From positions 1 through 56,597 of the IMG/VR virus record IMGVR_UViG_3300030419_006978: a DNA stretch of 56,597 nucleotides; one strand, written 5' to 3'. Within the stretch, counting starts at the first letter, position 1; each line of letters begins with the position of its first letter. Both the position numbers and the translations under genes were made by a program. The DNA comes from a virus. Lineage: Duplodnaviria > Caudoviricetes. Under the pieces are notes generated by a model. That model saw only the letters and a list, made by a program, of their open reading frames with translations. It was not told where the DNA came from and did no database searches. Shown piece by piece: positions 1-56,597 of the stretch.

Positions 1-1157
1 CCGTAGGTGCCGCCATAACGAATCAGGTCTTTAAACTGTGGTGCAGAATCCCAGTTTTCAAAAAACTTCTTCTGACCTTCGGCAGCCCAGTCACGGACGA
101 AGGTGAGAAAACCCGGAACCTTTCTGCCGTAAGTTCTGCTTTCTGGTGCTGTGAAAACTACGCCGCTATCAGTGTCTTCATACTTTCTTAGTCGAAGCCT
201 CTGGACTGCCCTTAAACCTTCGACTCGGCGCTCGTTGTCTGCAAATATCTCTTCATCGTCAAAATTCTCAATATTTAAGTGGGGGGCATTACCCTTCGTA
301 AAATTCCTTCGGCGGGATTCGGCGTCGTCGCCGCTGAGGAAGTAGTCTAGGTCCTTAGTCGCGACAAGGTAGGCAATCGGACCATGACCTTTCGCTTCTG
401 CGACTGCACATTGAAAATAGCCGCTGCCCTCGCTGTGACAAGAGTTAATATTTGCCATGTCGCTCATGCGAAGCACATCAACCGGGTGTCGCGATATAAT
501 GACCGACATGTCACCAGTGGGCTCTGAGCCGTATCCCGCATCGCGGAAGGCTTTAGCAACCCGCCTCCAGTTTTGTTCCTTCGTATAAAAAGTTTGCTTC
601 TTCTGCCACCACTCCTTTAGGCGGGGTTCAATATCTTTTGACTTGTTAATCGCCTTGGACATCGATGTTTTTTCTACCTTTTCAGTTGTCTGTCCAGCCT
701 TCGGTCCTTTGGGGATTACTTTAGTTGTCCTTCGTTCCAAATTCAGTCTTGCAACCTCTTCCTCCACCTCGTATTCCTCACCAGTATCCAATTGCCGCTT
801 CTTCTGCTTGACCTTTTCAATGGCAAAGTCTTCACCAGATGGACCGCCCATGGCTTGTGATATTACCTCTACATCGGTCTGTTCCTTGTGCGGTCTCCAC
901 CCTTCGTGATGAAGCTGGTAGATAATATCTGCGAGATTCTTGTCGTCACTCGACTCCATCTCCATGGCAACGCGCATGGCACCGTCGAAAAGATCATCAA
1001 AATCATAATCCGTGATTTCTTTATCCGCCATCCAATCATAAATGTTGTCAGCGGCTTGTTGCGAAATCTCGTTTAGAATTTCTAGCTTTTCCTGGCGAAT
1101 TGCTTCTTTTTTAGTTTTCTTTTGAAATTGCTGCCACTTGGACATAAAATCGGTCAT
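1..1157 (-). CDS. Hypothetical phage protein, truncated at the left edge; possibly virion-internal
   Basis: Absent from the ORF track because it runs off the window. ATG at 1157; manual translation MTDFMSKWQQFQKKTKKEAIRQEKLEILNE...SRHPVDVLRMSD...SCHSEGSGYFQCAVAEAKGHG stays open to base 1. GAGG and a CTATTTA motif lie upstream. Confidence 0.8.
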   Translation of the reverse strand, partial: MTDFMSKWQQFQKKTKKEAIRQEKLEILNEISQQAADNIYDWMADKEITDYDFDDLFDGAMRVAMEMESSDDKNLADIIYQLHHEGWRPHKEQTDVEVISQAMGGPSGEDFAIEKVKQKKRQLDTGEEYEVEEEVARLNLERRTTKVIPKGPKAGQTTEKVEKTSMSKAINKSKDIEPRLKEWWQKKQTFYTKEQNWRRVAKAFRDAGYGSEPTGDMSVIISRHPVDVLRMSDMANINSCHSEGSGYFQCAVAEAKGHGPIAYLVATKDLDYFLSGDDAESRRRNFTKGNAPHLNIENFDDEEIFADNERRVEGLRAVQRLRLRKYEDTDSGVVFTAPESRTYGRKVPGFLTFVRDWAAEGQKKFFENWDSAPQFKDLIRYGGTY

Positions 1158-1185
1158 ATAAACACCTCGGCACAGCTTACCATAC

Positions 1186-1193
1186 TAAATAGG
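1186..1193 (-). promoter_or_regulatory. Putative late promoter motif variant (CCTATTTA)
   Basis: One mismatch to the recurring ACTAnTTA motif; lies between a terminator and a gene start. Confidence 0.55.
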
Positions 1194-1205
1194 TTTATAT
1201 AAATG

Positions 1206-1231
1206 AAAAGGGCACCCGAAGATGCCCTTTT
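1206..1231 (-). terminator. Intrinsic terminator with C(UUCG)G loop after hsp20
   Basis: Minus strand AAAAGGGCATC-TTCG-GGTGCCCTTTT. Confidence 0.85.
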
Positions 1232-1254
1232 GTTGAGTGAGGAAGAAGTTAGTG

Positions 1255-1710
1255 TTACTTAACTTCAACACGGTGAGAAACCGGAGTTTCTGGCTTAACC
1301 TTTGGCACGGTAATCGAAAGAATACCCTGATTATACTCAGCAGTAATATTCTTAGCATTAGTATTCTGAGGCAAAGACCAGGAACGACTAAAAGAGCGAT
1401 ATGAGGCAAAGCTCTTACCGAGGTTGTCCACGGCGGCGTCGTTCTCCTTGGCTTCATAAGATACCGTCATGTTGTCGTCGCTAATATCAACAACAATATC
1501 ATCCTTACTCAAGCCAGGAATAACAATATCAACACGATAGTCATTGTCGTTAGTTGTGACATTGGTCCTCACGCCGGTCTGTGCACGAGGTGCGTTAAAG
1601 GCATCGTTAAAAAGTGCATTAACAATTGGGGCGAATCCCCAGTCGTCATCAAAAAAGCTATCAAGCCTGCTTCGGGCTGGAACAGTGTTCCGTCTAACAA
1701 TTGGATACAT
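1255..1710 (-). CDS. Small heat-shock protein (Hsp20/alpha-crystallin family)
   Basis: IPGLSKDDI, FSRSWSLP and AEYNQGILSITVPK motifs; ATG at 1710 (MYPIV) follows AGGAGA. Confidence 0.93.
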   Translation of the reverse strand: MYPIVRRNTVPARSRLDSFFDDDWGFAPIVNALFNDAFNAPRAQTGVRTNVTTNDNDYRVDIVIPGLSKDDIVVDISDDNMTVSYEAKENDAAVDNLGKSFASYRSFSRSWSLPQNTNAKNITAEYNQGILSITVPKVKPETPVSHRVEVK

Positions 1711-1763
1711 ATTTTCTCCTTGCTTATGTCCAGATCTGAGCACAACTATTGTGCCCAGTGTAT

Positions 1764-1792
1764 ATTATAATCACTGCTTGCATCGCTGTCAA
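1764..1792 (-). promoter_or_regulatory. sigma70-type promoter for hsp20
   Basis: Perfect TTGACA-N17-TATAAT. Confidence 0.9.
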
Positions 1793-1823
1793 GCGCTTTT
1801 TTTAAAAAACCAAACTTTAATTG

Positions 1824-1836
1824 TAAGTTGTTGATA
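1824..1836 (-). promoter_or_regulatory. Putative IHF binding site
   Basis: TATCAACAACTTA matches the WATCAANNNNTTR consensus; intergenic, about 30 bp upstream of the hsp20 -35 box, next to A/T tracts. Confidence 0.5.
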
Positions 1837-1870
1837 TTGTTGCGTGAGTGTCCAAAATGTGAGCCAAAAC

Positions 1871-2344
1871 TCACGCCTTTTTCCTGGGTCTCCCGAGCTT
1901 CGGGGCGCCGATATGGGAGACGGTTTGACCCTCACCCCAAAGGCGTGAGTTTTTTCGTTTATCTGTCACCAAGGACACCTCGATAACCGGCTTTTCTTCC
2001 TTAATTCTGAACTTAAAGCTGCGCGGTGATGCGTCTAAATTTCCGTACAGAGGATTCTTCAATCTACGCTGGTATTTCTTCCGTAGCGGGGGCTTGTTTA
2101 AGTGCCTAATACACGCCTCCACAATTTCTTCCTCTAGAAATCCTGCCTCAAGGTACACCCGATAGTTAACATCAATGTATCCGCCAATGACCCACTTTTT
2201 TCTGCCAAAATCTTTAACGTCCCAAGCCTGAGAGGCAAAGTAACGACCGTCTTTAAGCTCAGAATCTGGATTTTTTAGGACGGAAAATTCTGGCAACTTG
2301 AGCATTTGGCATTCAATTTCAAGTGGCACCTTTTCCTCATCCAT
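1871..2344 (-). CDS. Hypothetical basic protein
   Basis: ORF track; likely start MDEEK at 2344, overlapping the upstream stop. Confidence 0.7.
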   Translation of the reverse strand: MDEEKVPLEIECQMLKLPEFSVLKNPDSELKDGRYFASQAWDVKDFGRKKWVIGGYIDVNYRVYLEAGFLEEEIVEACIRHLNKPPLRKKYQRRLKNPLYGNLDASPRSFKFRIKEEKPVIEVSLVTDKRKNSRLWGEGQTVSHIGAPKLGRPRKKA

Positions 2345-2648
2345 GCAGCAACCTCTTATCTGATTTTGTAATCTTTTCTTCAACAAGTGCCGGGTTGCCC
2401 ACCACAGTGATATCAAACCCCACCTGTCCGCGATCAACATAAACCTTTGTAAACTCTTGGCGCTTGTCTAACTCGGCATTAATCTTGCCCTCCATGAGCT
2501 TCTCCTTCATCTTCTCGTCCTCTCGCAGGGCGACAATATGTTTGGGGTTTAAGAAGACCTCCTTAAGGGTATAGTTACCCGTAGATTTACCATCAATGTT
2601 TGTGTGTGCGAAGGTCGACCTACACACCTCTACTAGCTTCACCACCAT
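2337..2648 (-). CDS. Hypothetical protein, weak FlbD-like motif
   Basis: EVFLNPKHIVALRE motif; likely start MVVKL with GGAG upstream. Confidence 0.65.
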   Translation of the reverse strand: MVVKLVEVCRSTFAHTNIDGKSTGNYTLKEVFLNPKHIVALREDEKMKEKLMEGKINAELDKRQEFTKVYVDRGQVGFDITVVGNPALVEEKITKSDKRLLHG

Positions 2649-2886
2649 TATTTTCTCCAATCAGTTGGTATACGTCCTTGTTAGAAACGTACCACTGTTC
2701 TCCATTGTACAATACCTCACACCAATTGTCAAGACTTTCTTTTGGGCTTGGATTGGTTAATAGAAGCGTCCGGGGTTTTATCATTTTGTGAAATTTTTTG
2801 CAGGTTGCATCATCAGAAAGCTGATACAGTATGACCTCAGAGGGGATATAAACCAAGTCCCCCCTGCTAAAGCTAGCACTATTCAT
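2620..2886 (-). CDS. Hypothetical small SH3-like beta protein
   Basis: GDLVYIP...WCEVLYNGEQWYV pattern; overlaps neighbours as in an operon. Confidence 0.6.
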   Translation of the reverse strand: MNSASFSRGDLVYIPSEVILYQLSDDATCKKFHKMIKPRTLLLTNPSPKESLDNWCEVLYNGEQWYVSNKDVYQLIGENNGGEASRGV

Positions 2887-3265
2887 TTTTTGCCGCCTTT
2901 TTCTTGCGAGCTTTGCGCTTCTTTGGCGTAGGCTTTGGTACAGGGGTTGGTTCTGGAATCACCTGCGGATCGGGTGCCGACTGCATCGGCTCGCCCGCTG
3001 CTAAGCGGCGTTGAGCGTCTTCATATGAAGAAATTATTACTGATATATCGTCCAGCCTCAAATCGACCCTGGCTAGTACAACTCTTGCATTGTGTAGCCC
3101 GTCCAGTACATCTTCCGAGCTATATCCATTCCCTCTCATTGCCAAAGAAATATTATGTAAAGTAGCTGCAAGATCTCTAATCCTCTCGCCAGCCCGAGAT
3201 GTCAAACTGGCACTTTCTTCTAGTACCTCGTCTAATTGACACCCGTATCCAATATTAACACGCAT
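2879..3265 (-). CDS. Hypothetical helical protein with Pro-rich linker and Lys-rich tail
   Basis: AGGAGG RBS and a promoter upstream. Confidence 0.75.
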   Translation of the reverse strand: MRVNIGYGCQLDEVLEESASLTSRAGERIRDLAATLHNISLAMRGNGYSSEDVLDGLHNARVVLARVDLRLDDISVIISSYEDAQRRLAAGEPMQSAPDPQVIPEPTPVPKPTPKKRKARKKKAAKNE

Positions 3266-3280
3266 GTATCCTCCTATCTA

Positions 3281-3309
3281 ATAATAACATATATGTTGTT
3301 TTGTGTCAA
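3281..3309 (-). promoter_or_regulatory. sigma70-type promoter
   Basis: TTGACA-N17-TATTAT. Confidence 0.75.
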
Positions 3310-3599
3310 ACAATTGTGCGCCAAAGGGTCGTCAAAAAAAGACCTATCAGTCCTGTGATAATTATCCAAGTCACCTTGCTTGAGGCTCTTTTCCACTCCT
3401 CAATCGCCTTAAGACGCGCATCTGTTTTTTGTTCTAAAGAGTTAATTCTTGCATATAGTCCGTCATCCGGGTTGTAGACCGCCTCTTTCACCTTGGAAAG
3501 GGCATCGACAAGCTCTTCCTGCTTCTCCAGCAAAGAATCAAGCTTGGTAGTCAGGTCCGCTAAGGTTAAAATTAATTCCGGATTAGTCTGCGGCGGCAT
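3306..3599 (-). CDS. Coiled-coil protein with C-terminal transmembrane helix (holin/XhlA-like)
   Basis: Heptad pattern then WIIITGLIGLFLTTLW; GGAGG RBS; ACTATATA motif variant at 3625-3632. Confidence 0.6.
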   Translation of the reverse strand: MPPQTNPELILTLADLTTKLDSLLEKQEELVDALSKVKEAVYNPDDGLYARINSLEQKTDARLKAIEEWKRASSKVTWIIITGLIGLFLTTLWRTIV

Positions 3600-3633
3600 G
3601 CCATTCCCTCCACTGGTCTATGTCTATATAGTA

Positions 3634-5202
3634 TCACCTTTCCACAATTCCACAAGAAGTTGTAATTAAAATTGAAGAAACCGAAGCAGCATTTTGAAGG
3701 GCAGATCGTGTCACTTTCAAAGGATCAATAATTCCAGCCTCATACATGTTCACGACCTCTCCGTTGACGAAGTTATATCCAAAATTACCATCCCGATTTT
3801 CCACCAAATCCTGTATTAAATCTGGTGACTCACCGGCATTTTTAGCCATCTGGCGCAGGGGCTCGCTCGCTGCAGCCTTGACAATATCGACGCCCCTATC
3901 CTGCTGTTCGTTATCTACGCTCACTTTAAGACCACCAACCGCCCGAAGCAGTGCCACCCCGCCGCCGGGGAGCATGCCTTCCTGCTGGGCAGACCTGACT
4001 GCTTCTAGTGCATCCTCAATCCTATGTCTTTTCTCAATTACTTCTACTTCCGTGGCGCCGCCAACGCGAACAATGGCTATGGCGCTAGCCAATCTGGTTA
4101 TTCTTTCCTGAATCCTGTGGCAGTCGCTTATATCTTCCGTCTGCTCCAGTTCTGCCTTAATCGCTTCGATTCTTTCCTCAATCGCCTCGTGATCGCCTCG
4201 ACCGCCAACAATTGTTGTGACATATTTCTCCACCTCTATTGTCTTTGCTCTTCCAAAATTTTCCAACTTGATAGCCTCTAGACTGGCTGTGGAGTTTCTG
4301 GTAATATATGCCGCCCCAACTGAAGCAGCCAGATCCTGAAGTATTTTTCTTCGCTCTTCTCCATATCTCGGGGGCTTTACTGCCGCAACCTTAAGTGTCC
4401 CGCGAACCGTATTCATGATGAGCGCAGCTAGCGCCTGTCCAGATACCTCATCTGCCACCACAATAAGTGGCTTGCCTTCTCGTGCCACTAGCTCTAGAGC
4501 CGGAAGTAGTTGATCAACAGACTCAACCTTATGGTCAGTTACCAAAATAAGAGGGTCACTATACTTGACAACCCCTCGTCGCTCGTCTGTAATAAAAGCA
4601 GACGCGACATATCCAGAGTCGAACCTGAATCCCTCGACCAACTCCAAGCTCGTGTCTAGTGACCGAGCCTCCTCAACCGTTATCGCGCCATCCTTTCCAA
4701 CCTGATCTACTGCAGTCGCTATCAGCTTTCCGATACTCGTATCTCCGTTCGCAGAGACAGTCGCTATGTGCTCAATGTCTTCTATGGAGGTCACCTGACT
4801 TGACATTTCTTTTAGGTTTTCCACAACAACATGCACGGCTTTATCGATACCACGCTTCAGTTCTATGGGCGATGCCCCGGCAGCGAGGTGCCCCTGTGCC
4901 TGTGTAAGAATCGATCTGGCTAGGACTGTTGCAGTCGTCGTGCCGTCACCAGCGTCCGAGTTGGTCTGGGACGATGCCTGCTTGACGATCTGGGCTCCCA
5001 CATTCTCAATCGGATCGTCAAGCTCTACAAACTCTGCGACAGTGACACCATCCTTGGTTACAATCGGGGTACCGCCCTTTGTTTGTAGGATGACGTTTCT
5101 GCCTCGGGGTCCAAGAGTTGCCGCAACATTATCAGCCAATGTGTCCACGCCGTGTAAAATTTTTCGACTCAAGTCCGAGCCGCTACTATATTCTTTGGTC
5201 AT
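3634..5202 (-). CDS. groEL: Chaperonin GroEL homolog
   Basis: TLGPRGRNV, TKDGVTVA, GDGTTTATVL, GGGVALL and GIIDPLKVTRSALQNAAS; no GGM tail. Confidence 0.97.
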   Translation of the reverse strand: MTKEYSSGSDLSRKILHGVDTLADNVAATLGPRGRNVILQTKGGTPIVTKDGVTVAEFVELDDPIENVGAQIVKQASSQTNSDAGDGTTTATVLARSILTQAQGHLAAGASPIELKRGIDKAVHVVVENLKEMSSQVTSIEDIEHIATVSANGDTSIGKLIATAVDQVGKDGAITVEEARSLDTSLELVEGFRFDSGYVASAFITDERRGVVKYSDPLILVTDHKVESVDQLLPALELVAREGKPLIVVADEVSGQALAALIMNTVRGTLKVAAVKPPRYGEERRKILQDLAASVGAAYITRNSTASLEAIKLENFGRAKTIEVEKYVTTIVGGRGDHEAIEERIEAIKAELEQTEDISDCHRIQERITRLASAIAIVRVGGATEVEVIEKRHRIEDALEAVRSAQQEGMLPGGGVALLRAVGGLKVSVDNEQQDRGVDIVKAAASEPLRQMAKNAGESPDLIQDLVENRDGNFGYNFVNGEVVNMYEAGIIDPLKVTRSALQNAASVSSILITTSCGIVER

Positions 5203-6116
5203 TACTTTCCTCTGCTCCTTGGGTATGGTAAATTATATAACTTTGGATTCAATTGTTTAAACAAGTTGTGCAACTCTTTTGTCTCGCGCTTGCTCCTTCC
5301 AAGTATATAACAATACTTGTGCTTAGGGGGCACAACTCTTGAGCGACAACTCTCCCTGTACTTCTTTTCTTCCGCCTTAATCTTTGTTTTTATCTCTGCT
5401 GGGATTATCTCCCAGTTCGGAGAATACTTCTTCATCCACTTGTCCCATTGTACCTTGCTTATCCCAATATTTTCAGCATATTTTCTGTACTTTGACTTCT
5501 TTCTGAAGTCTCGATCACTGAACCAGCCAGCCTTCTCGTTGCTTGGGTCAAAGTATTGTTTGGATGTCCCTGAAGTCTGTCCCAGATAAATAAAGTTGCA
5601 CGCCTGATAGATTGTACCAAGCTCTCTTGCCTCGGGATCACTATATGCCGTGAACATCCTGTAGCCCGTGTTGCGAACCATCCACTTGATTGAATTCATA
5701 ATCAGCCAGGAGCCGAGATTCTTCGGAGCCCAGCTAATGCTGGCTCCTCGGGAGATAAGTTTCTCCAGGCTCTTGTTCTCCTTGCCAAGGATGTGACTGA
5801 ACGCATTTGGTGTTGCCATAACCACCACTCCAGATAGTGTCTGAGAGGCTCTGTGACGCGCTGTAAAGCGTTCTGTTGGTCTGTTCGGCAACTTGCCCAG
5901 CCACTCGTGCCGTTGTATAAAATGCTTGATTTCCTGGCACTGCTCCTTATCGGATTTGTCCACGTAGGCAAAGTCAAAATCTGATGTGCGAAGCTGGCTG
6001 GCAGCCTCTTCTGTAAGGTTTGCTTCTTCCAAATCTTCAGCAAGATTCTGCAGTCGTACTTCGTACTGCCAGCAGTGAGACTTGTCAAAGCCCTTAAAGC
6101 GCTCGTGGATATTCAT
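5202..6116 (-). CDS. Mom-family (phage Mu) adenine-modification protein, GNAT-like fold
   Basis: FIQRHEWLG, LISRG, AYSDPEARELGTIYQACNFIYLG and the terminal KHKY...LPYP match the Mom-family pattern. Confidence 0.8.
   Translation of the reverse strand: MNIHERFKGFDKSHCWQYEVRLQNLAEDLEEANLTEEAASQLRTSDFDFAYVDKSDKEQCQEIKHFIQRHEWLGKLPNRPTERFTARHRASQTLSGVVVMATPNAFSHILGKENKSLEKLISRGASISWAPKNLGSWLIMNSIKWMVRNTGYRMFTAYSDPEARELGTIYQACNFIYLGQTSGTSKQYFDPSNEKAGWFSDRDFRKKSKYRKYAENIGISKVQWDKWMKKYSPNWEIIPAEIKTKIKAEEKKYRESCRSRVVPPKHKYCYILGRSKRETKELHNLFKQLNPKLYNLPYPRSRGK
5232..5260 (-). promoter_or_regulatory. Possible sigma70-type promoter for groEL, inside the end of the upstream gene
   Basis: TTAAAC-N17-TATAAT, then GAGG RBS. 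Confidence 0.5.
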
Positions 6117-6124
6117 CAACTTAC

Positions 6125-6153
6125 AGTATAATACTAGTAGGGGGAGAAGTCAA
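6125..6153 (-). promoter_or_regulatory. sigma70-type promoter for the mom-like gene (near-leaderless)
   Basis: TTGACT-N17-TATACT; ATG 8 nt downstream of the -10 box. Confidence 0.75.
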
Positions 6154-6156
6154 GCG

Positions 6157-8424
6157 TTATTTAACAACGCTGACTGTCCAAGAGACACCAAGCTCTTCAT
6201 TTTCGTACATCCTCTGACCAACCTTATACTTGCCACGATTAGTCTTGGAGTAGGTCGTGCGAACTTTAGTTATTGGTCGGAGCCTAAACTTAATATTGAT
6301 GGCGGGATCGGTCTTATAATGCTGTACCACATCCTCAACTGTCTGGGTTTTTGACAAGTGCTCAGACAGCACAGCCGGGTCCGTGATGCCAGCGGGCACA
6401 TCAGACACCAACACACCGTCTGCCGGGTGCAAGTTTTCTTCGCCACCACCGACAACTAGCCGCAAAAAGTTTTCATATTTATCGCCAAGAATATCAGAAA
6501 GCTTAGCGTAATAGTTTGCAATCTTGAAATTATTTCTGAACCGATTGTTGTGTCCAAAAGCTGGTGTCTGGGACAAAGTCTCCATGACATCCGCTCCCAC
6601 GGGGCTGGGGAATTCATAGGCAGGGTCAATTTGTTGCATTAGTTCAATAAAGCTGAGTCTCTCTTTGTCGATCACCGGCTTCTGTTGACCGGTGAGCATA
6701 GCTAGGGCGTCCCTCATTTCCTCGACTACGATGCCTGATTCTTCTTCGGTCATGCCAACCTGTTGCAGTCGCAGCATCATCTTCTTTGCATCCATCCAGT
6801 TTTCCAGGAAAGCAAAGTTTTCTTTCTTCATGCTTAAGCCAATCTCTTCGCCGCTTTCGGTTACAAGAACTATGTCAGCTTTCGGTTCCGGGTTCCCGCC
6901 GCCCAACTGCCTAGCCCCTTTGATAACGTGATTGCCCAAATTGCCCAAGTTTAGCTCTTGTGGTCCAGTACTCACAACATTGTTGACGGCGTCAACAAGA
7001 TTTCTCTCACTGGTTTGTCCGCTTACATGAACAGTCAACGCCTCCTCGACCATTTCAAGGAAGGATTCAGGATTTAAGTTTTTTTTTTCTTCTAGGGCGC
7101 GTGGATCTTCGGAGATTTCTTCTTCTAGGGAACCCTTAACAACCTCTGTATCCTTCACCGCCTGCTGCCCGTGTTGGATAGCGGTCTTACGCTGGCGAGA
7201 AGCGAAGTACTCACCAATGTTCGTCGTTAAGTTCTGCACCCCTTCCAGCAGGTTCATCACCCTGCCCTCAAGGATCTTGGCATAAATCTCAGCTATGGTA
7301 TTAAACTTCTCCTCGGTGAAATCTAAAGTGCCGTGCCCCTGCAAGCTAACTGCCCCGCCTAGATTCTGAATCATCGTAAAGGAAACTTCCCACTGCGAAG
7401 GGTCCTCGCCCTTGCCTTCTGCGATCATCCTCTCTTCTTCCATCAGCAGCTTCTCGCGCTGGTGGAAAGTCAGCGACTCAGCAACCGGCGGGCTGTCCAC
7501 CGCTTCGGGCGGGGGAAGCTCTCTATGCAACATACCCCTCTTGGTGTATCCCGGCGCAGCGGTTAGAAGGGCTGCGATCTGTTCCATGTTGTTGGCTTTG
7601 ATTGCAGCATTTAGTGCTTCAATGGACACATCACCAAGCAACATTTTAGTCTTTCTTGAGCCCCCTGCAAGGAAAGCCGTCAAATTTTCACGAGTAATGT
7701 CAAACTCCCAAATCTCAAGTGCGCCGACAGAACCCTTGTCTCCCGCAGCCTTGTCACCGCCTTCATAAGTCTTGTATGCAACAAGGTACTTAATCATCGG
7801 CTCGCCTCGCACAAACAAAAAGTCGACAAGGTTGGTGAAGCTGCCCTTAACCCCCGTGCTCTTTCCAAGTAACTTGAGGCTAACAGGTATGTTCTTGCCC
7901 CCAAACTGACTAAAGGCTACAAAATCCTCAATCGGCAGAGTGCCCTTAATGCGACCAGCTTCCTGATGACCCCCTGTGAGCGCAGCCATGAACGCTTCGA
8001 AAACAAAACCTGCTGAGGCTTCATTAAAATGGTTCATTGCAGCCTTAAGGCTCTCGATGATGATCATGGTGTTGATAATCACGCGTGGACTAGTCTTGCG
8101 CTTGGCTTTCTCTGGGTTTAAAAAGTCGTTAAGGTATTGAATTCTCGCAGCAATTGATGTTCCACCGCGAACAACCTTAAAAATATTATTAATCTGCTGA
8201 CGATCCATAGTCTCCGGATCGCCCCACGCCTCGGAGGGACCATACTTGGGCAAAGACAGGACAAACTTCTTGCCCTTGGACAGTTCTTCTTTCGCCTCTT
8301 CAGTTATAACTGGTCTGTCGGTATCAAGTGCATCCTCAACCATGTCCAAGAATTCATCAAGATTAAACTTTGGCGTTCGAGGAGAAAAGTATTGTTCTGC
8401 TAGCGATTTAATATCTTCGCTCAT
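6157..8424 (-). CDS. 755-aa protein with two PD-(D/E)XK-like nuclease domains
   Basis: GFVFE...PIED...VSLK and SE...PKAD...LSMK; a similar leader precedes each domain. Confidence 0.6.
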   Translation of the reverse strand: MSEDIKSLAEQYFSPRTPKFNLDEFLDMVEDALDTDRPVITEEAKEELSKGKKFVLSLPKYGPSEAWGDPETMDRQQINNIFKVVRGGTSIAARIQYLNDFLNPEKAKRKTSPRVIINTMIIIESLKAAMNHFNEASAGFVFEAFMAALTGGHQEAGRIKGTLPIEDFVAFSQFGGKNIPVSLKLLGKSTGVKGSFTNLVDFLFVRGEPMIKYLVAYKTYEGGDKAAGDKGSVGALEIWEFDITRENLTAFLAGGSRKTKMLLGDVSIEALNAAIKANNMEQIAALLTAAPGYTKRGMLHRELPPPEAVDSPPVAESLTFHQREKLLMEEERMIAEGKGEDPSQWEVSFTMIQNLGGAVSLQGHGTLDFTEEKFNTIAEIYAKILEGRVMNLLEGVQNLTTNIGEYFASRQRKTAIQHGQQAVKDTEVVKGSLEEEISEDPRALEEKKNLNPESFLEMVEEALTVHVSGQTSERNLVDAVNNVVSTGPQELNLGNLGNHVIKGARQLGGGNPEPKADIVLVTESGEEIGLSMKKENFAFLENWMDAKKMMLRLQQVGMTEEESGIVVEEMRDALAMLTGQQKPVIDKERLSFIELMQQIDPAYEFPSPVGADVMETLSQTPAFGHNNRFRNNFKIANYYAKLSDILGDKYENFLRLVVGGGEENLHPADGVLVSDVPAGITDPAVLSEHLSKTQTVEDVVQHYKTDPAINIKFRLRPITKVRTTYSKTNRGKYKVGQRMYENEELGVSWTVSVVK

Positions 8425-8428
8425 GTTT

Positions 8429-8436
8429 TAATTAGT
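8429..8436 (-). promoter_or_regulatory. Putative late promoter ACTAATTA
   Basis: Overlaps the endolysin stop; 4 nt before the next ATG. Confidence 0.6.
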
Positions 8437-9313
8437 CCTTCGACTCTCTAATATCATCAAGAATTTCAACCAGATCAACCCCGGCACAATCAATCTTGCC
8501 CCTAGTCAGGTGATAGTGGTGGACGACACCAGCGAAATCGGCACGAACAGACGGTGCATGCACTGTAGTTACCATTTCCCCGTCTTCATCAACTGGGCAT
8601 TCCAGCGGGATGTCATGTGCCTTGTTGAGAGCCTTGGTCAGCGCTTTCAGCGCTTCAATCTGAACTGGATAAAATCCGAGATGAGTTCCAAGCGTGCCTC
8701 CATGGACCTTAGCACCTTCCACCAGAGGACGACTTCCGAAGCCACGGCGCTCATAATACTTCTGATACTTCGTGTAATACGCATTGCTTATCTCCACTCC
8801 AACTGCAACGTTGTTAACGCGTCGGCTACTAGCATGCCATCCTATGTGCTGCGTGTCAAGCAGTTGGTATATTGTCCCATCGTTATCAATACAGAAGTGA
8901 ATCGATATCCCCCGCTTCTTGAGAACCTGCTCACAGGTCTTGGAGTCCAGGCACACATCCCAGTGTACAACAAAGATGGATGGATCGCGTGGACCTCGAT
9001 GCTTTCTGTAGTTACCCTCCTTGGTGGTCAGACCATCCGATTCTGTCCACACCACAACCTTGTCCCACTCAACTGCCACAGGCTTGCCATTGCAGACAAT
9101 ATAACTTTCATCCTCGAAGTTTTCAAAAACTCTGTGTGCAAGTAATCTTCTGTGAGTCATTGGTCCAACAAGACCATCCGGCGTCAGATCGTACTCTTTC
9201 TGGAACTCTTTAACTGCTTCTGTCAAGTCATCCTCAAACCCCTCGACACCAAACCACTCAGGTTCCCAGCCAAGCTTCTTTGCGCTGGCTTCATTGTAAA
9301 AATTCTTATCCAT
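8432..9313 (-). CDS. Endolysin: peptidoglycan-binding domain plus N-acetylmuramoyl-L-alanine amidase
   Basis: AVKEFQKEYDLTPDGLVGPMT (PG-binding); FVVHWD, SIHFCID, WHA, GVEI, HH...KIDC (Amidase_2). Confidence 0.9.
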   Translation of the reverse strand: MDKNFYNEASAKKLGWEPEWFGVEGFEDDLTEAVKEFQKEYDLTPDGLVGPMTHRRLLAHRVFENFEDESYIVCNGKPVAVEWDKVVVWTESDGLTTKEGNYRKHRGPRDPSIFVVHWDVCLDSKTCEQVLKKRGISIHFCIDNDGTIYQLLDTQHIGWHASSRRVNNVAVGVEISNAYYTKYQKYYERRGFGSRPLVEGAKVHGGTLGTHLGFYPVQIEALKALTKALNKAHDIPLECPVDEDGEMVTTVHAPSVRADFAGVVHHYHLTRGKIDCAGVDLVEILDDIRESKD

Positions 9314-9717
9314 TACCTTTCTCCTCTTTGCCTGTAATACTCGGTCAATATTTCCATTGCCTCATCCCACGTACTGAACCTGATTATTGTTCTGAATGGT
9401 GGTGGGCATGTGTCAATAAACTTTTGTATAACAGACTTCTTCCAATTTTCCAACGCTTTATTGTCGGCTTCCTTTATCGTCCTTATGGTTGATCTGGAGG
9501 CGCCTTCATCCTCAAGCGTTTTATACTTCAGTTGCTTGATAAAAGCAACATCCTCCACTACGCCGCCCAACAGCGTTAACGTGTGAAGGTGCAGGAGTTG
9601 AACCAAGCGTACCAAGTGCACGTATTCAAAAAAACGAGCAGCAAATCTATAAATTATTATTGTAGAAAAAATCCAAAATAGCTCATACAAGCCATTTGTT
9701 TGCAAAAACTCTACCAC
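9313..9717 (-). CDS. Membrane protein directly upstream of the endolysin (holin candidate)
   Basis: N-terminal hydrophobic segment LFWIFSTIIIY; stop overlaps the endolysin start. Confidence 0.5.
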   Translation of the reverse strand: MVEFLQTNGLYELFWIFSTIIIYRFAARFFEYVHLVRLVQLLHLHTLTLLGGVVEDVAFIKQLKYKTLEDEGASRSTIRTIKEADNKALENWKKSVIQKFIDTCPPPFRTIIRFSTWDEAMEILTEYYRQRGER

Positions 9718-9734
9718 TCGGTTCCCCTAAAAAG

Positions 9735-9762
9735 AAAGCCACGATACTATTACCGTGGCTTT
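9735..9762 (-). terminator. Intrinsic terminator
   Basis: AAAGCCACG/CGTGGCTTT stem followed by CTTTTT on the minus strand. Confidence 0.75.
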
Positions 9763-9763
9763 C

Positions 9764-9792
9764 ATTATACCCTTTGTGGGGTTTATTGTTAA
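9764..9792 (-). promoter_or_regulatory. sigma70-type promoter before the membrane protein/endolysin pair
   Basis: TTAACA-N17-TATAAT. Confidence 0.7.
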
Positions 9793-9802
9793 TTCTAAAG
9801 TC

Positions 9803-10471
9803 TTACTCTTCTTTCTTCGCCTTCTTGCTAGCGCGGATTAGCCGTGCAGCAACTCGCTTAGCAACTTCATTAATGAGTGCCTCGTCGTCGACAACTTCTG
9901 GCAACTCTTCACCCTCTTCCATGTACGCCCTATTTCCCGGGGGAAGCTCTTCCTCGCCTTCTAGACCGGGCTCTTCCTCACCTTCTAGACCGGGCTCTTC
10001 CTCACCTTCTAGACCGGGCTCTTCGGGCGGAAGACCAAGCTCCTCTTCGCCCCCTAGACCACCAAGGTCCCCAAGGTCGCCCTCGTCGGCGCCCGCTGCC
10101 GCTGCAGCGCCCTCAACGTCAACGTCAACACCAAGCTGCGCAGCAGAATCCTTGAGACCGACAATTACGTCCTCAACGAACTGGTTGAGTTCCTCCTCGC
10201 CAATACCACCCTCTGGCGGTGCTGGCGGAAGCTCCTCTCCTGCTAGCTCCTCATCTCCCAGAGGTACCTCCTCAACGGGACCTTCTGGTTCCTCGGGCGG
10301 AAGCTCCTCTCCCTCCGGGGGGAGGTCTCCCTCTTCGTCTTCAAGACCGGGCTCGCCAAACTCGTAGAGGTCGGTTACAAACCCCTGTGATAGTTTATCA
10401 ATTTCAGCCAGCTTCATGAACCGGCGAACGGTTGATTCATTCAGTAGCGGCTTCTTCTCGTCTTTAGCCAT
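9803..10471 (-). CDS. Highly acidic, low-complexity protein; probable prohead core/internal protein
   Basis: Glu/Pro/Gly-rich; N-terminal LLNESTVRRFMKLAEI resembles the scaffold C-terminus; late motif and AAGGAG upstream. Confidence 0.75.
   Translation of the reverse strand: MAKDEKKPLLNESTVRRFMKLAEIDKLSQGFVTDLYEFGEPGLEDEEGDLPPEGEELPPEEPEGPVEEVPLGDEELAGEELPPAPPEGGIGEEELNQFVEDVIVGLKDSAAQLGVDVDVEGAAAAAGADEGDLGDLGGLGGEEELGLPPEEPGLEGEEEPGLEGEEEPGLEGEEELPPGNRAYMEEGEELPEVVDDEALINEVAKRVAARLIRASKKAKKEE
9946..10024. repeat. 24-bp tandem repeat, three copies plus a partial copy (PGLEGEEE)
   Basis: gctcttcctcRccttctagaccgg at 9946, 9970 and 9994. Confidence 0.95.
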
Positions 10472-10519
10472 GATTCATCTCCTTAGAATTACAATATACC
10501 TTAAAAAGGTTTTCATAAA

Positions 10520-10527
10520 TAAATAGT
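10520..10527 (-). promoter_or_regulatory. Putative late promoter ACTATTTA
   Basis: Recurring intergenic motif. Confidence 0.7.
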
Positions 10528-10565
10528 CATCATATCCGTAAAAAGCTTTTAATTTGTGCACTTAA

Positions 10566-10811
10566 TTACCCCTTAAGCTCAGCTGCTGCAGCTCTTTTTT
10601 TAAGCTTGCTCAGTATTTCAGTCTCAATCTGCTTAACTCTTACGAAACTTATGCCCAAGCGATCTGCAACTTGTCGCAAAGTCATGGGTCCATTTTTGTT
10701 AACAGCGACGAGGGTGCAGTTCAAGTCCTCCGAGTAGTCTAGCCATAGTCGGCAATCCTTCTGCACACACTCTTCTCCTTCTATCATGCATTCTCTAGCG
10801 CATTTTCTCAT
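10566..10811 (-). CDS. Stand-alone sigma70 region-4 HTH protein with Cys-rich N-terminus
   Basis: PMTLRQVADRLGISFVRVKQIE...LSKL follows the sigma4 pattern; five Cys in the first 32 aa. Confidence 0.8.
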   Translation of the reverse strand: MRKCARECMIEGEECVQKDCRLWLDYSEDLNCTLVAVNKNGPMTLRQVADRLGISFVRVKQIETEILSKLKKRAAAAELKG

Positions 10812-11125
10812 AAATCTGGGTGCTCCTTTTCTAATAAGTCAAATATATTCTCAATTTCTTCCTGCTCTAAACCAAACTTCTTCATCAAATCCTCTCCCTC
10901 TTCCTGCAATTTCAGAGACTTAGTTCTCTTCTCCTTACTGTGGATGTTTTTACCCTCTTGGATACCGGCAATAAAGTTCATTATATTTTTGTCTTTCTCA
11001 AGGTATCCCGTAATTAAAGAGCGAAAAAAATCGGCTTGTGTTAGCCCATCATAGTGAAGCCTCAACTTCAGATCAGCATGCCTTTTATCGGTATCTTTAA
11101 ATAGGATTCTTTTTTCTCGCGGCAT
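10808..11125 (-). CDS. Hypothetical protein, possible ribbon-helix-helix DNA-binding N-terminus
   Basis: KRILFK strand then helix-G-helix (DGLTQADFFRSLITGYL). Confidence 0.55.
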   Translation of the reverse strand: MPREKRILFKDTDKRHADLKLRLHYDGLTQADFFRSLITGYLEKDKNIMNFIAGIQEGKNIHSKEKRTKSLKLQEEGEDLMKKFGLEQEEIENIFDLLEKEHPDL

Positions 11126-12208
11126 TTATTTTCTCAAAATATGTGTACTGCTCTCACTGGCTCCAGCAGAAGTCTGCTTTACAAACCTCGCCTTAGCCTG
11201 AAGCTGTGTTAGAGTCCTGGCTCCGGAGTATGAAAATCCGCTGCGGATGCCCCTACTGAGGTCTTCAAGAACATCCTCTACGGGACCCTTACAGCGAACC
11301 GTCGTCGCGACCCCCTCTAGGGACGATGCTCTGCCCCTCCACTCTACCTGGGCGTCCTTGCTAGCCATGCCTCGATAAGATTTAAACTTTCCCCGGCGGG
11401 TATTAATTACGTCTCCAGGAGTTTCATCAGTACCTGCAAGCAAAGACCCAAGCATAACGAAGTCAGCACCAGCTGCCAAAGCCTTGACAATATCGCCAGC
11501 GTTCCGTATTCCTCCGTCAGCAATGATGGGCGCTCCCCTTTCTGATTTAGCACAATCAATAATTGTTTGAAGCCCCGGAACACCATGGCCAGTCTGAACC
11601 CTAGTTGAACAAATAGAACCGCCGCCAATATTGCAGCGCACACTATCGGCTCCCCAATCGACCAAGTCATTATAACCCTCCAATGTTGCAACGTTGCCCG
11701 CTATGATGTGAACAGCGTCTGCGAAAACCTCCCGCAATTCGCTAAGTGCTTCCTTCATTAATATGTGATGCCCATGGGCTACGTCCACACATAGGATTCG
11801 CACGCCCGCATCATAAAGGGCTGTCGCTCTATCTAAATAGTCTCCAGAAGTTCCTATCGCTGCAGCGGCATTGCAGCCTGCCTTTATTATAATGCCATCA
11901 AGAATGCTGACCTGTTCTTCTATCGTGTTATAGCGATGCACAACCGCTAACCCACCGGACTGCCACATAGCCACGCCCATTCCTTCTTCGCTAATTGTAT
12001 CCATTGGACTGGAGATAATAGGCAGAGATAGCTTGGTCGTCGGACCGTTACCCCTTAAGACCGATGCGATGCTTACTTCGCGACGGCTCTTGATGTCTGA
12101 GTATTGCGGTACTAACAGTACATCATCATAAGTTAACGTCTCCCTGACTGGATCGTCGTGGTCATGACCGTAATGGTACGCCACACCGCTACTGGGGCTG
12201 AACTTCAT
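11126..12208 (-). CDS. IMP dehydrogenase/GMP reductase family enzyme without CBS domains
   Basis: [47 protein letters not shown]. Confidence 0.93.
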
Positions 12209-12470
12209 TTCTTTTAAACCTTTCCTGCATCTCGGCTAGCGTATCCTTCGCAGACTGCCAGCACTCTGGGCACCAGAGATTAACCTTGTCTTGTTCTTTT
12301 CTGACCACCACCGTCCACGACATGACCATGTCCTTGTCTTTCTTATCAAAGTCCTTGCTACACGACATGCACGCACCGGGAAGCTTATCGAACATATTAA
12401 GCTTCTGCGCCATCTCCTTTTGCGCTCGCTTCTTGGCTTTGTTGTGCTTTCTGAGCTTTGGTCTGCTCAT
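12189..12470 (-). CDS. Small zinc-finger protein
   Basis: CMSC...CPEC; start MSRPK in an ATGA overlap with the methylase stop. Confidence 0.7.
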   Translation of the reverse strand: MSRPKLRKHNKAKKRAQKEMAQKLNMFDKLPGACMSCSKDFDKKDKDMVMSWTVVVRKEQDKVNLWCPECWQSAKDTLAEMQERFKRNEVQPQ

Positions 12471-13000
12471 TCTCTCTCCATCGGGTATACGGTTGGGCTC
12501 AAAATCACCGGACCTTTGTACAGGGTGTCGGAATGAAACACTGCAACGGCAGAGGGGAACGGGGCTGCATTGGTAGAGTTGCCAAACTTTAGACGACCAC
12601 GAACAAAGTGCACCTCTTTCGCCTTCATGACGTATCTGTGCCACCACTTCGTATCAGTCCGAGAGGGAATAAGCATAACGACAATCGTGTTGTGTTTCTT
12701 AGATTCCTCATACCCCTTCCTAATCCAGTCGCCAATATCTCTACCGTAAGGCGGGTTTACAAAAACCGTGTGCCCTCCCCAGTCCTGAATCAGACCGTCA
12801 TCTTCTTCTGTATAATATTTTTTACACTTGGCGCTTGAAGGCGTAGCACACGGGTCCAGGGTGAACTGAAACTGTTTATCAAGCTTGTCAAAGAAAGCTT
12901 GCGGCGTGTCCCACTCGCCGGTCTTTGAGCTAAAGCCCACTGCGCCGCTGTCTTTACTCCACAACTTCGCGCCTCTCGCGCTAACAACTTCAGCCTTCAT
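12467..13000 (-). CDS. Phage DNA N6-adenine methyltransferase
   Basis: EWDTP, FTLDPCA, DGL..DW, VFVNPPY, LIPSRTDT.WW, GRLKF, APFPS. Confidence 0.92.
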   Translation of the reverse strand: MKAEVVSARGAKLWSKDSGAVGFSSKTGEWDTPQAFFDKLDKQFQFTLDPCATPSSAKCKKYYTEEDDGLIQDWGGHTVFVNPPYGRDIGDWIRKGYEESKKHNTIVVMLIPSRTDTKWWHRYVMKAKEVHFVRGRLKFGNSTNAAPFPSAVAVFHSDTLYKGPVILSPTVYPMERE

Positions 13001-13457
13001 CTGTGCTCCCCAAAGCTCCGTCACCACGGTGACTCATCGTAATTGGATACCAGTCATACAGGTCTCCAGACTGCGTCTCTATTGCCCTAAACGGGACCAC
13101 CGGAACAAGTACGACCTGTGCGATCTTTGCATTACGTTCAATGTGCTGCACCTCTTTTCCAACGTTGTGCAAGTTAATAAAAACTTCTCCGTCGTAACCG
13201 CTATCAATCACACATGCTCCGACAATCAAGCCCTGCTTGGCAGCAACGCTTGAGCGATTCTTCACCTCAAGCATGAATCCGTGAGGCACCCCGAACCTTA
13301 GCCCGGTAGGCAGTATCACACTCTCTCCCGGGTTGACCTTCATCACCCTTACAGCAACATCTTCGGGGCTGTAAAACACATCCAACCCCGCATCGCTCGG
13401 ATTTGCCCTGACCGGTGGCTTAGCCGATTCTCTAACTCTCGTATATTCTAGTAACAT
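12990..13457 (-). CDS. dut: Trimeric dUTPase
   Basis: AGLD, NRSS, VIDSGYDGE, IAQ, RGDGALGST. Confidence 0.95.
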   Translation of the reverse strand: MLLEYTRVRESAKPPVRANPSDAGLDVFYSPEDVAVRVMKVNPGESVILPTGLRFGVPHGFMLEVKNRSSVAAKQGLIVGACVIDSGYDGEVFINLHNVGKEVQHIERNAKIAQVVLVPVVPFRAIETQSGDLYDWYPITMSHRGDGALGSTDEG

Positions 13458-13466
13458 TATTTTCTC

Positions 13467-14069
13467 CTATTCAAAGTCTATGTTGACGTTAACCGTAACG
13501 TTAAATTTTGGTACACGTATCTGGTTAGCTAAGTTGTGAAATTTTGCCTCTTCGGCATCTAAAAACCAGTCCGCGTGGCTCTTCTCGTGAATCAGGTCCA
13601 AGAAATGTTCATCCCTCTTTCCACAATTGCGTGCCATCATTCGGTATACCTTCTGGTTTAACCTGTCTGCCTCGGCGCTATCCGCTTTTATCTCTTCGAC
13701 CTTGCCCCAGACAGAAGTTGAAACATCATGAATCATTAGGGTGGCATCCGGGTCCATAAACCTCATACCTTCAGTTCCAAAAGAATACAGTATAGCCCCG
13801 CAGGACATGGCTTTGCCCTCAACAATGGTGGCTACTGGCAGTTCAGCGTGTCTGATCGAGGAAATCATGCTCATCAGGCTGTAAACCTGCCCTCCATAAG
13901 AATCAACGATCACCGGAATGACAGACTGACCAGTATTGTGAGCCGCATTCATCTGGTTTTCAAACTCTTTCGCCGCCTTGTTGTTAAACTCGTTAACACG
14001 AACAACAACAGGTCGCTTCCTTAGCTCTGGTTCTTTTAAAAGTTTACTAAATGTGAACGTGGTCTTCAT
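13467..14069 (-). CDS. clpP: ClpP-family protease
   Basis: DSYGG, AMSCG (catalytic Ser), LMIHD (His), DWFLDAEEA (Asp). Confidence 0.9.
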   Translation of the reverse strand: MKTTFTFSKLLKEPELRKRPVVVRVNEFNNKAAKEFENQMNAAHNTGQSVIPVIVDSYGGQVYSLMSMISSIRHAELPVATIVEGKAMSCGAILYSFGTEGMRFMDPDATLMIHDVSTSVWGKVEEIKADSAEADRLNQKVYRMMARNCGKRDEHFLDLIHEKSHADWFLDAEEAKFHNLANQIRVPKFNVTVNVNIDFE

Positions 14070-15067
14070 TATATTGTCTCCGGGTTATAAGAAAAGTGAA
14101 CATCAATGTCAGAAAACGTGGCAGTAATGTAGTCGCGCATCTCCTCTTCAGATGTAAACTTAACTTTAATTCGATCATCGTTTCCGCAACGAAGACCCCA
14201 CGTACCCAGCTGTTTAAGCACATCCATTTTGTTTATGACGATGTGGGTGACCCCGTTAATGTTTGCTGCCCTCTTAAGCAGGTTAACATCTGTCCAATTG
14301 CATTGTCGCGGGCGACCTGTGGTCGCGCCGTACTCCTTGCCAACTTTCCTTATTAAGTTAAAAATGTCTTGATCTTTGGGCTGAAAATCTTTTGCGCCCA
14401 CATATGTCTCATATGCCTTGGCTACACCCCAGACGTGTCTTACTGACTTCGGGGGGATTCCATTTAGAAGTGCTCCAGCAACTGTACAATGGCTAGAAGT
14501 GACGAAAGGATAGTCCCCCCAATCAATATCAAGACCGAAACCTTGAGCACCTTCCAGTAGAACTTCCACCTGATTTTCGTTATTATGGAGTTCTTCATAG
14601 ATATCTATTGTATACTCGTCAAGCTCCGGAACGTCAGTGGCTCTCACGCCAGTCCTGTCGTACTTGTCCCGGTAGGCGGGTCCGTTGCCGCGACCCGTGG
14701 TCCCTATCCTAGTATCTTTTTCGTCTTCTTGCATGTGCTCATCAGTTATAATGTGAGCATTCTTGGCAATCTTAATTAGTCCTGCACAAACTATTCCACC
14801 CTGTTCTAATTCGTTAATTTCGTTGAAAAATTGTTGCAGATTTACGACGCACCCCGGACCAATAATGGACTTGACTCCGTAAAACACTCCAGCTGGAATA
14901 TGGTGGGTCACAAACTTCTTTCCCTCGTGGTAAATTGTGTGCCCAGCGTTGCAGCCACCGTTGTAGCGGATGCAGTGTGTGTAGTTGCCACCCTCCAGCA
15001 AATGATGGGTGACCTTGCCCTTGCCGCAGTCTCCATACTGCAAATCAACAATTATGTCTGCAATCAT
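14069..15067 (-). CDS. purA: Adenylosuccinate synthetase, short form
   Basis: QYGDCGKGK, GGCNAGHT, IGTTGRGNGPAY, EGAQG, YPFVTSS, GATTGRPR, NKMD. Confidence 0.95.
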   Translation of the reverse strand: MIADIIVDLQYGDCGKGKVTHHLLEGGNYTHCIRYNGGCNAGHTIYHEGKKFVTHHIPAGVFYGVKSIIGPGCVVNLQQFFNEINELEQGGIVCAGLIKIAKNAHIITDEHMQEDEKDTRIGTTGRGNGPAYRDKYDRTGVRATDVPELDEYTIDIYEELHNNENQVEVLLEGAQGFGLDIDWGDYPFVTSSHCTVAGALLNGIPPKSVRHVWGVAKAYETYVGAKDFQPKDQDIFNLIRKVGKEYGATTGRPRQCNWTDVNLLKRAANINGVTHIVINKMDVLKQLGTWGLRCGNDDRIKVKFTSEEEMRDYITATFSDIDVHFSYNPETI

Positions 15068-15210
15068 CGTTTGCCCTGCCCCCTATACTTCTTCTTATAA
15101 TTCTTGTTTCCACCATGTGGACCAGGGTGACTGTGCTTGGTAAACTTGCTGTTACCAATAGAAGTCTTCTTCTTTTTTGTTTCTTTTTTTCTTGCCTGAT
15201 TTTTTGCCAT
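15064..15210 (-). CDS. 48-aa basic peptide resembling small conserved proteins of T4-like phages
   Basis: Below the ORF-track cut-off. Manual translation MAKNQARKKETKKKKTSIGNSKFTKHSHPGPHGGNKNYKKKYRGQGKR; AGGAG RBS; ATGA overlap with purA. Confidence 0.8.
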   Translation of the reverse strand: MAKNQARKKETKKKKTSIGNSKFTKHSHPGPHGGNKNYKKKYRGQGKR

Positions 15211-15219
15211 TGTCTCTCC

Positions 15220-18200
15220 TTATCCTAATAGCCTAAAATTGTGCCTAATCGACCTCGTTGAGAAGCCCCATTGCTCATCATAATCCAGTCGTGCCATGTA
15301 GGGTCGGTTGACATGAACTGTGTCTCCAGATTTCACTCCCCAACACTTAATCTTTGTAACCGTACTGGTTGAGTCAATAGCCTCGACAATCAAATAGTTA
15401 CTTCCGTTCTTTGTCTTTCGTTTCGTGACCTTTCTGGGAATAAACCAAGAGACCAAGAGTTCTGGATCATATTCTCCGAGCGGAGGGATATAGTTCTCTT
15501 CGAGCTTCTTTCTCACGTTGTCTGTCACGACCAGACCAATCGGGAATACGCCTGTAAGGTCAACGAGGTACTGAATCTTTTCCTCTTGTGTGAACTCTGC
15601 TTCGCCAGCGAAGAACTCGATGTTCTCACCGAACTTCTTCGTGTTCTTTGGTCGCTCTACCGCCACGGACGCCCAAAAATGTTTTAGGTTATTAAATCTA
15701 TCGTCCATCAGCGTGTTGAGCGCCTGCGCACGAATTAAAGCATCGAGCGCCTTCTTGTTAAGTTTACTATAAACGATGTCCTCATTAAAGATAAAATCTT
15801 CAATTGTTTCAAAAGGACGATTACTTAGCACTTGTGCAATTGCAGCATCGCCAAGTCCCTTGATCGAAGTAAGCGGCTGAATTAAAGTTTGCCCGTCCTC
15901 GGAAATCTCCCAAACAGTGCCAGAAGTATTAATGTTCAACGGCTCAATGTCAAAGCCAAACTTCTTGGCAGTGTGGATAGCGTTCTCTTTCCTAGTTTCT
16001 GGCTCCTTGTCCAAAAACGCCGCCATCCACTCAGCCGGGTAGTTGTTCAGTAGCCACGCGCACTGGTAAGATATGACGCTGTAAGATACAGCATGAGACT
16101 TATTAAATCCATATCCACCGAAATATTCAAAATTCTGCCACAAGTCCTCTGCATTGTACTTGCTAATCCCCTTCTCAAGGCATCCATCAATAAACCTCCT
16201 GCGTATGTCGTCCTTGGCTTCGTGCCCCTTGCCCGTTCCCTTCTTGGTCAGAAGCTTTCGAAGCAAATTGCCCTCATCCAACGTGATATCCTTACCTAGT
16301 CTGTGAGCCAAAATAGCAATCTGTTCTTGGAAAATCAAGAAGCCGTATGTTTCCTCCGTTACCTCGCGAACAATGTCGTTAACGTACTTAATGTTTGCCG
16401 GATCCCTCTTTGCCTCGATAAACCTCTTGTCCACGCCAGCCCCAAGAGGACCCGGTCGATAAATACTAGTAATTGCCGCTAGCTCGGTCAAGCTCGTCGG
16501 CTTAACCCTCTTGCAAAAATCTTGAGCGCCGCCTTCCGTAAGCTGGAATACACCTGCCCACTTTCCTTTGTGGAAAATGTTTTTCCACACGCCCTGGTCA
16601 TCAAAATCTATAACATCTGGATGAAGCTTCTCGCTGTAGTATTTTTTAACATCGTCAAATGTCGGCTCTGTTACCCCATGCTCCCTCTTGAGGATATGCC
16701 GAATGCAACCATCGATCATCCTCAGTGACGCCAGTCCCAGAACATCGAACTTGATGAACCCCATCGGCTCAAGGTGCCTCACGTTCTGTCCCTCTGACCA
16801 GGGAGTTTGCCTAACGCCCTTGCTGTTAATCAGGGGCATCCAGCGATCCAGATTCTCCCCAACAACGATGCCCCCTGCATGTCGCGAAGCTGAGCGGGTC
16901 TGACCGTGTAGCGCCTCAACGTGAATCTTGACATGGGGATACTTCTGAAGGAAGTTCTGCAGACTTGCGCTAAACTCCATCGTCTCTTCAAACGTCGGCA
17001 CGTATACGCCAGACTTAATTCCATGCTTGGCTTTGGCTGGTCCCGTCGCCTCATATAACATCTTGCCAGTAACCTGATTCACCTCGGTAAATGGAATTCC
17101 ATAAAACTTTGAAATATCCTTGATGAGGCTGCGTAGTTGAAGTGTGTTCCAGTTCGAAATTGGCACCACACTATCGTCGCCCCACTCCTCAACCAAGCCC
17201 TCCTTAAGGCTCATCGGGTCGGACACATCATAGTCAATGTCTGGATAGTCTGTAGCATCGCGGCGAAGGAATCTCTCAAACAAGAGACCCCAACGCACTG
17301 GATCAATCTGTGTGACGCCCAAGAGGTATGCCACAAGCGATCCTGCGCCCGAACCACGCCCTGGACCGGTCAGCTGCCTCTCGTTTGCCTTGTCGGCAAT
17401 TGCTGCCATGGTCAAAAAGTACTTGCTAAATCCTCGCTCACTAATCACCTCAAGTTCGGTCTTGAGTCTCTCCTCGTACTCCTCAGAGAACAAGCCCAGG
17501 CGGCTCTTGCCCTGCTCGCACAAAGCGACAAGAGCGTCGTCAGCAGTGGTGCCCTCCGGGACAACAAAGTCTGGTAGCCTAACTTCATTATCAGGAATGA
17601 AAGTCTCTATCCTCTCACATGCAATCTGGTGAGTGCGCTTAATAGCATCAAGCACCAGATCGTCGTCGTATTCAACCCCAGCCCCAGCGCTGAACCTCTT
17701 GTATGACTCCCACATCTGATCGCCGTTCTTGGGGTACAACTCCATGCCCAGTTCGTCAATTGAATCCGGGAGAGTGTCTGATACATAGTCTGGCTTAAAC
17801 GTTCCCATCATAAAGCCCAGGCGCTTGTAAAGCTCTCGATCCTTCCAGGCTTCCGGGCGGGGGTAGTGACTGTCGGCAGTGACTATAAGCTCGATGCCGA
17901 ACTCTTCATGCATTTGAATTATGTACTTGTTCAGGTCGTGCTGCTCCGGTGCTGCGTTCCATTGTAGCTCGCCGTACCAACGATCTCCAAAAACATCCAG
18001 CATCTTGCGAGTCGTCTCTCGCATTGCCTCAAGTACCTTCTCCTCGTTAACTCCGGTGCGATTACCCTCTTCGTCGTACTCTAAGCCAGCCCAATAGTCA
18101 CCGGCATACACGCCCCCAAGGCATGCAGACGCTGCAATAATGCCTTCGCCATACTCTTTGAGCATCGCATAATCAACACGCGGATAGCGATAAAAATTTT

Positions 18201-18666
18201 CAGATTTAAAACTGTTAGAAACCAGCTTAAACAAGTTGTTTAAGCCAGTCTGATTCTGCGCTAGAAGAATCAAGTGGCGTCGACGATTCAATATGTTTCT
18301 AATTGCCTTTTTCGATGCCGCCTCGTCTTCAATGGTAGTGCCCGACTGCGCAGACTTGGCTGATTTCTTCTCCTTTACCTTCTCATACTCCTCGCGCCAT
18401 TCCGCGATTGAAGGGGTAAAGTATGCCTCAACTCCGTAGATGGGTTTAAACTCTTTGCCGTCTGCATGCATCTTCTTGGCATGTAAGACTTGATAGGCAA
18501 GACCGTTCATGTTGCCATGATCGGTTAGGGCAAGGGCATCCATGCCGTTCTCATAAGCATAATCCATATGCTCTTGCGGGTAACCAATAGCGTCGAAGAC
18601 GCTTCCCGCTACGCTGTGTGCGTGTAATCCCACGAATGGAATCTTTGGTTTCTCTCTATCAGTCAC
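15220..18666 (-). CDS. dnaE: DNA polymerase III alpha subunit (family C, DnaE type) with PHP domain
   Basis: LHAHS, TDHG, GRGSGAGSLVAY, FERFL, PDIDYD, KFDVLGL, YRPGP, FQEQ, YGFNKSH. Confidence 0.97.
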   Translation of the reverse strand: MTDREKPKIPFVGLHAHSVAGSVFDAIGYPQEHMDYAYENGMDALALTDHGNMNGLAYQVLHAKKMHADGKEFKPIYGVEAYFTPSIAEWREEYEKVKEKKSAKSAQSGTTIEDEAASKKAIRNILNRRRHLILLAQNQTGLNNLFKLVSNSFKSENFYRYPRVDYAMLKEYGEGIIAASACLGGVYAGDYWAGLEYDEEGNRTGVNEEKVLEAMRETTRKMLDVFGDRWYGELQWNAAPEQHDLNKYIIQMHEEFGIELIVTADSHYPRPEAWKDRELYKRLGFMMGTFKPDYVSDTLPDSIDELGMELYPKNGDQMWESYKRFSAGAGVEYDDDLVLDAIKRTHQIACERIETFIPDNEVRLPDFVVPEGTTADDALVALCEQGKSRLGLFSEEYEERLKTELEVISERGFSKYFLTMAAIADKANERQLTGPGRGSGAGSLVAYLLGVTQIDPVRWGLLFERFLRRDATDYPDIDYDVSDPMSLKEGLVEEWGDDSVVPISNWNTLQLRSLIKDISKFYGIPFTEVNQVTGKMLYEATGPAKAKHGIKSGVYVPTFEETMEFSASLQNFLQKYPHVKIHVEALHGQTRSASRHAGGIVVGENLDRWMPLINSKGVRQTPWSEGQNVRHLEPMGFIKFDVLGLASLRMIDGCIRHILKREHGVTEPTFDDVKKYYSEKLHPDVIDFDDQGVWKNIFHKGKWAGVFQLTEGGAQDFCKRVKPTSLTELAAITSIYRPGPLGAGVDKRFIEAKRDPANIKYVNDIVREVTEETYGFLIFQEQIAILAHRLGKDITLDEGNLLRKLLTKKGTGKGHEAKDDIRRRFIDGCLEKGISKYNAEDLWQNFEYFGGYGFNKSHAVSYSVISYQCAWLLNNYPAEWMAAFLDKEPETRKENAIHTAKKFGFDIEPLNINTSGTVWEISEDGQTLIQPLTSIKGLGDAAIAQVLSNRPFETIEDFIFNEDIVYSKLNKKALDALIRAQALNTLMDDRFNNLKHFWASVAVERPKNTKKFGENIEFFAGEAEFTQEEKIQYLVDLTGVFPIGLVVTDNVRKKLEENYIPPLGEYDPELLVSWFIPRKVTKRKTKNGSNYLIVEAIDSTSTVTKIKCWGVKSGDTVHVNRPYMARLDYDEQWGFSTRSIRHNFRLLG

Positions 18667-19528
18667 TATTTTCTCCTATGGGGTTAAGTTCGTGGTAACT
18701 CAATATTAACTTTCCAGGGTGCTTAAGCTCTTGCTCTGAACCCAAAAAACTACAGTAGCTTTCCCATGAATCAATATTATGGTACCACGGAAGGTTTACT
18801 ACAGTTGATTCCTCTATTTTAGCAGAAGCAAACACTGTGTCAAGTGTAAAATGTCGCGCAGACCATCTTTCTTTAAGGGGCAACACCTCCTTGTCAAGAT
18901 AGGTGGAGCCGGGTGCAAATTTTCCCGTGCCGCTGCGTATAACACGCCGATATCGGATAAAGTCTTCAACACCAAAAGTAAATCCCATGTACTCTCCGTC
19001 GCGAATCGTCTTTCCGTGGTGGGAAAGAAAGAACTCTCCCCTTCTTATGTCGGCTCTGTGTGCTCTTAAAAATTCTGGATCGTATACACCATATGGAAAT
19101 GCCACATAATAGTGCTTTGGGATGACCCACCGGCTTATTGTTGCATTGACTCGAAATGCTTGGAGGGCGCCGTATATCACGCTCCACGCCAAGCAATCGC
19201 GTCGGTCTCGATCCTTTGGGTGAACTGGAACATAGAATATAGGAATTTGTTTTCTCTCGTCCGAGGGGAACTTACTCATTCTTCCAATCCACACTGGGTC
19301 TTCAACCCAATCACCAATTCTGTACCTGACCAGTGGGGCAATATCATCGTTACAAATAATCCAAATCGTTTGGCACCCCGCATATGCACACTCAACTACG
19401 GCGCGTTCGACTGCGGTGTAGTTTTGTGCCACGGGCATTAAGCAGTCGTGCCACTCAAATTGAAAATTATTAGGCTGTCCAGCTACTGGTACTATCCCCG
19501 CAATATGGTTAGTCTTCTCGCTCTCCAT
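18659..19528 (-). CDS. Divergent sugar-nucleotidyltransferase-like protein
   Basis: AGIVPVAG...CLMPV...AVVECAYAGCQTIWII and terminal WYHNIDSWESY follow the NTP_transferase fold pattern. Confidence 0.6.
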   Translation of the reverse strand: MESEKTNHIAGIVPVAGQPNNFQFEWHDCLMPVAQNYTAVERAVVECAYAGCQTIWIICNDDIAPLVRYRIGDWVEDPVWIGRMSKFPSDERKQIPIFYVPVHPKDRDRRDCLAWSVIYGALQAFRVNATISRWVIPKHYYVAFPYGVYDPEFLRAHRADIRRGEFFLSHHGKTIRDGEYMGFTFGVEDFIRYRRVIRSGTGKFAPGSTYLDKEVLPLKERWSARHFTLDTVFASAKIEESTVVNLPWYHNIDSWESYCSFLGSEQELKHPGKLILSYHELNPIGENSD

Positions 19529-20420
19529 TGATTATTTCTTTTAATCTAGATAAATATGTTTCAACTCTAGCCTGTTCTGTTTCTTCAATTATTTCTTCTG
19601 CAGTTTTTTTAATAAACTTAATTGATTCTGTGTCTTCATAGTGGTTCTGCCCGTCTCTCCTGACCTCCCGTCGGGATGGCTCAAGCTTTACGTCAACAAA
19701 CTTTTGGTCACCTTTGTAGTCGAACCCATTTTTCTTCCCTTTTATACCCGAAACTTTCATCATCTCTTTAACTTTAAACCTAACATAAGTGTCAGAATAT
19801 CTATAATCCTTCAAGTCTTCCTCGCTCATATTCGAAACTGCCACAAGATCCTTCCTGTCATGGTTCCCATCAACTCTATCCGACGGATAAAAATGTATAT
19901 ATTTAACGAAGTCTGAAGAAGACTCTATCCTGTCGTAGTCGTGCACCATTCCAGAACGTACATTGATCCAGTCATACACACTAACCCTGTCGTGAATCTT
20001 TACAGCTTCCGATAGCCCCTCTACACCTTCCGGATCAAAGATCAAGAGTTTTTTGAAGTTAATCCTAAGAACACGGGATGAACTAGAAGTAACCACAACC
20101 TGTTCCCCCTGGATCCGGATCGACTCCGTCCTGTCTGCTAAGGAACACAAGCCTCCAAGAGAGAGCATATAGACAACGTACCGCCACGCATCAAACTCTG
20201 AAAGACCGACCTCGTGTTCCCCGGTCGGCGTCTTGAGAGTAGAGGGAATGTTATTAAGCCCCACCTTGCTGAGTGCTACTTTGGGACTGAGGTATTCATG
20301 CTCAAAAGGGCTCTTGCTCCTGTTGATTATCAGCGGCACACTGCTTATATACGAGTAGGCAGCGGCGTTTAAGCCGCTGCCAATTGCCACCTCGTCCAGA
20401 GTATAAGTAACGTCTCTCAA
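19509..20420 (-). CDS. Hypothetical protein with N-terminal Rossmann dinucleotide-binding motif
   Basis: VAIGSGLNA (GxGxxA). Confidence 0.55.
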   Translation of the reverse strand: MRDVTYTLDEVAIGSGLNAAAYSYISSVPLIINRSKSPFEHEYLSPKVALSKVGLNNIPSTLKTPTGEHEVGLSEFDAWRYVVYMLSLGGLCSLADRTESIRIQGEQVVVTSSSSRVLRINFKKLLIFDPEGVEGLSEAVKIHDRVSVYDWINVRSGMVHDYDRIESSSDFVKYIHFYPSDRVDGNHDRKDLVAVSNMSEEDLKDYRYSDTYVRFKVKEMMKVSGIKGKKNGFDYKGDQKFVDVKLEPSRREVRRDGQNHYEDTESIKFIKKTAEEIIEETEQARVETYLSRLKEIINGERED

Positions 20421-20695
20421 GTGAAGGTGCCAATCACATGATTCTCCAACACTACGTGGTACGTCACGCCCTGAATCTCTATCTCTTCGATCATACTTGA
20501 GTTAACCACAACAAGCCTTATATCTCCAGTGCGGAAGATGCTAGCGCAGTCAGGAGACTGCCGCAACAACTTAGCAACGGTAAACCTTGGCAGCAGGGGT
20601 CTGTAGTCCTCTGGCAAGAGAAATGGCTTTTCCTCCTCCTCTATTGGTACCGGCTCAATTAAAAGGTGCCGGTTTCTTGGTTGGAAAAGGGACAT
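20417..20695 (-). CDS. groES: Co-chaperonin GroES homolog
   Basis: FQPRNRHLLIEP, mobile-loop-like FLLP, EIEIQGVTYHVVLENHVIG; 92 aa. Confidence 0.8.
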   Translation of the reverse strand: MSLFQPRNRHLLIEPVPIEEEEKPFLLPEDYRPLLPRFTVAKLLRQSPDCASIFRTGDIRLVVVNSSMIEEIEIQGVTYHVVLENHVIGTFT

Positions 20696-20952
20696 TACTT
20701 TCCAACCGTTGACGAAACTCGCTCATAATAATCCAAGAGCTGTTCGATGTCGGTATCAGTCTTAATCAGTCGATAGGCTCTGACAGCCATGCTGATTTCT
20801 TCCTTCTCCAGCCATCCATTCTCCACGTAATTTGACTTAAGAGCCCGCTTCTGTTCCTTGTAAGGCTCCATAGCCTCTTCAATTGCAGCCAGCGACTTAA
20901 TATAGTCAGTAATCCGCTTTTCCTTTTCCTGGACAATGTCGGTATCAGTCAT
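20695..20952 (-). CDS. GapR/DUF2312-like (T4 DsbA-like) dsDNA-binding protein
   Basis: Three-helix pattern YIKSLAAIEE...KRALKSNYVENG...EISMAVR; strong GGAGG RBS. Confidence 0.6.
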   Translation of the reverse strand: MTDTDIVQEKEKRITDYIKSLAAIEEAMEPYKEQKRALKSNYVENGWLEKEEISMAVRAYRLIKTDTDIEQLLDYYERVSSTVGK

Positions 20953-20964
20953 TATTCCTCCTTT

Positions 20965-21174
20965 TTAAATTAAATTTCTCTCATGAGTGATATATTGTTC
21001 TTGAGTTAAAAACTCACTAGCCCTATGCTTACACCTAGTACAATAAAACTCCACAAAAACATGCCCGCCAAGTTTTGCTTCCACTCGACCGGTCGAATTC
21101 CATACGTGTCGCTTTTTTGTGCCAATGCACGTTCCCCGAGCTAAAGCCTCGGGTAACAAGTGATTAAGTTTCAT
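20965..21174 (-). CDS. Small zinc-ribbon protein
   Basis: C...HVW...YCTRC. Confidence 0.65.
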   Translation of the reverse strand: MKLNHLLPEALARGTCIGTKKRHVWNSTGRVEAKLGGHVFVEFYCTRCKHRASEFLTQEQYITHERNLI

Positions 21175-21180
21175 GTCTCT

Positions 21181-21208
21181 ATTATAACTAATTTCCTGGG
21201 AATGTCAA
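21181..21208 (-). promoter_or_regulatory. sigma70-type promoter, leaderless geometry
   Basis: TTGACA-N16-TATAAT; ATG begins 7 nt after the -10 box. Confidence 0.8.
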
Positions 21209-23622
21209 CCACATTTTGAAAATCCGCACGATTTACAGGTAACGCAGCCCTCTACGTAAATCAACCCCTCAGTGTTGCACTCAGTACAGGTTTTCTCCGT
21301 AGCCTCCGTGCCATCCTTTATATAGTTCTTAAGAACCCTAGCCACACATCGTGCGAAGCTAAACATATCGCTATCGCGATCCTTCTGTAGTTGCTCGACA
21401 ACGTACTGAATGTTCGCTCCGTGCCGAAGCCCCAAAGATATTACCCTGGTGAATGCAGAGTGGTTTGGATTGTCGAAAACCTTAACCAAGTCTTTAACAG
21501 CAAAGCTGTCACCATTCTTGCCAATTCTTAAATCATAAATCGAATTCATTGTCTTTCGTGGGTGCTTAACTAAGATTCCTTCTTCGTACTTCTTGGGTAT
21601 CTCTATAAGGTTAGATAGCCCACCCATAACCTCGTATGGGCGACCACCAAGGAGTCCCACCAAGATTATCCATCTTTCACCCTGAATGGTGGTGTGATGA
21701 ATCTTGCACGGAAGTTCAATGGGTCGCTTCGGCGCCGGGTGGTCACTAAAGTCTTCCTTCTCTTCTTTCTTCGACACAAGCACCCCAGAGCGGGAGCCCT
21801 CCACGTATACCGTGATCCCCTTGAGTCCCAACTTCCAGCCTAGCTGATAAAGTTCTCCAACCACTTCTGGCTCTGTGTTCTCGGGCAAATTAATTGTTGA
21901 ACTAATTGAATGGTCAATGCTCTTTTGAATCGCAGCCTGAATCGCAACTCTTTGCTTCCAGTCAATGTCATTTGACTCAACAAAAAAATCTGGTATTTTC
22001 TCAGTGCTAAACATTTCGAGGTATTCTCGCAAGTTGTGATCGAATACTTTGTACTCCATCCACTTATCCCCAAGATCATCTACGTGGTCTGCTTCAATGT
22101 TCTGCTCATCGTGAGATAATTTTCGACGGCGGATATACCAATTTCGAAATACTGGCTCAAGACCCGAACTGGTCTGAGACATGATAGAAACTGACCCAGT
22201 GGGGGCATTCGTAAGTATAGAAATATTCCTGCGACCGTGGGTAGATATAGCCTCCTGCAGTTCCACGGGGAGTCTCTTTATGTAGGCATTATCTTTCTCC
22301 TTGTCCCAGTCGAAAACAGGGAAGGCGCCGCGCTCCTGTGCCAAATAGACACTCTCTTCGTATGCCGCATTTCTGATCGTTTCATATATCTTTTCAATAA
22401 CTTCGATTGCCTCATTAGAATCGTAGCGAAGGCTAAGTCGTGCGATGGCATCTGCTAGCCCATGTGTTCCAAGCCCAGTTCTGCGACCGTTCTCACATGC
22501 CGTCTCCAGTTTATGCCACAATTCCTTTTCACTCGGAGTGTCACATGCATCTATTATAGATTTAAGTTTTTCCAGCTCCAACTCAACAAGATCATCGGAC
22601 AGCCTCATCGCCACAGCGGTCATGCGCTTAAGTTCAACAAAATCAAATTCCGCATTTTTTTGAAAAGGGTTCTTGACAATATTCTTTAAATTCATCGAAA
22701 TCAAGCGACAACTATCATGGGCGGATAGCGGGATTTCCCCACAAGGATTCGTCGTAAGTGTCCTGAACCCACTCTCACTATAAGCCTCGGCGGGCAAATT
22801 ATTAATAATGTTGTCCCACATCAAAATCCCCGGCTCAGCAGTCTTTGTAGCAGAGTCAACGATCAGCCCCCACAATGATTCGGCGTCAACCTCTCTTGTA
22901 AAAGTCGGCTCTTCAGCGTTGACCGGAAACTGTAGAGTAAACATCTCTTTGCTTTCAACAGCCCTCATGAAGTCATCGCTTATTTTTACCGAAACATTCG
23001 CGCCGGTAACCTTCGTAAGGTCCTGTTTCATTGTAACAAACTTCTCGATATCCGGGTGTCGAACGTCAATTGAGATCATCAACGCACCGCGACGACCATT
23101 CTGACCGATCATGCGACAAACAAAAGAATAGAAATCGGCAAAGGACCACGCACCAGTAGTAGTTCTGGCAGAATTGTTTACTGGTGCGTTTTCTGGTCGC
23201 AAATTAGATATGTCAACGCCAACACCGCAACGACGCTTAAATAGGTTAGCAAGATGCTTTCCTGCGTCCATGATAGAAGAGATATTATCGTCGGGTGACT
23301 CAACCACCACACAATTTGATAAGGATACGTTAACATGATTATTTCCTATTCCCATCATCGGGGAACCTTGAGGGACAATATATTTAAAGCCCTTTAGGCA
23401 CTCATAAATGTCATCTTCTGACAGTTCATTTTTGCTATTATACTGACTCTCTACTCTGGCAAACTCTTTTGCCAATCGTCGGTGCATGTCGTCGGGAGTA
23501 CGTTCCAAAAAAGCCCCAGTCTGATCTCTCAGGCAATACTTCGTGATAAAGACATTTGTTGCCAACTCATCACCATTAAAATATTTTAGAGTCTCTTCTC
23601 GGACTTCTTCCTCGCTGTACAT
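21205..23622 (-). CDS. nrdJ: Adenosylcobalamin-dependent (class II) ribonucleotide reductase
   Basis: SLSNC, RRGALM, ANVSV, AEPG, TNPCGEIPL, APTG, KGITVY; C-terminal Cys4 zinc ribbon; no beta-subunit gene nearby. Confidence 0.93.
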   Translation of the reverse strand: MYSEEEVREETLKYFNGDELATNVFITKYCLRDQTGAFLERTPDDMHRRLAKEFARVESQYNSKNELSEDDIYECLKGFKYIVPQGSPMMGIGNNHVNVSLSNCVVVESPDDNISSIMDAGKHLANLFKRRCGVGVDISNLRPENAPVNNSARTTTGAWSFADFYSFVCRMIGQNGRRGALMISIDVRHPDIEKFVTMKQDLTKVTGANVSVKISDDFMRAVESKEMFTLQFPVNAEEPTFTREVDAESLWGLIVDSATKTAEPGILMWDNIINNLPAEAYSESGFRTLTTNPCGEIPLSAHDSCRLISMNLKNIVKNPFQKNAEFDFVELKRMTAVAMRLSDDLVELELEKLKSIIDACDTPSEKELWHKLETACENGRRTGLGTHGLADAIARLSLRYDSNEAIEVIEKIYETIRNAAYEESVYLAQERGAFPVFDWDKEKDNAYIKRLPVELQEAISTHGRRNISILTNAPTGSVSIMSQTSSGLEPVFRNWYIRRRKLSHDEQNIEADHVDDLGDKWMEYKVFDHNLREYLEMFSTEKIPDFFVESNDIDWKQRVAIQAAIQKSIDHSISSTINLPENTEPEVVGELYQLGWKLGLKGITVYVEGSRSGVLVSKKEEKEDFSDHPAPKRPIELPCKIHHTTIQGERWIILVGLLGGRPYEVMGGLSNLIEIPKKYEEGILVKHPRKTMNSIYDLRIGKNGDSFAVKDLVKVFDNPNHSAFTRVISLGLRHGANIQYVVEQLQKDRDSDMFSFARCVARVLKNYIKDGTEATEKTCTECNTEGLIYVEGCVTCKSCGFSKCG

Positions 23623-23624
23623 GG

Positions 23625-25010
23625 CTACCTCCCGCTTTTTTCCTTTTTATAATCTCTGTACTTTTTGCGCATTGACTCGGCTTGTTCCTTAATTGAATTA
23701 GCCATAACCTCAGATGGAGTCTCGCCGGTATGCTCTAAAACCTCAATTGAAACATTGCTGGTGTCCATAAATATTGGATAAACAAGACCATCTGGACCGT
23801 TTCTGTTCTTTGCTATAAAAACCCTGCCTGTATTGGCACTCTTGTCCTCGACGGTTCTAGAAACTGAGAATATGAAGTCTGCGACGAAGCACTTGTTAAA
23901 AGCCTCCGATATAGACTCCATTGTGACCACCTCTGCGTTTAAGCCGGAACGATTTGTCTGAGAAGCTGTCCACAGTGGGCAATTTTGTTCCTGGGCGATA
24001 GCTCGGAGGTCTTCGTAGATCGACTCTAGATCGTGCCTCTTCTCTTTGGTTGCCGACACGGGCTTAAGAAGATCGCCATAGTCAACAATAACCATGTCGA
24101 TGTCGTGACCGCGTTGCCTAAGCTTTTCTAGGTGTGATTTGATTGTTCTAGTGGATGCAGACTTAGTTGGGTATTCTTTTACTATAAGTGCTCCCTTAAG
24201 CTCCTTGACAGATTCATATATTTGCTCCTTCATGTGCACCAAATCGCCCAGGTCGATACCAGTGAGGCAACTATCATAGCGTGAGGCAATACACGTATCT
24301 GACAACTCTAGAGTGTAGTGGACCACGGTCTTTCCCAACTTCAAAGCCTCTGCCCCCAGATGGGTGAGGACCATTGATTTCCCGGCACCAGTTGGGGCGA
24401 TAACAACCCCAAGCTCGCCGCTGCCAAGCCCATTGCGACACAAAAGATCGATCTGGTCCCACCCGGTAGTGATCGGGTTTCTGGCTTTAATGTGAAATCT
24501 TTCTTCGAAGTCTTTAATGTAATCGTAACCATAGTCGCTGTCGCCGCCCAAGACGAGCGCCTCATTAATTACTTGCGCAACCTCGTCAAAGGAAGATTTT
24601 TGCAAAAGTTTAACTGATTTTATGATCGCCTCTTTCAATTTCTGCTTCTTGCAAAAATCGAGGGCAATTTCTTTTACGTATTCTGAGTCTTCAATTGGGG
24701 CTGCGCCCGAGCTAATGCGAGCAAAATAATCTCGAACTGACTTTTTTGTAGTTTCGGGCTCTGCTCCAAGCTCAGTGCGAATTATCGTGCCTACCGTGCG
24801 ATAGGAGGGGTGCATTCCGTACTTATTGCGATAATTAAATATTTTTTCAATGATAACTTGAAGGTGTCTAAGTTCTAGAAAATTAACATCGAGAACCTCT
24901 TGCATCTGGTCGCAAAAGCTTCTTTCCTCTAAGATTATTTGAACCAAATTCTCTTGGAAATACTTTCCAAAACGCGAGAAGGTATCTTTTTCTTTTAGGT
25001 TCACCGGCAC
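23625..25010 (-). CDS. dnaB: Replicative helicase, DnaB/gp41-like
   Basis: APTGAGKS, YTLE, VIVDY, TASQTNR, KNRNG. Confidence 0.93.
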   Translation of the reverse strand: MPVNLKEKDTFSRFGKYFQENLVQIILEERSFCDQMQEVLDVNFLELRHLQVIIEKIFNYRNKYGMHPSYRTVGTIIRTELGAEPETTKKSVRDYFARISSGAAPIEDSEYVKEIALDFCKKQKLKEAIIKSVKLLQKSSFDEVAQVINEALVLGGDSDYGYDYIKDFEERFHIKARNPITTGWDQIDLLCRNGLGSGELGVVIAPTGAGKSMVLTHLGAEALKLGKTVVHYTLELSDTCIASRYDSCLTGIDLGDLVHMKEQIYESVKELKGALIVKEYPTKSASTRTIKSHLEKLRQRGHDIDMVIVDYGDLLKPVSATKEKRHDLESIYEDLRAIAQEQNCPLWTASQTNRSGLNAEVVTMESISEAFNKCFVADFIFSVSRTVEDKSANTGRVFIAKNRNGPDGLVYPIFMDTSNVSIEVLEHTGETPSEVMANSIKEQAESMRKKYRDYKKEKSGR

Positions 25011-25034
25011 CCCTTATTTAGGTTAGAGAATACA

Positions 25035-25820
25035 TTATTCGGGCGAAAATGTCAAGGACATTTTCTTGTCGTAAGCTTGATGTTTGAGATCACTCAGCTT
25101 ACCGAGATAATCCGTGCGGCGCAAAACTTTAAATGCAAGATTTTCGACGGAAAAAGCGCCCCCAGTCTCTAGACCAGTTTTCCGCATCTTTCTAATTTTA
25201 GCCTTAAGCCTATCAGTGGTCTTAATAGCCTCATCATATTTTTCTTCATCAAAAAGTTCTTCGATTCTGTCAACCTCGTCCATCAAGCCTGCAGACTTAA
25301 GCTGGACGTTGTATTCATCGAAATCTTCTACATATCTGCTTGGTCTAATGAGCCAAGCGTCATTCATGACTGAGTATTGCCCAGTCGAGTGGTGAGGTTC
25401 TTGATCATCCTGAACATAAATCTCCACTTCGTACCCAAATACCTCTATCTGGTGCATCCTGTTCCAGAGAGCCCTCTTCGCATCAAAGAAGTCTTTTACC
25501 AGACTTTGATCCTCGTTTATGTCCGCAAAGTTGAGTAGAATATGTAAATCTACGTCAGAATATTCAGACCAGTTAAAATTCGCCAAGGAACCAGTGAAGA
25601 TAACATCCATTATCTCCACATCTTCTAGCTCAAGTTCATAAAAGAAGTCTTCTACGATTTCCATGAGCCTCTTTTGAATTTCCGGAAGCAGCCGGTCGCC
25701 AGACCAAACCATCTGATTTAACTCGTCTTTTACTTCAAAGCTAGACAAGTCTATAGATTCGGGCGAAACGTCCTCCGTGACATGACGATGCCATGCCTCA
25801 TATAGCTGCTTCATTGCCAC
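25035..25820 (-). CDS. Pol-beta superfamily nucleotidyltransferase
   Basis: TGSLANFNWSEYSDVDLH (GS...DxD) plus VEIYVQ as the third acidic site. Confidence 0.8.
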   Translation of the reverse strand: MAMKQLYEAWHRHVTEDVSPESIDLSSFEVKDELNQMVWSGDRLLPEIQKRLMEIVEDFFYELELEDVEIMDVIFTGSLANFNWSEYSDVDLHILLNFADINEDQSLVKDFFDAKRALWNRMHQIEVFGYEVEIYVQDDQEPHHSTGQYSVMNDAWLIRPSRYVEDFDEYNVQLKSAGLMDEVDRIEELFDEEKYDEAIKTTDRLKAKIRKMRKTGLETGGAFSVENLAFKVLRRTDYLGKLSDLKHQAYDKKMSLTFSPE

Positions 25821-25821
25821 T

Positions 25822-26151
25822 TTATTCTCTTGCTGCCGCTTTCATCCTCGTCATGAGTTCGTTCGCGAATTCATCGTGGGGGATGCCAATTTGCTTCAAG
25901 ATCCAAAGACCAATGTCGACCTTTATAGGGGTGCTCTGGCGCTGGGTGATCACAGCTGCCTTCTGAAGTGCCACTTGCGTACTTTTAGGTGATAACAACC
26001 TTTGTATAGCTGGAAGAATATTTTCTTCTTCTTGCGGTGCTTCCTCTTGAGTCCGACCTTTTTCATCCATCACCGGGATACCGTTGGATTCCTTCAAGGA
26101 CCTCACTTCCTCTTTGACAATCTCTTTCAATTTTTCTCTCGTTAGTTTCAT
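25822..26151 (-). CDS. Hypothetical protein with MKLTREKLKEIVKEE leader
   Basis: GGAG RBS; helical. Confidence 0.75.
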   Translation of the reverse strand: MKLTREKLKEIVKEEVRSLKESNGIPVMDEKGRTQEEAPQEEENILPAIQRLLSPKSTQVALQKAAVITQRQSTPIKVDIGLWILKQIGIPHDEFANELMTRMKAAARE

Positions 26152-26162
26152 TCTTTCTCCCT

Positions 26163-26795
26163 CTACGCGTTGGGGTTGCCAAGCATAATTTTTAATTCAC
26201 CTTCGTGACCTTCGATAGTTCTGGTATACCAGCCGCTATATTGTCCACACTCTTCACAGTGTATCGGTCCTTCTGAACCGAGCCACTCTATTGGCTTTTT
26301 GGGACCAAGTACTTTTTGCACAACCTCTGGGTCGGTAACATACGGTACTCCATACCTCGTAATCATGATATGTGCAATTGCTTTCGACATTTCTGCATAA
26401 TATCCCGGCTCATATAGCATATCAGCTGTTTTCTGAAGGTATGCAGTCTTGGCTGCTCTAGAGCCGTCATGTCCAGATCCGGTCAGTTTAACGCCGTGCG
26501 GTTTAGTCTTGCCAAAGCGTACTACATCGAGGTCCGGATCGTTGTCTAGATCGACCCCTGTCCAAACATTGTTGTCTCCCGGTACGTCTTCTGCGCTTTG
26601 AAAATCAAAATGACCGCCGATATCCGCATATGAGTTATCAATCAGCTTGAATATTTCATCTGTTAGGTCGATATTTTCTGGATCGTGCTTGAGGTCGTCG
26701 ACCGGAATATCGGTCCAATCTCCCTTTGCTGCTTCATAATCTGCGAAGACCTTTTCATCCAAATGCTTGCGCCAACTTTCGAATAGCCTTTTCAT
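26163..26795 (-). CDS. Hypothetical protein with MKRLFESWRKHLDE leader (possible GNAT-like fold)
   Basis: ORF track; late motif 5 nt upstream. The fold guess from LIDNSYADIGG is weak. Confidence 0.7.
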   Translation of the reverse strand: MKRLFESWRKHLDEKVFADYEAAKGDWTDIPVDDLKHDPENIDLTDEIFKLIDNSYADIGGHFDFQSAEDVPGDNNVWTGVDLDNDPDLDVVRFGKTKPHGVKLTGSGHDGSRAAKTAYLQKTADMLYEPGYYAEMSKAIAHIMITRYGVPYVTDPEVVQKVLGPKKPIEWLGSEGPIHCEECGQYSGWYTRTIEGHEGELKIMLGNPNA

Positions 26796-26800
26796 ATCTA

Positions 26801-26808
26801 TAATTAGT
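26801..26808 (-). promoter_or_regulatory. Putative late promoter ACTAATTA
   Basis: Overlaps the exonuclease stop; 5 nt before the next ATG. Confidence 0.6.
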
Positions 26809-27781
26809 TTTCTGTTTTGCTCTCGACCACGATTCTTTTCATTGTTGAAAATAAATCACTAAAATTAAGCTCAACGAAGCCATCCTCTAAGGTCATAGCC
26901 CTGAAGCCGGTAAGATTAAGCTCTGGTGTGAAGTTTTCTATAGCATATTTAATCTTGCCCTTGCCCTGCACAGAGATACTGGGTACGTACAGTTGCATCA
27001 TCTTATAATTTTCATGAATTAGTTTTTCATTTTCTATGATGGCGTCGTGCACCTTGAGTCGATTGTCAACATTTTCACAGCGACTTAATATTTCCGTTAA
27101 AGTCCACGGGATTGCTTCCGATAAGAAAGAAAAGCGCTTAGCGACCGTAGCCAAGCCGACGCCCGGAACTCCTGGCAAATTGTCAGATACGTCTCCAACA
27201 ATCGCTCTCGCTAGAGCAAAGTTTACCGGGTGTATGTTAAACTTCTCCACGATAGTGTTCGTATTCATCACCTCTTTTTGAATGGGGCGAAATACCACAG
27301 TCTCATCATCGCACAATTGGAAAAAATCCTTGTCACTGGATACGATTACCTTCTGCCAGCCATCATATTTGGGACTCTGAACCACTTGAGCTATAATATC
27401 ATCCGCTTCAACCGAAGGGAGCATGAGTTGTATTACCGCGAGATTATTAAGGTATTCAAACAATCTAGTCTGTTGCCATACCTTATTTTCCATTTCCTCA
27501 TTTTCAGTAAGATTTCTAATGTCCCTATTCAAGCGAATGGGCTTTCTACCCGCCTTATAGTTCTTGTTTGTAGACTTTCTCTTTCTGGAGCCGCCTTCGC
27601 CATCCCAACAAATTACAACCTCGTCTGGTCGCGTTTCGCGGCATAGTTTTTGAAGGATCTTCAAAAAGCCAACAGTGCCGCCAATTGGCTGACCATTTGT
27701 CGACAGAGTGGGATTAACAATATATGCTCTAAAATACATATTTAAAGCATCAACCACTAATAGTCTCTTAGCGTCTCCCAT
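26804..27781 (-). CDS. Stand-alone 5'-3' exonuclease/flap endonuclease (PolI N-terminal domain, T4 RNase H-like)
   Basis: LLVVD, CWD, YKAGR, EADD, SSDKDF.QL, GDVSDNLPGVPGVG. Confidence 0.93.
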   Translation of the reverse strand: MGDAKRLLVVDALNMYFRAYIVNPTLSTNGQPIGGTVGFLKILQKLCRETRPDEVVICWDGEGGSRKRKSTNKNYKAGRKPIRLNRDIRNLTENEEMENKVWQQTRLFEYLNNLAVIQLMLPSVEADDIIAQVVQSPKYDGWQKVIVSSDKDFFQLCDDETVVFRPIQKEVMNTNTIVEKFNIHPVNFALARAIVGDVSDNLPGVPGVGLATVAKRFSFLSEAIPWTLTEILSRCENVDNRLKVHDAIIENEKLIHENYKMMQLYVPSISVQGKGKIKYAIENFTPELNLTGFRAMTLEDGFVELNFSDLFSTMKRIVVESKTEN

Positions 27782-27950
27782 GTAATAATCCCAATTCTTC
27801 CCTCCTGCACGCTGTTGCATATTTCACCCCACGCCACGCAACAATGTACAAGAATTCTTCGCCAATCTTCATTGTCGACATGATAACTCCAGTCTTGCCT
27901 GTTCGGCTGGCAACCTTATCACCAATTTGTAGATTCGTCGTCGTATTCAT
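27768..27950 (-). CDS. 60-aa KOW/SH3-like protein
   Basis: LQIGDKV...GKTGVI...YIVAW pattern; overlaps the next gene. Confidence 0.55.
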   Translation of the reverse strand: MNTTTNLQIGDKVASRTGKTGVIMSTMKIGEEFLYIVAWRGVKYATACRREELGLLHGRR

Positions 27951-28046
27951 TGTATTTCTTATTGGCTAGCCAGACCGATCCGGCAAAACAAAAAAGGTAA
28001 AAAATATAAAACGCCCCCAGGAGACCGAGAAAAAATAAAACAACGC

Positions 28047-28496
28047 TCATTGCCGATTAACCGCAGCAAGAATTGCATCCAATGCTGCTGGATCGTTCAT
28101 TCTGTGGTCTTCCCCCGTTGATACAAGTTCTGCCCCGCTAGCATTCGTAAGAGACGTACTATCACTGAACGGGATAATATTGTCTCTCTCTGAGTGTATT
28201 ACAATTGAATTTTGGGGCACCACATCGACATCGCCATACCTGCTCCAAGCAGGCGCCACCAAAACCAAGCGTGCCTGGGGGTTGACAAGGTTCATTGCCA
28301 GGGCACCCCCACGGCTCGACCCCACAATCACTTCTGGCTTATATTTGTCGACATATGCCTGTGCAATGGTCAGCGCTTCGTCAAATTCAACACCGCCGAG
28401 GCTGGGCTCAACGACATTGTGACCAGCGTCTTTAAGGGAAGTGGGCTTAGCCCCACCAACTGTGGACTCTAGTCCGTGCAAAAAAAGTACTCTCAT
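28047..28496 (-). CDS. Alpha/beta hydrolase (YqiA/YcfP-like esterase)
   Basis: FLHG, GSSRGG nucleophile elbow, HSERD, DH. Confidence 0.88.
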   Translation of the reverse strand: MRVLFLHGLESTVGGAKPTSLKDAGHNVVEPSLGGVEFDEALTIAQAYVDKYKPEVIVGSSRGGALAMNLVNPQARLVLVAPAWSRYGDVDVVPQNSIVIHSERDNIIPFSDSTSLTNASGAELVSTGEDHRMNDPAALDAILAAVNRQ

Positions 28497-28900
28497 CGTC
28501 TCTCCTGTAGATTAATTGATTCTATTTTATCATCACTGGTGGTATAAACCACCCTTTTCACCCCAACGTGGGAAAGCGCTGCCTCGCACATAGAGCAAGG
28601 CTTACTCATCCTCGCTTCCCCGCGCCTATTCACGCGTGCAACATATACCGTAGAGCCATTAGTTATTGACCGGTCTTTACCCAAAATACAGCCCAACTCA
28701 GCATGCAACGTAGCGTGCCCGCGATCTCTTTTCCGAAATCGGCTGCCGAAAGAGCAAAAGCGCTCCTCGTTGCGTGCGGTGCTGCGAACGCTGCTTCCTT
28801 TGACGAGAACAGCGCCGTGTTGAAATTTGCCACTTTCTGCATTTTTTGCTATGTCTATAGCCAAGTTTATATAACCTTGTGCTCTCTTCGATACGCCCAT
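28493..28900 (-). CDS. Cytidine/deoxycytidylate deaminase family protein
   Basis: HAE...PCSMC zinc motif, HGAVLV, VKRVVY. Confidence 0.9.
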   Translation of the reverse strand: MGVSKRAQGYINLAIDIAKNAESGKFQHGAVLVKGSSVRSTARNEERFCSFGSRFRKRDRGHATLHAELGCILGKDRSITNGSTVYVARVNRRGEARMSKPCSMCEAALSHVGVKRVVYTTSDDKIESINLQERR

Positions 28901-28904
28901 ATAA

Positions 28905-28942
28905 AAGCCCCTACTCAGCTTATTATAGTTGAGTAGGGGCTT
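28905..28942. repeat. 16-bp inverted repeat, probable terminator, overlapping a promoter
   Basis: AAGCCCCTACTCAGCT-tattat-AGTTGAGTAGGGGCTT with one mismatch; T run at the minus-strand 3' end. Confidence 0.85.
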
Positions 28943-28950
28943 AATGTCAA
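28922..28950 (-). promoter_or_regulatory. sigma70-type promoter for the deaminase operon
   Basis: TTGACA-N17-TATAAT. Confidence 0.85.
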
Positions 28951-28963
28951 GAAATAAAACGAA

Positions 28964-29284
28964 TCAACGATGCCTTCGAATATGCCGGTAGTAGCGCGAA
29001 TTTGCCCTGTGGGTTCTCACACGCGCTCGGGTTCTATGTGAGTGATAAGCGTGTGAGTGATCGCTGTAGTGGGGTCTCCAGCCCGAGGACCATGGTCCTG
29101 GCGGGTGAAAATGCCCATGCGTGCCTCTACATACCACGGTGACTGGAATGGCATTAACATAGATCACATGTAAATGGTATGGAGTCGCTCTGTGAGTGTG
29201 CGCAACGTTTTCATGCGCGTCAGCGAGTGTCGGAGAGAACAAAAATAGCGCTGCAGCAGCAGCAAAAACAGCAATTGGCTTCAT
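28964..29284 (-). CDS. Secreted His/Arg-rich small protein
   Basis: Signal-peptide-like MKPIAVFAAAAALFLFSPTLADA; His-rich mature part; AAAGGAAG RBS. Confidence 0.7.
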   Translation of the reverse strand: MKPIAVFAAAAALFLFSPTLADAHENVAHTHRATPYHLHVIYVNAIPVTVVCRGTHGHFHPPGPWSSGWRPHYSDHSHAYHSHRTRARVRTHRANSRYYRHIRRHR

Positions 29285-29305
29285 GTTACTTCCTTTCATA
29301 TATAA

Positions 29306-30448
29306 TTATAACGTAGTTGAAGAATTTTGTTTAACTTCTTCTTCATCAATTTGGTAAAAATCTGAAGCTTCGCCTTCACGGTTTTTAAACTTCATAATCA
29401 CCTCTTGATCCATAATGTAAAGTATTCTATTTTTAAACTTTTCATCCTGTAGATAATCAATCCAGCGAGAAGGCTGAAACTTCTGTTCCGTGCCGTCTTC
29501 AAAGTGCAGCGTGTACCATGCACCCGACTGAGTTAGATTGTCCGACGCCTTAACTGCATCAAACCAGCTTAACTCGTCTTGAATGCCAATCTCTTCTCCC
29601 CAGAGGATTTTAAAAGTGCACTGCCGACCCGCCGTACCAAAGCGACTCTTCTTGAGCGTTGCCTTGACTTCTGAGCCAATGCGAAAGCCCTTATCGTCCG
29701 TAATGAAGCTCGCCTTTGCCTTTCGACCGGTCAGCCAGATTCGAAGGGAGTATGCATAGATCATCGCCTTGCCCCCGGGGGTCATGTAAGGCTCTACAAG
29801 CGCCTCTGAGGGGCTTCTGGTGATGTTAGTCTTAAGTTGGTTGAGCACAAGGAAGGTGCTCTTAGAATTGGCTATAGGAACTGTCAGCTTGGACATGCCC
29901 TTTGCCAAAATCCTCGCCTTCACTGCCATTGAAGACAATGGGTTGAAGTCACCCTCAACGTCCGAGATCGCTGGTGTCAAGGCTAACGAATCCCAAATAA
30001 ACAACATTTGATTTTCATTGGATCCCAGCAGATCCTCGATTGTCTCCAAGACAAATTCCACGGAAGCAGCCTGAATGTAAAGCATCTTTGAAATGTCGCA
30101 ACCTGCTCTCTCCAAAAAAGCCGGATCAATTGCAGACTCGGAATCAAAGTAGATTACATCAATCCCCATCTTCTGAGCATTTGCCGCCACCTGTGCTGCC
30201 ATATAAGATTTGCCAGAAGCTTCCAATCCGGCAATTTCAACGATTTTGCCCACAGGAATTCCCGCCAGCTGTCCGCGACATATAATCGAGTCCAGCCAGC
30301 GGGAGCCTGTTGGGATCCAATCTCTAACTTCAGTGGGATTATCTTCTTTTAAGTTGTGTGCGACCTCGATGCCAGCCTTCTTATTAATAAGCTGGCGCAT
30401 TTGATCGATTGACAGTTTTCCTGCCTTTGCTTTTTTAGTTCTAGCCAT
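29306..30448 (-). CDS. recA: RecA/UvsX recombinase
   Basis: IPTGS..LD, GLEASGKS, DSE, IWDS, LNQ, TPGGKA. Confidence 0.95.
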   Translation of the reverse strand: MARTKKAKAGKLSIDQMRQLINKKAGIEVAHNLKEDNPTEVRDWIPTGSRWLDSIICRGQLAGIPVGKIVEIAGLEASGKSYMAAQVAANAQKMGIDVIYFDSESAIDPAFLERAGCDISKMLYIQAASVEFVLETIEDLLGSNENQMLFIWDSLALTPAISDVEGDFNPLSSMAVKARILAKGMSKLTVPIANSKSTFLVLNQLKTNITRSPSEALVEPYMTPGGKAMIYAYSLRIWLTGRKAKASFITDDKGFRIGSEVKATLKKSRFGTAGRQCTFKILWGEEIGIQDELSWFDAVKASDNLTQSGAWYTLHFEDGTEQKFQPSRWIDYLQDEKFKNRILYIMDQEVIMKFKNREGEASDFYQIDEEEVKQNSSTTL

Positions 30449-30472
30449 GATATCCCTCGATTAAAGATTTTT

Positions 30473-30508
30473 GAGACACCTGATAACCCTGTGCCTCCCT
30501 GTGGGTCA
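30473..30508 (-). ncRNA. Candidate cis-regulatory H-type pseudoknot in the ssb-recA spacer
   Basis: UGACCC/GGGUUA and GAGGCAC/GUGUCUC form interleaved stems. Confidence 0.5.
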
Positions 30509-30531
30509 AGAGTGGGAAATGTATGAGTTTA

Positions 30532-31278
30532 TTAACCACCCGTCAACTGATTGAATGCATCGTCAACAGAAGAAGTATCATTATACTTCGTTGTTTCAGA
30601 CGAACTATCTTCAGCCGCAGCGTCAGTCGTCAAATATTCATCAAGAATATTCTCAACGTCTGAGGTTGACTTCCTCTCAAACAATGTATCAAAGTCCGGA
30701 ATCGAATCCAGAAGCTCACGACATTGGTCTTCGGTCATTCCTTCGCACAAAGTCGAAGAGCGTCGACGAGGCGTAAGCTTTGTCTGTGGGAAAGTCGCTC
30801 CAGGCGGCTTGCCATAGGCAAGATTTAGATCCGTACCAGCCTCAAGGTCAGTAATGTCCCCATACTCGGGATTTAGCACGAGTTGCAGAAGCGTCTCGTA
30901 TGCAGTCCTCCCATACCCCCAGATTCGAACACCAGACTCCTCTTCACCACGTACCATGACGGGGCTAAAAAAGCGCTGACGCGAGAAGAGGGACTTAGCC
31001 ATCTTCACACTATCTGCGGTTCCCTCTTGATAAAGCTTAAAAGCAAAATCACAAACGGGACAGTTGTCGCCAAAATTCTTCTTAGGACATAAGAATCCTG
31101 GGTTGTTACCTACGTTGTAATGAAAATAGAACTCCTTAAATGGGTCCTCATCCTCAGTAGGAACGATTCGGATGACCTGTTCGCCATCCTGCGGGCGCCA
31201 GAAAACCGAAGAACTACCTCCACCTCGGTTCTGCGCTGCAGCGAGCTTAGCTCGCATCTTCTTCAAATTAATAGCCAT
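30532..31278 (-). CDS. T4 gp32-like single-stranded DNA-binding protein
   Basis: FWRP, IRIVP, H...CP...CPVC zinc site, DITD..G.DL, acidic tail ending VDDAFNQL. Confidence 0.88.
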   Translation of the reverse strand: MAINLKKMRAKLAAAQNRGGGSSSVFWRPQDGEQVIRIVPTEDEDPFKEFYFHYNVGNNPGFLCPKKNFGDNCPVCDFAFKLYQEGTADSVKMAKSLFSRQRFFSPVMVRGEEESGVRIWGYGRTAYETLLQLVLNPEYGDITDLEAGTDLNLAYGKPPGATFPQTKLTPRRRSSTLCEGMTEDQCRELLDSIPDFDTLFERKSTSDVENILDEYLTTDAAAEDSSSETTKYNDTSSVDDAFNQLTGG

Positions 31279-31340
31279 TATTTCCTCCTATTTATATTGG
31301 GTGGCTACCCTATAGTATGTTCAGCAAATTTCCTGAACAT

Positions 31341-32192
31341 CTAGCTCTTATTATAATCCTTTTTCTCGGGAATGTCAAGCTGAACTTTGCTAGAATACGA
31401 AATTATATATCCGTAATTTTTATCATACTGAGTCTTGTAAACTCCATACGAAGACCTAACTGTGTTCTCTCTAACTTTTTCCTTGATTCTCCCAAAAAGC
31501 TTTCCATCTGTTTTTAGCGTCTCTTCATTGATACCGTAATAATACCTCTTTTCCCGTGATAGGTCAAGAGGAAAAAACATTTTTTCTACACCAGTGCCCG
31601 GATCAAAGACGCCAATCGTCAAAACCCTTGCTGACGGCACTGGTAATGAAAATGTGTGTGACACAGGCTCGATGTTTGTGAACACGTTGAGCATGTGAAG
31701 TGTTGAGACAACCAAATCGTTCAATTTGATGTGATAATCAACTAGGGGCACTTCTCCCAAAATCTCTTCTAAGCTCTGATTGGACACTAGGTATATTTTT
31801 TCAAAAACTCCGGATCTGGCATATTCTTGCAGAATACCAAACACAACGCGCTCTTGCTGCCTTCTCGTTTCGCTCAAAAGTCCCGAATCGGGTCTAATGT
31901 ATAAAATATTAATTTTGCAGTGCCTAAGCTGGTGCAGTATCCGAAGGGCAGCGCCCGATATTGTACCGGAACCACCCAAAGCAAACAGGACGCTTCCAGA
32001 CACGTCCTTAAAGAAGCCTGTCAAGTCTGGACAGTTCTTTTCGTAGCTCTCGTGGTTAGGCTGCTTCGGTAGGTTATAGCAATTCTCACCGGACAGCCCT
32101 GTGTCGATTTTATACGTTCTGTACTGGCTGTACATAGCAAATCCGTCCGCGACGTTGCACCCCGCCGCACCAAGCCCAACAACGGTATCCAT
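31341..32192 (-). CDS. Tubulin/FtsZ-superfamily GTPase, divergent
   Basis: VVGLGAAGCNVAD (T1), IDT (T2), LGGSGTISG (variant of GGGTGSG), LVSN, YHIKLN. Confidence 0.8.
   Translation of the reverse strand: MDTVVGLGAAGCNVADGFAMYSQYRTYKIDTGLSGENCYNLPKQPNHESYEKNCPDLTGFFKDVSGSVLFALGGSGTISGAALRILHQLRHCKINILYIRPDSGLLSETRRQQERVVFGILQEYARSGVFEKIYLVSNQSLEEILGEVPLVDYHIKLNDLVVSTLHMLNVFTNIEPVSHTFSLPVPSARVLTIGVFDPGTGVEKMFFPLDLSREKRYYYGINEETLKTDGKLFGRIKEKVRENTVRSSYGVYKTQYDKNYGYIISYSSKVQLDIPEKKDYNKS
31350..31378 (-). promoter_or_regulatory. sigma70-type promoter for ssb-recA, inside the end of the tubulin gene
   Basis: TTGACA-N17-TATAAT. Confidence 0.85.
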
Positions 32193-32494
32193 TACTCCCC
32201 AACTACCTCCAAAATTATACGCCCCTCAAAGCCGCCCTTCGTCACCCTTTTAGCAATCTGCTCAGCCTTGAATCCGTGCAGCTTATAACACCTCTGAATC
32301 TGGTCTAGCACCTCATACACGTCTGCCAACTCTTCTGGGCACGGGTCTTCTATTAATTCTTCAACTTCTTCTCTTAGCTTGTCTTTAAGCCTTTCCAGAT
32401 ACTCCTCTTCCTCCGCTATTCGATATACGCACCTCTTTCCAGAGTTTTTGATAATCTCCGGTATCCTGTCTCTTACTAGCTTGTGGTATTCCAT
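32192..32494 (-). CDS. MazG-like all-alpha NTP pyrophosphohydrolase
   Basis: KLVRDRIPEII, KLREEVEE, EELADVYEVL, KR..KGGF. Confidence 0.88.
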   Translation of the reverse strand: MEYHKLVRDRIPEIIKNSGKRCVYRIAEEEEYLERLKDKLREEVEELIEDPCPEELADVYEVLDQIQRCYKLHGFKAEQIAKRVTKGGFEGRIILEVVGE

Positions 32495-33675
32495 TTAAAC
32501 TCCCTCATTTCACCAAAATTCTTGCCCATCTTTGCAGTGGCCAAAAAATCTCCAAATTTTGTCCGCGAAAAATTTTTGCAAATCGAAGATATTAGGGCCC
32601 GATCCTCTACAGAGAAATCAAGTACTAGACTATCATGAATCATGAAAGAAATGAAGCTCTTTTTGCCCCTTAATAGCCTATTGACCTCTATTGCCTGCCT
32701 TAAGAAGATATCACTAGCGGTCGACTGAACAAGATAGTTCACTGCATGGAATTCATCTGATTCAATCAATCTCCCGAAAGGATTCACGATGTGGCTTCCA
32801 TTCCAGTACTTCTTTTTGATAAGCTCCCTGTTGTATGTCATGTCAGCTAGATGGTCACGAGAACTCTGGTTATAGAGCCATGCAAATATTCTTTTCTTTG
32901 CCAACTCCCGAGTGCCGATTCCCCTGTAGACGTTCTCCAAATTCCACTCATGTATATCTTGCTGTGGCTGGTCTGCACCAAGCAGTGCCAACAAGGTCCG
33001 GAGTTCGGCAGCGTTAAAATCTAGCTCAACAAAGCAGTCATTTTTGGGCTGTATAACCTTTCGGAACTCCTTCTCCATAGTGAGTATCGGAAAACTGTTC
33101 TTCTCCGTGGTCAACCGACCGGTCTTGGTCCCGAAGACGTTGTACCTGCACGAATGCTGAACCTTGTTCAGCTTCTGTGCGAACTGTCTTACTTTAAACT
33201 CTGCCATCCTGCCCTTGAGAGCCGATGTGTTTATCTCTAGACGATTTTCCTTGATCTGCTCCGTAAGCTTGATTAGTTCTATCAAAAAATCATAATTCTG
33301 CGGTCTGGCATAGTTCGCAAAAACATGCTGAGAAATTTTATTTTTTAGATTGCAAAACTCTAGAAGGAATCGCTGTGGAACGAGATCAAAAAAGCAGTTA
33401 TCTTGTAAAGAGACTCTAGCCTCCTTAAACGACCTGACAAACGCCTTGAGCTTCTTGTTGATCTCAGCCCATTCTTCTCTCAGGTTTTCGGGACATACCT
33501 CCTCCAGTGATCTGCCGCCGCAGTAGAGCTTGGCATATTCAACCTCACGGTCAGCGAGGTGGGGTGCGTAGTTCCAGGTTTTACTCGCCCCGTCTGGAAG
33601 CTTGTCGAACACAAGCTCTCCATCCAAAAAGTAGCCCACGCACTCTTTTTTATCATCTAATGTTTGAAATAACAC
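32476..33675 (-). CDS. Minimal family A DNA polymerase domain
   Basis: TKTGRL, motif A DFNAAELR, motif B RELAKKRIFAWLY, NYLVQSTASD, motif C IHDS. Confidence 0.85.
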   Translation of the reverse strand: MLFQTLDDKKECVGYFLDGELVFDKLPDGASKTWNYAPHLADREVEYAKLYCGGRSLEEVCPENLREEWAEINKKLKAFVRSFKEARVSLQDNCFFDLVPQRFLLEFCNLKNKISQHVFANYARPQNYDFLIELIKLTEQIKENRLEINTSALKGRMAEFKVRQFAQKLNKVQHSCRYNVFGTKTGRLTTEKNSFPILTMEKEFRKVIQPKNDCFVELDFNAAELRTLLALLGADQPQQDIHEWNLENVYRGIGTRELAKKRIFAWLYNQSSRDHLADMTYNRELIKKKYWNGSHIVNPFGRLIESDEFHAVNYLVQSTASDIFLRQAIEVNRLLRGKKSFISFMIHDSLVLDFSVEDRALISSICKNFSRTKFGDFLATAKMGKNFGEMREFKWNTTS

Positions 33676-34844
33676 TATTCAGTTGTTTCTGGCTCTCTAA
33701 ACGTATCCGGGTAGTAGTACCCTTTTGTCTTATGATTAATATAATCTACTGCGCGTCGATAGTCAAGGTGTTTATACATATTTCGTACTTTTTTTACCTC
33801 ACGAGTGATAGTATACTCATCCCACTTGAGCCCCATCTCTTTAATCCTGATCCGGTAGTAAGCACCAATCCAAAATGCCATATCATAGTCTTTCTTGTAC
33901 TTCTCCAGCGTGGGAACTTCACGGAGCGAGACATGTGACTTGGTTAAGCCACCCTCAACGCTTAGTGTTTTAAGGTTTGGGTTGGCACCCGCAAATGCTA
34001 GGTAATAATTGTATGTGTAAAGGATCAGCTTCACAATATCATTTACGTGGGTCAAATAAAAATAATTATCAAAAAAATTAAGCTCATCAACGCCCCTTTT
34101 CTTCAACCTTTGCAAATTCGAAGAAGAAAAGATATCAGACACTAGTCGCCATGGGGCATTTTTGTCGACCATGAAGCCATGCATACGAGCGGCTTGCCGA
34201 TAAGCTTTAAAGTTTGGATCCTGGATCCATTTTGTGTATTTTTCCCTATCTGTTCCGTGCTTAAATTTATCGCTCAACTCTATCATCATCCCGCTCGTCA
34301 TCGGGCTGCACCTTTGAGAGGTTACGAACCCGGTTTGCGTTATAGGGTACTTTTGGGCAGTCCTTTCAACTTCGTCAAGAAGAATCTTCAAAAACGAGTC
34401 CACGGAGACTATTTTATCACGCCTGTTACGAAATATAGCAGATGCTATCGACCTATACATGCCCCTCATGTATTCATGATACTGCACTTCAGCATCCCTC
34501 CATGCTACGGTCGGTTTTATCTCATAAATAATTGTATCTTTGCTTAACCGACCTGAAGCCATCTGCTTCGTGTAATATACTCTGAACGACTTGAACGCGT
34601 CTGCCACGAAGTCCAGCACATGCAGTGTTTTATCGCTGTCTGGAATTTTAATTTGCTTAAGCTTTTCCTCATTTATTATGATGCCATCTTGGGCGCGATT
34701 GACCTTCCCATATAAGTTTTTATCATACCACATGTCTGTCGCGTTGGGACCAGACGTGGGATAGGCTGTAGCTCTGTAATAATTCCTCTGATAAAACATC
34801 GCTCCTGCAGTGAGCTTGTTTTCTCCTCGTGGAATTTTTGCCAT
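33675..34844 (-). CDS. Hypothetical protein at the end of the tail/baseplate operon
   Basis: 389-aa ORF with GAGG RBS. Confidence 0.75.
   Translation of the reverse strand: MAKIPRGENKLTAGAMFYQRNYYRATAYPTSGPNATDMWYDKNLYGKVNRAQDGIIINEEKLKQIKIPDSDKTLHVLDFVADAFKSFRVYYTKQMASGRLSKDTIIYEIKPTVAWRDAEVQYHEYMRGMYRSIASAIFRNRRDKIVSVDSFLKILLDEVERTAQKYPITQTGFVTSQRCSPMTSGMMIELSDKFKHGTDREKYTKWIQDPNFKAYRQAARMHGFMVDKNAPWRLVSDIFSSSNLQRLKKRGVDELNFFDNYFYLTHVNDIVKLILYTYNYYLAFAGANPNLKTLSVEGGLTKSHVSLREVPTLEKYKKDYDMAFWIGAYYRIRIKEMGLKWDEYTITREVKKVRNMYKHLDYRRAVDYINHKTKGYYYPDTFREPETTE
33738..33766 (-). promoter_or_regulatory. sigma70-type promoter for the PolA-MazG-tubulin operon
   Basis: TTGACT-N17-TATATT, inside the end of the upstream gene. 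Confidence 0.6.
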
Positions 34845-34855
34845 TATAAAACCCT

Positions 34856-37800
34856 CTAATCTTGTCGTTGCTCATCGAGGGAAACTAGATTCTTAGCAGA
34901 AAAGCTAGTTGAAAACCCATCAACACCCAGGCTGTTCTCGACCTCTATCACAACGTAATATCCACCAATAAGTAGTCTAGATAAAATATCTCCCCGAATT
35001 GCTGTAGCTCCAGAGCCAACAGTAATCGGATTCAAAAATACCAAGTCTCCACTTAGGAACAAATTGTTGCCAACAAGTTCCACGTCAGCATCATAAGGCT
35101 CCCTCAAATTCTCGAACCCCATCTCATCATTTCTCGTCAAATGGTGCTCGGCTACGCCCGGGAAGTCGGTTCTTTTAAATTTAATATTCTTAACTAGTCC
35201 ACGGTTCCTGCCAATTTCAAGATGGTATATTCCCTGCGCATGATCGGCTTTTCGATCCGGGGGGAAAGTAAACCTGTTTGCCTGCTTGCATATGCCGTAT
35301 AGATAATAATAATACTCAACCTCATCTACTGGCTTGCGAGCCGTATCCTTCTGAAAATCGACTCCTGTGCCAAAATTTTCTTTGATGTGGCTGACATTAT
35401 ATCTGACGCCTTTCTTAACTCGTTCTTCCGGCGGATCGTCTGTTGGTGCCGGGACACAAAACAAAGAAAATCCCGGGGTGATTCGATTTCTCTTCCCCAC
35501 ATCACCAAAACAGCTTGCCCCGATGGCAGGACCAAGAAGGTTTTTAATAAAAGACTCTAAGAACTGTCTCAAACTAAGTTCGTCAAGCCCCTTGTCAACC
35601 ACTTCTTTAAAATACCAAATATTAAATAGCTCAACCGATATCGGCACATCAGCTAAATTTACTACTTCAAGTTTGGGAACTTGTTCCCCCATGTAATTTT
35701 CCAAAACGAAAGGATTGAAATAAGCAATCGGTCCACAGAGAATTTTTATATTTTTAAATATCTCACTGTTCTTATACGCAGGGTTTGACCCCTGCTTCAG
35801 CACTTCACATGCAGAATCAATAATATCGCCCGCAAATGTATACTCTAGCTTAACACAGTCTCCAGCAAACGTTGGGATCTTTTCTTCCTTTTCCTTCTTC
35901 GCTTCGTCAGCGGGGTCTTCCGCATCCGGGTCTTGCCGATCAAAGCCCCCCTGATCTACCTCTCCTACGGTACCCTCCGTACAAAGCACATCGTCGAAGC
36001 CTTCGCGTTGTTGCCTTTCCACTTCAGCCTGAGACCCGTCCTTCGTCAGCTTCAGTTGTTTCCACTCTGGGTTCTGAGGATCGTCACCAGAGCGCCACTG
36101 GAACATGCCTAGCGCCTTCGGCTTAACATTGATGCTCCGAATCATGCGTCTGTTGTCTAGGATGTCCATGAGCTTATTGTGGGACTCTGCCCTGAGACGG
36201 GTTGCGACCGTGTCTCGCACTTCTTTTCTCTCTTCCTCGCTCAACTCGTCATCCTTGCCGTCCTTTGCCTTTTTTACTGCCTCATCCTTCGCGTCCTGTC
36301 TTCGCTTGGCATCAATATAAAATAAATTTGTAGCAGATGTGTCAAACTGTCCCTCTATCGCAGCCAACAAATCTATCTTCAGTTCCACAGTTCCATCAGG
36401 CTTAAAATCTAACGTATGTTTGTTCAGCCAGAGCCAAAAAGACTCTTGAGTATTTTTGATCGCTTTAATTTGGGTGTCTGTGAAATTAAGTTGCTTCTTA
36501 GTTTTGGCATTCGGTACAGCCCAGCCAGCAACGCATCGAATTTGAAAATACTTGGGCTCATAAATATATGATCCGTGAATTTTCCTGCCGTGCGAGTCTT
36601 TTACCTGTTCCTTTAATTTTTTCGGCGGTATAATAAGGTCCAAAAAGCTTGGCGGGTTTATATTTACGTCCCCGGCGCGGGCATTCTGAGTTGCAATCAG
36701 GTCTTCCAGCGACTGAAAGTGTAAAGTCAACTCCGACACAAACCTTCTTCCCTTGTCGCCCGGACTAGTTGATTTGTCTGTCCACTTAAAGTTCTTCACC
36801 CCAACCCCGGCGCCACGACCAACTCCAGAAGACGTTATTCTCCCTATGGTCATCTCGTCATAATGTGTGTTGAAGTGAAATTCATACTCAGCAACTGGCT
36901 TGTGAGAGTCGGTACCGGCTGCCCCTTGGGTTGCCCCTTTAAGACCGTAGAGCACCTTAAATATTCTGATTGTCGGAACTAGTGCCGAAATTTGTTCGTT
37001 AGAAAGTGTTAAAATTGCGTCGGCAAAGTCCCTCCTCTTAATTAAGTTCTGCACTGCTAACGGACTTTTAAGATCCCCACCGGGCTCAATTGGTATTATG
37101 TGCTCAAAATGTTTCGTGCCAGGTTTCTCGCGACCGAGTTTTTTGTGCAACTGTCCTATCGATGGATTCCCCATGGTCCTCATAAGGAAGCACTGCATAG
37201 AAAGGGCGTTTGCATCGAATGCTTCTTCTGGGCTAGCAACATCCTCTGCCGTAACACTGGCTAGCTGATCTAAGCCCTGTGCTACAGTAGTTTCGCGAGC
37301 AGTTGCCAGTAGACTCTTGGCATGCTCAGACTGTAGCATTGCTGCAATATACTCTTCCTCGCCGCAGCCAACTGGTAGTCCCGCTTCTTCGCAAAGCTTG
37401 TCTGTTTCTTCTGTTTTTTCTCCGTCCTTGAGAGAAGCTTCCCACTTTGATCTGTACTCTTTGTCCAGTTTGTCTTTTACATGCGCTTCTCTAGAGTCCT
37501 TAGTCTCGGGTCCGTCTAGCTCCTCTCGCTCATCCGCAATTACTTCTGCCCATGGTCCGGACAAAGTTTCACTTGCCGTACCCCTGTAGAACATGATGCA
37601 TTCATTAACGGGGGTGACAATGCGTTGCCCTCTGTTGCGGTTACCTCCGGCGATGCGGGTGTTTTCCTTCACTGTGCGCTGAAACATGCGCGTAACATCA
37701 TGTAGCTTTGGCAAAAACGGTCTTTTAATGGCGCCTGCGTCTGCGTTAGGGAAAAATTCTCCGGGCTTTTCGTTCATTGCCATGGACGCGCCGACGAGCG

Positions 37801-38230
37801 CCGCACGTTTAAACCAGCCCGCACCGATGTGTCGCTGATTCCAGGTGTTGCCATCATGGGCAACACCCATTGCTACTGGGTTGCTTGTTGTAGAACTGGG
37901 GTCGGCAGGGTATGCAACTCTTACAAGAAAGTCGGTCTCTCCACGAGGGATCTGTGCGGCATTCATTACGGCGCCTTGCTGTGCCCAAAAACCATCCGTT
38001 TTCCAAGAGGAGGGAATATCATTTCCCCACCAAATTGTAACCATGTACCTGCATGCCAAGCGAGTGTCGCCATAATTCGCCAAAACGTTCCACTCTCTTT
38101 CGCCAAAATGGAGCGGGCTCTTGCCGCCTTGGTCCGGAACGCCGGTAGTGGTACCGGGAGCGTGTCGCCCGCCAGCACTCCAGGCAGTGCCCTCTGCCCA
38201 CTTGCCACTCTTGTAAGTTATCTTACCCAT
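34856..38230 (-). CDS. Large baseplate hub-like protein
   Basis: Position after the LysM-like gene; C-terminal DVELVGN...GDLVFL...GYYVVIEVENSL...GFST resembles gp27/gpD-type hubs. Confidence 0.6.
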   Translation of the reverse strand: MGKITYKSGKWAEGTAWSAGGRHAPGTTTGVPDQGGKSPLHFGEREWNVLANYGDTRLACRYMVTIWWGNDIPSSWKTDGFWAQQGAVMNAAQIPRGETDFLVRVAYPADPSSTTSNPVAMGVAHDGNTWNQRHIGAGWFKRAALVGASMAMNEKPGEFFPNADAGAIKRPFLPKLHDVTRMFQRTVKENTRIAGGNRNRGQRIVTPVNECIMFYRGTASETLSGPWAEVIADEREELDGPETKDSREAHVKDKLDKEYRSKWEASLKDGEKTEETDKLCEEAGLPVGCGEEEYIAAMLQSEHAKSLLATARETTVAQGLDQLASVTAEDVASPEEAFDANALSMQCFLMRTMGNPSIGQLHKKLGREKPGTKHFEHIIPIEPGGDLKSPLAVQNLIKRRDFADAILTLSNEQISALVPTIRIFKVLYGLKGATQGAAGTDSHKPVAEYEFHFNTHYDEMTIGRITSSGVGRGAGVGVKNFKWTDKSTSPGDKGRRFVSELTLHFQSLEDLIATQNARAGDVNINPPSFLDLIIPPKKLKEQVKDSHGRKIHGSYIYEPKYFQIRCVAGWAVPNAKTKKQLNFTDTQIKAIKNTQESFWLWLNKHTLDFKPDGTVELKIDLLAAIEGQFDTSATNLFYIDAKRRQDAKDEAVKKAKDGKDDELSEEERKEVRDTVATRLRAESHNKLMDILDNRRMIRSINVKPKALGMFQWRSGDDPQNPEWKQLKLTKDGSQAEVERQQREGFDDVLCTEGTVGEVDQGGFDRQDPDAEDPADEAKKEKEEKIPTFAGDCVKLEYTFAGDIIDSACEVLKQGSNPAYKNSEIFKNIKILCGPIAYFNPFVLENYMGEQVPKLEVVNLADVPISVELFNIWYFKEVVDKGLDELSLRQFLESFIKNLLGPAIGASCFGDVGKRNRITPGFSLFCVPAPTDDPPEERVKKGVRYNVSHIKENFGTGVDFQKDTARKPVDEVEYYYYLYGICKQANRFTFPPDRKADHAQGIYHLEIGRNRGLVKNIKFKRTDFPGVAEHHLTRNDEMGFENLREPYDADVELVGNNLFLSGDLVFLNPITVGSGATAIRGDILSRLLIGGYYVVIEVENSLGVDGFSTSFSAKNLVSLDEQRQD

Positions 38231-38565
38231 TAAACCCTCATGTAATTCAGCACAGTATCAAGCGGCATGGGAATCTCGACAACGTCGCCAATTTTAACGT
38301 GGGATTCTGTAGGCTTACGATTAAACCAAGCTATGACCCACCAGTACTCGGATGCCCCATAGTGCTTATAGGCTAATTTGTAATACCTGTCGCCAACTTG
38401 CCATACGTGCCCGATGATATCCAAGGTACCGCGTTCTTTAGCAGTTGGGTGCCTTAATTTCTGTGTTGCAAATTGGTCAACATGCTGTAAGCCTCTCTCG
38501 TCCAAGACCTCCTTGTGCTGCTTTGTTGCATTTCGAAAAACTTTTTTATTTGCGTAACGTGACAT
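38230..38565 (-). CDS. LysM/gp53/tail-X-like baseplate protein
   Basis: HVWQVGDRYYKLAYKHYGASEYWWVIAWFN...GDVVEIP. Confidence 0.85.
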   Translation of the reverse strand: MSRYANKKVFRNATKQHKEVLDERGLQHVDQFATQKLRHPTAKERGTLDIIGHVWQVGDRYYKLAYKHYGASEYWWVIAWFNRKPTESHVKIGDVVEIPMPLDTVLNYMRV

Positions 38566-38568
38566 ATA

Positions 38569-39354
38569 TTACTCCAGAATCCCGCTCCCAGGATCAGTGT
38601 CATCCTCGATGCCATCTATACTCCCGGGAGGCGAGCCCGATCTGCTAGGGCTGTCTGGTCCTATAACAGAGTGCCCTGCGGGACCGTTAGGAAATGGAAG
38701 AGCCTCGGTGCCGCTCGGAGACTTCACACCATATGGGAACTCTGGTGCCGAAACCTCTTTGCCCTGTGGGGCAACCTCTTCCCCGCCAGGACCGGGAGTG
38801 CCAGAAGGCTCGAAACCTTTTCCAAATTCTCCCGAAGTCGTCCAGCCAGTCAGGTGCTCGTGCAGTACTGTCAATTCAGTACTGAAGCTTACAGTCTTTG
38901 GAACCAGTTTGCCACCTGCCGAATCCCAGAACAACCCCACATCCAATGCTGGCTGATATGAGGTGCCGTTTAGTGCACAAATTAAACCGCCGTTGCCACC
39001 GCCCCGCCTAGAGCCAATCCAGTTGACAAACTCAACCCGGATAAGGGGTGGGGCTGCAATCATAGCCGCGCCGCCATGACCCTTCTCATATGTTGGGTAT
39101 AAAAGCTGAATAAATTTTTGAGCCTCGTTCATGTTCGCCTCAGCCTCGTGTTGAGATGCCGCAACTGTATCCCAAGCTAAGCTAATTGTTCTTTGGGTGT
39201 TCTGGAACGTCATCATTGGGTCCATGCGACCAAACAAGTTTTCCGAATTCCAATTCGAAGAATAGTTGTCCGAGAAATCTGTTATCCAGGCAAGGAACCG
39301 CGCCGATTTCTTCGTGGCTATGTGTGTAAAAATTATTTCTACCTTATCCGACAT
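38569..39354 (-). CDS. Baseplate/tail-tube initiator protein
   Basis: FSDNYSSNW..FGRMDP..FQNTQRTISL, APPLIRV; follows the tape measure. Confidence 0.7.
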   Translation of the reverse strand: MSDKVEIIFTHIATKKSARFLAWITDFSDNYSSNWNSENLFGRMDPMMTFQNTQRTISLAWDTVAASQHEAEANMNEAQKFIQLLYPTYEKGHGGAAMIAAPPLIRVEFVNWIGSRRGGGNGGLICALNGTSYQPALDVGLFWDSAGGKLVPKTVSFSTELTVLHEHLTGWTTSGEFGKGFEPSGTPGPGGEEVAPQGKEVSAPEFPYGVKSPSGTEALPFPNGPAGHSVIGPDSPSRSGSPPGSIDGIEDDTDPGSGILE

Positions 39355-39365
39355 AATTTAATTCC

Positions 39366-42335
39366 TTAACGTGTCTTGCCCCTGGTGTACATGCCGTCGT
39401 CACGGCACGAGTCCTGGGCAATTCCCTCAACCCAAGATTGTACCGCGCTTCTTGCCTTTCTATCAACTGTTTCGTCGCCAATCTTTATAACTAGATCCTT
39501 TCTCGCCATTTCTTTATAAAGCTGCGAACGTTTCTGCCCCTCTGCTGCTAAGTTTTCAACCGCCTTGGCTAGGGAATCAACTTGTATACTTAACTTCTGC
39601 GTTGCCCCGCCGCCCGCTGCAGCAGTGCTGGCTGCGGCTTCTGCTACACCAGTGAATGCTGTAGCTAGGGCGACCGTCTTGACCGCAGGAATAGCATCTA
39701 TCGCCTCGGCAACTTCTGCGAACGTAGTGCCAATGATAGATAGACCCGCTGCATTGTCTACCAGCCCAAGCATTGCCTCAAACAACCATGTCAAGGGTAT
39801 AACAACTAGTGCGACAGCGAGTGCCATTATCATGAACGCAGCAGTAAGGGCAGCAATTCCTGCCACAGTAACTGGGATTGCGGGGAGCATCAGCATCATC
39901 ATTCCCATCACCCCCATCAGTGAGAGGGCGAGTATCCCCATCGCCATGGCGACAGACATAATCTTCCCTGCATCCATTTCGGCAAAAGCCTTAACAAATT
40001 GTGCCATACCCAGTGCTGCGATTGCTACACCAACCCCCATAAGCAGGAACGCACCACCAAGAGCCCAGATTATTGGCACTAGAGTAGCGCCCATGATCGC
40101 AGCTGCGAGCAATATGGGCATAATCATCATAAATGTGTACGCCAAGCCCAACATCGTAGCGCCGAAGATGGCAAGCGCAAGAGAGATGGCGAGGATCTGA
40201 CCCGGGTCCATCCCGGCAAAAGCCTTAACGAACACCGACATACCCAGTGCAGCAATCGCTACAGCTGCACCCATGAGCAGGAACGCGAAGCCAATAGCTA
40301 TAATTAATCCAGCAGCAGCAATGCCAATGCCAGAATATACCAAGAGTCCGAACACTACCAACATGGCAACCATCGTAGCGCCGAAGACAAGGAGCGCGAC
40401 TGAGATAGCGAGAATCTGACCCGCGTCGAAACCGGCAAATGATTCCACAAGCATGGAAACGCCCCAAGCAGCGAGAGCAACCGCACCGCCTATCATCAAA
40501 AACGCAGCGCCGACAGCCAAGATAACGGGAACTGCCGACTGAGCCCTGGATGACACGCTTTCCATACCGTCGCCTATCGATCTGATCGCGTCCTCGGCGC
40601 CCTCTCCCGCCTCTGAGAGCAGTTTGTCGACCGATTCGGCTAGTGTGTCAACAACCGGCTTGACAGCCTCTGAGAGACCTTCTCCGAACGCCTTGCCCAC
40701 ATCCTTAGACCAGCCCACTAGCCACTTCTTCAGGAGGAAGAGCATGAGCTTGAGGGCTAGCAACCCAACAACCCAGCTGGCGAGGAAGGCTACAAGCAAT
40801 TGTCCATCGGATAGTTTCAAGAGCCAGTCTGCGAAAGATTTGAGCAAATTAAGAACCGGTGTGATCACTGGCTCCAGCGTGCCCCAGGCTTTCTGATATA
40901 CCTGCTTCCATTTCTCTGCTACGCTGATCCCGGCGGTGATCATATCATTATAATCTTTAGCGTTTGCCTGGGCTCGCTCAGCCTCTCTTTGCTGATAATC
41001 GAACTCTTCTAGTGTCGTGCCAAACAGATTGCCTGCTTCGTTGAGATCGCTAATCCCTGCGGCTGAAGCATATGCTTGTCTTTCGAACTCACCCATGGTC
41101 GCCCAGGATTTACCAGACGCCTCCATAGTCCCAATCAACATCCTGATTTGCTCATCGTAGCTTGCATTAAGGAAATCGATACTGTTTAAGAACGGACCGC
41201 CTAGCATCGCGTTTAATCGACCCGCAGCAGACGCTGCACCATCCCATGTTTTATATTGCGAGACCATACCCAGGAGCGCTCCGACCTCCACTCCTGTTGC
41301 CTTTGCTGCTGCCATGACTTTCTTGAACGCATCGGGCGCGTCTTTTCCGAAACGTGCTATGTGGGGCATTGATGCTTCAAATGTCTGCACCATCTTTCCT
41401 ACCGGCAAGTCAAGTTGCTTAGCTGCCATGGCAACACTCTTAACTGCGCTAATTGCGCCAGCTTCGCTATGACCCATGGAGCGCGTTAACGAATTGACTA
41501 AACTAACCGTCGTCTCGGCACTAACACCAAGTGCCTGCAGTTCATTCCCCAAGCCGATGAGCGTGGCACGCATTGTCGCGCCCATACGGTTAAAGTTAGC
41601 CATGCCCCCCATGAGAGCCAGCAGAGACTCCCCAGATTCTTTTGCGGTAGCGCCGTAAATTCGGGTATTTTGGGTTACTTCCCAAATCTCTTTATTGAAT
41701 TTTCCGCCAGCACCAGCTGCAGCATTAAACGCCGGGAGCGCCGACTCCAGTTCAAGAACAACAGCAGTAATGCCTTCAACGACCATGTCGAAGGCAGACC
41801 CCGCTATGTTAACCGAGTTTAAAAGATCGTCAAATTGAACTACACCCAGATATGCAGCATTAGCAAAGTCACCTGTGTTCTGTGAAAGCTCAACTATGTT
41901 TCCTAGAAGAGAATCGCTTTTATCATCAACAAGGGAGAAGAAGCTTCCAATCTCCTTCATCTTACCGCCGATTTGGGTCTGAAGTTCTAGAGATTTCTCT
42001 TGAGCGTCGTAGCTCTTCATCAAAAGCTGGTAACTTAAGAGTTCTTGCTGGTATTTGTCTTCTTCTAGATCGCCCTTGTCGCGGGCGGTCTTCATCATCT
42101 TAAAGTGAGCCTCAGCTTCGGCTCTCTGAAGCTTGAGTTTAGTATCCGCGAGCTTTACTTCTTCATTGACAAGATCAATTAGTTTTTTGTGTTTGCCCAG
42201 GTGGGCTTCGGTTGCTTTAACTGCGGCTTCCTGGGCGTCAACCGCATCCCGCATGCGCTTCGCGTACTGTTCCGCGTCCTCGTTGAGCCTCTGCCACTCC
42301 TCGCTCGTTATGCCTGGGTTTTTTGGATCGGTCAC
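39366..42335 (-). CDS. Tail tape-measure protein
   Basis: 989 aa, Ala-rich helical, repeated hydrophobic segments; between chaperone and baseplate genes. Confidence 0.88.
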   Translation of the reverse strand: MTDPKNPGITSEEWQRLNEDAEQYAKRMRDAVDAQEAAVKATEAHLGKHKKLIDLVNEEVKLADTKLKLQRAEAEAHFKMMKTARDKGDLEEDKYQQELLSYQLLMKSYDAQEKSLELQTQIGGKMKEIGSFFSLVDDKSDSLLGNIVELSQNTGDFANAAYLGVVQFDDLLNSVNIAGSAFDMVVEGITAVVLELESALPAFNAAAGAGGKFNKEIWEVTQNTRIYGATAKESGESLLALMGGMANFNRMGATMRATLIGLGNELQALGVSAETTVSLVNSLTRSMGHSEAGAISAVKSVAMAAKQLDLPVGKMVQTFEASMPHIARFGKDAPDAFKKVMAAAKATGVEVGALLGMVSQYKTWDGAASAAGRLNAMLGGPFLNSIDFLNASYDEQIRMLIGTMEASGKSWATMGEFERQAYASAAGISDLNEAGNLFGTTLEEFDYQQREAERAQANAKDYNDMITAGISVAEKWKQVYQKAWGTLEPVITPVLNLLKSFADWLLKLSDGQLLVAFLASWVVGLLALKLMLFLLKKWLVGWSKDVGKAFGEGLSEAVKPVVDTLAESVDKLLSEAGEGAEDAIRSIGDGMESVSSRAQSAVPVILAVGAAFLMIGGAVALAAWGVSMLVESFAGFDAGQILAISVALLVFGATMVAMLVVFGLLVYSGIGIAAAGLIIAIGFAFLLMGAAVAIAALGMSVFVKAFAGMDPGQILAISLALAIFGATMLGLAYTFMMIMPILLAAAIMGATLVPIIWALGGAFLLMGVGVAIAALGMAQFVKAFAEMDAGKIMSVAMAMGILALSLMGVMGMMMLMLPAIPVTVAGIAALTAAFMIMALAVALVVIPLTWLFEAMLGLVDNAAGLSIIGTTFAEVAEAIDAIPAVKTVALATAFTGVAEAAASTAAAGGGATQKLSIQVDSLAKAVENLAAEGQKRSQLYKEMARKDLVIKIGDETVDRKARSAVQSWVEGIAQDSCRDDGMYTRGKTR
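39930..40510 (-). repeat. Three degenerate hydrophobic repeats of about 77 aa in the tape measure
   Basis: AFLxxGxxVAxAAxGxxxxVxxFAxxDxGxIxxxxxA recurs three times; boundaries approximate. Confidence 0.75.
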
Positions 42336-42347
42336 CGGTTACTGCCC

Positions 42348-42689
42348 CTACTTAATGGGCCACTTTAGCCCAGTTTCTTTTTCGAATCCCTGCACTGCAG
42401 ATTCTAAGCGATGCCTGCTGGAGAGAGTTCTTGGGTCGTCTAGACCATAACGTAGGTAGGCATCCATATACCTTTTTTCACCGCCAATCGCACCCACAAA
42501 AGAATCGATTTCACTTTTGCGTCCGCGAACTTTAATTGTCTGACCATATCCCTTTCCGAACATCCTGTTCAGAATATGTTTTATGACCGTTCCAAACCTT
42601 CGGAGAAGTACCTCATCTAGCTCTCCCCTGCGTGCCACTCCCAAGTCAAGCACTAACGGCTGCAGGCTATCTTCTTGCAGGTTTTCCAT
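42348..42689 (-). CDS. Hypothetical late protein
   Basis: GGAGG RBS; late motif at 42720-42727. Confidence 0.75.
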   Translation of the reverse strand: MENLQEDSLQPLVLDLGVARRGELDEVLLRRFGTVIKHILNRMFGKGYGQTIKVRGRKSEIDSFVGAIGGEKRYMDAYLRYGLDDPRTLSSRHRLESAVQGFEKETGLKWPIK

Positions 42690-42719
42690 ATAAGTTCCTC
42701 CAGACGGACCTCGTCTTAA

Positions 42720-42727
42720 TAATTAGT
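42720..42727 (-). promoter_or_regulatory. Putative late promoter ACTAATTA for the tape measure/baseplate operon
   Basis: Recurring motif directly after a terminator. Confidence 0.7.
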
Positions 42728-42738
42728 AAATAAAAAAA

Positions 42739-42768
42739 GAAAAGGTCAGTGATGTCACCGACCTTTTC
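42739..42768 (-). terminator. Intrinsic terminator
   Basis: GAAAAGGTCGGTGA/TCACTGACCTTTTC stem followed by a long T tract. Confidence 0.85.
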
Positions 42769-42792
42769 AATCAATACTTAAATATGTTTGTC

Positions 42793-43002
42793 CTATCTAC
42801 GTTTAGATTTGGATTTAGCCTTTCGTGATGCGGCATCATGAGCTTCTTTCTCTTTCTTAAACTGATCGGACAAGCGCTGCATGAACCACCTTCTAAGCTT
42901 AACGGGTAAATTATATGCCTCTATAAAACTCCAGCCACCGTGATATTTAAGTAGAAAAAATTGTTCATACACATTAGCCATGTACTCGTCGCTTAGGCCA
43001 AA
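42793..43002 (-). CDS. Second tail-chaperone frame (gpT-like), probably reached by frameshift
   Basis: FGLSDEYMANVYEQFFLLKYHGGWSFIEAYNLPVKLRRWF; overlaps the upstream ORF in the +1 frame. Confidence 0.7.
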   Translation of the reverse strand, partial: FGLSDEYMANVYEQFFLLKYHGGWSFIEAYNLPVKLRRWFMQRLSDQFKKEKEAHDAASRKAKSKSKRR

Positions 43003-43837
43003 AGAATTCCGCTGTAAACGGAACCTCCGTATCTGCCTCATAAGAGCACGCCTGGCATGTGAAGGTTTGGATTAAATCTAAGTTTGGAATTGCCTTGCGG
43101 TAGGCGGTTCTCAAAAAATGCGAGTCCAACGTTGGCATGCTGTTGATGAACTGATTAATGTGAGATCTATCTTCGGAACCATTAACCGAAACGATAAATT
43201 GCTTAAGCTGATCCGTTAATAATGATTCCGGAAGCTTCTTTCTACGCTTGTTTTCTGTCATTTGCGACAAGTGTAATTCGTCTTTGCTGGTAAGCGGTCG
43301 AAACTCAACTTGAACGCCCGACTTAGGCACAGTAACTAAGAAAGTGTTGTTCGTAGTTCTGGTTATCTCATCCGTCTCGGCGGCATCAAGCACCCCGACC
43401 TCATCCAAATCAAAAGATTGGTCTGAAACTTCCATGCAAGCGGGACATGTAATTTTTGCCTCATATTCTGAGCCATAGCCAGTAATACGAGCAGCCACAA
43501 TTATAGCATTCTTGTCGCCAATTATTAGGTCCTCTACTTTGACCTTTTTGTCAACAAGTACATTTTGAATAAACCGATCAACGGCTATCCCCTTCTTTAA
43601 AAGGGTCTTTGAGGCTAAAATATCCTCATCCTTGGCGGTCATGTATCTGATCTCAACAGTTTCCTGACCGTGAAGGGGGTGTGACTCTGGATATAGCTCC
43701 CCTTTTGTTGGCAGTTCCACAAATTCAGTCGGGGTGACGAATTGTAAAGGAGCCTGTTCGGCTGTTCCCGTGAGCGCCTCCACGGGAGGTGTTTGATCCG
43801 GCACTGCACCAGTGCGGTCTTCATTATTTCTTGGCAT
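42974..43837 (-). CDS. Tail/baseplate assembly chaperone (T4 gp26-like, at the gpG position)
   Basis: VELPTKG.LYP, IRYMTAKDEDIL, ARITGYG, CPAC, CQAC, EFFWP. Confidence 0.8.
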   Translation of the reverse strand: MPRNNEDRTGAVPDQTPPVEALTGTAEQAPLQFVTPTEFVELPTKGELYPESHPLHGQETVEIRYMTAKDEDILASKTLLKKGIAVDRFIQNVLVDKKVKVEDLIIGDKNAIIVAARITGYGSEYEAKITCPACMEVSDQSFDLDEVGVLDAAETDEITRTTNNTFLVTVPKSGVQVEFRPLTSKDELHLSQMTENKRRKKLPESLLTDQLKQFIVSVNGSEDRSHINQFINSMPTLDSHFLRTAYRKAIPNLDLIQTFTCQACSYEADTEVPFTAEFFWPKRRVHG

Positions 43838-43870
43838 TAATTACCTCTCTTCCTTTCAAGGTATGTAAAG

Positions 43871-43899
43871 AGTATAGCAGGCTTTGTTTAAATTTTAAA
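43871..43899 (-). promoter_or_regulatory. Possible extended -10 sigma70 promoter for the chaperone gene
   Basis: TTTAAA-N14-TGC-TATACT. Confidence 0.45.
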
Positions 43900-43908
43900 A
43901 TAATTTAT

Positions 43909-44457
43909 TTATCGCTGAACAGGGTTGTAGCTAGCCCAATCGAACCGAAGAGTCAGGGTGACATCAATCAGGTCGTCGCCAGAATAATCAAAATCACCAA
44001 ACTTTACCGCTTGAACCCAGCAGTTCTGGAGTGCCCACTCGTCCGCGACGTTGCCATCACCATCGAGTGCCCTAATTACAACACCATTGATACCAAACTC
44101 GGTTGCCTTTTTCTTAGAAACGATTGCCTGCTTGGCATCTTCAAAGGTGTTCGGCTCATTCCAGCCCATTCCCTCGCTCGATCCTGCGCCTAGTGCTTCC
44201 CACATAATATTAGAAGCATTTGGACTAACTGGATCAACAAGGGTTACATCGAGAGTCTCCCACTCTACAACACCGGGGAAATAAAACTTATGGCTAAGGA
44301 ATCTATGCTCTGCCTCTGTTACACTGAAACTTGGTCGACCAGAAGTCTTAACCAAGTAAGAAACTGTCTGTCCCGTCTGACCCAAATTCATCTCAAGTAT
44401 AAATCTATTTTGACGCTTTGGTACTAAACTCCTATCTGCCCAATATGTATCTGCCAT
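43909..44457 (-). CDS. Tail tube protein (gp19-like)
   Basis: PKRQNRF, RPSF, YFPGVVEW, LDGDG...EW.L..CW, FGDFDY, LRFDWA; follows the sheath. Confidence 0.9.
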   Translation of the reverse strand: MADTYWADRSLVPKRQNRFILEMNLGQTGQTVSYLVKTSGRPSFSVTEAEHRFLSHKFYFPGVVEWETLDVTLVDPVSPNASNIMWEALGAGSSEGMGWNEPNTFEDAKQAIVSKKKATEFGINGVVIRALDGDGNVADEWALQNCWVQAVKFGDFDYSGDDLIDVTLTLRFDWASYNPVQR

Positions 44458-44477
44458 CTCTATTTATCTCCCTGTTG

Positions 44478-44508
44478 TAAATAGTGAGGGGAGGAAAAAC
44501 CACCCCTC
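44478..44508 (-). promoter_or_regulatory. Hairpin (44486-44508) abutting late motif ACTATTTA (44478-44485) between sheath and tube
   Basis: GAGGGGTGG...CCTCCCCTC then ACTATTTA. Confidence 0.65.
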
Positions 44509-44512
44509 AGTT

Positions 44513-47392
44513 TTAGTCCTCAAATGACGCTCCACTATCCGTGATTACAAAATCAATCGCGATAAATTCAATCGCCCTAGCAGGCTTAAGCAAAATCTTT
44601 GCATACATGATATTTCTATCAATCAGATCCGGAGTCGTAGTAGTCTCATCTAGCACCACCTTGAAGTCGGCAAGACCAAGCCTTGCTCGGACACTTCTTA
44701 AGAAGGGCTCAACCTCACCGTGGAACCTGTTCCATGTTGACGAAACATTTTGGTCAAACAACAGCCTTGAGGCAATAAACGAGATCCTCTTCTTGACAAA
44801 GATCATAAGCCGTCGAACGTTAACTCTGTCCAGGGCTGACCTAGTGACCTGTAGAGTCTTCTGTCCAAAGATCACGATACCTTCCGCCGGGAAGCTAGCA
44901 ATCGGGTTAATGTTTGCGCTGTACAACTGGTCTCTGTCCTTAGAGGTTAGTCGTTGGCGCACTCCGATGACCGGAATTCCCGCTGCACCTTCGGTTAAGC
45001 CACCCCGGGTGAAGCCTGCGGGGGCAAACCATGGCTCAGCGCGGCGATCAACACTTGAGAAAGTGCCGATAGCTGCCACCGAGGGCGGTGCCCACAGAGA
45101 CGCGTCACTTAGAGTATCCTTAATGCGTACCCATGGGAAGTAGGCGCAACCATAGCTACTGTTAATTCCTCTATCCCGCAGTGCGGAAATAGTGTCAGAC
45201 ACAGCAGTAGAAGCATGCCTTGATTCCTCGGTATTTGCGTTCTCGTGACTCGGCACATAGCCGCTAGCGAGGTCGATGACCGCAAGAGAGTCTGCTCGGT
45301 CCTCACAGATGTTAATTAAGTGAGAAGTCAAAGCAGCATTCGTTAATCCGGGCATCGATGCCAAGTTCATCTCGACTACCTCTGGGTCAGCGATAGAATC
45401 CATCGCCCTCTTCACAGAGTTATAAGCATAGTTGTTGAACTGGGTCTTACCCGAGAGAAGGGAGTTCCGGAAGGGCTCCTTCTCCTTGATATCCAAGCCA
45501 TCATGACCGCCGAAGAAAGGAGCAGTGAACCTATCAAATCCGTTATCCAGAATCTTGGTATATCCGCCCGAGACCGCCGTAAAAGAGTGACCCGCTGCAC
45601 GGGAACCACTGGAGTATGCGGCGTTTCTAGCATTTAGAGGCTTAACATCGTCGAGCGTGAAGATCCACGAATGTTCAGTCCTCGCTCCAGCTGCGAAGGA
45701 ATCGATTCCATCCGGCTTAGAGCGGACAATGTCCCTGACACTGTCTTCAAACCTAGTGCTCGTAGCAGATTTGCCATACTGAGCGCCGAAGTAAGCTTCC
45801 TTGGGATTTGACATCCCGCCATCAGAGGCTGAAATTCTCAAAGGCAGCGTGGGATAGTTAAAGACCCCAGCCCATGCGTGGGCGGTCTCGCCAGTCGTTG
45901 TTACGACGAACTGACCAAAGCCGTGCCCGCCTGCAATTTGATAAGAGCCAGTTTCCGGTCCAATTAATCCCGCCTTCTGTGCGAAAGCGTTTGTCGGGCG
46001 ACTCGTGGTTGAGCCGCTCGTCACGGTAAAGGACTTGAACTTCAAAGGTCCGTATACACCAAATGGCAGGAACCTAGCATCGGTGGCACCGTTGTCCACC
46101 TCTTGATTCATCTCTACCCTTATAAATCTGGACTTGTTATCATAAGCACCTAGTTCACGGTATCTCCGCTCGCCGTCGTCCCAGATTCTGCGAATATCTC
46201 CAATCTTCTTAGCCAAGTAGTTTGGAGAATGCGGGTTCAAGTCGCAATTGCTGAACTTTTCAACAACCACAACTGCGTTATCGGAGTCCTTAATGTCTCT
46301 CAGGACCACGTCGAACGTACCATATGGATCCGCGTCAGTCGTGGCGGCAGCGATGTTTTCGATAGACACCTTGAGGTTGTTTTGCACCCACTCACCGTGC
46401 TGCAAGCCGTGAAACTTGAAGAGCTTTGTGGTATAGGTAGCATTATCCGCATCAGGTGTGAAGCTGTTTGCGCTACCAGAGGTGACTATGCCCAAATCTT
46501 GTGAAATAAACCAACCGGTCTGGGAGTCAATTAGAGACTCTCTCTGGTACAGCTTGCCCTTGAGGTCTGCCCAATAGCTCGTGCCATCTCCCAGACCCAT
46601 AATACATCCATGAATCGTGTCCGATCCACCACCTAGACCACTGGTGTCCGCAATTGCTCGCTCGAACGTTTCTCCGAGCCAAAGCTCCTCTCGGACGCCG
46701 CTAGGAGTAATCGAAGTATTGCATAGCGTTGGGTTAGTGTTGAACACTTTACGAATATACTTATCAGAAGTCTCTGCGAAGTTGAATGTCACCTTCTTAT
46801 TAGTTGTACTAGAGGTGACCAGTAGGGTAAACTCTTGATTCGCCCCGGTATTTGCGATAAGTTGAGCGTTTTTGGCTGTAGTGCCGCCACCTCGGGCTGA
46901 TCCCGAGAGGCTTACGTGCATACCGTTTCTGTCACAATACCAAACTGCAGCCAACATTCCCGTCGGTGCGGCTCCGGAGTTAAACAGCCACAAACCATAA
47001 GCTCCACCGGTCGTTCCGGCGAGGTTGCCAGCGGTTGACCAGCCAGCAGCACCATCCGAAGTGGCATCGCGGTGTTGAGAACCAAGAAGCCTAACGACGG
47101 TGCAGGGGCTACTATTTCTTAGCCACGCCTGGGCAGCGTACGCTGCGTATGTGGGGGCTAAGCTGTTGCCCTCTCTCCAGATATCGCCTCCGCGACCTCC
47201 TGGGACGGGTTCTCCAAAAACGGTTACAAAATCCGAGAAGGAATCAACCTGCACAGGAGCCATGGCGGGACCTCGTGCAAATCTTCCAATTAATACCGGA
47301 CCTACGCCTAGTGGCTCAGCCGGTAGTTGGGAGTTATCAATCTCGTTAATGAATACGCCGGGGGATACAAATTTAAACTTCTTTACTGACAT
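44513..47392 (-). CDS. Contractile tail sheath protein (gp18-like)
   Basis: FVSPGVFINEID, FARGP, PWFAPAG..RG, LYSANINPI, FGQKTL, SALDRVNVRRL, PARAIEFI. Confidence 0.96.
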   Translation of the reverse strand: MSVKKFKFVSPGVFINEIDNSQLPAEPLGVGPVLIGRFARGPAMAPVQVDSFSDFVTVFGEPVPGGRGGDIWREGNSLAPTYAAYAAQAWLRNSSPCTVVRLLGSQHRDATSDGAAGWSTAGNLAGTTGGAYGLWLFNSGAAPTGMLAAVWYCDRNGMHVSLSGSARGGGTTAKNAQLIANTGANQEFTLLVTSSTTNKKVTFNFAETSDKYIRKVFNTNPTLCNTSITPSGVREELWLGETFERAIADTSGLGGGSDTIHGCIMGLGDGTSYWADLKGKLYQRESLIDSQTGWFISQDLGIVTSGSANSFTPDADNATYTTKLFKFHGLQHGEWVQNNLKVSIENIAAATTDADPYGTFDVVLRDIKDSDNAVVVVEKFSNCDLNPHSPNYLAKKIGDIRRIWDDGERRYRELGAYDNKSRFIRVEMNQEVDNGATDARFLPFGVYGPLKFKSFTVTSGSTTSRPTNAFAQKAGLIGPETGSYQIAGGHGFGQFVVTTTGETAHAWAGVFNYPTLPLRISASDGGMSNPKEAYFGAQYGKSATSTRFEDSVRDIVRSKPDGIDSFAAGARTEHSWIFTLDDVKPLNARNAAYSSGSRAAGHSFTAVSGGYTKILDNGFDRFTAPFFGGHDGLDIKEKEPFRNSLLSGKTQFNNYAYNSVKRAMDSIADPEVVEMNLASMPGLTNAALTSHLINICEDRADSLAVIDLASGYVPSHENANTEESRHASTAVSDTISALRDRGINSSYGCAYFPWVRIKDTLSDASLWAPPSVAAIGTFSSVDRRAEPWFAPAGFTRGGLTEGAAGIPVIGVRQRLTSKDRDQLYSANINPIASFPAEGIVIFGQKTLQVTRSALDRVNVRRLMIFVKKRISFIASRLLFDQNVSSTWNRFHGEVEPFLRSVRARLGLADFKVVLDETTTTPDLIDRNIMYAKILLKPARAIEFIAIDFVITDSGASFED

Positions 47393-47455
47393 TCCTCAAC
47401 ACTCCTTATCCGATGAAAATTCTAGTGTTTTCTCGGTGAACTATATTTCTGTTAC

Positions 47456-47463
47456 TAAATAGT
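47456..47463 (-). promoter_or_regulatory. Putative late promoter ACTATTTA for the sheath gene
   Basis: Recurring intergenic motif. Confidence 0.75.
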
Positions 47464-47513
47464 CGTTCGAAACCCGAAAGTCCATCTATTATTTATAAAA
47501 AGCTCGGACACTG

Positions 47514-48653
47514 TTAACAGGACTCAAAGGGCTCAGGAGTCAATTGCGGATCTGGTCGCGAGTCCTCGACGCCATCGCGATTCTCATCTATAATAGTTCT
47601 GGCTCGTATACGAGTTACGGAGCTGTCTCGGGAAGCGCCCCTGCCGACTCTGCCTCCTGCACTGGAGCCTGCGGCGGTTTCCTCTGGCGGAAGGTCTCCG
47701 GGGAAGGTGTCGGCAGCTGCCATTACACGGGTGGACGGATCGTCCCGATAAAAGCCACGCGTAACCCGCTGGCTATCTGGAACAAGATTATCGTTTCTGT
47801 CCCCAAGAATCGAACGCTCGCGAGGAGTGCTGACTGTGACTGCACTTTCTCTATAAACTATCATCGGCTTCTCTTCGTTGGGTCCTCCACCAAGCAAGTA
47901 GCCAAGTACCTTTATTTCGATGGTTGTTTTATATACCCGAGACTCCTCATCCATGTTTGCAGAATTATTCTCCTGAGAATAGTCTTGCTGAATAAAAGCC
48001 TCGTATACATGTCCATCCCTTGTCATCAAGAAATAGTTGAGGGCAGCCCCGGGCTCCGGTCCGACCCTTGTCATGAAGGGGGTTATAAGCTCGTTAATCT
48101 GCTGTTGATATTCACACTGAAGGACTATAGAGTATGATACATCAACATAAACAGGCATTGGAATTGTTATTGATTCAAAGATGGGCTTGCTTATTTTTCT
48201 CGTTCTAAAATTTACCTGACCATGCCCAACACCGCCGCGAGTTTTCTTGCCGGTATGAGCGTTTGTGTGCCGAGCCGTTACTTCTTGCTTAATCCTTCTG
48301 CCGATTGTTATCGATCCTCCCTTGCCGTCCTTGACGGGGGGCACGTTTCCCCAATAAATGCCCTTTTTGCCTGGATCTTTTGCCATTGCCGTTCGCTCAA
48401 TGGTTAGCAGTGGGAGCTTGAGAATATTATTGATATCCCGTAAGTCCCTATTGTGCTTGGTCTGGAAAGCTCGTTCCGCAGAAACCCACAGGACCGGTGT
48501 TCTTACCCACCCTTTGTTCGTTGTAGAGTGCAAATTGAGCCCCTCCACCCAATCCAGCATTGCTGCATCAATTGTCTCTATCGTTGACGGTTTAAGCTCC
48601 TTTTCCCTTAAGATACTAGGGTTGCGAAGACCCGTATAATGTTTAGGTGGCAT
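47514..48653 (-). CDS. Tail terminator/completion protein (gp15-like) with low-complexity C-terminal extension
   Basis: TIETIDAAM, PVLW..AER, LPLLTIER, PVYVDVSY; start MPPKH overlaps the upstream stop. Confidence 0.65.
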   Translation of the reverse strand: MPPKHYTGLRNPSILREKELKPSTIETIDAAMLDWVEGLNLHSTTNKGWVRTPVLWVSAERAFQTKHNRDLRDINNILKLPLLTIERTAMAKDPGKKGIYWGNVPPVKDGKGGSITIGRRIKQEVTARHTNAHTGKKTRGGVGHGQVNFRTRKISKPIFESITIPMPVYVDVSYSIVLQCEYQQQINELITPFMTRVGPEPGAALNYFLMTRDGHVYEAFIQQDYSQENNSANMDEESRVYKTTIEIKVLGYLLGGGPNEEKPMIVYRESAVTVSTPRERSILGDRNDNLVPDSQRVTRGFYRDDPSTRVMAAADTFPGDLPPEETAAGSSAGGRVGRGASRDSSVTRIRARTIIDENRDGVEDSRPDPQLTPEPFESC

Positions 48654-49140
48654 CGAACAGTCCCTCCCGTGCCCTGACGCACTTGGCAGAAATTTCCACC
48701 ATAGTGTCCGGTTGACCAAATAGTTGCGTAGGCTCAGATAAGGTCATTATTTCGTAAAAAACATCACTGTACAACACAAAATCTCCCTGACGGACATACA
48801 GGTCTTGGTCCTCAGTCAGTCTCCTTTTGTGAAAATGTATAACAATCGATGCGTTTTGATCAACGCCTATGTTCTGGTTATATGTTGATGAAAACTCTTC
48901 CCACTCAACAAGTGCGTAGACCCTTATTGGAGATAGGAAAGTTTTGTTTATAGCCTCCCCATAAACAGGGTGATAGTTGGTCCTATTGACATCAACAGCA
49001 TAGTAAAGCACTTGCTGTCCGATGACCCTTTCGATCAACTCATCGTTAACCTGCTTAACAAGGTCCTTTTCCTTCTTCCCTAAAAATAAGGGAGGAGGAG
49101 GATTATCTGGTTGGGACCATTTGTTATCGTCTTGTGACAT
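48643..49140 (-). CDS. Neck/head-closure protein (gp14-like)
   Basis: ELIERVIGQQVLYY, VYGE, GDFVLY..VFYEI; synteny. Confidence 0.7.
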   Translation of the reverse strand: MSQDDNKWSQPDNPPPPLFLGKKEKDLVKQVNDELIERVIGQQVLYYAVDVNRTNYHPVYGEAINKTFLSPIRVYALVEWEEFSSTYNQNIGVDQNASIVIHFHKRRLTEDQDLYVRQGDFVLYSDVFYEIMTLSEPTQLFGQPDTMVEISAKCVRAREGLFDAT

Positions 49141-49146
49141 TTAGGA

Positions 49147-50430
49147 CTACCCCACAAAAATGCCCATTGGCATCTTTTGCAATGTTCGGTCAGCGCCCTC
49201 AATGAGCTTGGCGTCGTCCTCGATAAGCTCGCTATATCGCATGCTATCCAGCAACTCTTTAAGCTCTTCTCTGAGCTTGTCTTGCTCCTCCTTCCCCTGA
49301 GATACCAAGTCTGTGCCGTTCAGCGAAACCTCGCTTCCTGGGATCGGGATCGATCCAAATTTGCTGCGCACGTACCCAAGCATCTCCTTAGTTAGCGCTA
49401 GGGCAAATCTTCTTATCCATTGTTTTCCGATACTGTTGATGTTTTGGTATGGTAAGTTCTCAAACGGAAGGGTATTCATATTGTTGATGCCATCGGTGCC
49501 AATATCTTTATCAGAGTCATAGTCCCAGGCATCGTCTGGTACAGAAAACTCAATCCAGAACTTGGAAGGGGAAACTTCAACGGGGGTTGGGAACAGTCTT
49601 AGCTTATTGTTTTTAATCTCATACGAATAGTGAGAATTCCTAGTATATATGGCATCTTCAAATCCGTAAGCTTGCATCTTATTCTGCCACACCGGAACAA
49701 TTTCCCACTGGGAATCGTCAGCCCACTGACCATAGTTGTGAAGGTTTCCAACAGCGTTAAGCCCGCCATAATAACCATAAAATCTCCACATAGCATGCGG
49801 AGTCTTGTAGTAGACCTTTTTAATTACAATTCTTTTGTTTCCGACCAAGCCATAAAAGTCTGAATCAGTGTCGTTTGCTGACGAAGATACAATCTGCTGT
49901 AAGTCGTAATCAGACTGGCTCGCAACTCTATTAAAAGATGCTGAAAAGATTGTGTTATATCCGCCAACGTTTGCTTCTGTTGAAATACCATCGGCAACTC
50001 GTCGTGCATATGCAAAATCAAACTTTGGAAATTTTAAGGCGATATTTGATCCGGATAGAGACTCTCCGGTTTTCATCTGACCGTCATGGTCAAACGTGCC
50101 GGTTGTGTTTCCCATGACATTGGCTAAAATGTTTTTTGATTGATGCGTGTTAACTAAAAAGGAGTACTCTAAAACCGCCTCTTCATAAGCCGAATATACA
50201 TTTCCAACGGTCAATTCAATGTCGAGCACATCACCGCCCAACTTTTTGTATGTATACGCAACCTGATCGACGGCACCAGATACAAAATTCGGGTCATAAA
50301 GTGTCGAAGACCTGTCGGCGTATACTCCAAAAGGATAGTTTGTCAGAACAATTGCGGTTGCAGCACTACCCGTAGAAGTTAGTGTTATTGTACTAAGAGT
50401 AGACGCTGGCGTAAGAGTTGGTCTAGCCAT
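49147..50430 (-). CDS. Neck/head-tail adaptor (gp13-like)
   Basis: KLGGDVLDIELT, WIRRFALALTKEMLG.VRSKF, LNG..L; follows the capsid gene. Confidence 0.85.
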   Translation of the reverse strand: MARPTLTPASTLSTITLTSTGSAATAIVLTNYPFGVYADRSSTLYDPNFVSGAVDQVAYTYKKLGGDVLDIELTVGNVYSAYEEAVLEYSFLVNTHQSKNILANVMGNTTGTFDHDGQMKTGESLSGSNIALKFPKFDFAYARRVADGISTEANVGGYNTIFSASFNRVASQSDYDLQQIVSSSANDTDSDFYGLVGNKRIVIKKVYYKTPHAMWRFYGYYGGLNAVGNLHNYGQWADDSQWEIVPVWQNKMQAYGFEDAIYTRNSHYSYEIKNNKLRLFPTPVEVSPSKFWIEFSVPDDAWDYDSDKDIGTDGINNMNTLPFENLPYQNINSIGKQWIRRFALALTKEMLGYVRSKFGSIPIPGSEVSLNGTDLVSQGKEEQDKLREELKELLDSMRYSELIEDDAKLIEGADRTLQKMPMGIFVG

Positions 50431-50449
50431 GAGATACAGCCCTCCACTT

Positions 50450-50457
50450 TAAATAGT
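50450..50457 (-). promoter_or_regulatory. Putative late promoter ACTATTTA for the neck genes
   Basis: Recurring motif after the capsid terminator. Confidence 0.75.
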
Positions 50458-50490
50458 TAGCGCTACCTTTAAACGCTGCAGAGATAAATA

Positions 50491-50522
50491 AAAACCCCAT
50501 CTTCCGAAGAAGATGGGGTTTT
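50491..50522 (-). terminator. Intrinsic terminator after the capsid gene, C(UUCG)G loop
   Basis: AAAACCCCATCTTC-TTCG-GAAGATGGGGTTTT. Confidence 0.92.
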
Positions 50523-50551
50523 CAAATTACAGTAAACCGTAGTCTACAGTT

Positions 50552-52282
50552 TTAGACCAAATCAGCCACAATGACCAACCCGTACATATCAGGTCGCACC
50601 ATCTTCTTGGCGTATCGAGTCATCACGCCCTTGCGGGGCACGAAGTCTTCGATACCGAAGATCGTGGGAGTGACCTGTAGTGGCACGTAAGGCGCATACA
50701 CGTAACCGCTTTCTAGGAAGCTGTTACCTCTGCGTCCGACGAGGATCACGTTCCGAATAAAATACGGATCGACCCAAACGTCCCACTTCTTGCTCAAGTT
50801 GCCCACATTGACAGCACCTACGGTGCCCTTGTTGTCGTCGTGAGTGACCTTTGCTCGGAATCCAGCAGTGAACTCAAGGATGTTCGCAACTTCAGGTGAA
50901 ACCACGATGAAGTTAGCGCCACCCCGTAGAGTCTTGCGATGGATCTGAGCCGATACGTCGTTAATGGTCTCGACCAAAGTCTCATACCACTCACTAACCG
51001 TACCGGTGAAGTCAGGGGTTGCCGTAGTGGCACCGATTTCCTGACCGTCCAGCCTATTAACAAATCGACCAGCAGCGCGTGACCAGTAACGAGTACCAGC
51101 CTGTGCTCCCTTAACGAGATCCTCAAGGATTTCGCGATCAATCTCTAGAGCAATTTGCTCAGACAGAATGCTAGTAAGCTCAACCTCGGCATCGAGATTG
51201 TGATAAGCATTCAAATCCTGACCAAGCTCCGGAGTCCACTTCGCCTTGAGTTTCTTGGTGATAGCCGTCACGGAGACGCTATCGACCTGAATGTTGATCT
51301 CGGCAATGTTGGACTGATTTTCCAGATTCCAGTTGTCCTGTCCAACAACCGCACCAAGTGCATTGCTGGATCCAGCAGCCGGGGTTCCGTCAAACCGGTC
51401 AACAGTCGGGACTGCAACGCTCAAAGCAGCATCTGCTGCAGTAGCTAGCGTAGTCGACGTATTGGTACTGGCAGTCGCCTCGGTCACAACATAAATGTGA
51501 GTTCTGGTACTACCACTGAACTGCGTCAAACGACGCACAGGTCGACCATCGGTGAAAGTCGGCGTAATCGCCACCAAATCATCCATGTTGACCTTGTCGC
51601 CGCCCGAGGTCAAGCTAGAGACCGCTATCTTCGCAACAGCAACCTTCGATCCCGAGAGATCTTGATCATATCTCAAAATCTTATCGAGTTCTCGCCCTTG
51701 AGCGCTAGTGTCAACACCACCACCAACGGTAGAGTTGAAGGACGCCTGACCGCCTGCCGTACCAGAAGCAACTAGAACAGTTGCAACGGAAGACAAGGAA
51801 GCCGTAGGAGACGCATACGCGTTGTTAAGGTTGTAGAAGCCCTTCTCGGCATTAGCACCACTAAGGTCAACACCGCCGGTCACCTGCTGACCAACAACAC
51901 CGCCACCATACAGCGATTCATTCGCTGCGGCACCTAGCTTAGCACCATTGTGCTGGAAGTCTAGGAAGAAGATAAGTCCACTGGGTAGACTCATCGGCTG
52001 AACTGACACAAGGTCGTTCGCAATCAAACCGCCGAAAACACGACGAACAATGGGGAAAGCGACAGAAGCAAAACCTTCTACGTCACCCGCAGCCATTGTA
52101 GAAGCCTCACGGAGAAGCTCGCGAGCCTGATTCTCAAGCAAAGAAGCCATATTCTGGCGATCCTTGTCGTTACCAAGCCCTTCTAGAAGACCAGTCTTTT
52201 CCCACTTAGTTAAAAGCGCCTGACCTTCTCTCGAAAGATCACGGTTGACAATGCCTTCTGTTAGTTTTTCTAAAACAGACAT
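50552..52282 (-). CDS. Major capsid protein, T4 gp23 family
   Basis: LLENQ, PIVRR, VQPMSLPSGLIF, KLKAKWTPELGQDLNAYH.LDAE.EL, EIDREI, YAPYVPL, GVMTRY. Confidence 0.97.
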   Translation of the reverse strand: MSVLEKLTEGIVNRDLSREGQALLTKWEKTGLLEGLGNDKDRQNMASLLENQARELLREASTMAAGDVEGFASVAFPIVRRVFGGLIANDLVSVQPMSLPSGLIFFLDFQHNGAKLGAAANESLYGGGVVGQQVTGGVDLSGANAEKGFYNLNNAYASPTASLSSVATVLVASGTAGGQASFNSTVGGGVDTSAQGRELDKILRYDQDLSGSKVAVAKIAVSSLTSGGDKVNMDDLVAITPTFTDGRPVRRLTQFSGSTRTHIYVVTEATASTNTSTTLATAADAALSVAVPTVDRFDGTPAAGSSNALGAVVGQDNWNLENQSNIAEINIQVDSVSVTAITKKLKAKWTPELGQDLNAYHNLDAEVELTSILSEQIALEIDREILEDLVKGAQAGTRYWSRAAGRFVNRLDGQEIGATTATPDFTGTVSEWYETLVETINDVSAQIHRKTLRGGANFIVVSPEVANILEFTAGFRAKVTHDDNKGTVGAVNVGNLSKKWDVWVDPYFIRNVILVGRRGNSFLESGYVYAPYVPLQVTPTIFGIEDFVPRKGVMTRYAKKMVRPDMYGLVIVADLV

Positions 52283-52314
52283 TAATTTGTACCTCCTTTA
52301 TAGTATTTTGTAGT

Positions 52315-53436
52315 CTATTCCTTGATCCCAGCCAAACGCTTCATGCGCCGTAACTGTGGATCATTGCCAAGTGCCTTAGACTCTCGTCTAGACACAATAA
52401 GAGAAGAGTGCTTCGTTACTGCCTCGCTAAGTGATTTCGGTCGTCGTCTCCGCTTGGAGTTCGTACCCACTGCGCTCTGAAGCGTTTCATATATAACTTT
52501 CGCCTCTTCCATCGAACCAGCATTCGAAATAGACTCGACAATTTCATCTTTTTGTCGCTCATTCAAGGAGGTGCTATTCAAAATCCGATTCGTATAATGT
52601 AATCTTGCATTCATAAGATTTACTTCGTCCAACTTCTCTTTTAAAGTGACGATAGCAGTCTTATATTTTTCATTTTCTTTTTTAAGTTGATTCAGTTGCT
52701 CTTCAAGCTCGTCAGAGTCATCCTCATCCGCTCCAGCTTCCTCTTGGATGGCGGGATCTTTCTCTTTTGCAGCAGCAATATCGGCTTGATGCTCTAATTC
52801 GGGGTCGGCTTTGTCTGCCCAGCCCGATTTGGTGACAGAATTATGAACTCTGAGTTCTTCCTCTACGATTTCCCCAAGAATGTCAGCGAGATCGGCAGCG
52901 TCAAAGTCGATGCCCTCTTCCAGCGCAGCGTTACCGCCGCCAGAGTCCTCTTTGTAAGAGCGCCCAGCTTCTCGCCCTGCAGACTTGCTAGGATCGTTCC
53001 TCTTTCTACGCTCTTCCAGTTCCTCTTCGTTCTCTTCGTCTTCTTGAAGTGCCATTTCTGCACCTAATTGTTCTCTGTCCATCATGTCGCTAGCCTCCGC
53101 TGGCTCTTCTTCAAATGCAGCCTCAAGCTCCGGGAAGTCTAAAACTATAACTTGCTCTTGATTTTCAATCGGTCCACCCGACCCTTCTGCGCCCTCTTCG
53201 GCGGCATAGTTTAAGTGGTCTTCTACCCACTCGGAAGGCTCACCCTCCTCACCCGCGAGGGCGTCTAATTCTCCACCACCAAATTCGTCCTGCTCTCCTA
53301 GAAGAGAGTCGACTGCAGACTTAATTTCGTCAGAATATTTCTCAACAACCATTGCCTCTGCATTCTTTAGAGCCGCCTCTTTGAGGGCAGCTGCATCAAC
53401 AATAGCTTGATCAAGCATAGATGACATATTGAACAC
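52315..53436 (-). CDS. Prohead scaffolding/core protein (gp22-like)
   Basis: Very acidic, coiled-coil, directly upstream of the capsid gene; ends RMKRLAGIKE. Confidence 0.8.
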   Translation of the reverse strand: MFNMSSMLDQAIVDAAALKEAALKNAEAMVVEKYSDEIKSAVDSLLGEQDEFGGGELDALAGEEGEPSEWVEDHLNYAAEEGAEGSGGPIENQEQVIVLDFPELEAAFEEEPAEASDMMDREQLGAEMALQEDEENEEELEERRKRNDPSKSAGREAGRSYKEDSGGGNAALEEGIDFDAADLADILGEIVEEELRVHNSVTKSGWADKADPELEHQADIAAAKEKDPAIQEEAGADEDDSDELEEQLNQLKKENEKYKTAIVTLKEKLDEVNLMNARLHYTNRILNSTSLNERQKDEIVESISNAGSMEEAKVIYETLQSAVGTNSKRRRRPKSLSEAVTKHSSLIVSRRESKALGNDPQLRRMKRLAGIKE

Positions 53437-53475
53437 TCCTATTCTTCTTTCTATAGAAAGATATTACTTCAGAAA

Positions 53476-53483
53476 TAAATAGT
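53476..53483 (-). promoter_or_regulatory. Putative late promoter ACTATTTA for scaffold and capsid
   Basis: Recurring intergenic motif. Confidence 0.75.
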
Positions 53484-53537
53484 ATTGAAAATGCTTAAAA
53501 GACTAATAAATTTGTTTATCTAGCAATGCCGATAAAA

Positions 53538-54269
53538 TTACTCGCCACCATGTGAGTTATCAACAAGTACCAACCATTCGTTGCCGGTTGACATTATCAT
53601 CAGCCCTTCTCCGGAGTTTTGTAGTGTCTTGGTGGATTCGCCGCCAACCGTCTCGCTAGAATTGGGATCAATAGTAATGTTAGAGTTGTTATCCGTGCTG
53701 TTGACAATATAATAAATCCTTCCGCCGCAGCCAGCTACAGCAGGCAAGGCTATGGTCATTATACCAGTGCCAGTGCATTGTACGAGAAAGTGCGAATCGT
53801 CTAAAGTAATGCCTGTTCCGGTTGATGTAACTTTGAGCGCAACAGAGCCGCTAACTCCGAGCGTGGATGTGGGGCTTGAGGTACCAATTCCAACACTGCC
53901 GCCCTGTTCTATCACCATTCTTTCGTTGCTGTCAGTTTTGAATGTTAGATCGTCAGTAGTATAATTGTTGTAGATAATCCACTTTCTTGTGCCGTTCTCA
54001 TAAAGCTCCAAGCCGGGGTGGCTGTTCGGAGCCCCATCGATCTTGACTCTAGCATCGTCATTAGCAACCTTAACATCGCCTTTTACATGCAATTTGGTAG
54101 CGGGGCTCGGAGTTCCAATGCCAACGTTCGACCCCGATATAACTACAGTATTGCTTCCGCCAGCAACTAAACCAATAGCATTGGGGCTGAAATCTATATA
54201 GGTGTCGGAATCATCTTCTGCGTATATATCGCCCTTGTTGACACTGCCCGTTGTATATTTGTACGCCAT
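53538..54269 (-). CDS. Short fibre/virion appendage protein
   Basis: NVGIGT.SP..KLHV repeats; C-terminal TIALP...GRIYYI..TIDP module. Confidence 0.75.
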   Translation of the reverse strand: MAYKYTTGSVNKGDIYAEDDSDTYIDFSPNAIGLVAGGSNTVVISGSNVGIGTPSPATKLHVKGDVKVANDDARVKIDGAPNSHPGLELYENGTRKWIIYNNYTTDDLTFKTDSNERMVIEQGGSVGIGTSSPTSTLGVSGSVALKVTSTGTGITLDDSHFLVQCTGTGIMTIALPAVAGCGGRIYYIVNSTDNNSNITIDPNSSETVGGESTKTLQNSGEGLMIMSTGNEWLVLVDNSHGGE

Positions 54270-54273
54270 GCAA

Positions 54274-54281
54274 TAACTAGT
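54274..54281 (-). promoter_or_regulatory. Putative late promoter ACTAGTTA
   Basis: 4 nt before the ATG, after a terminator. Confidence 0.65.
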
Positions 54282-54292
54282 TCCTAATAAAC

Positions 54293-54322
54293 AAAAAGGC
54301 AGCTGCCCGAAGGCAGCTGCCT
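54293..54322 (-). terminator. Intrinsic terminator, C(UUCG)G loop
   Basis: AGGCAGCTGCC-TTCG-GGCAGCTGCCTTTTT. Confidence 0.92.
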
Positions 54323-54349
54323 CAATGTTTTGTTCAAGACGCCTCTATC

Positions 54350-56597
54350 TTAGAAGACGTACCAAGCATTACCCGCTTTCGAGCCCGAAAGCATTATCAA
54401 ATCAATAGCGGCATAATCTGCGTCAAGTTTAATTGACTCATTGCCGTCAATCTTTTCGCCCAAGCCGCCAGAGCCAGTGATCGTGATAACATTATCCGAA
54501 GCATTGCCCCCAACATTCTTGACCGATATAATCCTGCCCGCATTATTAGACCCAGAGGGCAGTGTAATGGTCACGCTACTAGCGCCCGAGGTCGATCCGG
54601 AGATTGCTAGAATTCTAACATTGTCCGAGTCCGTAACGGTATAGCTGCCGCTAACAAAGGCACCGGCTGGACCGCCGCCCTTATTATTAGTGGTAGCCGC
54701 CAAAGTAAAGTACTGTGCGCCTCCGAAATCGACTGCCGACTCAGTAAACTTAACACCCTGATCAGCGACAATGTCCAGATGACCATCCTCTGAAGAATAG
54801 ATGTAAAGAGCACTGTCTCTAAACTGCAGCTTGTTACCACCAGCCACTTTCAGCGCCGAAACATCTCCATCTAGCCGGAAGACCTCAGTAGACGATCCAC
54901 CGTCATTGACCTTAAAGATCATGTCCTTATCTGAAATAAGACTAGAAATCGTGATGTCATCACTGCTTTCGCTAATTGAAAATTCATTAGCACCAGCACC
55001 AACAATCAGATCTCCAAGCACTTCCATGTCAACACCTGCTCTAACATCATTGTTAAAGACAGCTCGACCGGCATCGGACATGTCAAGGGTCAATGCCGTA
55101 ATTCCCGATCCGCCATCAGAGCCCTTAAAGATAATATCTTTGTCAGAAACTGAGGCTGAAATCACAAAGTCAGTACTGGAGTTGACTAGTCCACCAAACA
55201 GAGTTCCGCCATCTTTCAACAAAATGTCAGCCCCGTCTGCGTCCAAACTAATATCACCAGCAACGTCTAGCGTCAATCCTGTTGCCCCAGCAGCAATAGT
55301 CGCTCCGGTGTTACCGTCGTGAGTAATGCTAAAGTCGGCACCATCGCCCATTGAGAAAACCGAGGAGTCGGTATTCAACTTAAGATCATTGTTTCCAATC
55401 AACGTACCTGCTTCAGACATATCAATTGTCAACGCTGTGACTGCCGATCCACCATCATTACCAACAAAGACAATGTCCTTGTCCTGAACTGAAGATGAAA
55501 TATGGAAGTGAGTACTGGAGTTGACTAGTCCACCAATTCGCACATCGTTGTCCGAAAAGAGCAGCTTGCCACCATTGGCGTCAAGATTAATGTTCTTCTG
55601 GGCATAAAGATACATGTCAGAATTAGTAGGTGTCTCAATCGAGAGTGCCCTTCCATCAATCGTTCCGGAAAGAGAAAACTCTTCAGAGCCAATCTTAAGT
55701 GCACCAAACTGAGTGCCACCATCTTTCAGGAAGATATCTCCCCCATCGGCATCGAGGACAATGTCAGCAACAGAATCTAGCGTAATGTCGCCAGAGTTTG
55801 AAGACTGTACCGTAACACCAGTGTGCCCGTCAAGAGTCAGAGCAGCAGCAGCGGCATCGACCGTAAGCGCACCAGCAGAAGTCTTCCAAGTCGCTGCGCC
55901 TGCCGAGGTGATGTTGACCGGGTTACCAGCAATGGTGGCTCCAGTTGTTCCATCATGTGTAATGGTAAAGTCGGCACCATCGCCCATCTTAATAACTGAC
56001 GAGTCTGTGTTTAACGACAGATCGTTATTACCAATTAGTGTACCTGCGTCAGACATATCAATTGTAAAGGCAGTGACTGCCGATCCACCATCAGAACCCT
56101 TAAAGACAATATCCTTATTGGTTACAGACGATGAAACCACCAAATCGCTACTAGAATTTACCAGACCACCAATGAGCGTGCCGCCATCCTTGAAAAGAAT
56201 GTCAGCCCCATCAGCGTCAAGAACAATATCAGCAACAGAGTCTAGTGTAATATTACCAGAGTCTGTCGACTGTAGAGTAACGCCCGTATGTCCGTCAATA
56301 GTAACTGCTGCAGCGTTTGAGTCGATGGTGACAGCCCCCGTTGAGGTCTCAATCGTCACCGCAGCATCGCCTGCGCTAATGTCATCAGCGGCAGGGGAGC
56401 CGCCAGATGACGCCCAGCTTAAAACGGCAGAGCCGTTCGTGCTGAGTACCTGACCGCTAGAGCCGTCAGTAAGGGGAAGGGTATAAACCTTCGTCGCGGA
56501 CACATTGCCCGCCTTAAACCCCGTATAGAGCGCTCCGTTGTCCTCATCTTCATAGAAACGAAGCTCGGGAGCAGAAGCATCGCCATTTTTAAGCGAT
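54350..56597 (-). CDS. Long repeat-rich fibre protein, 5' end outside the window
   Basis: Frame stays open to the edge (SLKNGDASAPELRFYEDEDNG...TLP.TDGSSGQVLSTNGS); repeated LDADGxDIxxKDGG and KDIxFKxxDGG...LxIDMSxAG modules. Confidence 0.85.
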   Translation of the reverse strand, partial: SLKNGDASAPELRFYEDEDNGALYTGFKAGNVSATKVYTLPLTDGSSGQVLSTNGSAVLSWASSGGSPAADDISAGDAAVTIETSTGAVTIDSNAAAVTIDGHTGVTLQSTDSGNITLDSVADIVLDADGADILFKDGGTLIGGLVNSSSDLVVSSSVTNKDIVFKGSDGGSAVTAFTIDMSDAGTLIGNNDLSLNTDSSVIKMGDGADFTITHDGTTGATIAGNPVNITSAGAATWKTSAGALTVDAAAAALTLDGHTGVTVQSSNSGDITLDSVADIVLDADGGDIFLKDGGTQFGALKIGSEEFSLSGTIDGRALSIETPTNSDMYLYAQKNINLDANGGKLLFSDNDVRIGGLVNSSTHFHISSSVQDKDIVFVGNDGGSAVTALTIDMSEAGTLIGNNDLKLNTDSSVFSMGDGADFSITHDGNTGATIAAGATGLTLDVAGDISLDADGADILLKDGGTLFGGLVNSSTDFVISASVSDKDIIFKGSDGGSGITALTLDMSDAGRAVFNNDVRAGVDMEVLGDLIVGAGANEFSISESSDDITISSLISDKDMIFKVNDGGSSTEVFRLDGDVSALKVAGGNKLQFRDSALYIYSSEDGHLDIVADQGVKFTESAVDFGGAQYFTLAATTNNKGGGPAGAFVSGSYTVTDSDNVRILAISGSTSGASSVTITLPSGSNNAGRIISVKNVGGNASDNVITITGSGGLGEKIDGNESIKLDADYAAIDLIMLSGSKAGNAWYVF

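Follow-up and report, generated by a model that had tools for sequence, protein, structure and literature searches.

The internal proteins of bacteriophage T4 have, in the account given in PMC3012670, only a capsid-targeting sequence in common. Chloroviruses, as described in PMC7019647, package restriction enzymes, but not the methyltransferases that belong to them. In polymorphic toxins and the MuF toxins of phages, a constant N-terminus is joined to a recombining C-terminal effector and a protective gene lies downstream (as outlined in PMC5576092 and PMC3482391). For Mom of phage Mu, R111, S124 and R151 are essential residues, and D149 is listed as well, according to PMC13219725.

The locus described here lies in 56,597 nucleotides of viral DNA (the window, by which the whole stretch analysed is meant). 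It comprises a 755-aa ORF, which reads as an in-frame fusion of an N-terminal and a C-terminal module (N-module and C-module, representing an N-family and a C-family), and a Mom-like DNA modification gene. As judged from the sequences of relatives, it is a slot located just upstream of the gene for phage GroEL, and there a conserved leader of ~35 codons precedes at least ten unrelated, interchangeable bodies; the slot lineage consists of uncultured marine T4-like myoviruses.

Likenesses to the known systems are accompanied by clear differences: (i) as in T4 IPI-III, unrelated bodies with a short shared N-terminal leader occupy one polymorphic locus of a T4-like phage (PMC3012670), and a shared leader on unrelated proteins at one such locus is what marks internal proteins of the T4 type; IPI-III, however, are small anti-restriction proteins, whereas the slot bodies are nuclease-like and 290-840 aa long, and the likeness of the ~35-residue leader to the T4 capsid-targeting sequence is one of arrangement; (ii) as in chloroviruses, for which host DNA is the proposed target (PMC7019647), a virus appears to combine restriction-type nucleases with modification of its own DNA, but the chlorovirus enzymes adjoin cognate methyltransferases, whereas the neighbour here is Mom, constant across nucleases; (iii) the layout of the polymorphic toxins recurs, but their immunity protein matches the toxin, whereas the downstream DNA modifier is constant across bodies, the slot proteins carry no known trafficking domain and their N-module itself looks like an enzyme; (iv) the window protein has no sequence membership among the monomeric type IIP enzymes MspI, HinP1I and HhaI, from which it also differs in the serine of its xK motif, in being phage-encoded, leader-bearing and fused to a second module, and in the lack of an adjoining methyltransferase, the cognate partner that stands beside the endonuclease in type II restriction-modification (R-M); (v) the Mom-like protein falls into the Pfam Mom family above the cut-off and retains the R111 and S124 positions of Mu Mom (PMC13219725), but is only ~20% identical to it, is 305 aa long as compared with ~241 aa for the Mu ORF, leaves R151 unaligned and has no identified Com-like regulator.

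The explanation that we favour, with evenly balanced confidence, is that the slot proteins would be phage-made DNA endonucleases cutting non-self DNA, namely that of rival phages or of the host chromosome. What they cut would change as cassettes are exchanged, and base modification would protect the DNA of the phage itself; Mom, encoded directly downstream of the non-N bodies, and nearby Dam-like and PurZ-like genes may contribute to it. The slot is a natural library of restriction-enzyme-like proteins that could yield new specificities; widespread uncultured marine phages swap them between precise boundaries. If the coupling to Mom holds, the arrangement would be R-M-like, but the protector would be a hypermodifier of adenine in place of a methyltransferase, one modifier serving many nucleases; we know of no earlier arrangement of this kind, our literature searches having been aimed elsewhere. 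These phages are not yet amenable to culture, and in the shared leader they offer a concrete candidate signal, for targeting or for processing, that can be put to the test.

The slot, its leader and its bodies

The features of the locus and its surroundings are:
3634..5202, minus strand: phage GroEL gene, conserved, flanking the slot downstream
5202..6119, minus strand: Mom-like DNA modification gene, 305 aa (TTG at 6119, ATG at 6116)
6125..6153, minus strand: promoter-like match (10/12 of the consensus) within the 37 nt that separate the 755-aa ORF from Mom; function doubtful
6157..8424, minus strand: 755-aa ORF (from the ORF list), in-frame fusion of N-module and C-module, the halves of which stand alone elsewhere
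6160..7023, minus strand: C-module, aa 468-755, predicted MspI/HinP1I-like restriction-endonuclease fold
7006-7008 (E473), 6874-6876 (D517) and 6826-6834 (S531-x-K533), minus strand: site residues of the C-module
7024..7086, minus strand: half-leader inside the protein where N-module and C-module join, aa 447-467 (leader HMM positions 19-40)
7102..8277, minus strand: N-module, aa ~50-441, uncharacterised family, tentative PD-(D/E)XK nuclease
7996-7998 (E143), 7924-7926 (D167) and 7873-7881 (S182-x-K184), minus strand: invariant residues of the N-module
8317..8424, minus strand: leader of two short helices, aa 1-~36 (from the leader HMM and the end of DNA homology)
8432..9313, minus strand: Amidase_2 / PG_binding_1 endolysin-like gene, the upstream flank, ending 8 nt before the 755-aa ORF
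12467-13027: Dam family gene, another modification gene in the window
14069-15067: PurZ-like gene, another modification gene in the window

In comparisons of close relatives, here against L110, the slot ORF loses its DNA homology of 80-95% at around codon 35, and the homology returns ~10 nt before Mom. After removal of leader and tail, the bodies fall into 10 groups by BLASTP. The commonest occupant is the N-family, a large unnamed marine-phage family (63 of 86 unique GroEL rows; 17 of 29 GroEL-anchored loci). Its interpretation as a fixed core gene was rejected: it is replaced in close relatives and missing from five long Mom-bearing records. In the GroEL tree, L114 (another body, with Mom) is the sister of L017 (N-family, without Mom). 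GroEL adjoins the slot at 64 of the 80 N-family loci; a homologue of the endolysin-like gene is found at only 14 of them.

Among the other bodies, that of L118 matches PADLOC REase_II (E 2.4e-6), and the nearest Pfam-named ESM Atlas cluster of the L110 body is R-HINP1I (score 0.90, 14% of members), which is a lead only. For bodies besides the C-module and L118, the nuclease-like label stems from motifs read by eye. PDB searches (phmmer and profile) with the L118, L110 and L105 bodies returned chance-level rows only, and a Pfam scan of the 13 ORFs upstream of Mom yielded no family at the cut-off. By hhalign, the C-module and two other body groups have nothing in common except the leader; an alignment of A2 (A1 and A2 denoting the two modules) with the L113/L104 group is suggestive, taking in both E-helix and PK[AS]D strand, but has a probability of only 7.7%.

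A preliminary description of the locus had noticed a similar helix in front of each module of the 755-aa protein. The two helices, which begin at aa 20 and aa 450, are indeed copies of one leader: an HMM built solely from 131 N-family leaders detects the second one within the protein (aa 447-467, independent E 0.017), matches the equivalent copy in the protein fragment P0007 (5.9e-6) and also picks up the N-termini of the C-family (6e-11) and other bodies. The repeated helix belongs to a ~35-residue leader common to unrelated proteins at one slot. Its second half also stands before a different module in P0002, P0037 and P0186. The leader is tied to the slot, not to a protein family: C-family genes located between SSB and UvsX-like genes (L082-L087) differ N-terminally.

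The preliminary description had gone further and proposed a head-packaged nuclease polyprotein processed by a protease. In this scenario, which we consider unlikely, the leader would be a capsid-targeting propeptide, the prohead protease would cleave the fusion polyprotein at the copies of the leader, the nucleases would be packed into the head and injected, and Mom would provide self-protection. The cleavage rule of the T4 protease gp21 is [LI]xE, and this motif occurs in the first 14 residues of 98/131 N-family leaders as compared with 279/1241 control ORFs. The overall number of [IL]xE sites in the 755-aa protein, to which attention had been drawn, is unremarkable (15 versus 10.8 expected from composition). 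Peptidase_S77, the gp21-type protease, is present in 3/3 longer related records, but was not found in the window, which represents ~31% of a genome. Diverse bodies under one N-terminal leader at a polymorphic locus of a T4-like phage would fit capsid targeting, as would the structure model, in which the leader has low pLDDT and is unpacked against the body; yet the leader follows the slot and occurs on no other protein of the window or of the complete relative G006 (best other match E 0.03). The chlorovirus precedent of packaged restriction enzymes, as PMC7019647 presents it, also speaks for this scenario, whereas the position of the gene, amid nucleotide-metabolism and chaperone genes and at a distance of over 34 kb from head and tail genes, speaks against it. 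Less probable still is a fuller version for abundant marine T4-like phages, in which the leader would send any slot nuclease into the prohead, a gp21-type protease would free it and split fusions at the half-leader, the injected enzymes would destroy host or rival DNA and one broad Mom would immunise the phage genome.

The two modules of the fusion

Each half of the 755-aa protein is found alone in other proteins, and the ORF is a natural fusion of two phage protein families that are normally encoded by separate genes. Residues ~1-441 are covered by N-family relatives of 430-500 aa, and the C-module is matched by 59 shorter proteins, mostly of 300-365 aa. The same N+C fusion recurs in P0001 (818 aa) and in P0007, and in P0002 the N-module is followed by another body behind the same half-leader. 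None of the sequencing runs listed as containing the sequence is an RNA run. In four other runs, contigs cover both modules as well as Mom at 99% or more, and one of these contigs (X2) spans the Mom/C-module boundary (5961-6912); because no contig of the other runs spans 6913-7170, the evidence for the N/C junction is provided by P0001 and P0007.

Neither family bears a name in Pfam, NCBIfam or PADLOC, and the PHROGs entry reads function unknown; the two combined comprise 619 metagenome cluster representatives at E <= 0.001. The 755-aa protein itself yielded 0 Pfam families, no NCBIfam or PADLOC matches, zero tblastn matches against 50,697 phage records and, like A1 and A2, no matches in phmmer and profile searches of PDB sequences. 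An hhalign comparison of A1 with A2 was confined to the leader region (probability 2.8%); outside the leader, the two modules share no homology detectable by sequence. A complex prediction for N-module and C-module scored 0.00, which weighs neither for nor against contact.

Two nuclease-like modules had been read from the sequence in the preliminary description, and the motifs are located where it placed them (FE 142-143, PIED 164-167, SLK 182-184, PKAD 514-517, SMK 531-533). The assignment of the C-module is firm by fold, whereas that of the N-module is plausible by motif. The C-module is predicted to be a monomeric MspI/HinP1I/HhaI-like enzyme of PD-(D/E)XK type with an intact E...D...SxK site. 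The core of this superfamily (helix, three-stranded meander, helix, strand) is present in the model: E473 is located at helix 25-39, D517 opens the strand at 74-78 and S531-x-K533 lies on the next strand at 83-89, the serine occupying the usual D/E position of the xK motif. An equivalent layout, SD-X11-EAK, is given for HhaI in PMC7026639. The C-module is not contained in the curated MspI/HinP1I families, as Pfam gave no match and no recurrent Pfam family in 30 members. The preliminary description had compared the motifs with Cfr10I/NgoMIV; the model instead places MspI/HinP1I nearest in fold, and Cfr10I and NgoMIV are absent from the listed fold matches of both models, an absence that does not exclude them.

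E473, PEPKAD and S-M-K are unchanged in 30/30 C-family sequences, and E143, P164, I165, D167 and S182-L183-K184 in 30/30 N-family sequences, whose identity to the N-module of the window is 38-56%. With 30 sequences in each family, this invariance is not due to chance. The N-module residues display the E / D / xK constellation of the PD-(D/E)XK superfamily (with serine at SxK), and the N-module probably represents a diverged nuclease from the superfamily to which the C-module belongs. Its fold assignment is uncertain: pLDDT drops below 50 over aa 156-166, the stretch preceding D167, and restriction-endonuclease rows are weak. A wide structural search retrieved mostly helical hairpins aligning to aa 386-442, and the two structural relatives found in BFVD (E 4.8e-14 and 2.2e-7) are unnamed and carry no functional label.

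The Mom-like gene and its coupling to the slot

The gene after the 755-aa ORF had been described as Mom-like, and profile searches bear this out: its product matches Pfam PF25680 (E 1.1e-11, 45.2 bits, cut-off 27.1) and phrog_1384 (E 1.9e-19). A phmmer search of the PDB found no Mom structure. In an alignment of nine sequences including Mu Mom (taken from NC_000929), R111 and S124 are invariant columns, D149 is aligned with D, the Y159 position is conserved in the window's protein, and R151 is aligned with E, an R following two places onward.

The presence of Mom tracks the kind of slot body. In the GroEL sample (86 unique GroEL rows, 10 of them with Mom), a non-N body immediately precedes Mom in each of the 10 Mom-bearing slots, and none of the 63 N-only slots has Mom; on the GroEL tree, the Mom label needs seven changes, at least three of which are forced by well-supported branches. 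The adjacency is thus non-random for the C-module and other variable bodies. An obligate nuclease-Mom pairing does not hold: Mom occurs within 6 kb of 0/80 N-family loci and adjoins the C-family at 1/19 loci, being absent at the other 18; N and C families are both missing from all five long Mom-bearing records (51-83% complete), and both are present without Mom in record G010 (33% complete). The coupling is real, yet not obligate.

Relative to L003 and L005, which are N-only, the window contains extra DNA from ~7110 to 5204. Half-leader, C-module and Mom constitute one ~1.9-kb block, which sits in frame behind the resident N gene. Mom DNA is 82-95% identical although the nuclease body is wholly replaced, so that Mom is not a cognate partner as a type II methyltransferase is, and an immunity gene co-varying with the toxin domain is not seen either. 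Elsewhere, Mom is found after a PolA-like gene, after ORFs of 115-134 aa and in fused forms of 645-662 aa. The sole methyltransferase found is Dam-like and lies ~4 kb from the start of the 755-aa ORF, the neighbours of which are the amidase and Mom. The recognition sites of MspI, HinP1I and HhaI consist of G and C only, as stated in PMC7026639; if the C-module also cut G/C-only sites, adenine modification would not have a protective effect.

The constancy of Mom across differing bodies, its presence in quite other contexts and the sharp homology breaks at the leader end and just before Mom would also be compatible with selfish or neutral turnover, in which the bodies would be homing-type endonucleases or hot-spot passengers, the leader a 5' recombination anchor and Mom an anti-restriction neighbour. 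We nevertheless regard this as quite improbable: the leader is kept as protein beyond detectable DNA similarity, the N-leader HMM reaching the C-family at E 6e-11, Mom tracks non-N bodies in at least three independent lineages, and the catalytic-type residues of the N-family are invariant across 30 sequences at 38-56% identity, which argues for functional selection. Similarly improbable is a housekeeping role, on the phage's own DNA or in nucleotide supply, with Mom unrelated. In that reading, the N-module (and possibly the C-module too) would serve recombination, replication, the processing of concatemers or the salvage of host DNA, or the N-module would be no nuclease. In its favour, the N-family is the usual occupant amid conserved nucleotide-gene synteny, C-family genes lie between SSB and UvsX-like genes in L082-L087 and the N-module fold assignment is weak. 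Against it, unrelated bodies could not take over an essential function in relatives as close as L114 and L017, and 5/5 long Mom-bearing records have neither family.

Promoter matches and genomic surroundings

The preliminary description had assigned Mom a sigma70 promoter of its own, which is not borne out. The sequence in question, TTGACT-17-TATACT (6153-6125), is a 10-of-12 match, of which the region contains 16 as compared with 8.3 +/- 2.8 in shuffles, and the end of its -10 element is 6 nt upstream of the TTG codon. By our ORF calls, the cassette ORF of relatives runs up to or into the start of Mom. The description of the 755-aa protein as late fares no better: the T4 late-promoter consensus, TATAAATA, occurs in two copies in the window versus 1.86 expected, neither of them close to the 755-aa ORF. 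Around the slot, the arrangement of the N-family alongside genes of the IMPDH/GMP-reductase-like, dUTPase-like and ClpP kinds is conserved.

The two-module protein and its neighbours

All long open reading frames (ORFs) of the window lie on the minus strand, where the protein under study has the following neighbourhood:

8432-9313, minus strand: Amidase_2/PG_binding_1 gene, upstream of the 755-aa ORF (family matches)
6157-8424, minus strand: 755-aa ORF
5202-6119, minus strand: Mom-like gene, 305 aa (PF25680, phrog_1384)
3634-5202, minus strand: GroEL-type chaperonin, downstream of the Mom-like gene (family matches)

The 755-aa protein matched none of the families in Pfam, NCBIfam or PADLOC, and the PDB search returned no sequence relative. 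Its metagenomic relatives comprise 619 cluster representatives at E <= 0.001, most of them typically 430-500 aa long and aligning with residues ~1-441 only (P0024, for one, with 49% identity across aa 10-440); a separate group of 59 shorter proteins, mostly 300-365 aa, is related to the last 311 residues. In the virus record G010, the relatives of the N-module (aa ~50-441; N-family) and of the C-module (aa 468-755; C-family) are separate genes ~21 kb apart. Only four proteins of at least 415 aa contain the C-module, and the architecture of the window recurs in P0001 (818 aa) and the fragment P0007. The fusion is thus real, though confined to a small sub-lineage; none of the independent contigs examined spans the junction. 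Fusions at the half-leader, an internal copy of the N-terminal leader described below, recur: P0002 carries the same N-module, then a half-leader and an L105/L111-type body, and in P0037 and P0186 other sequence follows. In three proteins of ~1070-1100 aa (P0116, P0118, P0211), the N-module is central (aa ~403-837) and preceded by ~400 extra residues; P0118 is labelled nicotinamide mononucleotide adenylyltransferase in one source.

The nuclease-like motifs named in the preliminary description each sit where it placed them, and their key residues are family invariants, not chance strings: E143, P164, I165, D167 and S182-L183-K184 in 30/30 N-family sequences, and E473, P-E-P-K-A-D (512-517) and S531-M-K533 in 30/30 of the C-family. 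No homology was detectable between the two modules. The N-module model is of moderate confidence (pLDDT 71.7), the stretch just before D167 being poorly predicted, and structural searches with it were swamped by its C-terminal helical hairpin; Foldseek returned weak rows for DpnI, SfiI and EcoRV, and the ESM Atlas lead was RE_Eco47II (0.86). Mainly from the invariant E/D/SxK pattern, the N-module is slightly more likely than not to be a PD-(D/E)XK nuclease.

The Mom-type call is sound (PF25680, 45.2 bits vs a cut-off of 27.1; phrog_1384, E 1.9e-19). Mu Mom takes glycine from Gly-tRNA and attaches it to adenine N6, and its R111 and S124 are essential (PMC13219725). When the window's protein is aligned with Mu Mom, the R111 and S124 columns are invariant and D149 and Y159 are kept, with R151 unaligned.

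One leader, interchangeable bodies and Mom

The slot, the gene position upstream of the phage GroEL, is flanked in most relatives by GroEL (64/80 loci) and ClpP (59/80). The repeated helix noticed earlier is real and represents a leader of ~35 residues common to the slot proteins. A leader HMM built on 131 distinct N-family N-termini matches C-family N-termini (E 6e-11 for P0122), the copy inside the window's protein (aa 447-467) and a third set of ORFs (367-482 aa), neither N- nor C-family, immediately upstream of Mom (L105, L106, L109-L114, L118). Slot proteins upstream of Mom are up to 94% identical over their first ~34 residues and not at all beyond. In DNA comparisons with locus L110, five relatives show 80-95% identity as far as roughly codon 35 of the slot ORF. 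Homology is then lost completely and returns ~10 nt before the Mom start; these two points are the cassette boundaries. With leader and tail removed, BLASTP separated the collected slot proteins into 10 body groups, N and C counted separately. For bodies other than N and C, the nuclease-like label is unevenly supported: the L118 body matches a PADLOC type II restriction-enzyme model (E 2.4e-6), the nearest named Atlas cluster of the L110 body is R-HINP1I (score 0.90; 14% of members carry it; a lead only), and the remainder contain D...(E/S)xK strings read by eye. The leader is not a general tag: in the window and the complete 185-kb relative G006, no protein other than the slot protein carries it. 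C-family genes between SSB and UvsX genes (L082-L087) have a different start.

Otherwise unrelated bodies at L102, L104, L127 and L142 have a common C-terminal tail of 25-31 residues (44-76% identical), which is similar to the leader's second half and either adjoins or runs into the start of Mom. At the C-terminus, several of the remaining bodies have two or three glutamates.

Co-occurrence of nuclease and Mom across relatives did not hold in its simple form, whereas an association with non-N bodies at the slot did. Neither Mom nor a C-module was found within 6 kb at 80 N-family loci; Mom accompanies 1/19 C-family loci, and the 80 Mom loci include none with N and one with C. The five long Mom-bearing records yielded neither family (positive control for the N-profile, 5/5), and one of five long N-bearing records has a Mom-like gene, ~14 kb away. 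In a survey of 86 distinct GroEL genes and the regions upstream of them, 63 slots hold N only and lack Mom. Mom occurs at 10, and in 10/10 the ORF directly upstream of it is a non-N body; in the window, this part is the C-module. A sample anchored by GroEL only (29 loci) contained N at 17, other leader-bearing bodies at 2 and Mom at none. Mom-bearing and N-only loci are interleaved in the GroEL tree, where 7 changes of the Mom label are required and well-supported branches force at least 3 of these. Relative to L003 and L005, which are N-only, the window contains additional DNA (~7110 to 5204) whose content is precisely the half-leader, the C-module and Mom; L088/L130 has the order C-Mom-GroEL without N. 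Mom thus travels with non-N bodies. Among Mom-bearing slots, however, bodies are exchanged and Mom stays unchanged, as would fit either a broad protector that is not cognate or mere linkage.

In other settings, Mom stands after a PolA-like gene (655-676 aa) or after ORFs of 115-134 aa, which mostly end in a similar motif, and in other viral contigs (L134-L138) its homologue forms the C-terminal part of 645-662-aa ORFs. At 66362-68818 on the minus strand of G006 (L213), a Mom-like gene of another kind (351 aa) lies downstream of an ORF of 411 aa, whose N-terminal motif may resemble that of DUF262/GmrSD-type proteins.

Endonuclease reading and alternatives

The best reading, to which we give about even credence, is that the slot proteins are phage-encoded, probably sequence-specific endonucleases directed against non-self DNA, which cassette exchange would diversify and from which DNA modification would shield the phage genome; nuclease activity, target and protection are what we infer. 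The analysis itself establishes the fusion, the C-module fold, the invariant residues, the leader, the cassette boundaries and the association with Mom. The components have known counterparts in monomeric type IIP restriction enzymes, the T4 internal-protein locus, the packaged restriction enzymes of chloroviruses (PMC7019647), polymorphic toxins (PMC5576092, PMC3482391) and Mu Mom. To our knowledge, from a literature search not aimed at it, their combination has no earlier case: a single leader, exchangeable bodies that look like restriction enzymes and a Mom that stays constant, in an abundant uncultured marine phage lineage.

A protease-processed, head-packaged polyprotein, as originally proposed, is unlikely; the capsid-targeting precedent in T4 (PMC3012670) and a gp21-type protease in relatives speak for it. 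Turnover of the cassettes as selfish or neutral elements is an improbable account. A housekeeping role, or an N-module that is not a nuclease, is similarly improbable. Three features of the preliminary description fail on inspection. The [IL]xE tripeptides number 15 vs 10.8 expected, and no marker of late expression was found. The sequence taken for a sigma70 promoter of Mom agrees with the consensus at 10 of 12 positions, its -10 element stops 6 nt short of the start codon, and the region holds 16 matches of this grade vs 8.3 +/- 2.8 in shuffles.

The source phage and its other genes

The window record covers an estimated 31% of the genome and includes structural genes (Gp23-family capsid protein, tail sheath, tail tube), replication and recombination genes (DnaE-type polymerase, DnaB-like helicase, UvsX-like recombinase) and ribonucleotide reductase. 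The closest cultured capsid proteins (Flavobacterium phage immuto, Microcystis phage Mel-JY01, Rhodothermus phage RM378) are only 43-49% identical, so the source is a distant, uncultured T4-like marine myovirus; four additional marine runs, spread over four studies, have contigs with near-identical DNA. The phage has its own Hsp20 and ClpP besides GroEL, and one run (11126-15067, minus strand) holds genes for nucleotide metabolism and DNA modification:

1255-1743, minus strand: Hsp20
within 11126-15067, minus strand: IMPDH/GMP-reductase-like protein (PF00478, E 8e-101)
12467-13027, minus strand: Dam-family methyltransferase
12990-13457, minus strand: dUTPase/dCTP-deaminase-like gene
13467-14069, minus strand: ClpP
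14069-15067, minus strand: PurZ-like adenylosuccinate-synthetase homologue (phrog_1211, E 6e-71)

This run points to several base modifications in the genome, 2-aminoadenine perhaps among them. A PurZ-like homologue is present at only 5/80 related loci.

A very acidic 222-aa protein (9803-10471, minus strand), whose repeats are E/G/P-rich and whose basic N-terminus is conserved, gave no match in the family search; homologues occur at 18/80 loci and in G006 (54976-55545). Between its gene and a 134-aa ORF lies a strong terminator-like hairpin (9734-9792, minus strand; 13-bp stem, then a T run); a promoter-like sequence matching at 11 of 12 positions comes immediately before it. An 81-aa protein (10566-10811, minus strand) with a sigma-70 region 4 domain (E 1.6e-8), kept in 73/80 related loci, may be a phage transcription factor. 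The DnaE-type polymerase (15220-18666, minus strand) matches phrog_405 (E 8e-225), and a separate 399-aa ORF (32476-33675, minus strand) has a fragment-like DNA_pol_A match alone (E 4e-13).

Follow-up and report, generated by a model that had tools for sequence, protein, structure and literature searches.

N-terminal leaders of two classes on a gene cassette of an uncultured marine T4-like phage, candidate capsid-address propeptides

In an uncultured marine phage related to T4, three neighboring minus-strand genes (g1, g2, and g3) sandwiched between the exonuclease and helicase genes encode short N-terminal leader peptides, and by analogy with the capsid targeting sequence (CTS) of T4, their products are probably cargo proteins that carry a capsid-address propeptide. 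In the mechanism proposed here, a 14-residue amphipathic helix (MK start; hydrophobic residues at positions 8, 11, and 12; Glu at position 14) would dock each protein onto the T4-type prohead scaffolding core, a gp21-type prohead protease would then cleave after phi-x-Glu14, and the freed enzyme would remain in the head and enter the host along with the DNA. The link of g1 to g3 with the head is supported indirectly, by the T4 spacing, the gp21 motif, the protease of the relatives, the phi-x-E of the capsid protein, and the g3 homologue of S-CREM2; docking, cleavage, retention, and injection in this phage we infer, and an "effector" role is suggested by the folds of the tagged proteins.

Results

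The window (the whole stretch of DNA analyzed, 56,597 nucleotides) contains the cassette and its surroundings as follows.

28922..28950, minus strand: perfect sigma70-type promoter (TTGACA-17-TATAAT), the nearest canonical one upstream of the cassette operon
26804-27820: 5'-3' exonuclease (Pfam 5_3_exonuc_N; E, 2.4e-31)
26801..26808, minus strand: ACTAATTA, ACTAWTTA-family motif, 5 nt before the g1 ATG, overlapping the exonuclease stop codon
26163..26795, minus strand: g1, class A leader with a predicted GNAT-like acetyltransferase-fold body (210 aa)
26754..26795, minus strand: g1 leader, residues 1 to 14, MKRLFESWRKHLDE, class A, ending in L-D-E
25822..26151, minus strand: g2, class B leader with a small body (109 aa; no fold assigned)
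26107..26151, minus strand: g2 leader, residues 1 to 15, MKLTREKLKEIVKEE, class B, V-K-E at residues 12 to 14
25035..25814, minus strand: g3, class A leader with a predicted DrrA/SidM_N-type nucleotidyltransferase body with a GS...DxD core (259 aa)
25773..25814, minus strand: g3 leader, residues 1 to 14, MKQLYEAWHRHVTE, class A, ending in V-T-E
23625-25010: DnaB-like (DnaB-type) helicase (DnaB_C; E, 3.3e-21)

Coordinates and Pfam matches agree with the initial annotation, which had placed three neighboring genes, each with its own quoted N-terminal peptide, between exonuclease and helicase. The g1 product (AF2 model; pLDDT, 88.6) matched neither Pfam nor PHROG; its top Foldseek matches in the PDB were all GNAT acetyltransferases (e.g., 7bxz, 1yvk, and 5isv; probability, 0.99 to 1.0; TM, 0.35 to 0.63; E, 3.6e-4 and weaker), and by structure comparison, a GNAT-like alpha/beta fold is predicted for its body. 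The g2 product is nearly an orphan (just two database proteins at an E value of ≤0.001; one distant relative). For g3, Pfam SidM_N was matched (E, 9.8e-7; 28.8 bits, cutoff 27), and NTP_transf_2 scored below its own cutoff (E, 0.0088). The AF2 model of g3 was weak (pLDDT, 64), so a sequence profile of the family was run against the PDB in place of a fold search and matched DrrA (3nku; E, 2.5e-4). The g3 protein has 1,443 homologues. Its core has invariant G75, S76, and D89 and a nearly invariant D87, and the body is predicted to be a Pol-beta-type nucleotidyltransferase, DrrA/SidM_N-like.

Two tag classes are present in the cassette, class A (consensus MKLLxENWRxFLxE) on g1 and g3 and class B (consensus MKITKxQLKQIIKEE) on g2, which starts MKLTREKLKEIVKEEVRSLKE. 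An MKxLxExWxxHxxE pattern common to g1 and g3 on unrelated bodies had been proposed, and the strict pattern occurs twice in the six-frame window, exactly at the N termini of these two genes, with a GNAT-like fold behind one and a nucleotidyltransferase fold behind the other. The L/V-x-E that had been noted in each leader is likewise present (L-D-E, V-K-E, and V-T-E for g1, g2, and g3), with its Glu at residue 14 in all three; g2 has a further L-K-E after V-K-E, and the P3 residue of g3 is V, whereas the gp21 motif has L/I. When run on 731 candidate starts, the class A leader HMM matched g1 (28.8 bits) and g3 (11.8 bits) only, and the sole full-length match of the class B HMM was g2 (27.8 bits), its second match (8.9 bits) being an internal start within g2 itself. 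The idea of one leader family thus holds for g1 and g3 and fails for g2, which belongs to a separate class. The open reading frame at 1157, earlier described as loosely similar, gave no leader HMM match at E values of ≤10 or ≤0.05 and was rejected as a fourth member of the cassette type. In the AF2 models, the g1 leader is a helix with a mean pLDDT of about 50, and residues 1 to 15 of g3, also helical, are below 50; the tag thus appears to lie outside the modeled fold in both proteins.

Upstream of g1, the ACTAWTTA-family motif belongs to a set of 10 copies in the window, all on the coding strand (3.07 ± 1.69 expected; count reached by 0 of 100 shuffles). For eight of the 10 copies, a gene start follows within 70 nt, and four of these eight precede the scaffold, neck-region, sheath, and tube genes. 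For TATAAATA, the canonical T4 late promoter, the window shows no enrichment (2 matches versus 1.86 expected). In relatives, the stretches upstream of class A leader genes are enriched above all in the 7-mers CTAATTA and CTATTTA; the exact CTATTTA is absent before g1. The scan of relatives that the initial annotation had suggested for co-occurrence of leader and late motif found CTATTTA ≤70 nt upstream of 25/163 class A and 16/191 class B genes, versus 0.9% of 4,000 background windows, and most tagged genes have no CTATTTA in that span. A sigma70 consensus lies in the 70 nt upstream of 0/163 class A and 0/191 class B genes. The earlier claim that a late motif drives the cassette therefore stands in part: the motif is real, enriched, and 5 nt before g1, but its role as the sole driver of all three genes was not confirmed, because a perfect sigma70-type promoter lies upstream and the terminator-like matches between it and g1 are weak and near chance level. 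Given the position of the cassette in the replication block downstream of that promoter, expression in the early phase is no less likely than in the late phase; control from a late promoter is plausible but not exclusive.

Reuse of the tag was surveyed in IMG/VR, where the class A pattern occurs at ≥142 loci; a reversed control pattern gave 7. Among the matches listed, there are at least 165 distinct class A proteins, and clustering the bodies of the 150 with ≥60 aa yields 100 clusters; Pfam matched only 10 of 80 complete proteins, with HAD, Nudix, 2H-phosphoesterase-like, GDSL, M23 peptidase, EF-hand, PGDYG, and DUF192 represented. The class B pattern occurs at ≥142 loci in at least 194 distinct proteins, with a median size of 101.5 aa in 150 complete proteins among the matches listed. 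That the N-terminal tag is modular and is reused in front of unrelated bodies is thus strongly supported. Tandem arrays of 2 to 4 tagged genes are common in both classes; in G005, a complete relative of 181 kb, there are 9 genes of class A and about 7 of class B, mostly at 3.7 to 18.3 kb. The complete relatives are 62 to 75% identical to the window in the major capsid protein (MCP) and 60 to 69% in DnaE. In relatives, the tag lies a median of 7 codons (class B) or mostly <15 codons (class A) past the preceding in-frame stop.

E14 is invariant in 28/28 aligned g1 relatives, even in divergent ones without the Trp, and in 119/120 listed g3 relatives, phi-x-E precedes the conserved motif of the body by ≤14 residues, so the conservation of phi-x-E is independent of the search pattern. 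The leader Leu positions use 4 to 6 synonymous codons, and class A leaders retain L, N, R, and F/Y alongside an unchanging W8 and E14; such free synonymous variation with residues retained points to selection acting on the leader peptide.

Two head genes of the window bear on the capsid reading.

52106..52114, minus strand: L57-R58-E59 of the gp23-type MCP, aligned to L63-T64-E65 of T4 gp23
52315..53427, minus strand: scaffold protein resembling gp22, encoded immediately upstream of the capsid gene

The MCP matches Pfam Gp23 (E, 1.2e-72), and phi-x-E is found at the T4 gp23 maturation-site column in 7/7 capsid proteins of the clade. The N terminus of the scaffold protein is similar to those of T4 gp22 and the immuto scaffold; in T4, the CTS is presumed to dock onto gp22. 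A complex prediction of the scaffold with g1 residues 1 to 45 (score, 0.00; mark, 0.32) speaks neither for nor against binding. The gp21-type protease (PF03420) was not among the 46 open reading frames scanned with Pfam in the window, a 56.6-kb fragment, where the only protease was of the ClpP type (13467-14069). PF03420 is encoded in 5/5 complete relatives and in 14/20 further leader-bearing records, including both at ≥90% completeness, the six without it being 27 to 68% complete; all leader-bearing genomes of ≥90% completeness (7/7) therefore encode the protease.

The published virion proteome of S-CREM2, a cultured T4-like cyanophage, offers a comparison. Its ORF156 is a g3 homologue (tblastn; 31.9% identity; E, 1e-27) represented by 6 unique peptides in CsCl-purified virions (PMC10665884), and the proteome includes an SAM hydrolase, an APH/ChoK-like kinase, and a cytidylyltransferase; the authors caution that abundant proteins may copurify with virions (PMC10665884). 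ORF156 starts with a short MKKLISE and has no class A tag. The virion enzymes ORF6, ORF13, ORF14, ORF136, and ORF154 all start with a T4-type 10-residue leader. In that genome, all 4 annotated ATG starts that match M..phi..phi-phi.E belong to virion proteins, and the tally is 5/5 when the GTG-start kinase ORF14 is included, versus a base rate of 52/221 annotated features. S-CREM2 encodes a gp21-type protease. The terms "capsid targeting," "N-terminal," and "propeptide" do not occur in the main text of the S-CREM2 paper (PMC10665884).

No cultured phage carrying class A or class B tags was found by pattern scans of 8 phages and tblastn of 50,697 phage records. A degenerate class A pattern with 2 mismatches was found in none of Syn9, S-PM2, P-SSM2, and P-SSM4 (0/4) and in none of immuto, Mel-JY01, RM378, and Molly (0/4); tblastn of 24-residue leader stretches against the 50,697 records, with short queries that are insensitive and subject to low-complexity filtering, gave only chance-level matches for class A and no match for class B. 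T4-like cyanophages that bear gp21 are among those without class A/B, and the presence of the protease is therefore not enough to predict the tag. No published account of class A/B leaders was found in the literature covered (subscription journals excluded), and capsid targeting in cyanophages or metagenomes yielded only a T4 review and one reference-list mention.

Discussion

An MK-amphipathic-helix-Glu arrangement is a simple pattern that could suit a different partner, and three other explanations of the leaders were weighed against capsid addressing. The leader might be an address or control signal outside the head, either a degron or adaptor helix for a ClpP-type or host AAA+ protease or a helix that docks onto another complex; we consider this unlikely. 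ClpP-type proteases in the window and in 5/5 complete relatives fit such a signal, but ClpP was found in all genomes tested, so its co-occurrence carries no information. The position of the cassette in an early/replication operon behind a perfect sigma70 promoter, the mostly cytoplasmic type of the enzyme bodies, and a tag outside the modeled fold, as expected of a degron, would also fit; left unexplained are the invariant phi-x-Glu at a fixed distance and its match to the T4 spacing, the enrichment of a structural-gene motif before tagged genes, and the presence in virions of the g3 homologue and of all T4-type-tagged S-CREM2 proteins. A loading tag whose cargo consists of assembly, scaffold, or DNA-condensing helpers, or is degraded and expelled, with no effector delivery, seems very improbable. 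It draws on the T4 core proteins gp22, gp67, and gp68, which carry gp21 sites and are mostly expelled (excerpts of PMC9026906), on the small size of class B bodies (median, about 101 aa), and on class-B-like starts of small proteins in head-gene settings, one between the portal and protease genes of Flavobacterium phage immuto (123311) and one just past the protease gene of G005 (104393). Set against this are the conserved enzyme folds of g1 and g3 with intact catalytic-type cores, whose destruction would make little sense, and the persistence of T4-type-tagged enzymes in mature S-CREM2 virions.

The leader could also be a feature of the gene cassette rather than of the protein, in which ACTAWTTA and an expression-optimized first 14 codons spread by recombination between hypervariable loci and the peptide has no addressing role. 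In g1 and in 18 tagged genes of relatives, an ACTAWTTA-type motif is placed 5 to 15 nt ahead of the ATG, a spacing that implies very short or leaderless mRNAs in which the first codons may matter for initiation; a Shine-Dalgarno-like word is present in the last 20 nt before only 47% of class A genes, and the tandem arrays are located in hypervariable regions. This explanation is nonetheless improbable: residues are kept despite free synonymous codon change, the motif is absent within 70 nt of most tagged genes, and phi-x-E is retained both in divergent family members without the remaining tag and in g3 relatives with a second tag-like copy ahead of the first.

A wider form of the capsid-address reading is possible, and we hold it at somewhat under an even chance: the two leader classes would form a clade-wide address code that loads the head with a large arsenal of rapidly exchanged proteins to be delivered with the DNA. 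The clade would be that of uncultured 180- to 200-kb marine T4-like phages with a DnaE-type polymerase, and the arsenal would comprise at least 100 cargo families, among them AMPylase-like nucleotidyltransferases and GNAT-like, Nudix, HAD, 2H-phosphoesterase-like, SET, and M23 peptidase enzymes, many of them expressed from nearly leaderless late mRNAs driven by an ACTAWTTA element about 5 nt before the ATG.

The number of tagged genes per genome (about 16), many of them for ordinary-looking nucleotide enzymes, far exceeds the T4 cargo and counts against a capsid function.

If the tags are capsid addresses, tag-bearing genes of marine viromes could be read as encoding proteins that the phage carries into the cell, and "hypothetical" genes of ocean phages would become a searchable catalogue of first-minute effectors. 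For the phage of the window, a GNAT-like enzyme and a DrrA-like nucleotidyltransferase would be delivered with the genome. What is a curiosity of three proteins in T4 would become a modular means of delivery of general use, and the recurring kinases, nucleotidyltransferases, and similar enzymes in purified cyanophage particles would be accounted for. Should the address code also be true, the tag would be a sequence-only marker for injected host-takeover and counterdefense proteins in ocean viromes. Tag and protease together could be used to load engineered phage heads.

Comparison with known systems

The CTS of T4 internal proteins is reportedly the subject of work by Mullaney and Black in 1996. 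According to excerpts of PMC9026906 and PMC3012670, it is carried by the internal proteins IPI, IPII, IPIII, and Alt; excerpts of PMC9026906 give residues 4 and 7 as targeting, residues 8 and 10 as required for processing, and cleavage by gp21 as occurring after L/I-X-E. Like the CTS, class A and class B leaders lie at the extreme N terminus with an MK start (g1, g2, and g3), and both have the MK...phi-x-x-phi-phi-x-E layout, shifted by 4 residues. Key positions are W8, F/Y11, L/I/V12, and E14 in class A and L8, I11, I12, and E14 in class B; both classes have hydrophobic residues 3 and 6 positions before the Glu and one 2 positions before it, as does MKTYQEFIAE, the start of T4 IPII and IPIII and the top pair when recurrent N termini were sought in the T4 record. 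The leaders end in the gp21 motif (with V instead of L/I in g3) and are found on unrelated bodies in variable loci, the window encodes a capsid protein of the gp23 type, and the complete relatives of its phage have a gp21-type protease.

Differences from T4 are a CTS of 10 residues versus 14 here, with an extra helical turn (NWRK in class A); two sequence classes in this clade; and 3 to 4 cargos in T4 versus at least 100 candidate cargo families here, mostly enzyme-like, with about 16 tagged genes in each genome. The class A HMM matched none of 1,652 T4 start positions at an E value of ≤0.05, and the class B HMM gave one marginal match; because there is no HMM-detectable relationship, the claim is that the leaders may work like the T4 CTS, not that they are homologous to it. 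T4 gp24 and gp22 start with MAKINELLRE and MLKEQLIAE, which have the phi-phi-x-E ending of classes A and B. The gp21-removed propeptides of gp24, gp22, gp67, gp68, and gp21 belong to structural or core proteins whose genes lie in the head module, whereas g1 to g3 are accessory genes in the replication block. S-CREM2, of the separate lineage Kyanoviridae, has the T4-type 10-residue leader rather than class A/B.

In phiKZ-like jumbo phages (201phi2-1 and SPN3US), many head-internal proteins, of the ejection/inner-body kind, likewise lose their propeptides through cleavage after Glu; the protease is a diverged gp21 homologue that cuts after S/A-X-E (excerpts of PMC9026906). These phages differ in their long propeptides with no single short common tag, in P3 preference, and in belonging to another phage group. 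Encapsulin cargo-loading peptides are also short, portable addresses that bring unrelated enzymes inside an HK97-fold shell; unlike class A/B leaders, they are usually C-terminal and bind the shell protein directly, without removal by a protease.

Results

The three genes lie between a 5'-3' exonuclease and a helicase, with the positions and first residues described in the initial annotation:

26795-26163, minus strand, g1 (210 aa)
26151-25822, minus strand, g2 (109 aa)
25814-25035, minus strand, g3 (259 aa)

The start reported as common to g1 and g3 was recovered, a strict MKxLxExWxxHxxE-type pattern occurring twice in six frames, only at these two N termini. Grouping all three leaders as one set holds for g1 and g3, which share a tag (class A), and fails for g2, which starts with a different one (class B); the likeness claimed for the ORF at 1157 was dropped, as it matched neither.

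The g1 model (pLDDT 88.6) has a GNAT-like alpha/beta domain, the best PDB structure matches being acetyltransferases throughout (probability ~1; TM 0.35-0.63). Its leader is modelled as a helix whose mean pLDDT of ~50 is far under that of the remainder. By its sequence, g3 is a predicted Pol-beta-type nucleotidyltransferase; it scored barely above the cut-off for Pfam SidM_N, its family profile matched the DrrA adenylyltransferase domain (E, 2.5e-4), and the G-S...D-x-D core is invariant or almost so in the family. The AF2 model of g3 is weak (pLDDT 64; leader, <50), and g2 is a near-orphan among database relatives.

Both tag classes proved genuine, and they are widespread and modular. Database relatives number 68 for g1; in 28 aligned members, residues 1-14 are conserved, and E14 never varies, not even in divergent members without Trp. 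For g3 (1,443 relatives), 119 of the 120 listed carry phi-x-E (phi, hydrophobic residue) no more than 14 residues ahead of the conserved body, the remaining one being truncated, and in many a further, degenerate copy of the tag stands in front. Searched as a degenerate DNA pattern, class A matched at least 142 IMG/VR loci, against 7 for the reversed pattern, and at least 165 distinct class A proteins start with MKLLxENWRxFLxE. Positions left free by the search pattern were nevertheless conserved (L3, 116/154; N7, 125/154). Several synonymous codons are in use at Leu positions, so selection acts on the peptide. Class A bodies (residues 16 onward; 150 proteins listed, at least 60 aa) form 100 BLAST clusters, and only 10 of 80 complete class A proteins matched Pfam, the matches being diverse.

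A recurrent-N-terminus detector, whose top pair was the T4 IPII/IPIII targeting sequence, returned class A and a second class, MK[IV]TKxxLxxIIKEE, from G005, a complete relative. This second class is class B, to which the g2 start belongs; its pattern matched at least 142 IMG/VR loci and at least 194 distinct proteins, mostly small and frequently in tandem arrays. G005 has 9 class A and ~7 class B genes, the majority within 3.7-18.3 kb, with SET, Nudix, and HAD-like domains among the tagged bodies. The tag feature is not due to chance, and with its three tagged genes the window shows on a small scale a system that spans the clade.

Maribacter phage Molly_1 (L155) has its own recurrent leaders, with MKTxxIKSLVES... 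on at least nine small genes and MNLK[ST]LVE[ST] on two, one of them a g3 homologue; a 448-aa ORF gave a weak PF03420 match (27.1 bits).

All long ORFs of the window are on the minus strand. Searches with Pfam and PHROGs identified a T4-type structural module (Gp23 capsid protein, tail sheath, gp19-like tube, and baseplate parts) and a replication/nucleotide block (DnaE-type polymerase, class II ribonucleotide reductase, DnaB-type helicase, UvsX-like recombinase, SSB, dCMP deaminase, dUTPase, and PurZ-like adenylosuccinate synthetase).

Selected window genes (Pfam/PHROGs)
50552-52282, minus strand, Gp23 major capsid protein (E, 1.2e-72)
3634-5202, minus strand, GroEL
1255-1743, minus strand, Hsp20
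13467-14069, minus strand, ClpP-type protease
14069-15067, minus strand, PurZ-like adenylosuccinate synthetase (phrog_1211; E, 5.9e-71)
12990-13457, minus strand, dUTPase-like protein
12467-13027, minus strand, Dam methylase
5202-6119, minus strand, Mom-like protein

The dUTPase-like, Dam, and Mom-like genes lie near the PurZ-like gene, and the genome may carry modified bases, e.g., 2-aminoadenine. The replicative polymerase is DnaE type (15220-18666, minus strand) within a T4-type phage; a 399-aa ORF (32476-33675, minus strand) corresponds to the C-terminal part only of a family A polymerase, and a His/Arg-rich 111-aa protein with a signal-peptide-like start (28964-29299, minus strand) is encoded within the replication block. 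Among cultured phages, Flavobacterium phage immuto, Microcystis phage Mel-JY01, and Rhodothermus phage RM378 have the capsid proteins closest to that of the window (43-49% identity). The clade of the window also includes five IMG/VR genomes of 180-200 kb that CheckV rates complete (G001-G005), with 62-75% identity to the window in capsid proteins and 60-69% in DnaE.

The initial annotation had placed the three genes behind a late motif. TATAAATA showed no enrichment in the window. ACTAWTTA occurs there in 10 copies, all on the coding strand (expected, 3.07 +/- 1.69), 8 of them within 70 nt upstream of a start and four ahead of scaffold, neck-region, sheath, and tube genes. ACTAATTA lies 5 nt ahead of the g1 ATG (26801-26808, minus strand) and 4 nt ahead of the ATG of a 755-aa ORF at 8424 (8429-8436, minus strand), with no intervening Shine-Dalgarno sequence in either case. 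In relatives, no other 7-mers were as strongly enriched as CTAATTA and CTATTTA over the 70 nt upstream of class A genes; CTATTTA was present at this distance in 25/163 class A and 16/191 class B genes versus 0.9% of background windows, and the sigma70 consensus in none (0/163 and 0/191). The late motif of the initial annotation thus truly belongs to a motif family associated with structural genes, and from this association we infer that it is late. The motif lies within 22 nt of the ATG in 18 tagged genes of relatives; this close placement, there and in the window, suggests leaderless or near-leaderless late mRNAs.

Perfect promoters (TTGACA-16/17-TATAAT) in the window
31350-31378, minus strand
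28922-28950, minus strand, sigma70 type, upstream of the g1-g3 operon
21181-21208, minus strand

Between the 28950-28922 promoter and g1, terminator-like sites are only weak and near chance, so early read-through into the operon is also likely. These three promoters suggest that the host has a classical sigma70 and that the phage has an early gene class. An 81-aa ORF (10566-10811) contains sigma70 region 4, and a 293-aa sigma factor of G005 adjoins its tagged-gene cluster.

The gp21-type protease (PF03420; gp21 is the T4 prohead protease) was found in 5/5 complete relatives and 14/20 further leader-bearing records, the six without it being fragments (27-68% complete). Window proteases detected with Pfam/PHROGs were ClpP type only, the head-protease region being absent from this 56.6-kb fragment. 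The cleavage site of T4 major capsid protein gp23, L63-T64-E65, aligns with L-R-E of the window capsid protein, and phi-x-E occupies this column in 7/7 clade capsid proteins.

The gp22-like scaffold (52318-53427, minus strand) ends in ...RRMKRLAGIKE, and R-M-x-x-L-A-G-[IL]-K is kept in 5/5 clade scaffolds. A similar sequence, RRFMKLAEI, lies near the N terminus of the ORF at 10471 (9803-10471, minus strand), which ACTATTTA precedes; MKKQILSEQFRRMQKLAGIITES is an N-terminal leader common to two immuto genes (record positions 111631 and 25470). The scaffold-tail-like sequence may be a third address tag. Class-B-like starts occur on small head-module proteins of G005 (104393, plus strand; adjoining the gp21-type protease gene) and immuto (123311, plus strand; between portal and protease genes), a position matching that of T4 core proteins gp67 and gp68.

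Discussion

Homologues of g3 occur in several T4-like phages (tblastn), including cyanophage S-CREM2, whose ORF156 (31.9% identity; E, 1e-27; 89% of query) is listed in Table 3 of PMC10665884 among 52 proteins of CsCl-purified virions, with 6 unique peptides; the same list includes its neighbours ORF154, ORF155, and ORF160. The g3 family can thus be a virion protein. A scan of S-CREM2 for in-frame ATGs that open the T4 layout, M..phi..phi-phi.E, and have 60 or more codons left matched at six places: two internal Met codons (sliding clamp and NrdA) and four annotated starts, all of virion proteins (ORF6 SAM hydrolase, ORF13, ORF136, and ORF154 cytidylyltransferase). As virion kinase ORF14 has a T4-type leader after a GTG start, all five T4-type-leader proteins are in the virion proteome (base rate, 52/221 annotated features). 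Their leaders are MKDFDSFLEE, MKDLHSFLTE, (V)KRFDAFLTE, MQTFSMFFSE, and MKNFSSFLTE (ORF6, 13, 14, 136, and 154, respectively), and S-CREM2 has a gp21-type protease. The terms "capsid targeting," "N-terminal," and "propeptide" are absent from the main text of PMC10665884, whose authors note as a caution the possible co-purification of abundant proteins with the particles. In this cultured marine T4-like phage, virion enzymes are thus marked by T4-type leaders, a result that stands for this leader type and not for classes A and B.

On balance, proteins tagged with class A or B are rather more probably capsid cargo than not, a reading weakened by the simplicity of the tag layout and by cargos that are many and ordinary. 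Pattern scans of cultured phages and tblastn against phage records found no cultured carrier of either tag. That the tags are instead a degron, or, taken jointly with it, some other non-head address or control signal, is unlikely; the degron stays in consideration because ClpP is present in all five complete relatives, sometimes twice.

The capsid-cargo reading takes T4 as its model. T4 IPII and IPIII start with MKTYQEFIAE, gp24 with MAKINELLRE, and scaffold protein gp22 with MLKEQLIAE. In the account of IPIII in PMC9026906, the first 10 residues are enough for head incorporation, with residues 4 and 7 serving targeting and 8 and 10 processing, and gp21 cleaves after L/I-X-E. Both tag classes repeat the spacing of this targeting sequence, offset by one helical turn, with hydrophobic residues at positions 8, 11, and 12 and Glu at 14; class A also keeps the T4 start MK-x-phi-x-E. 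A class A profile found no match in T4; as far as sequences indicate, what the tags share with T4 is a layout. In the literature searched, subscription journals excepted, we met no account of the 14-residue classes or of their scale or cargo range. PMC9026906 already proposes the targeting sequence as a possible evolutionary device of T4-like phages. The capsid-targeting principle is already known from T4, and classes A and B would probably be a further form of it.
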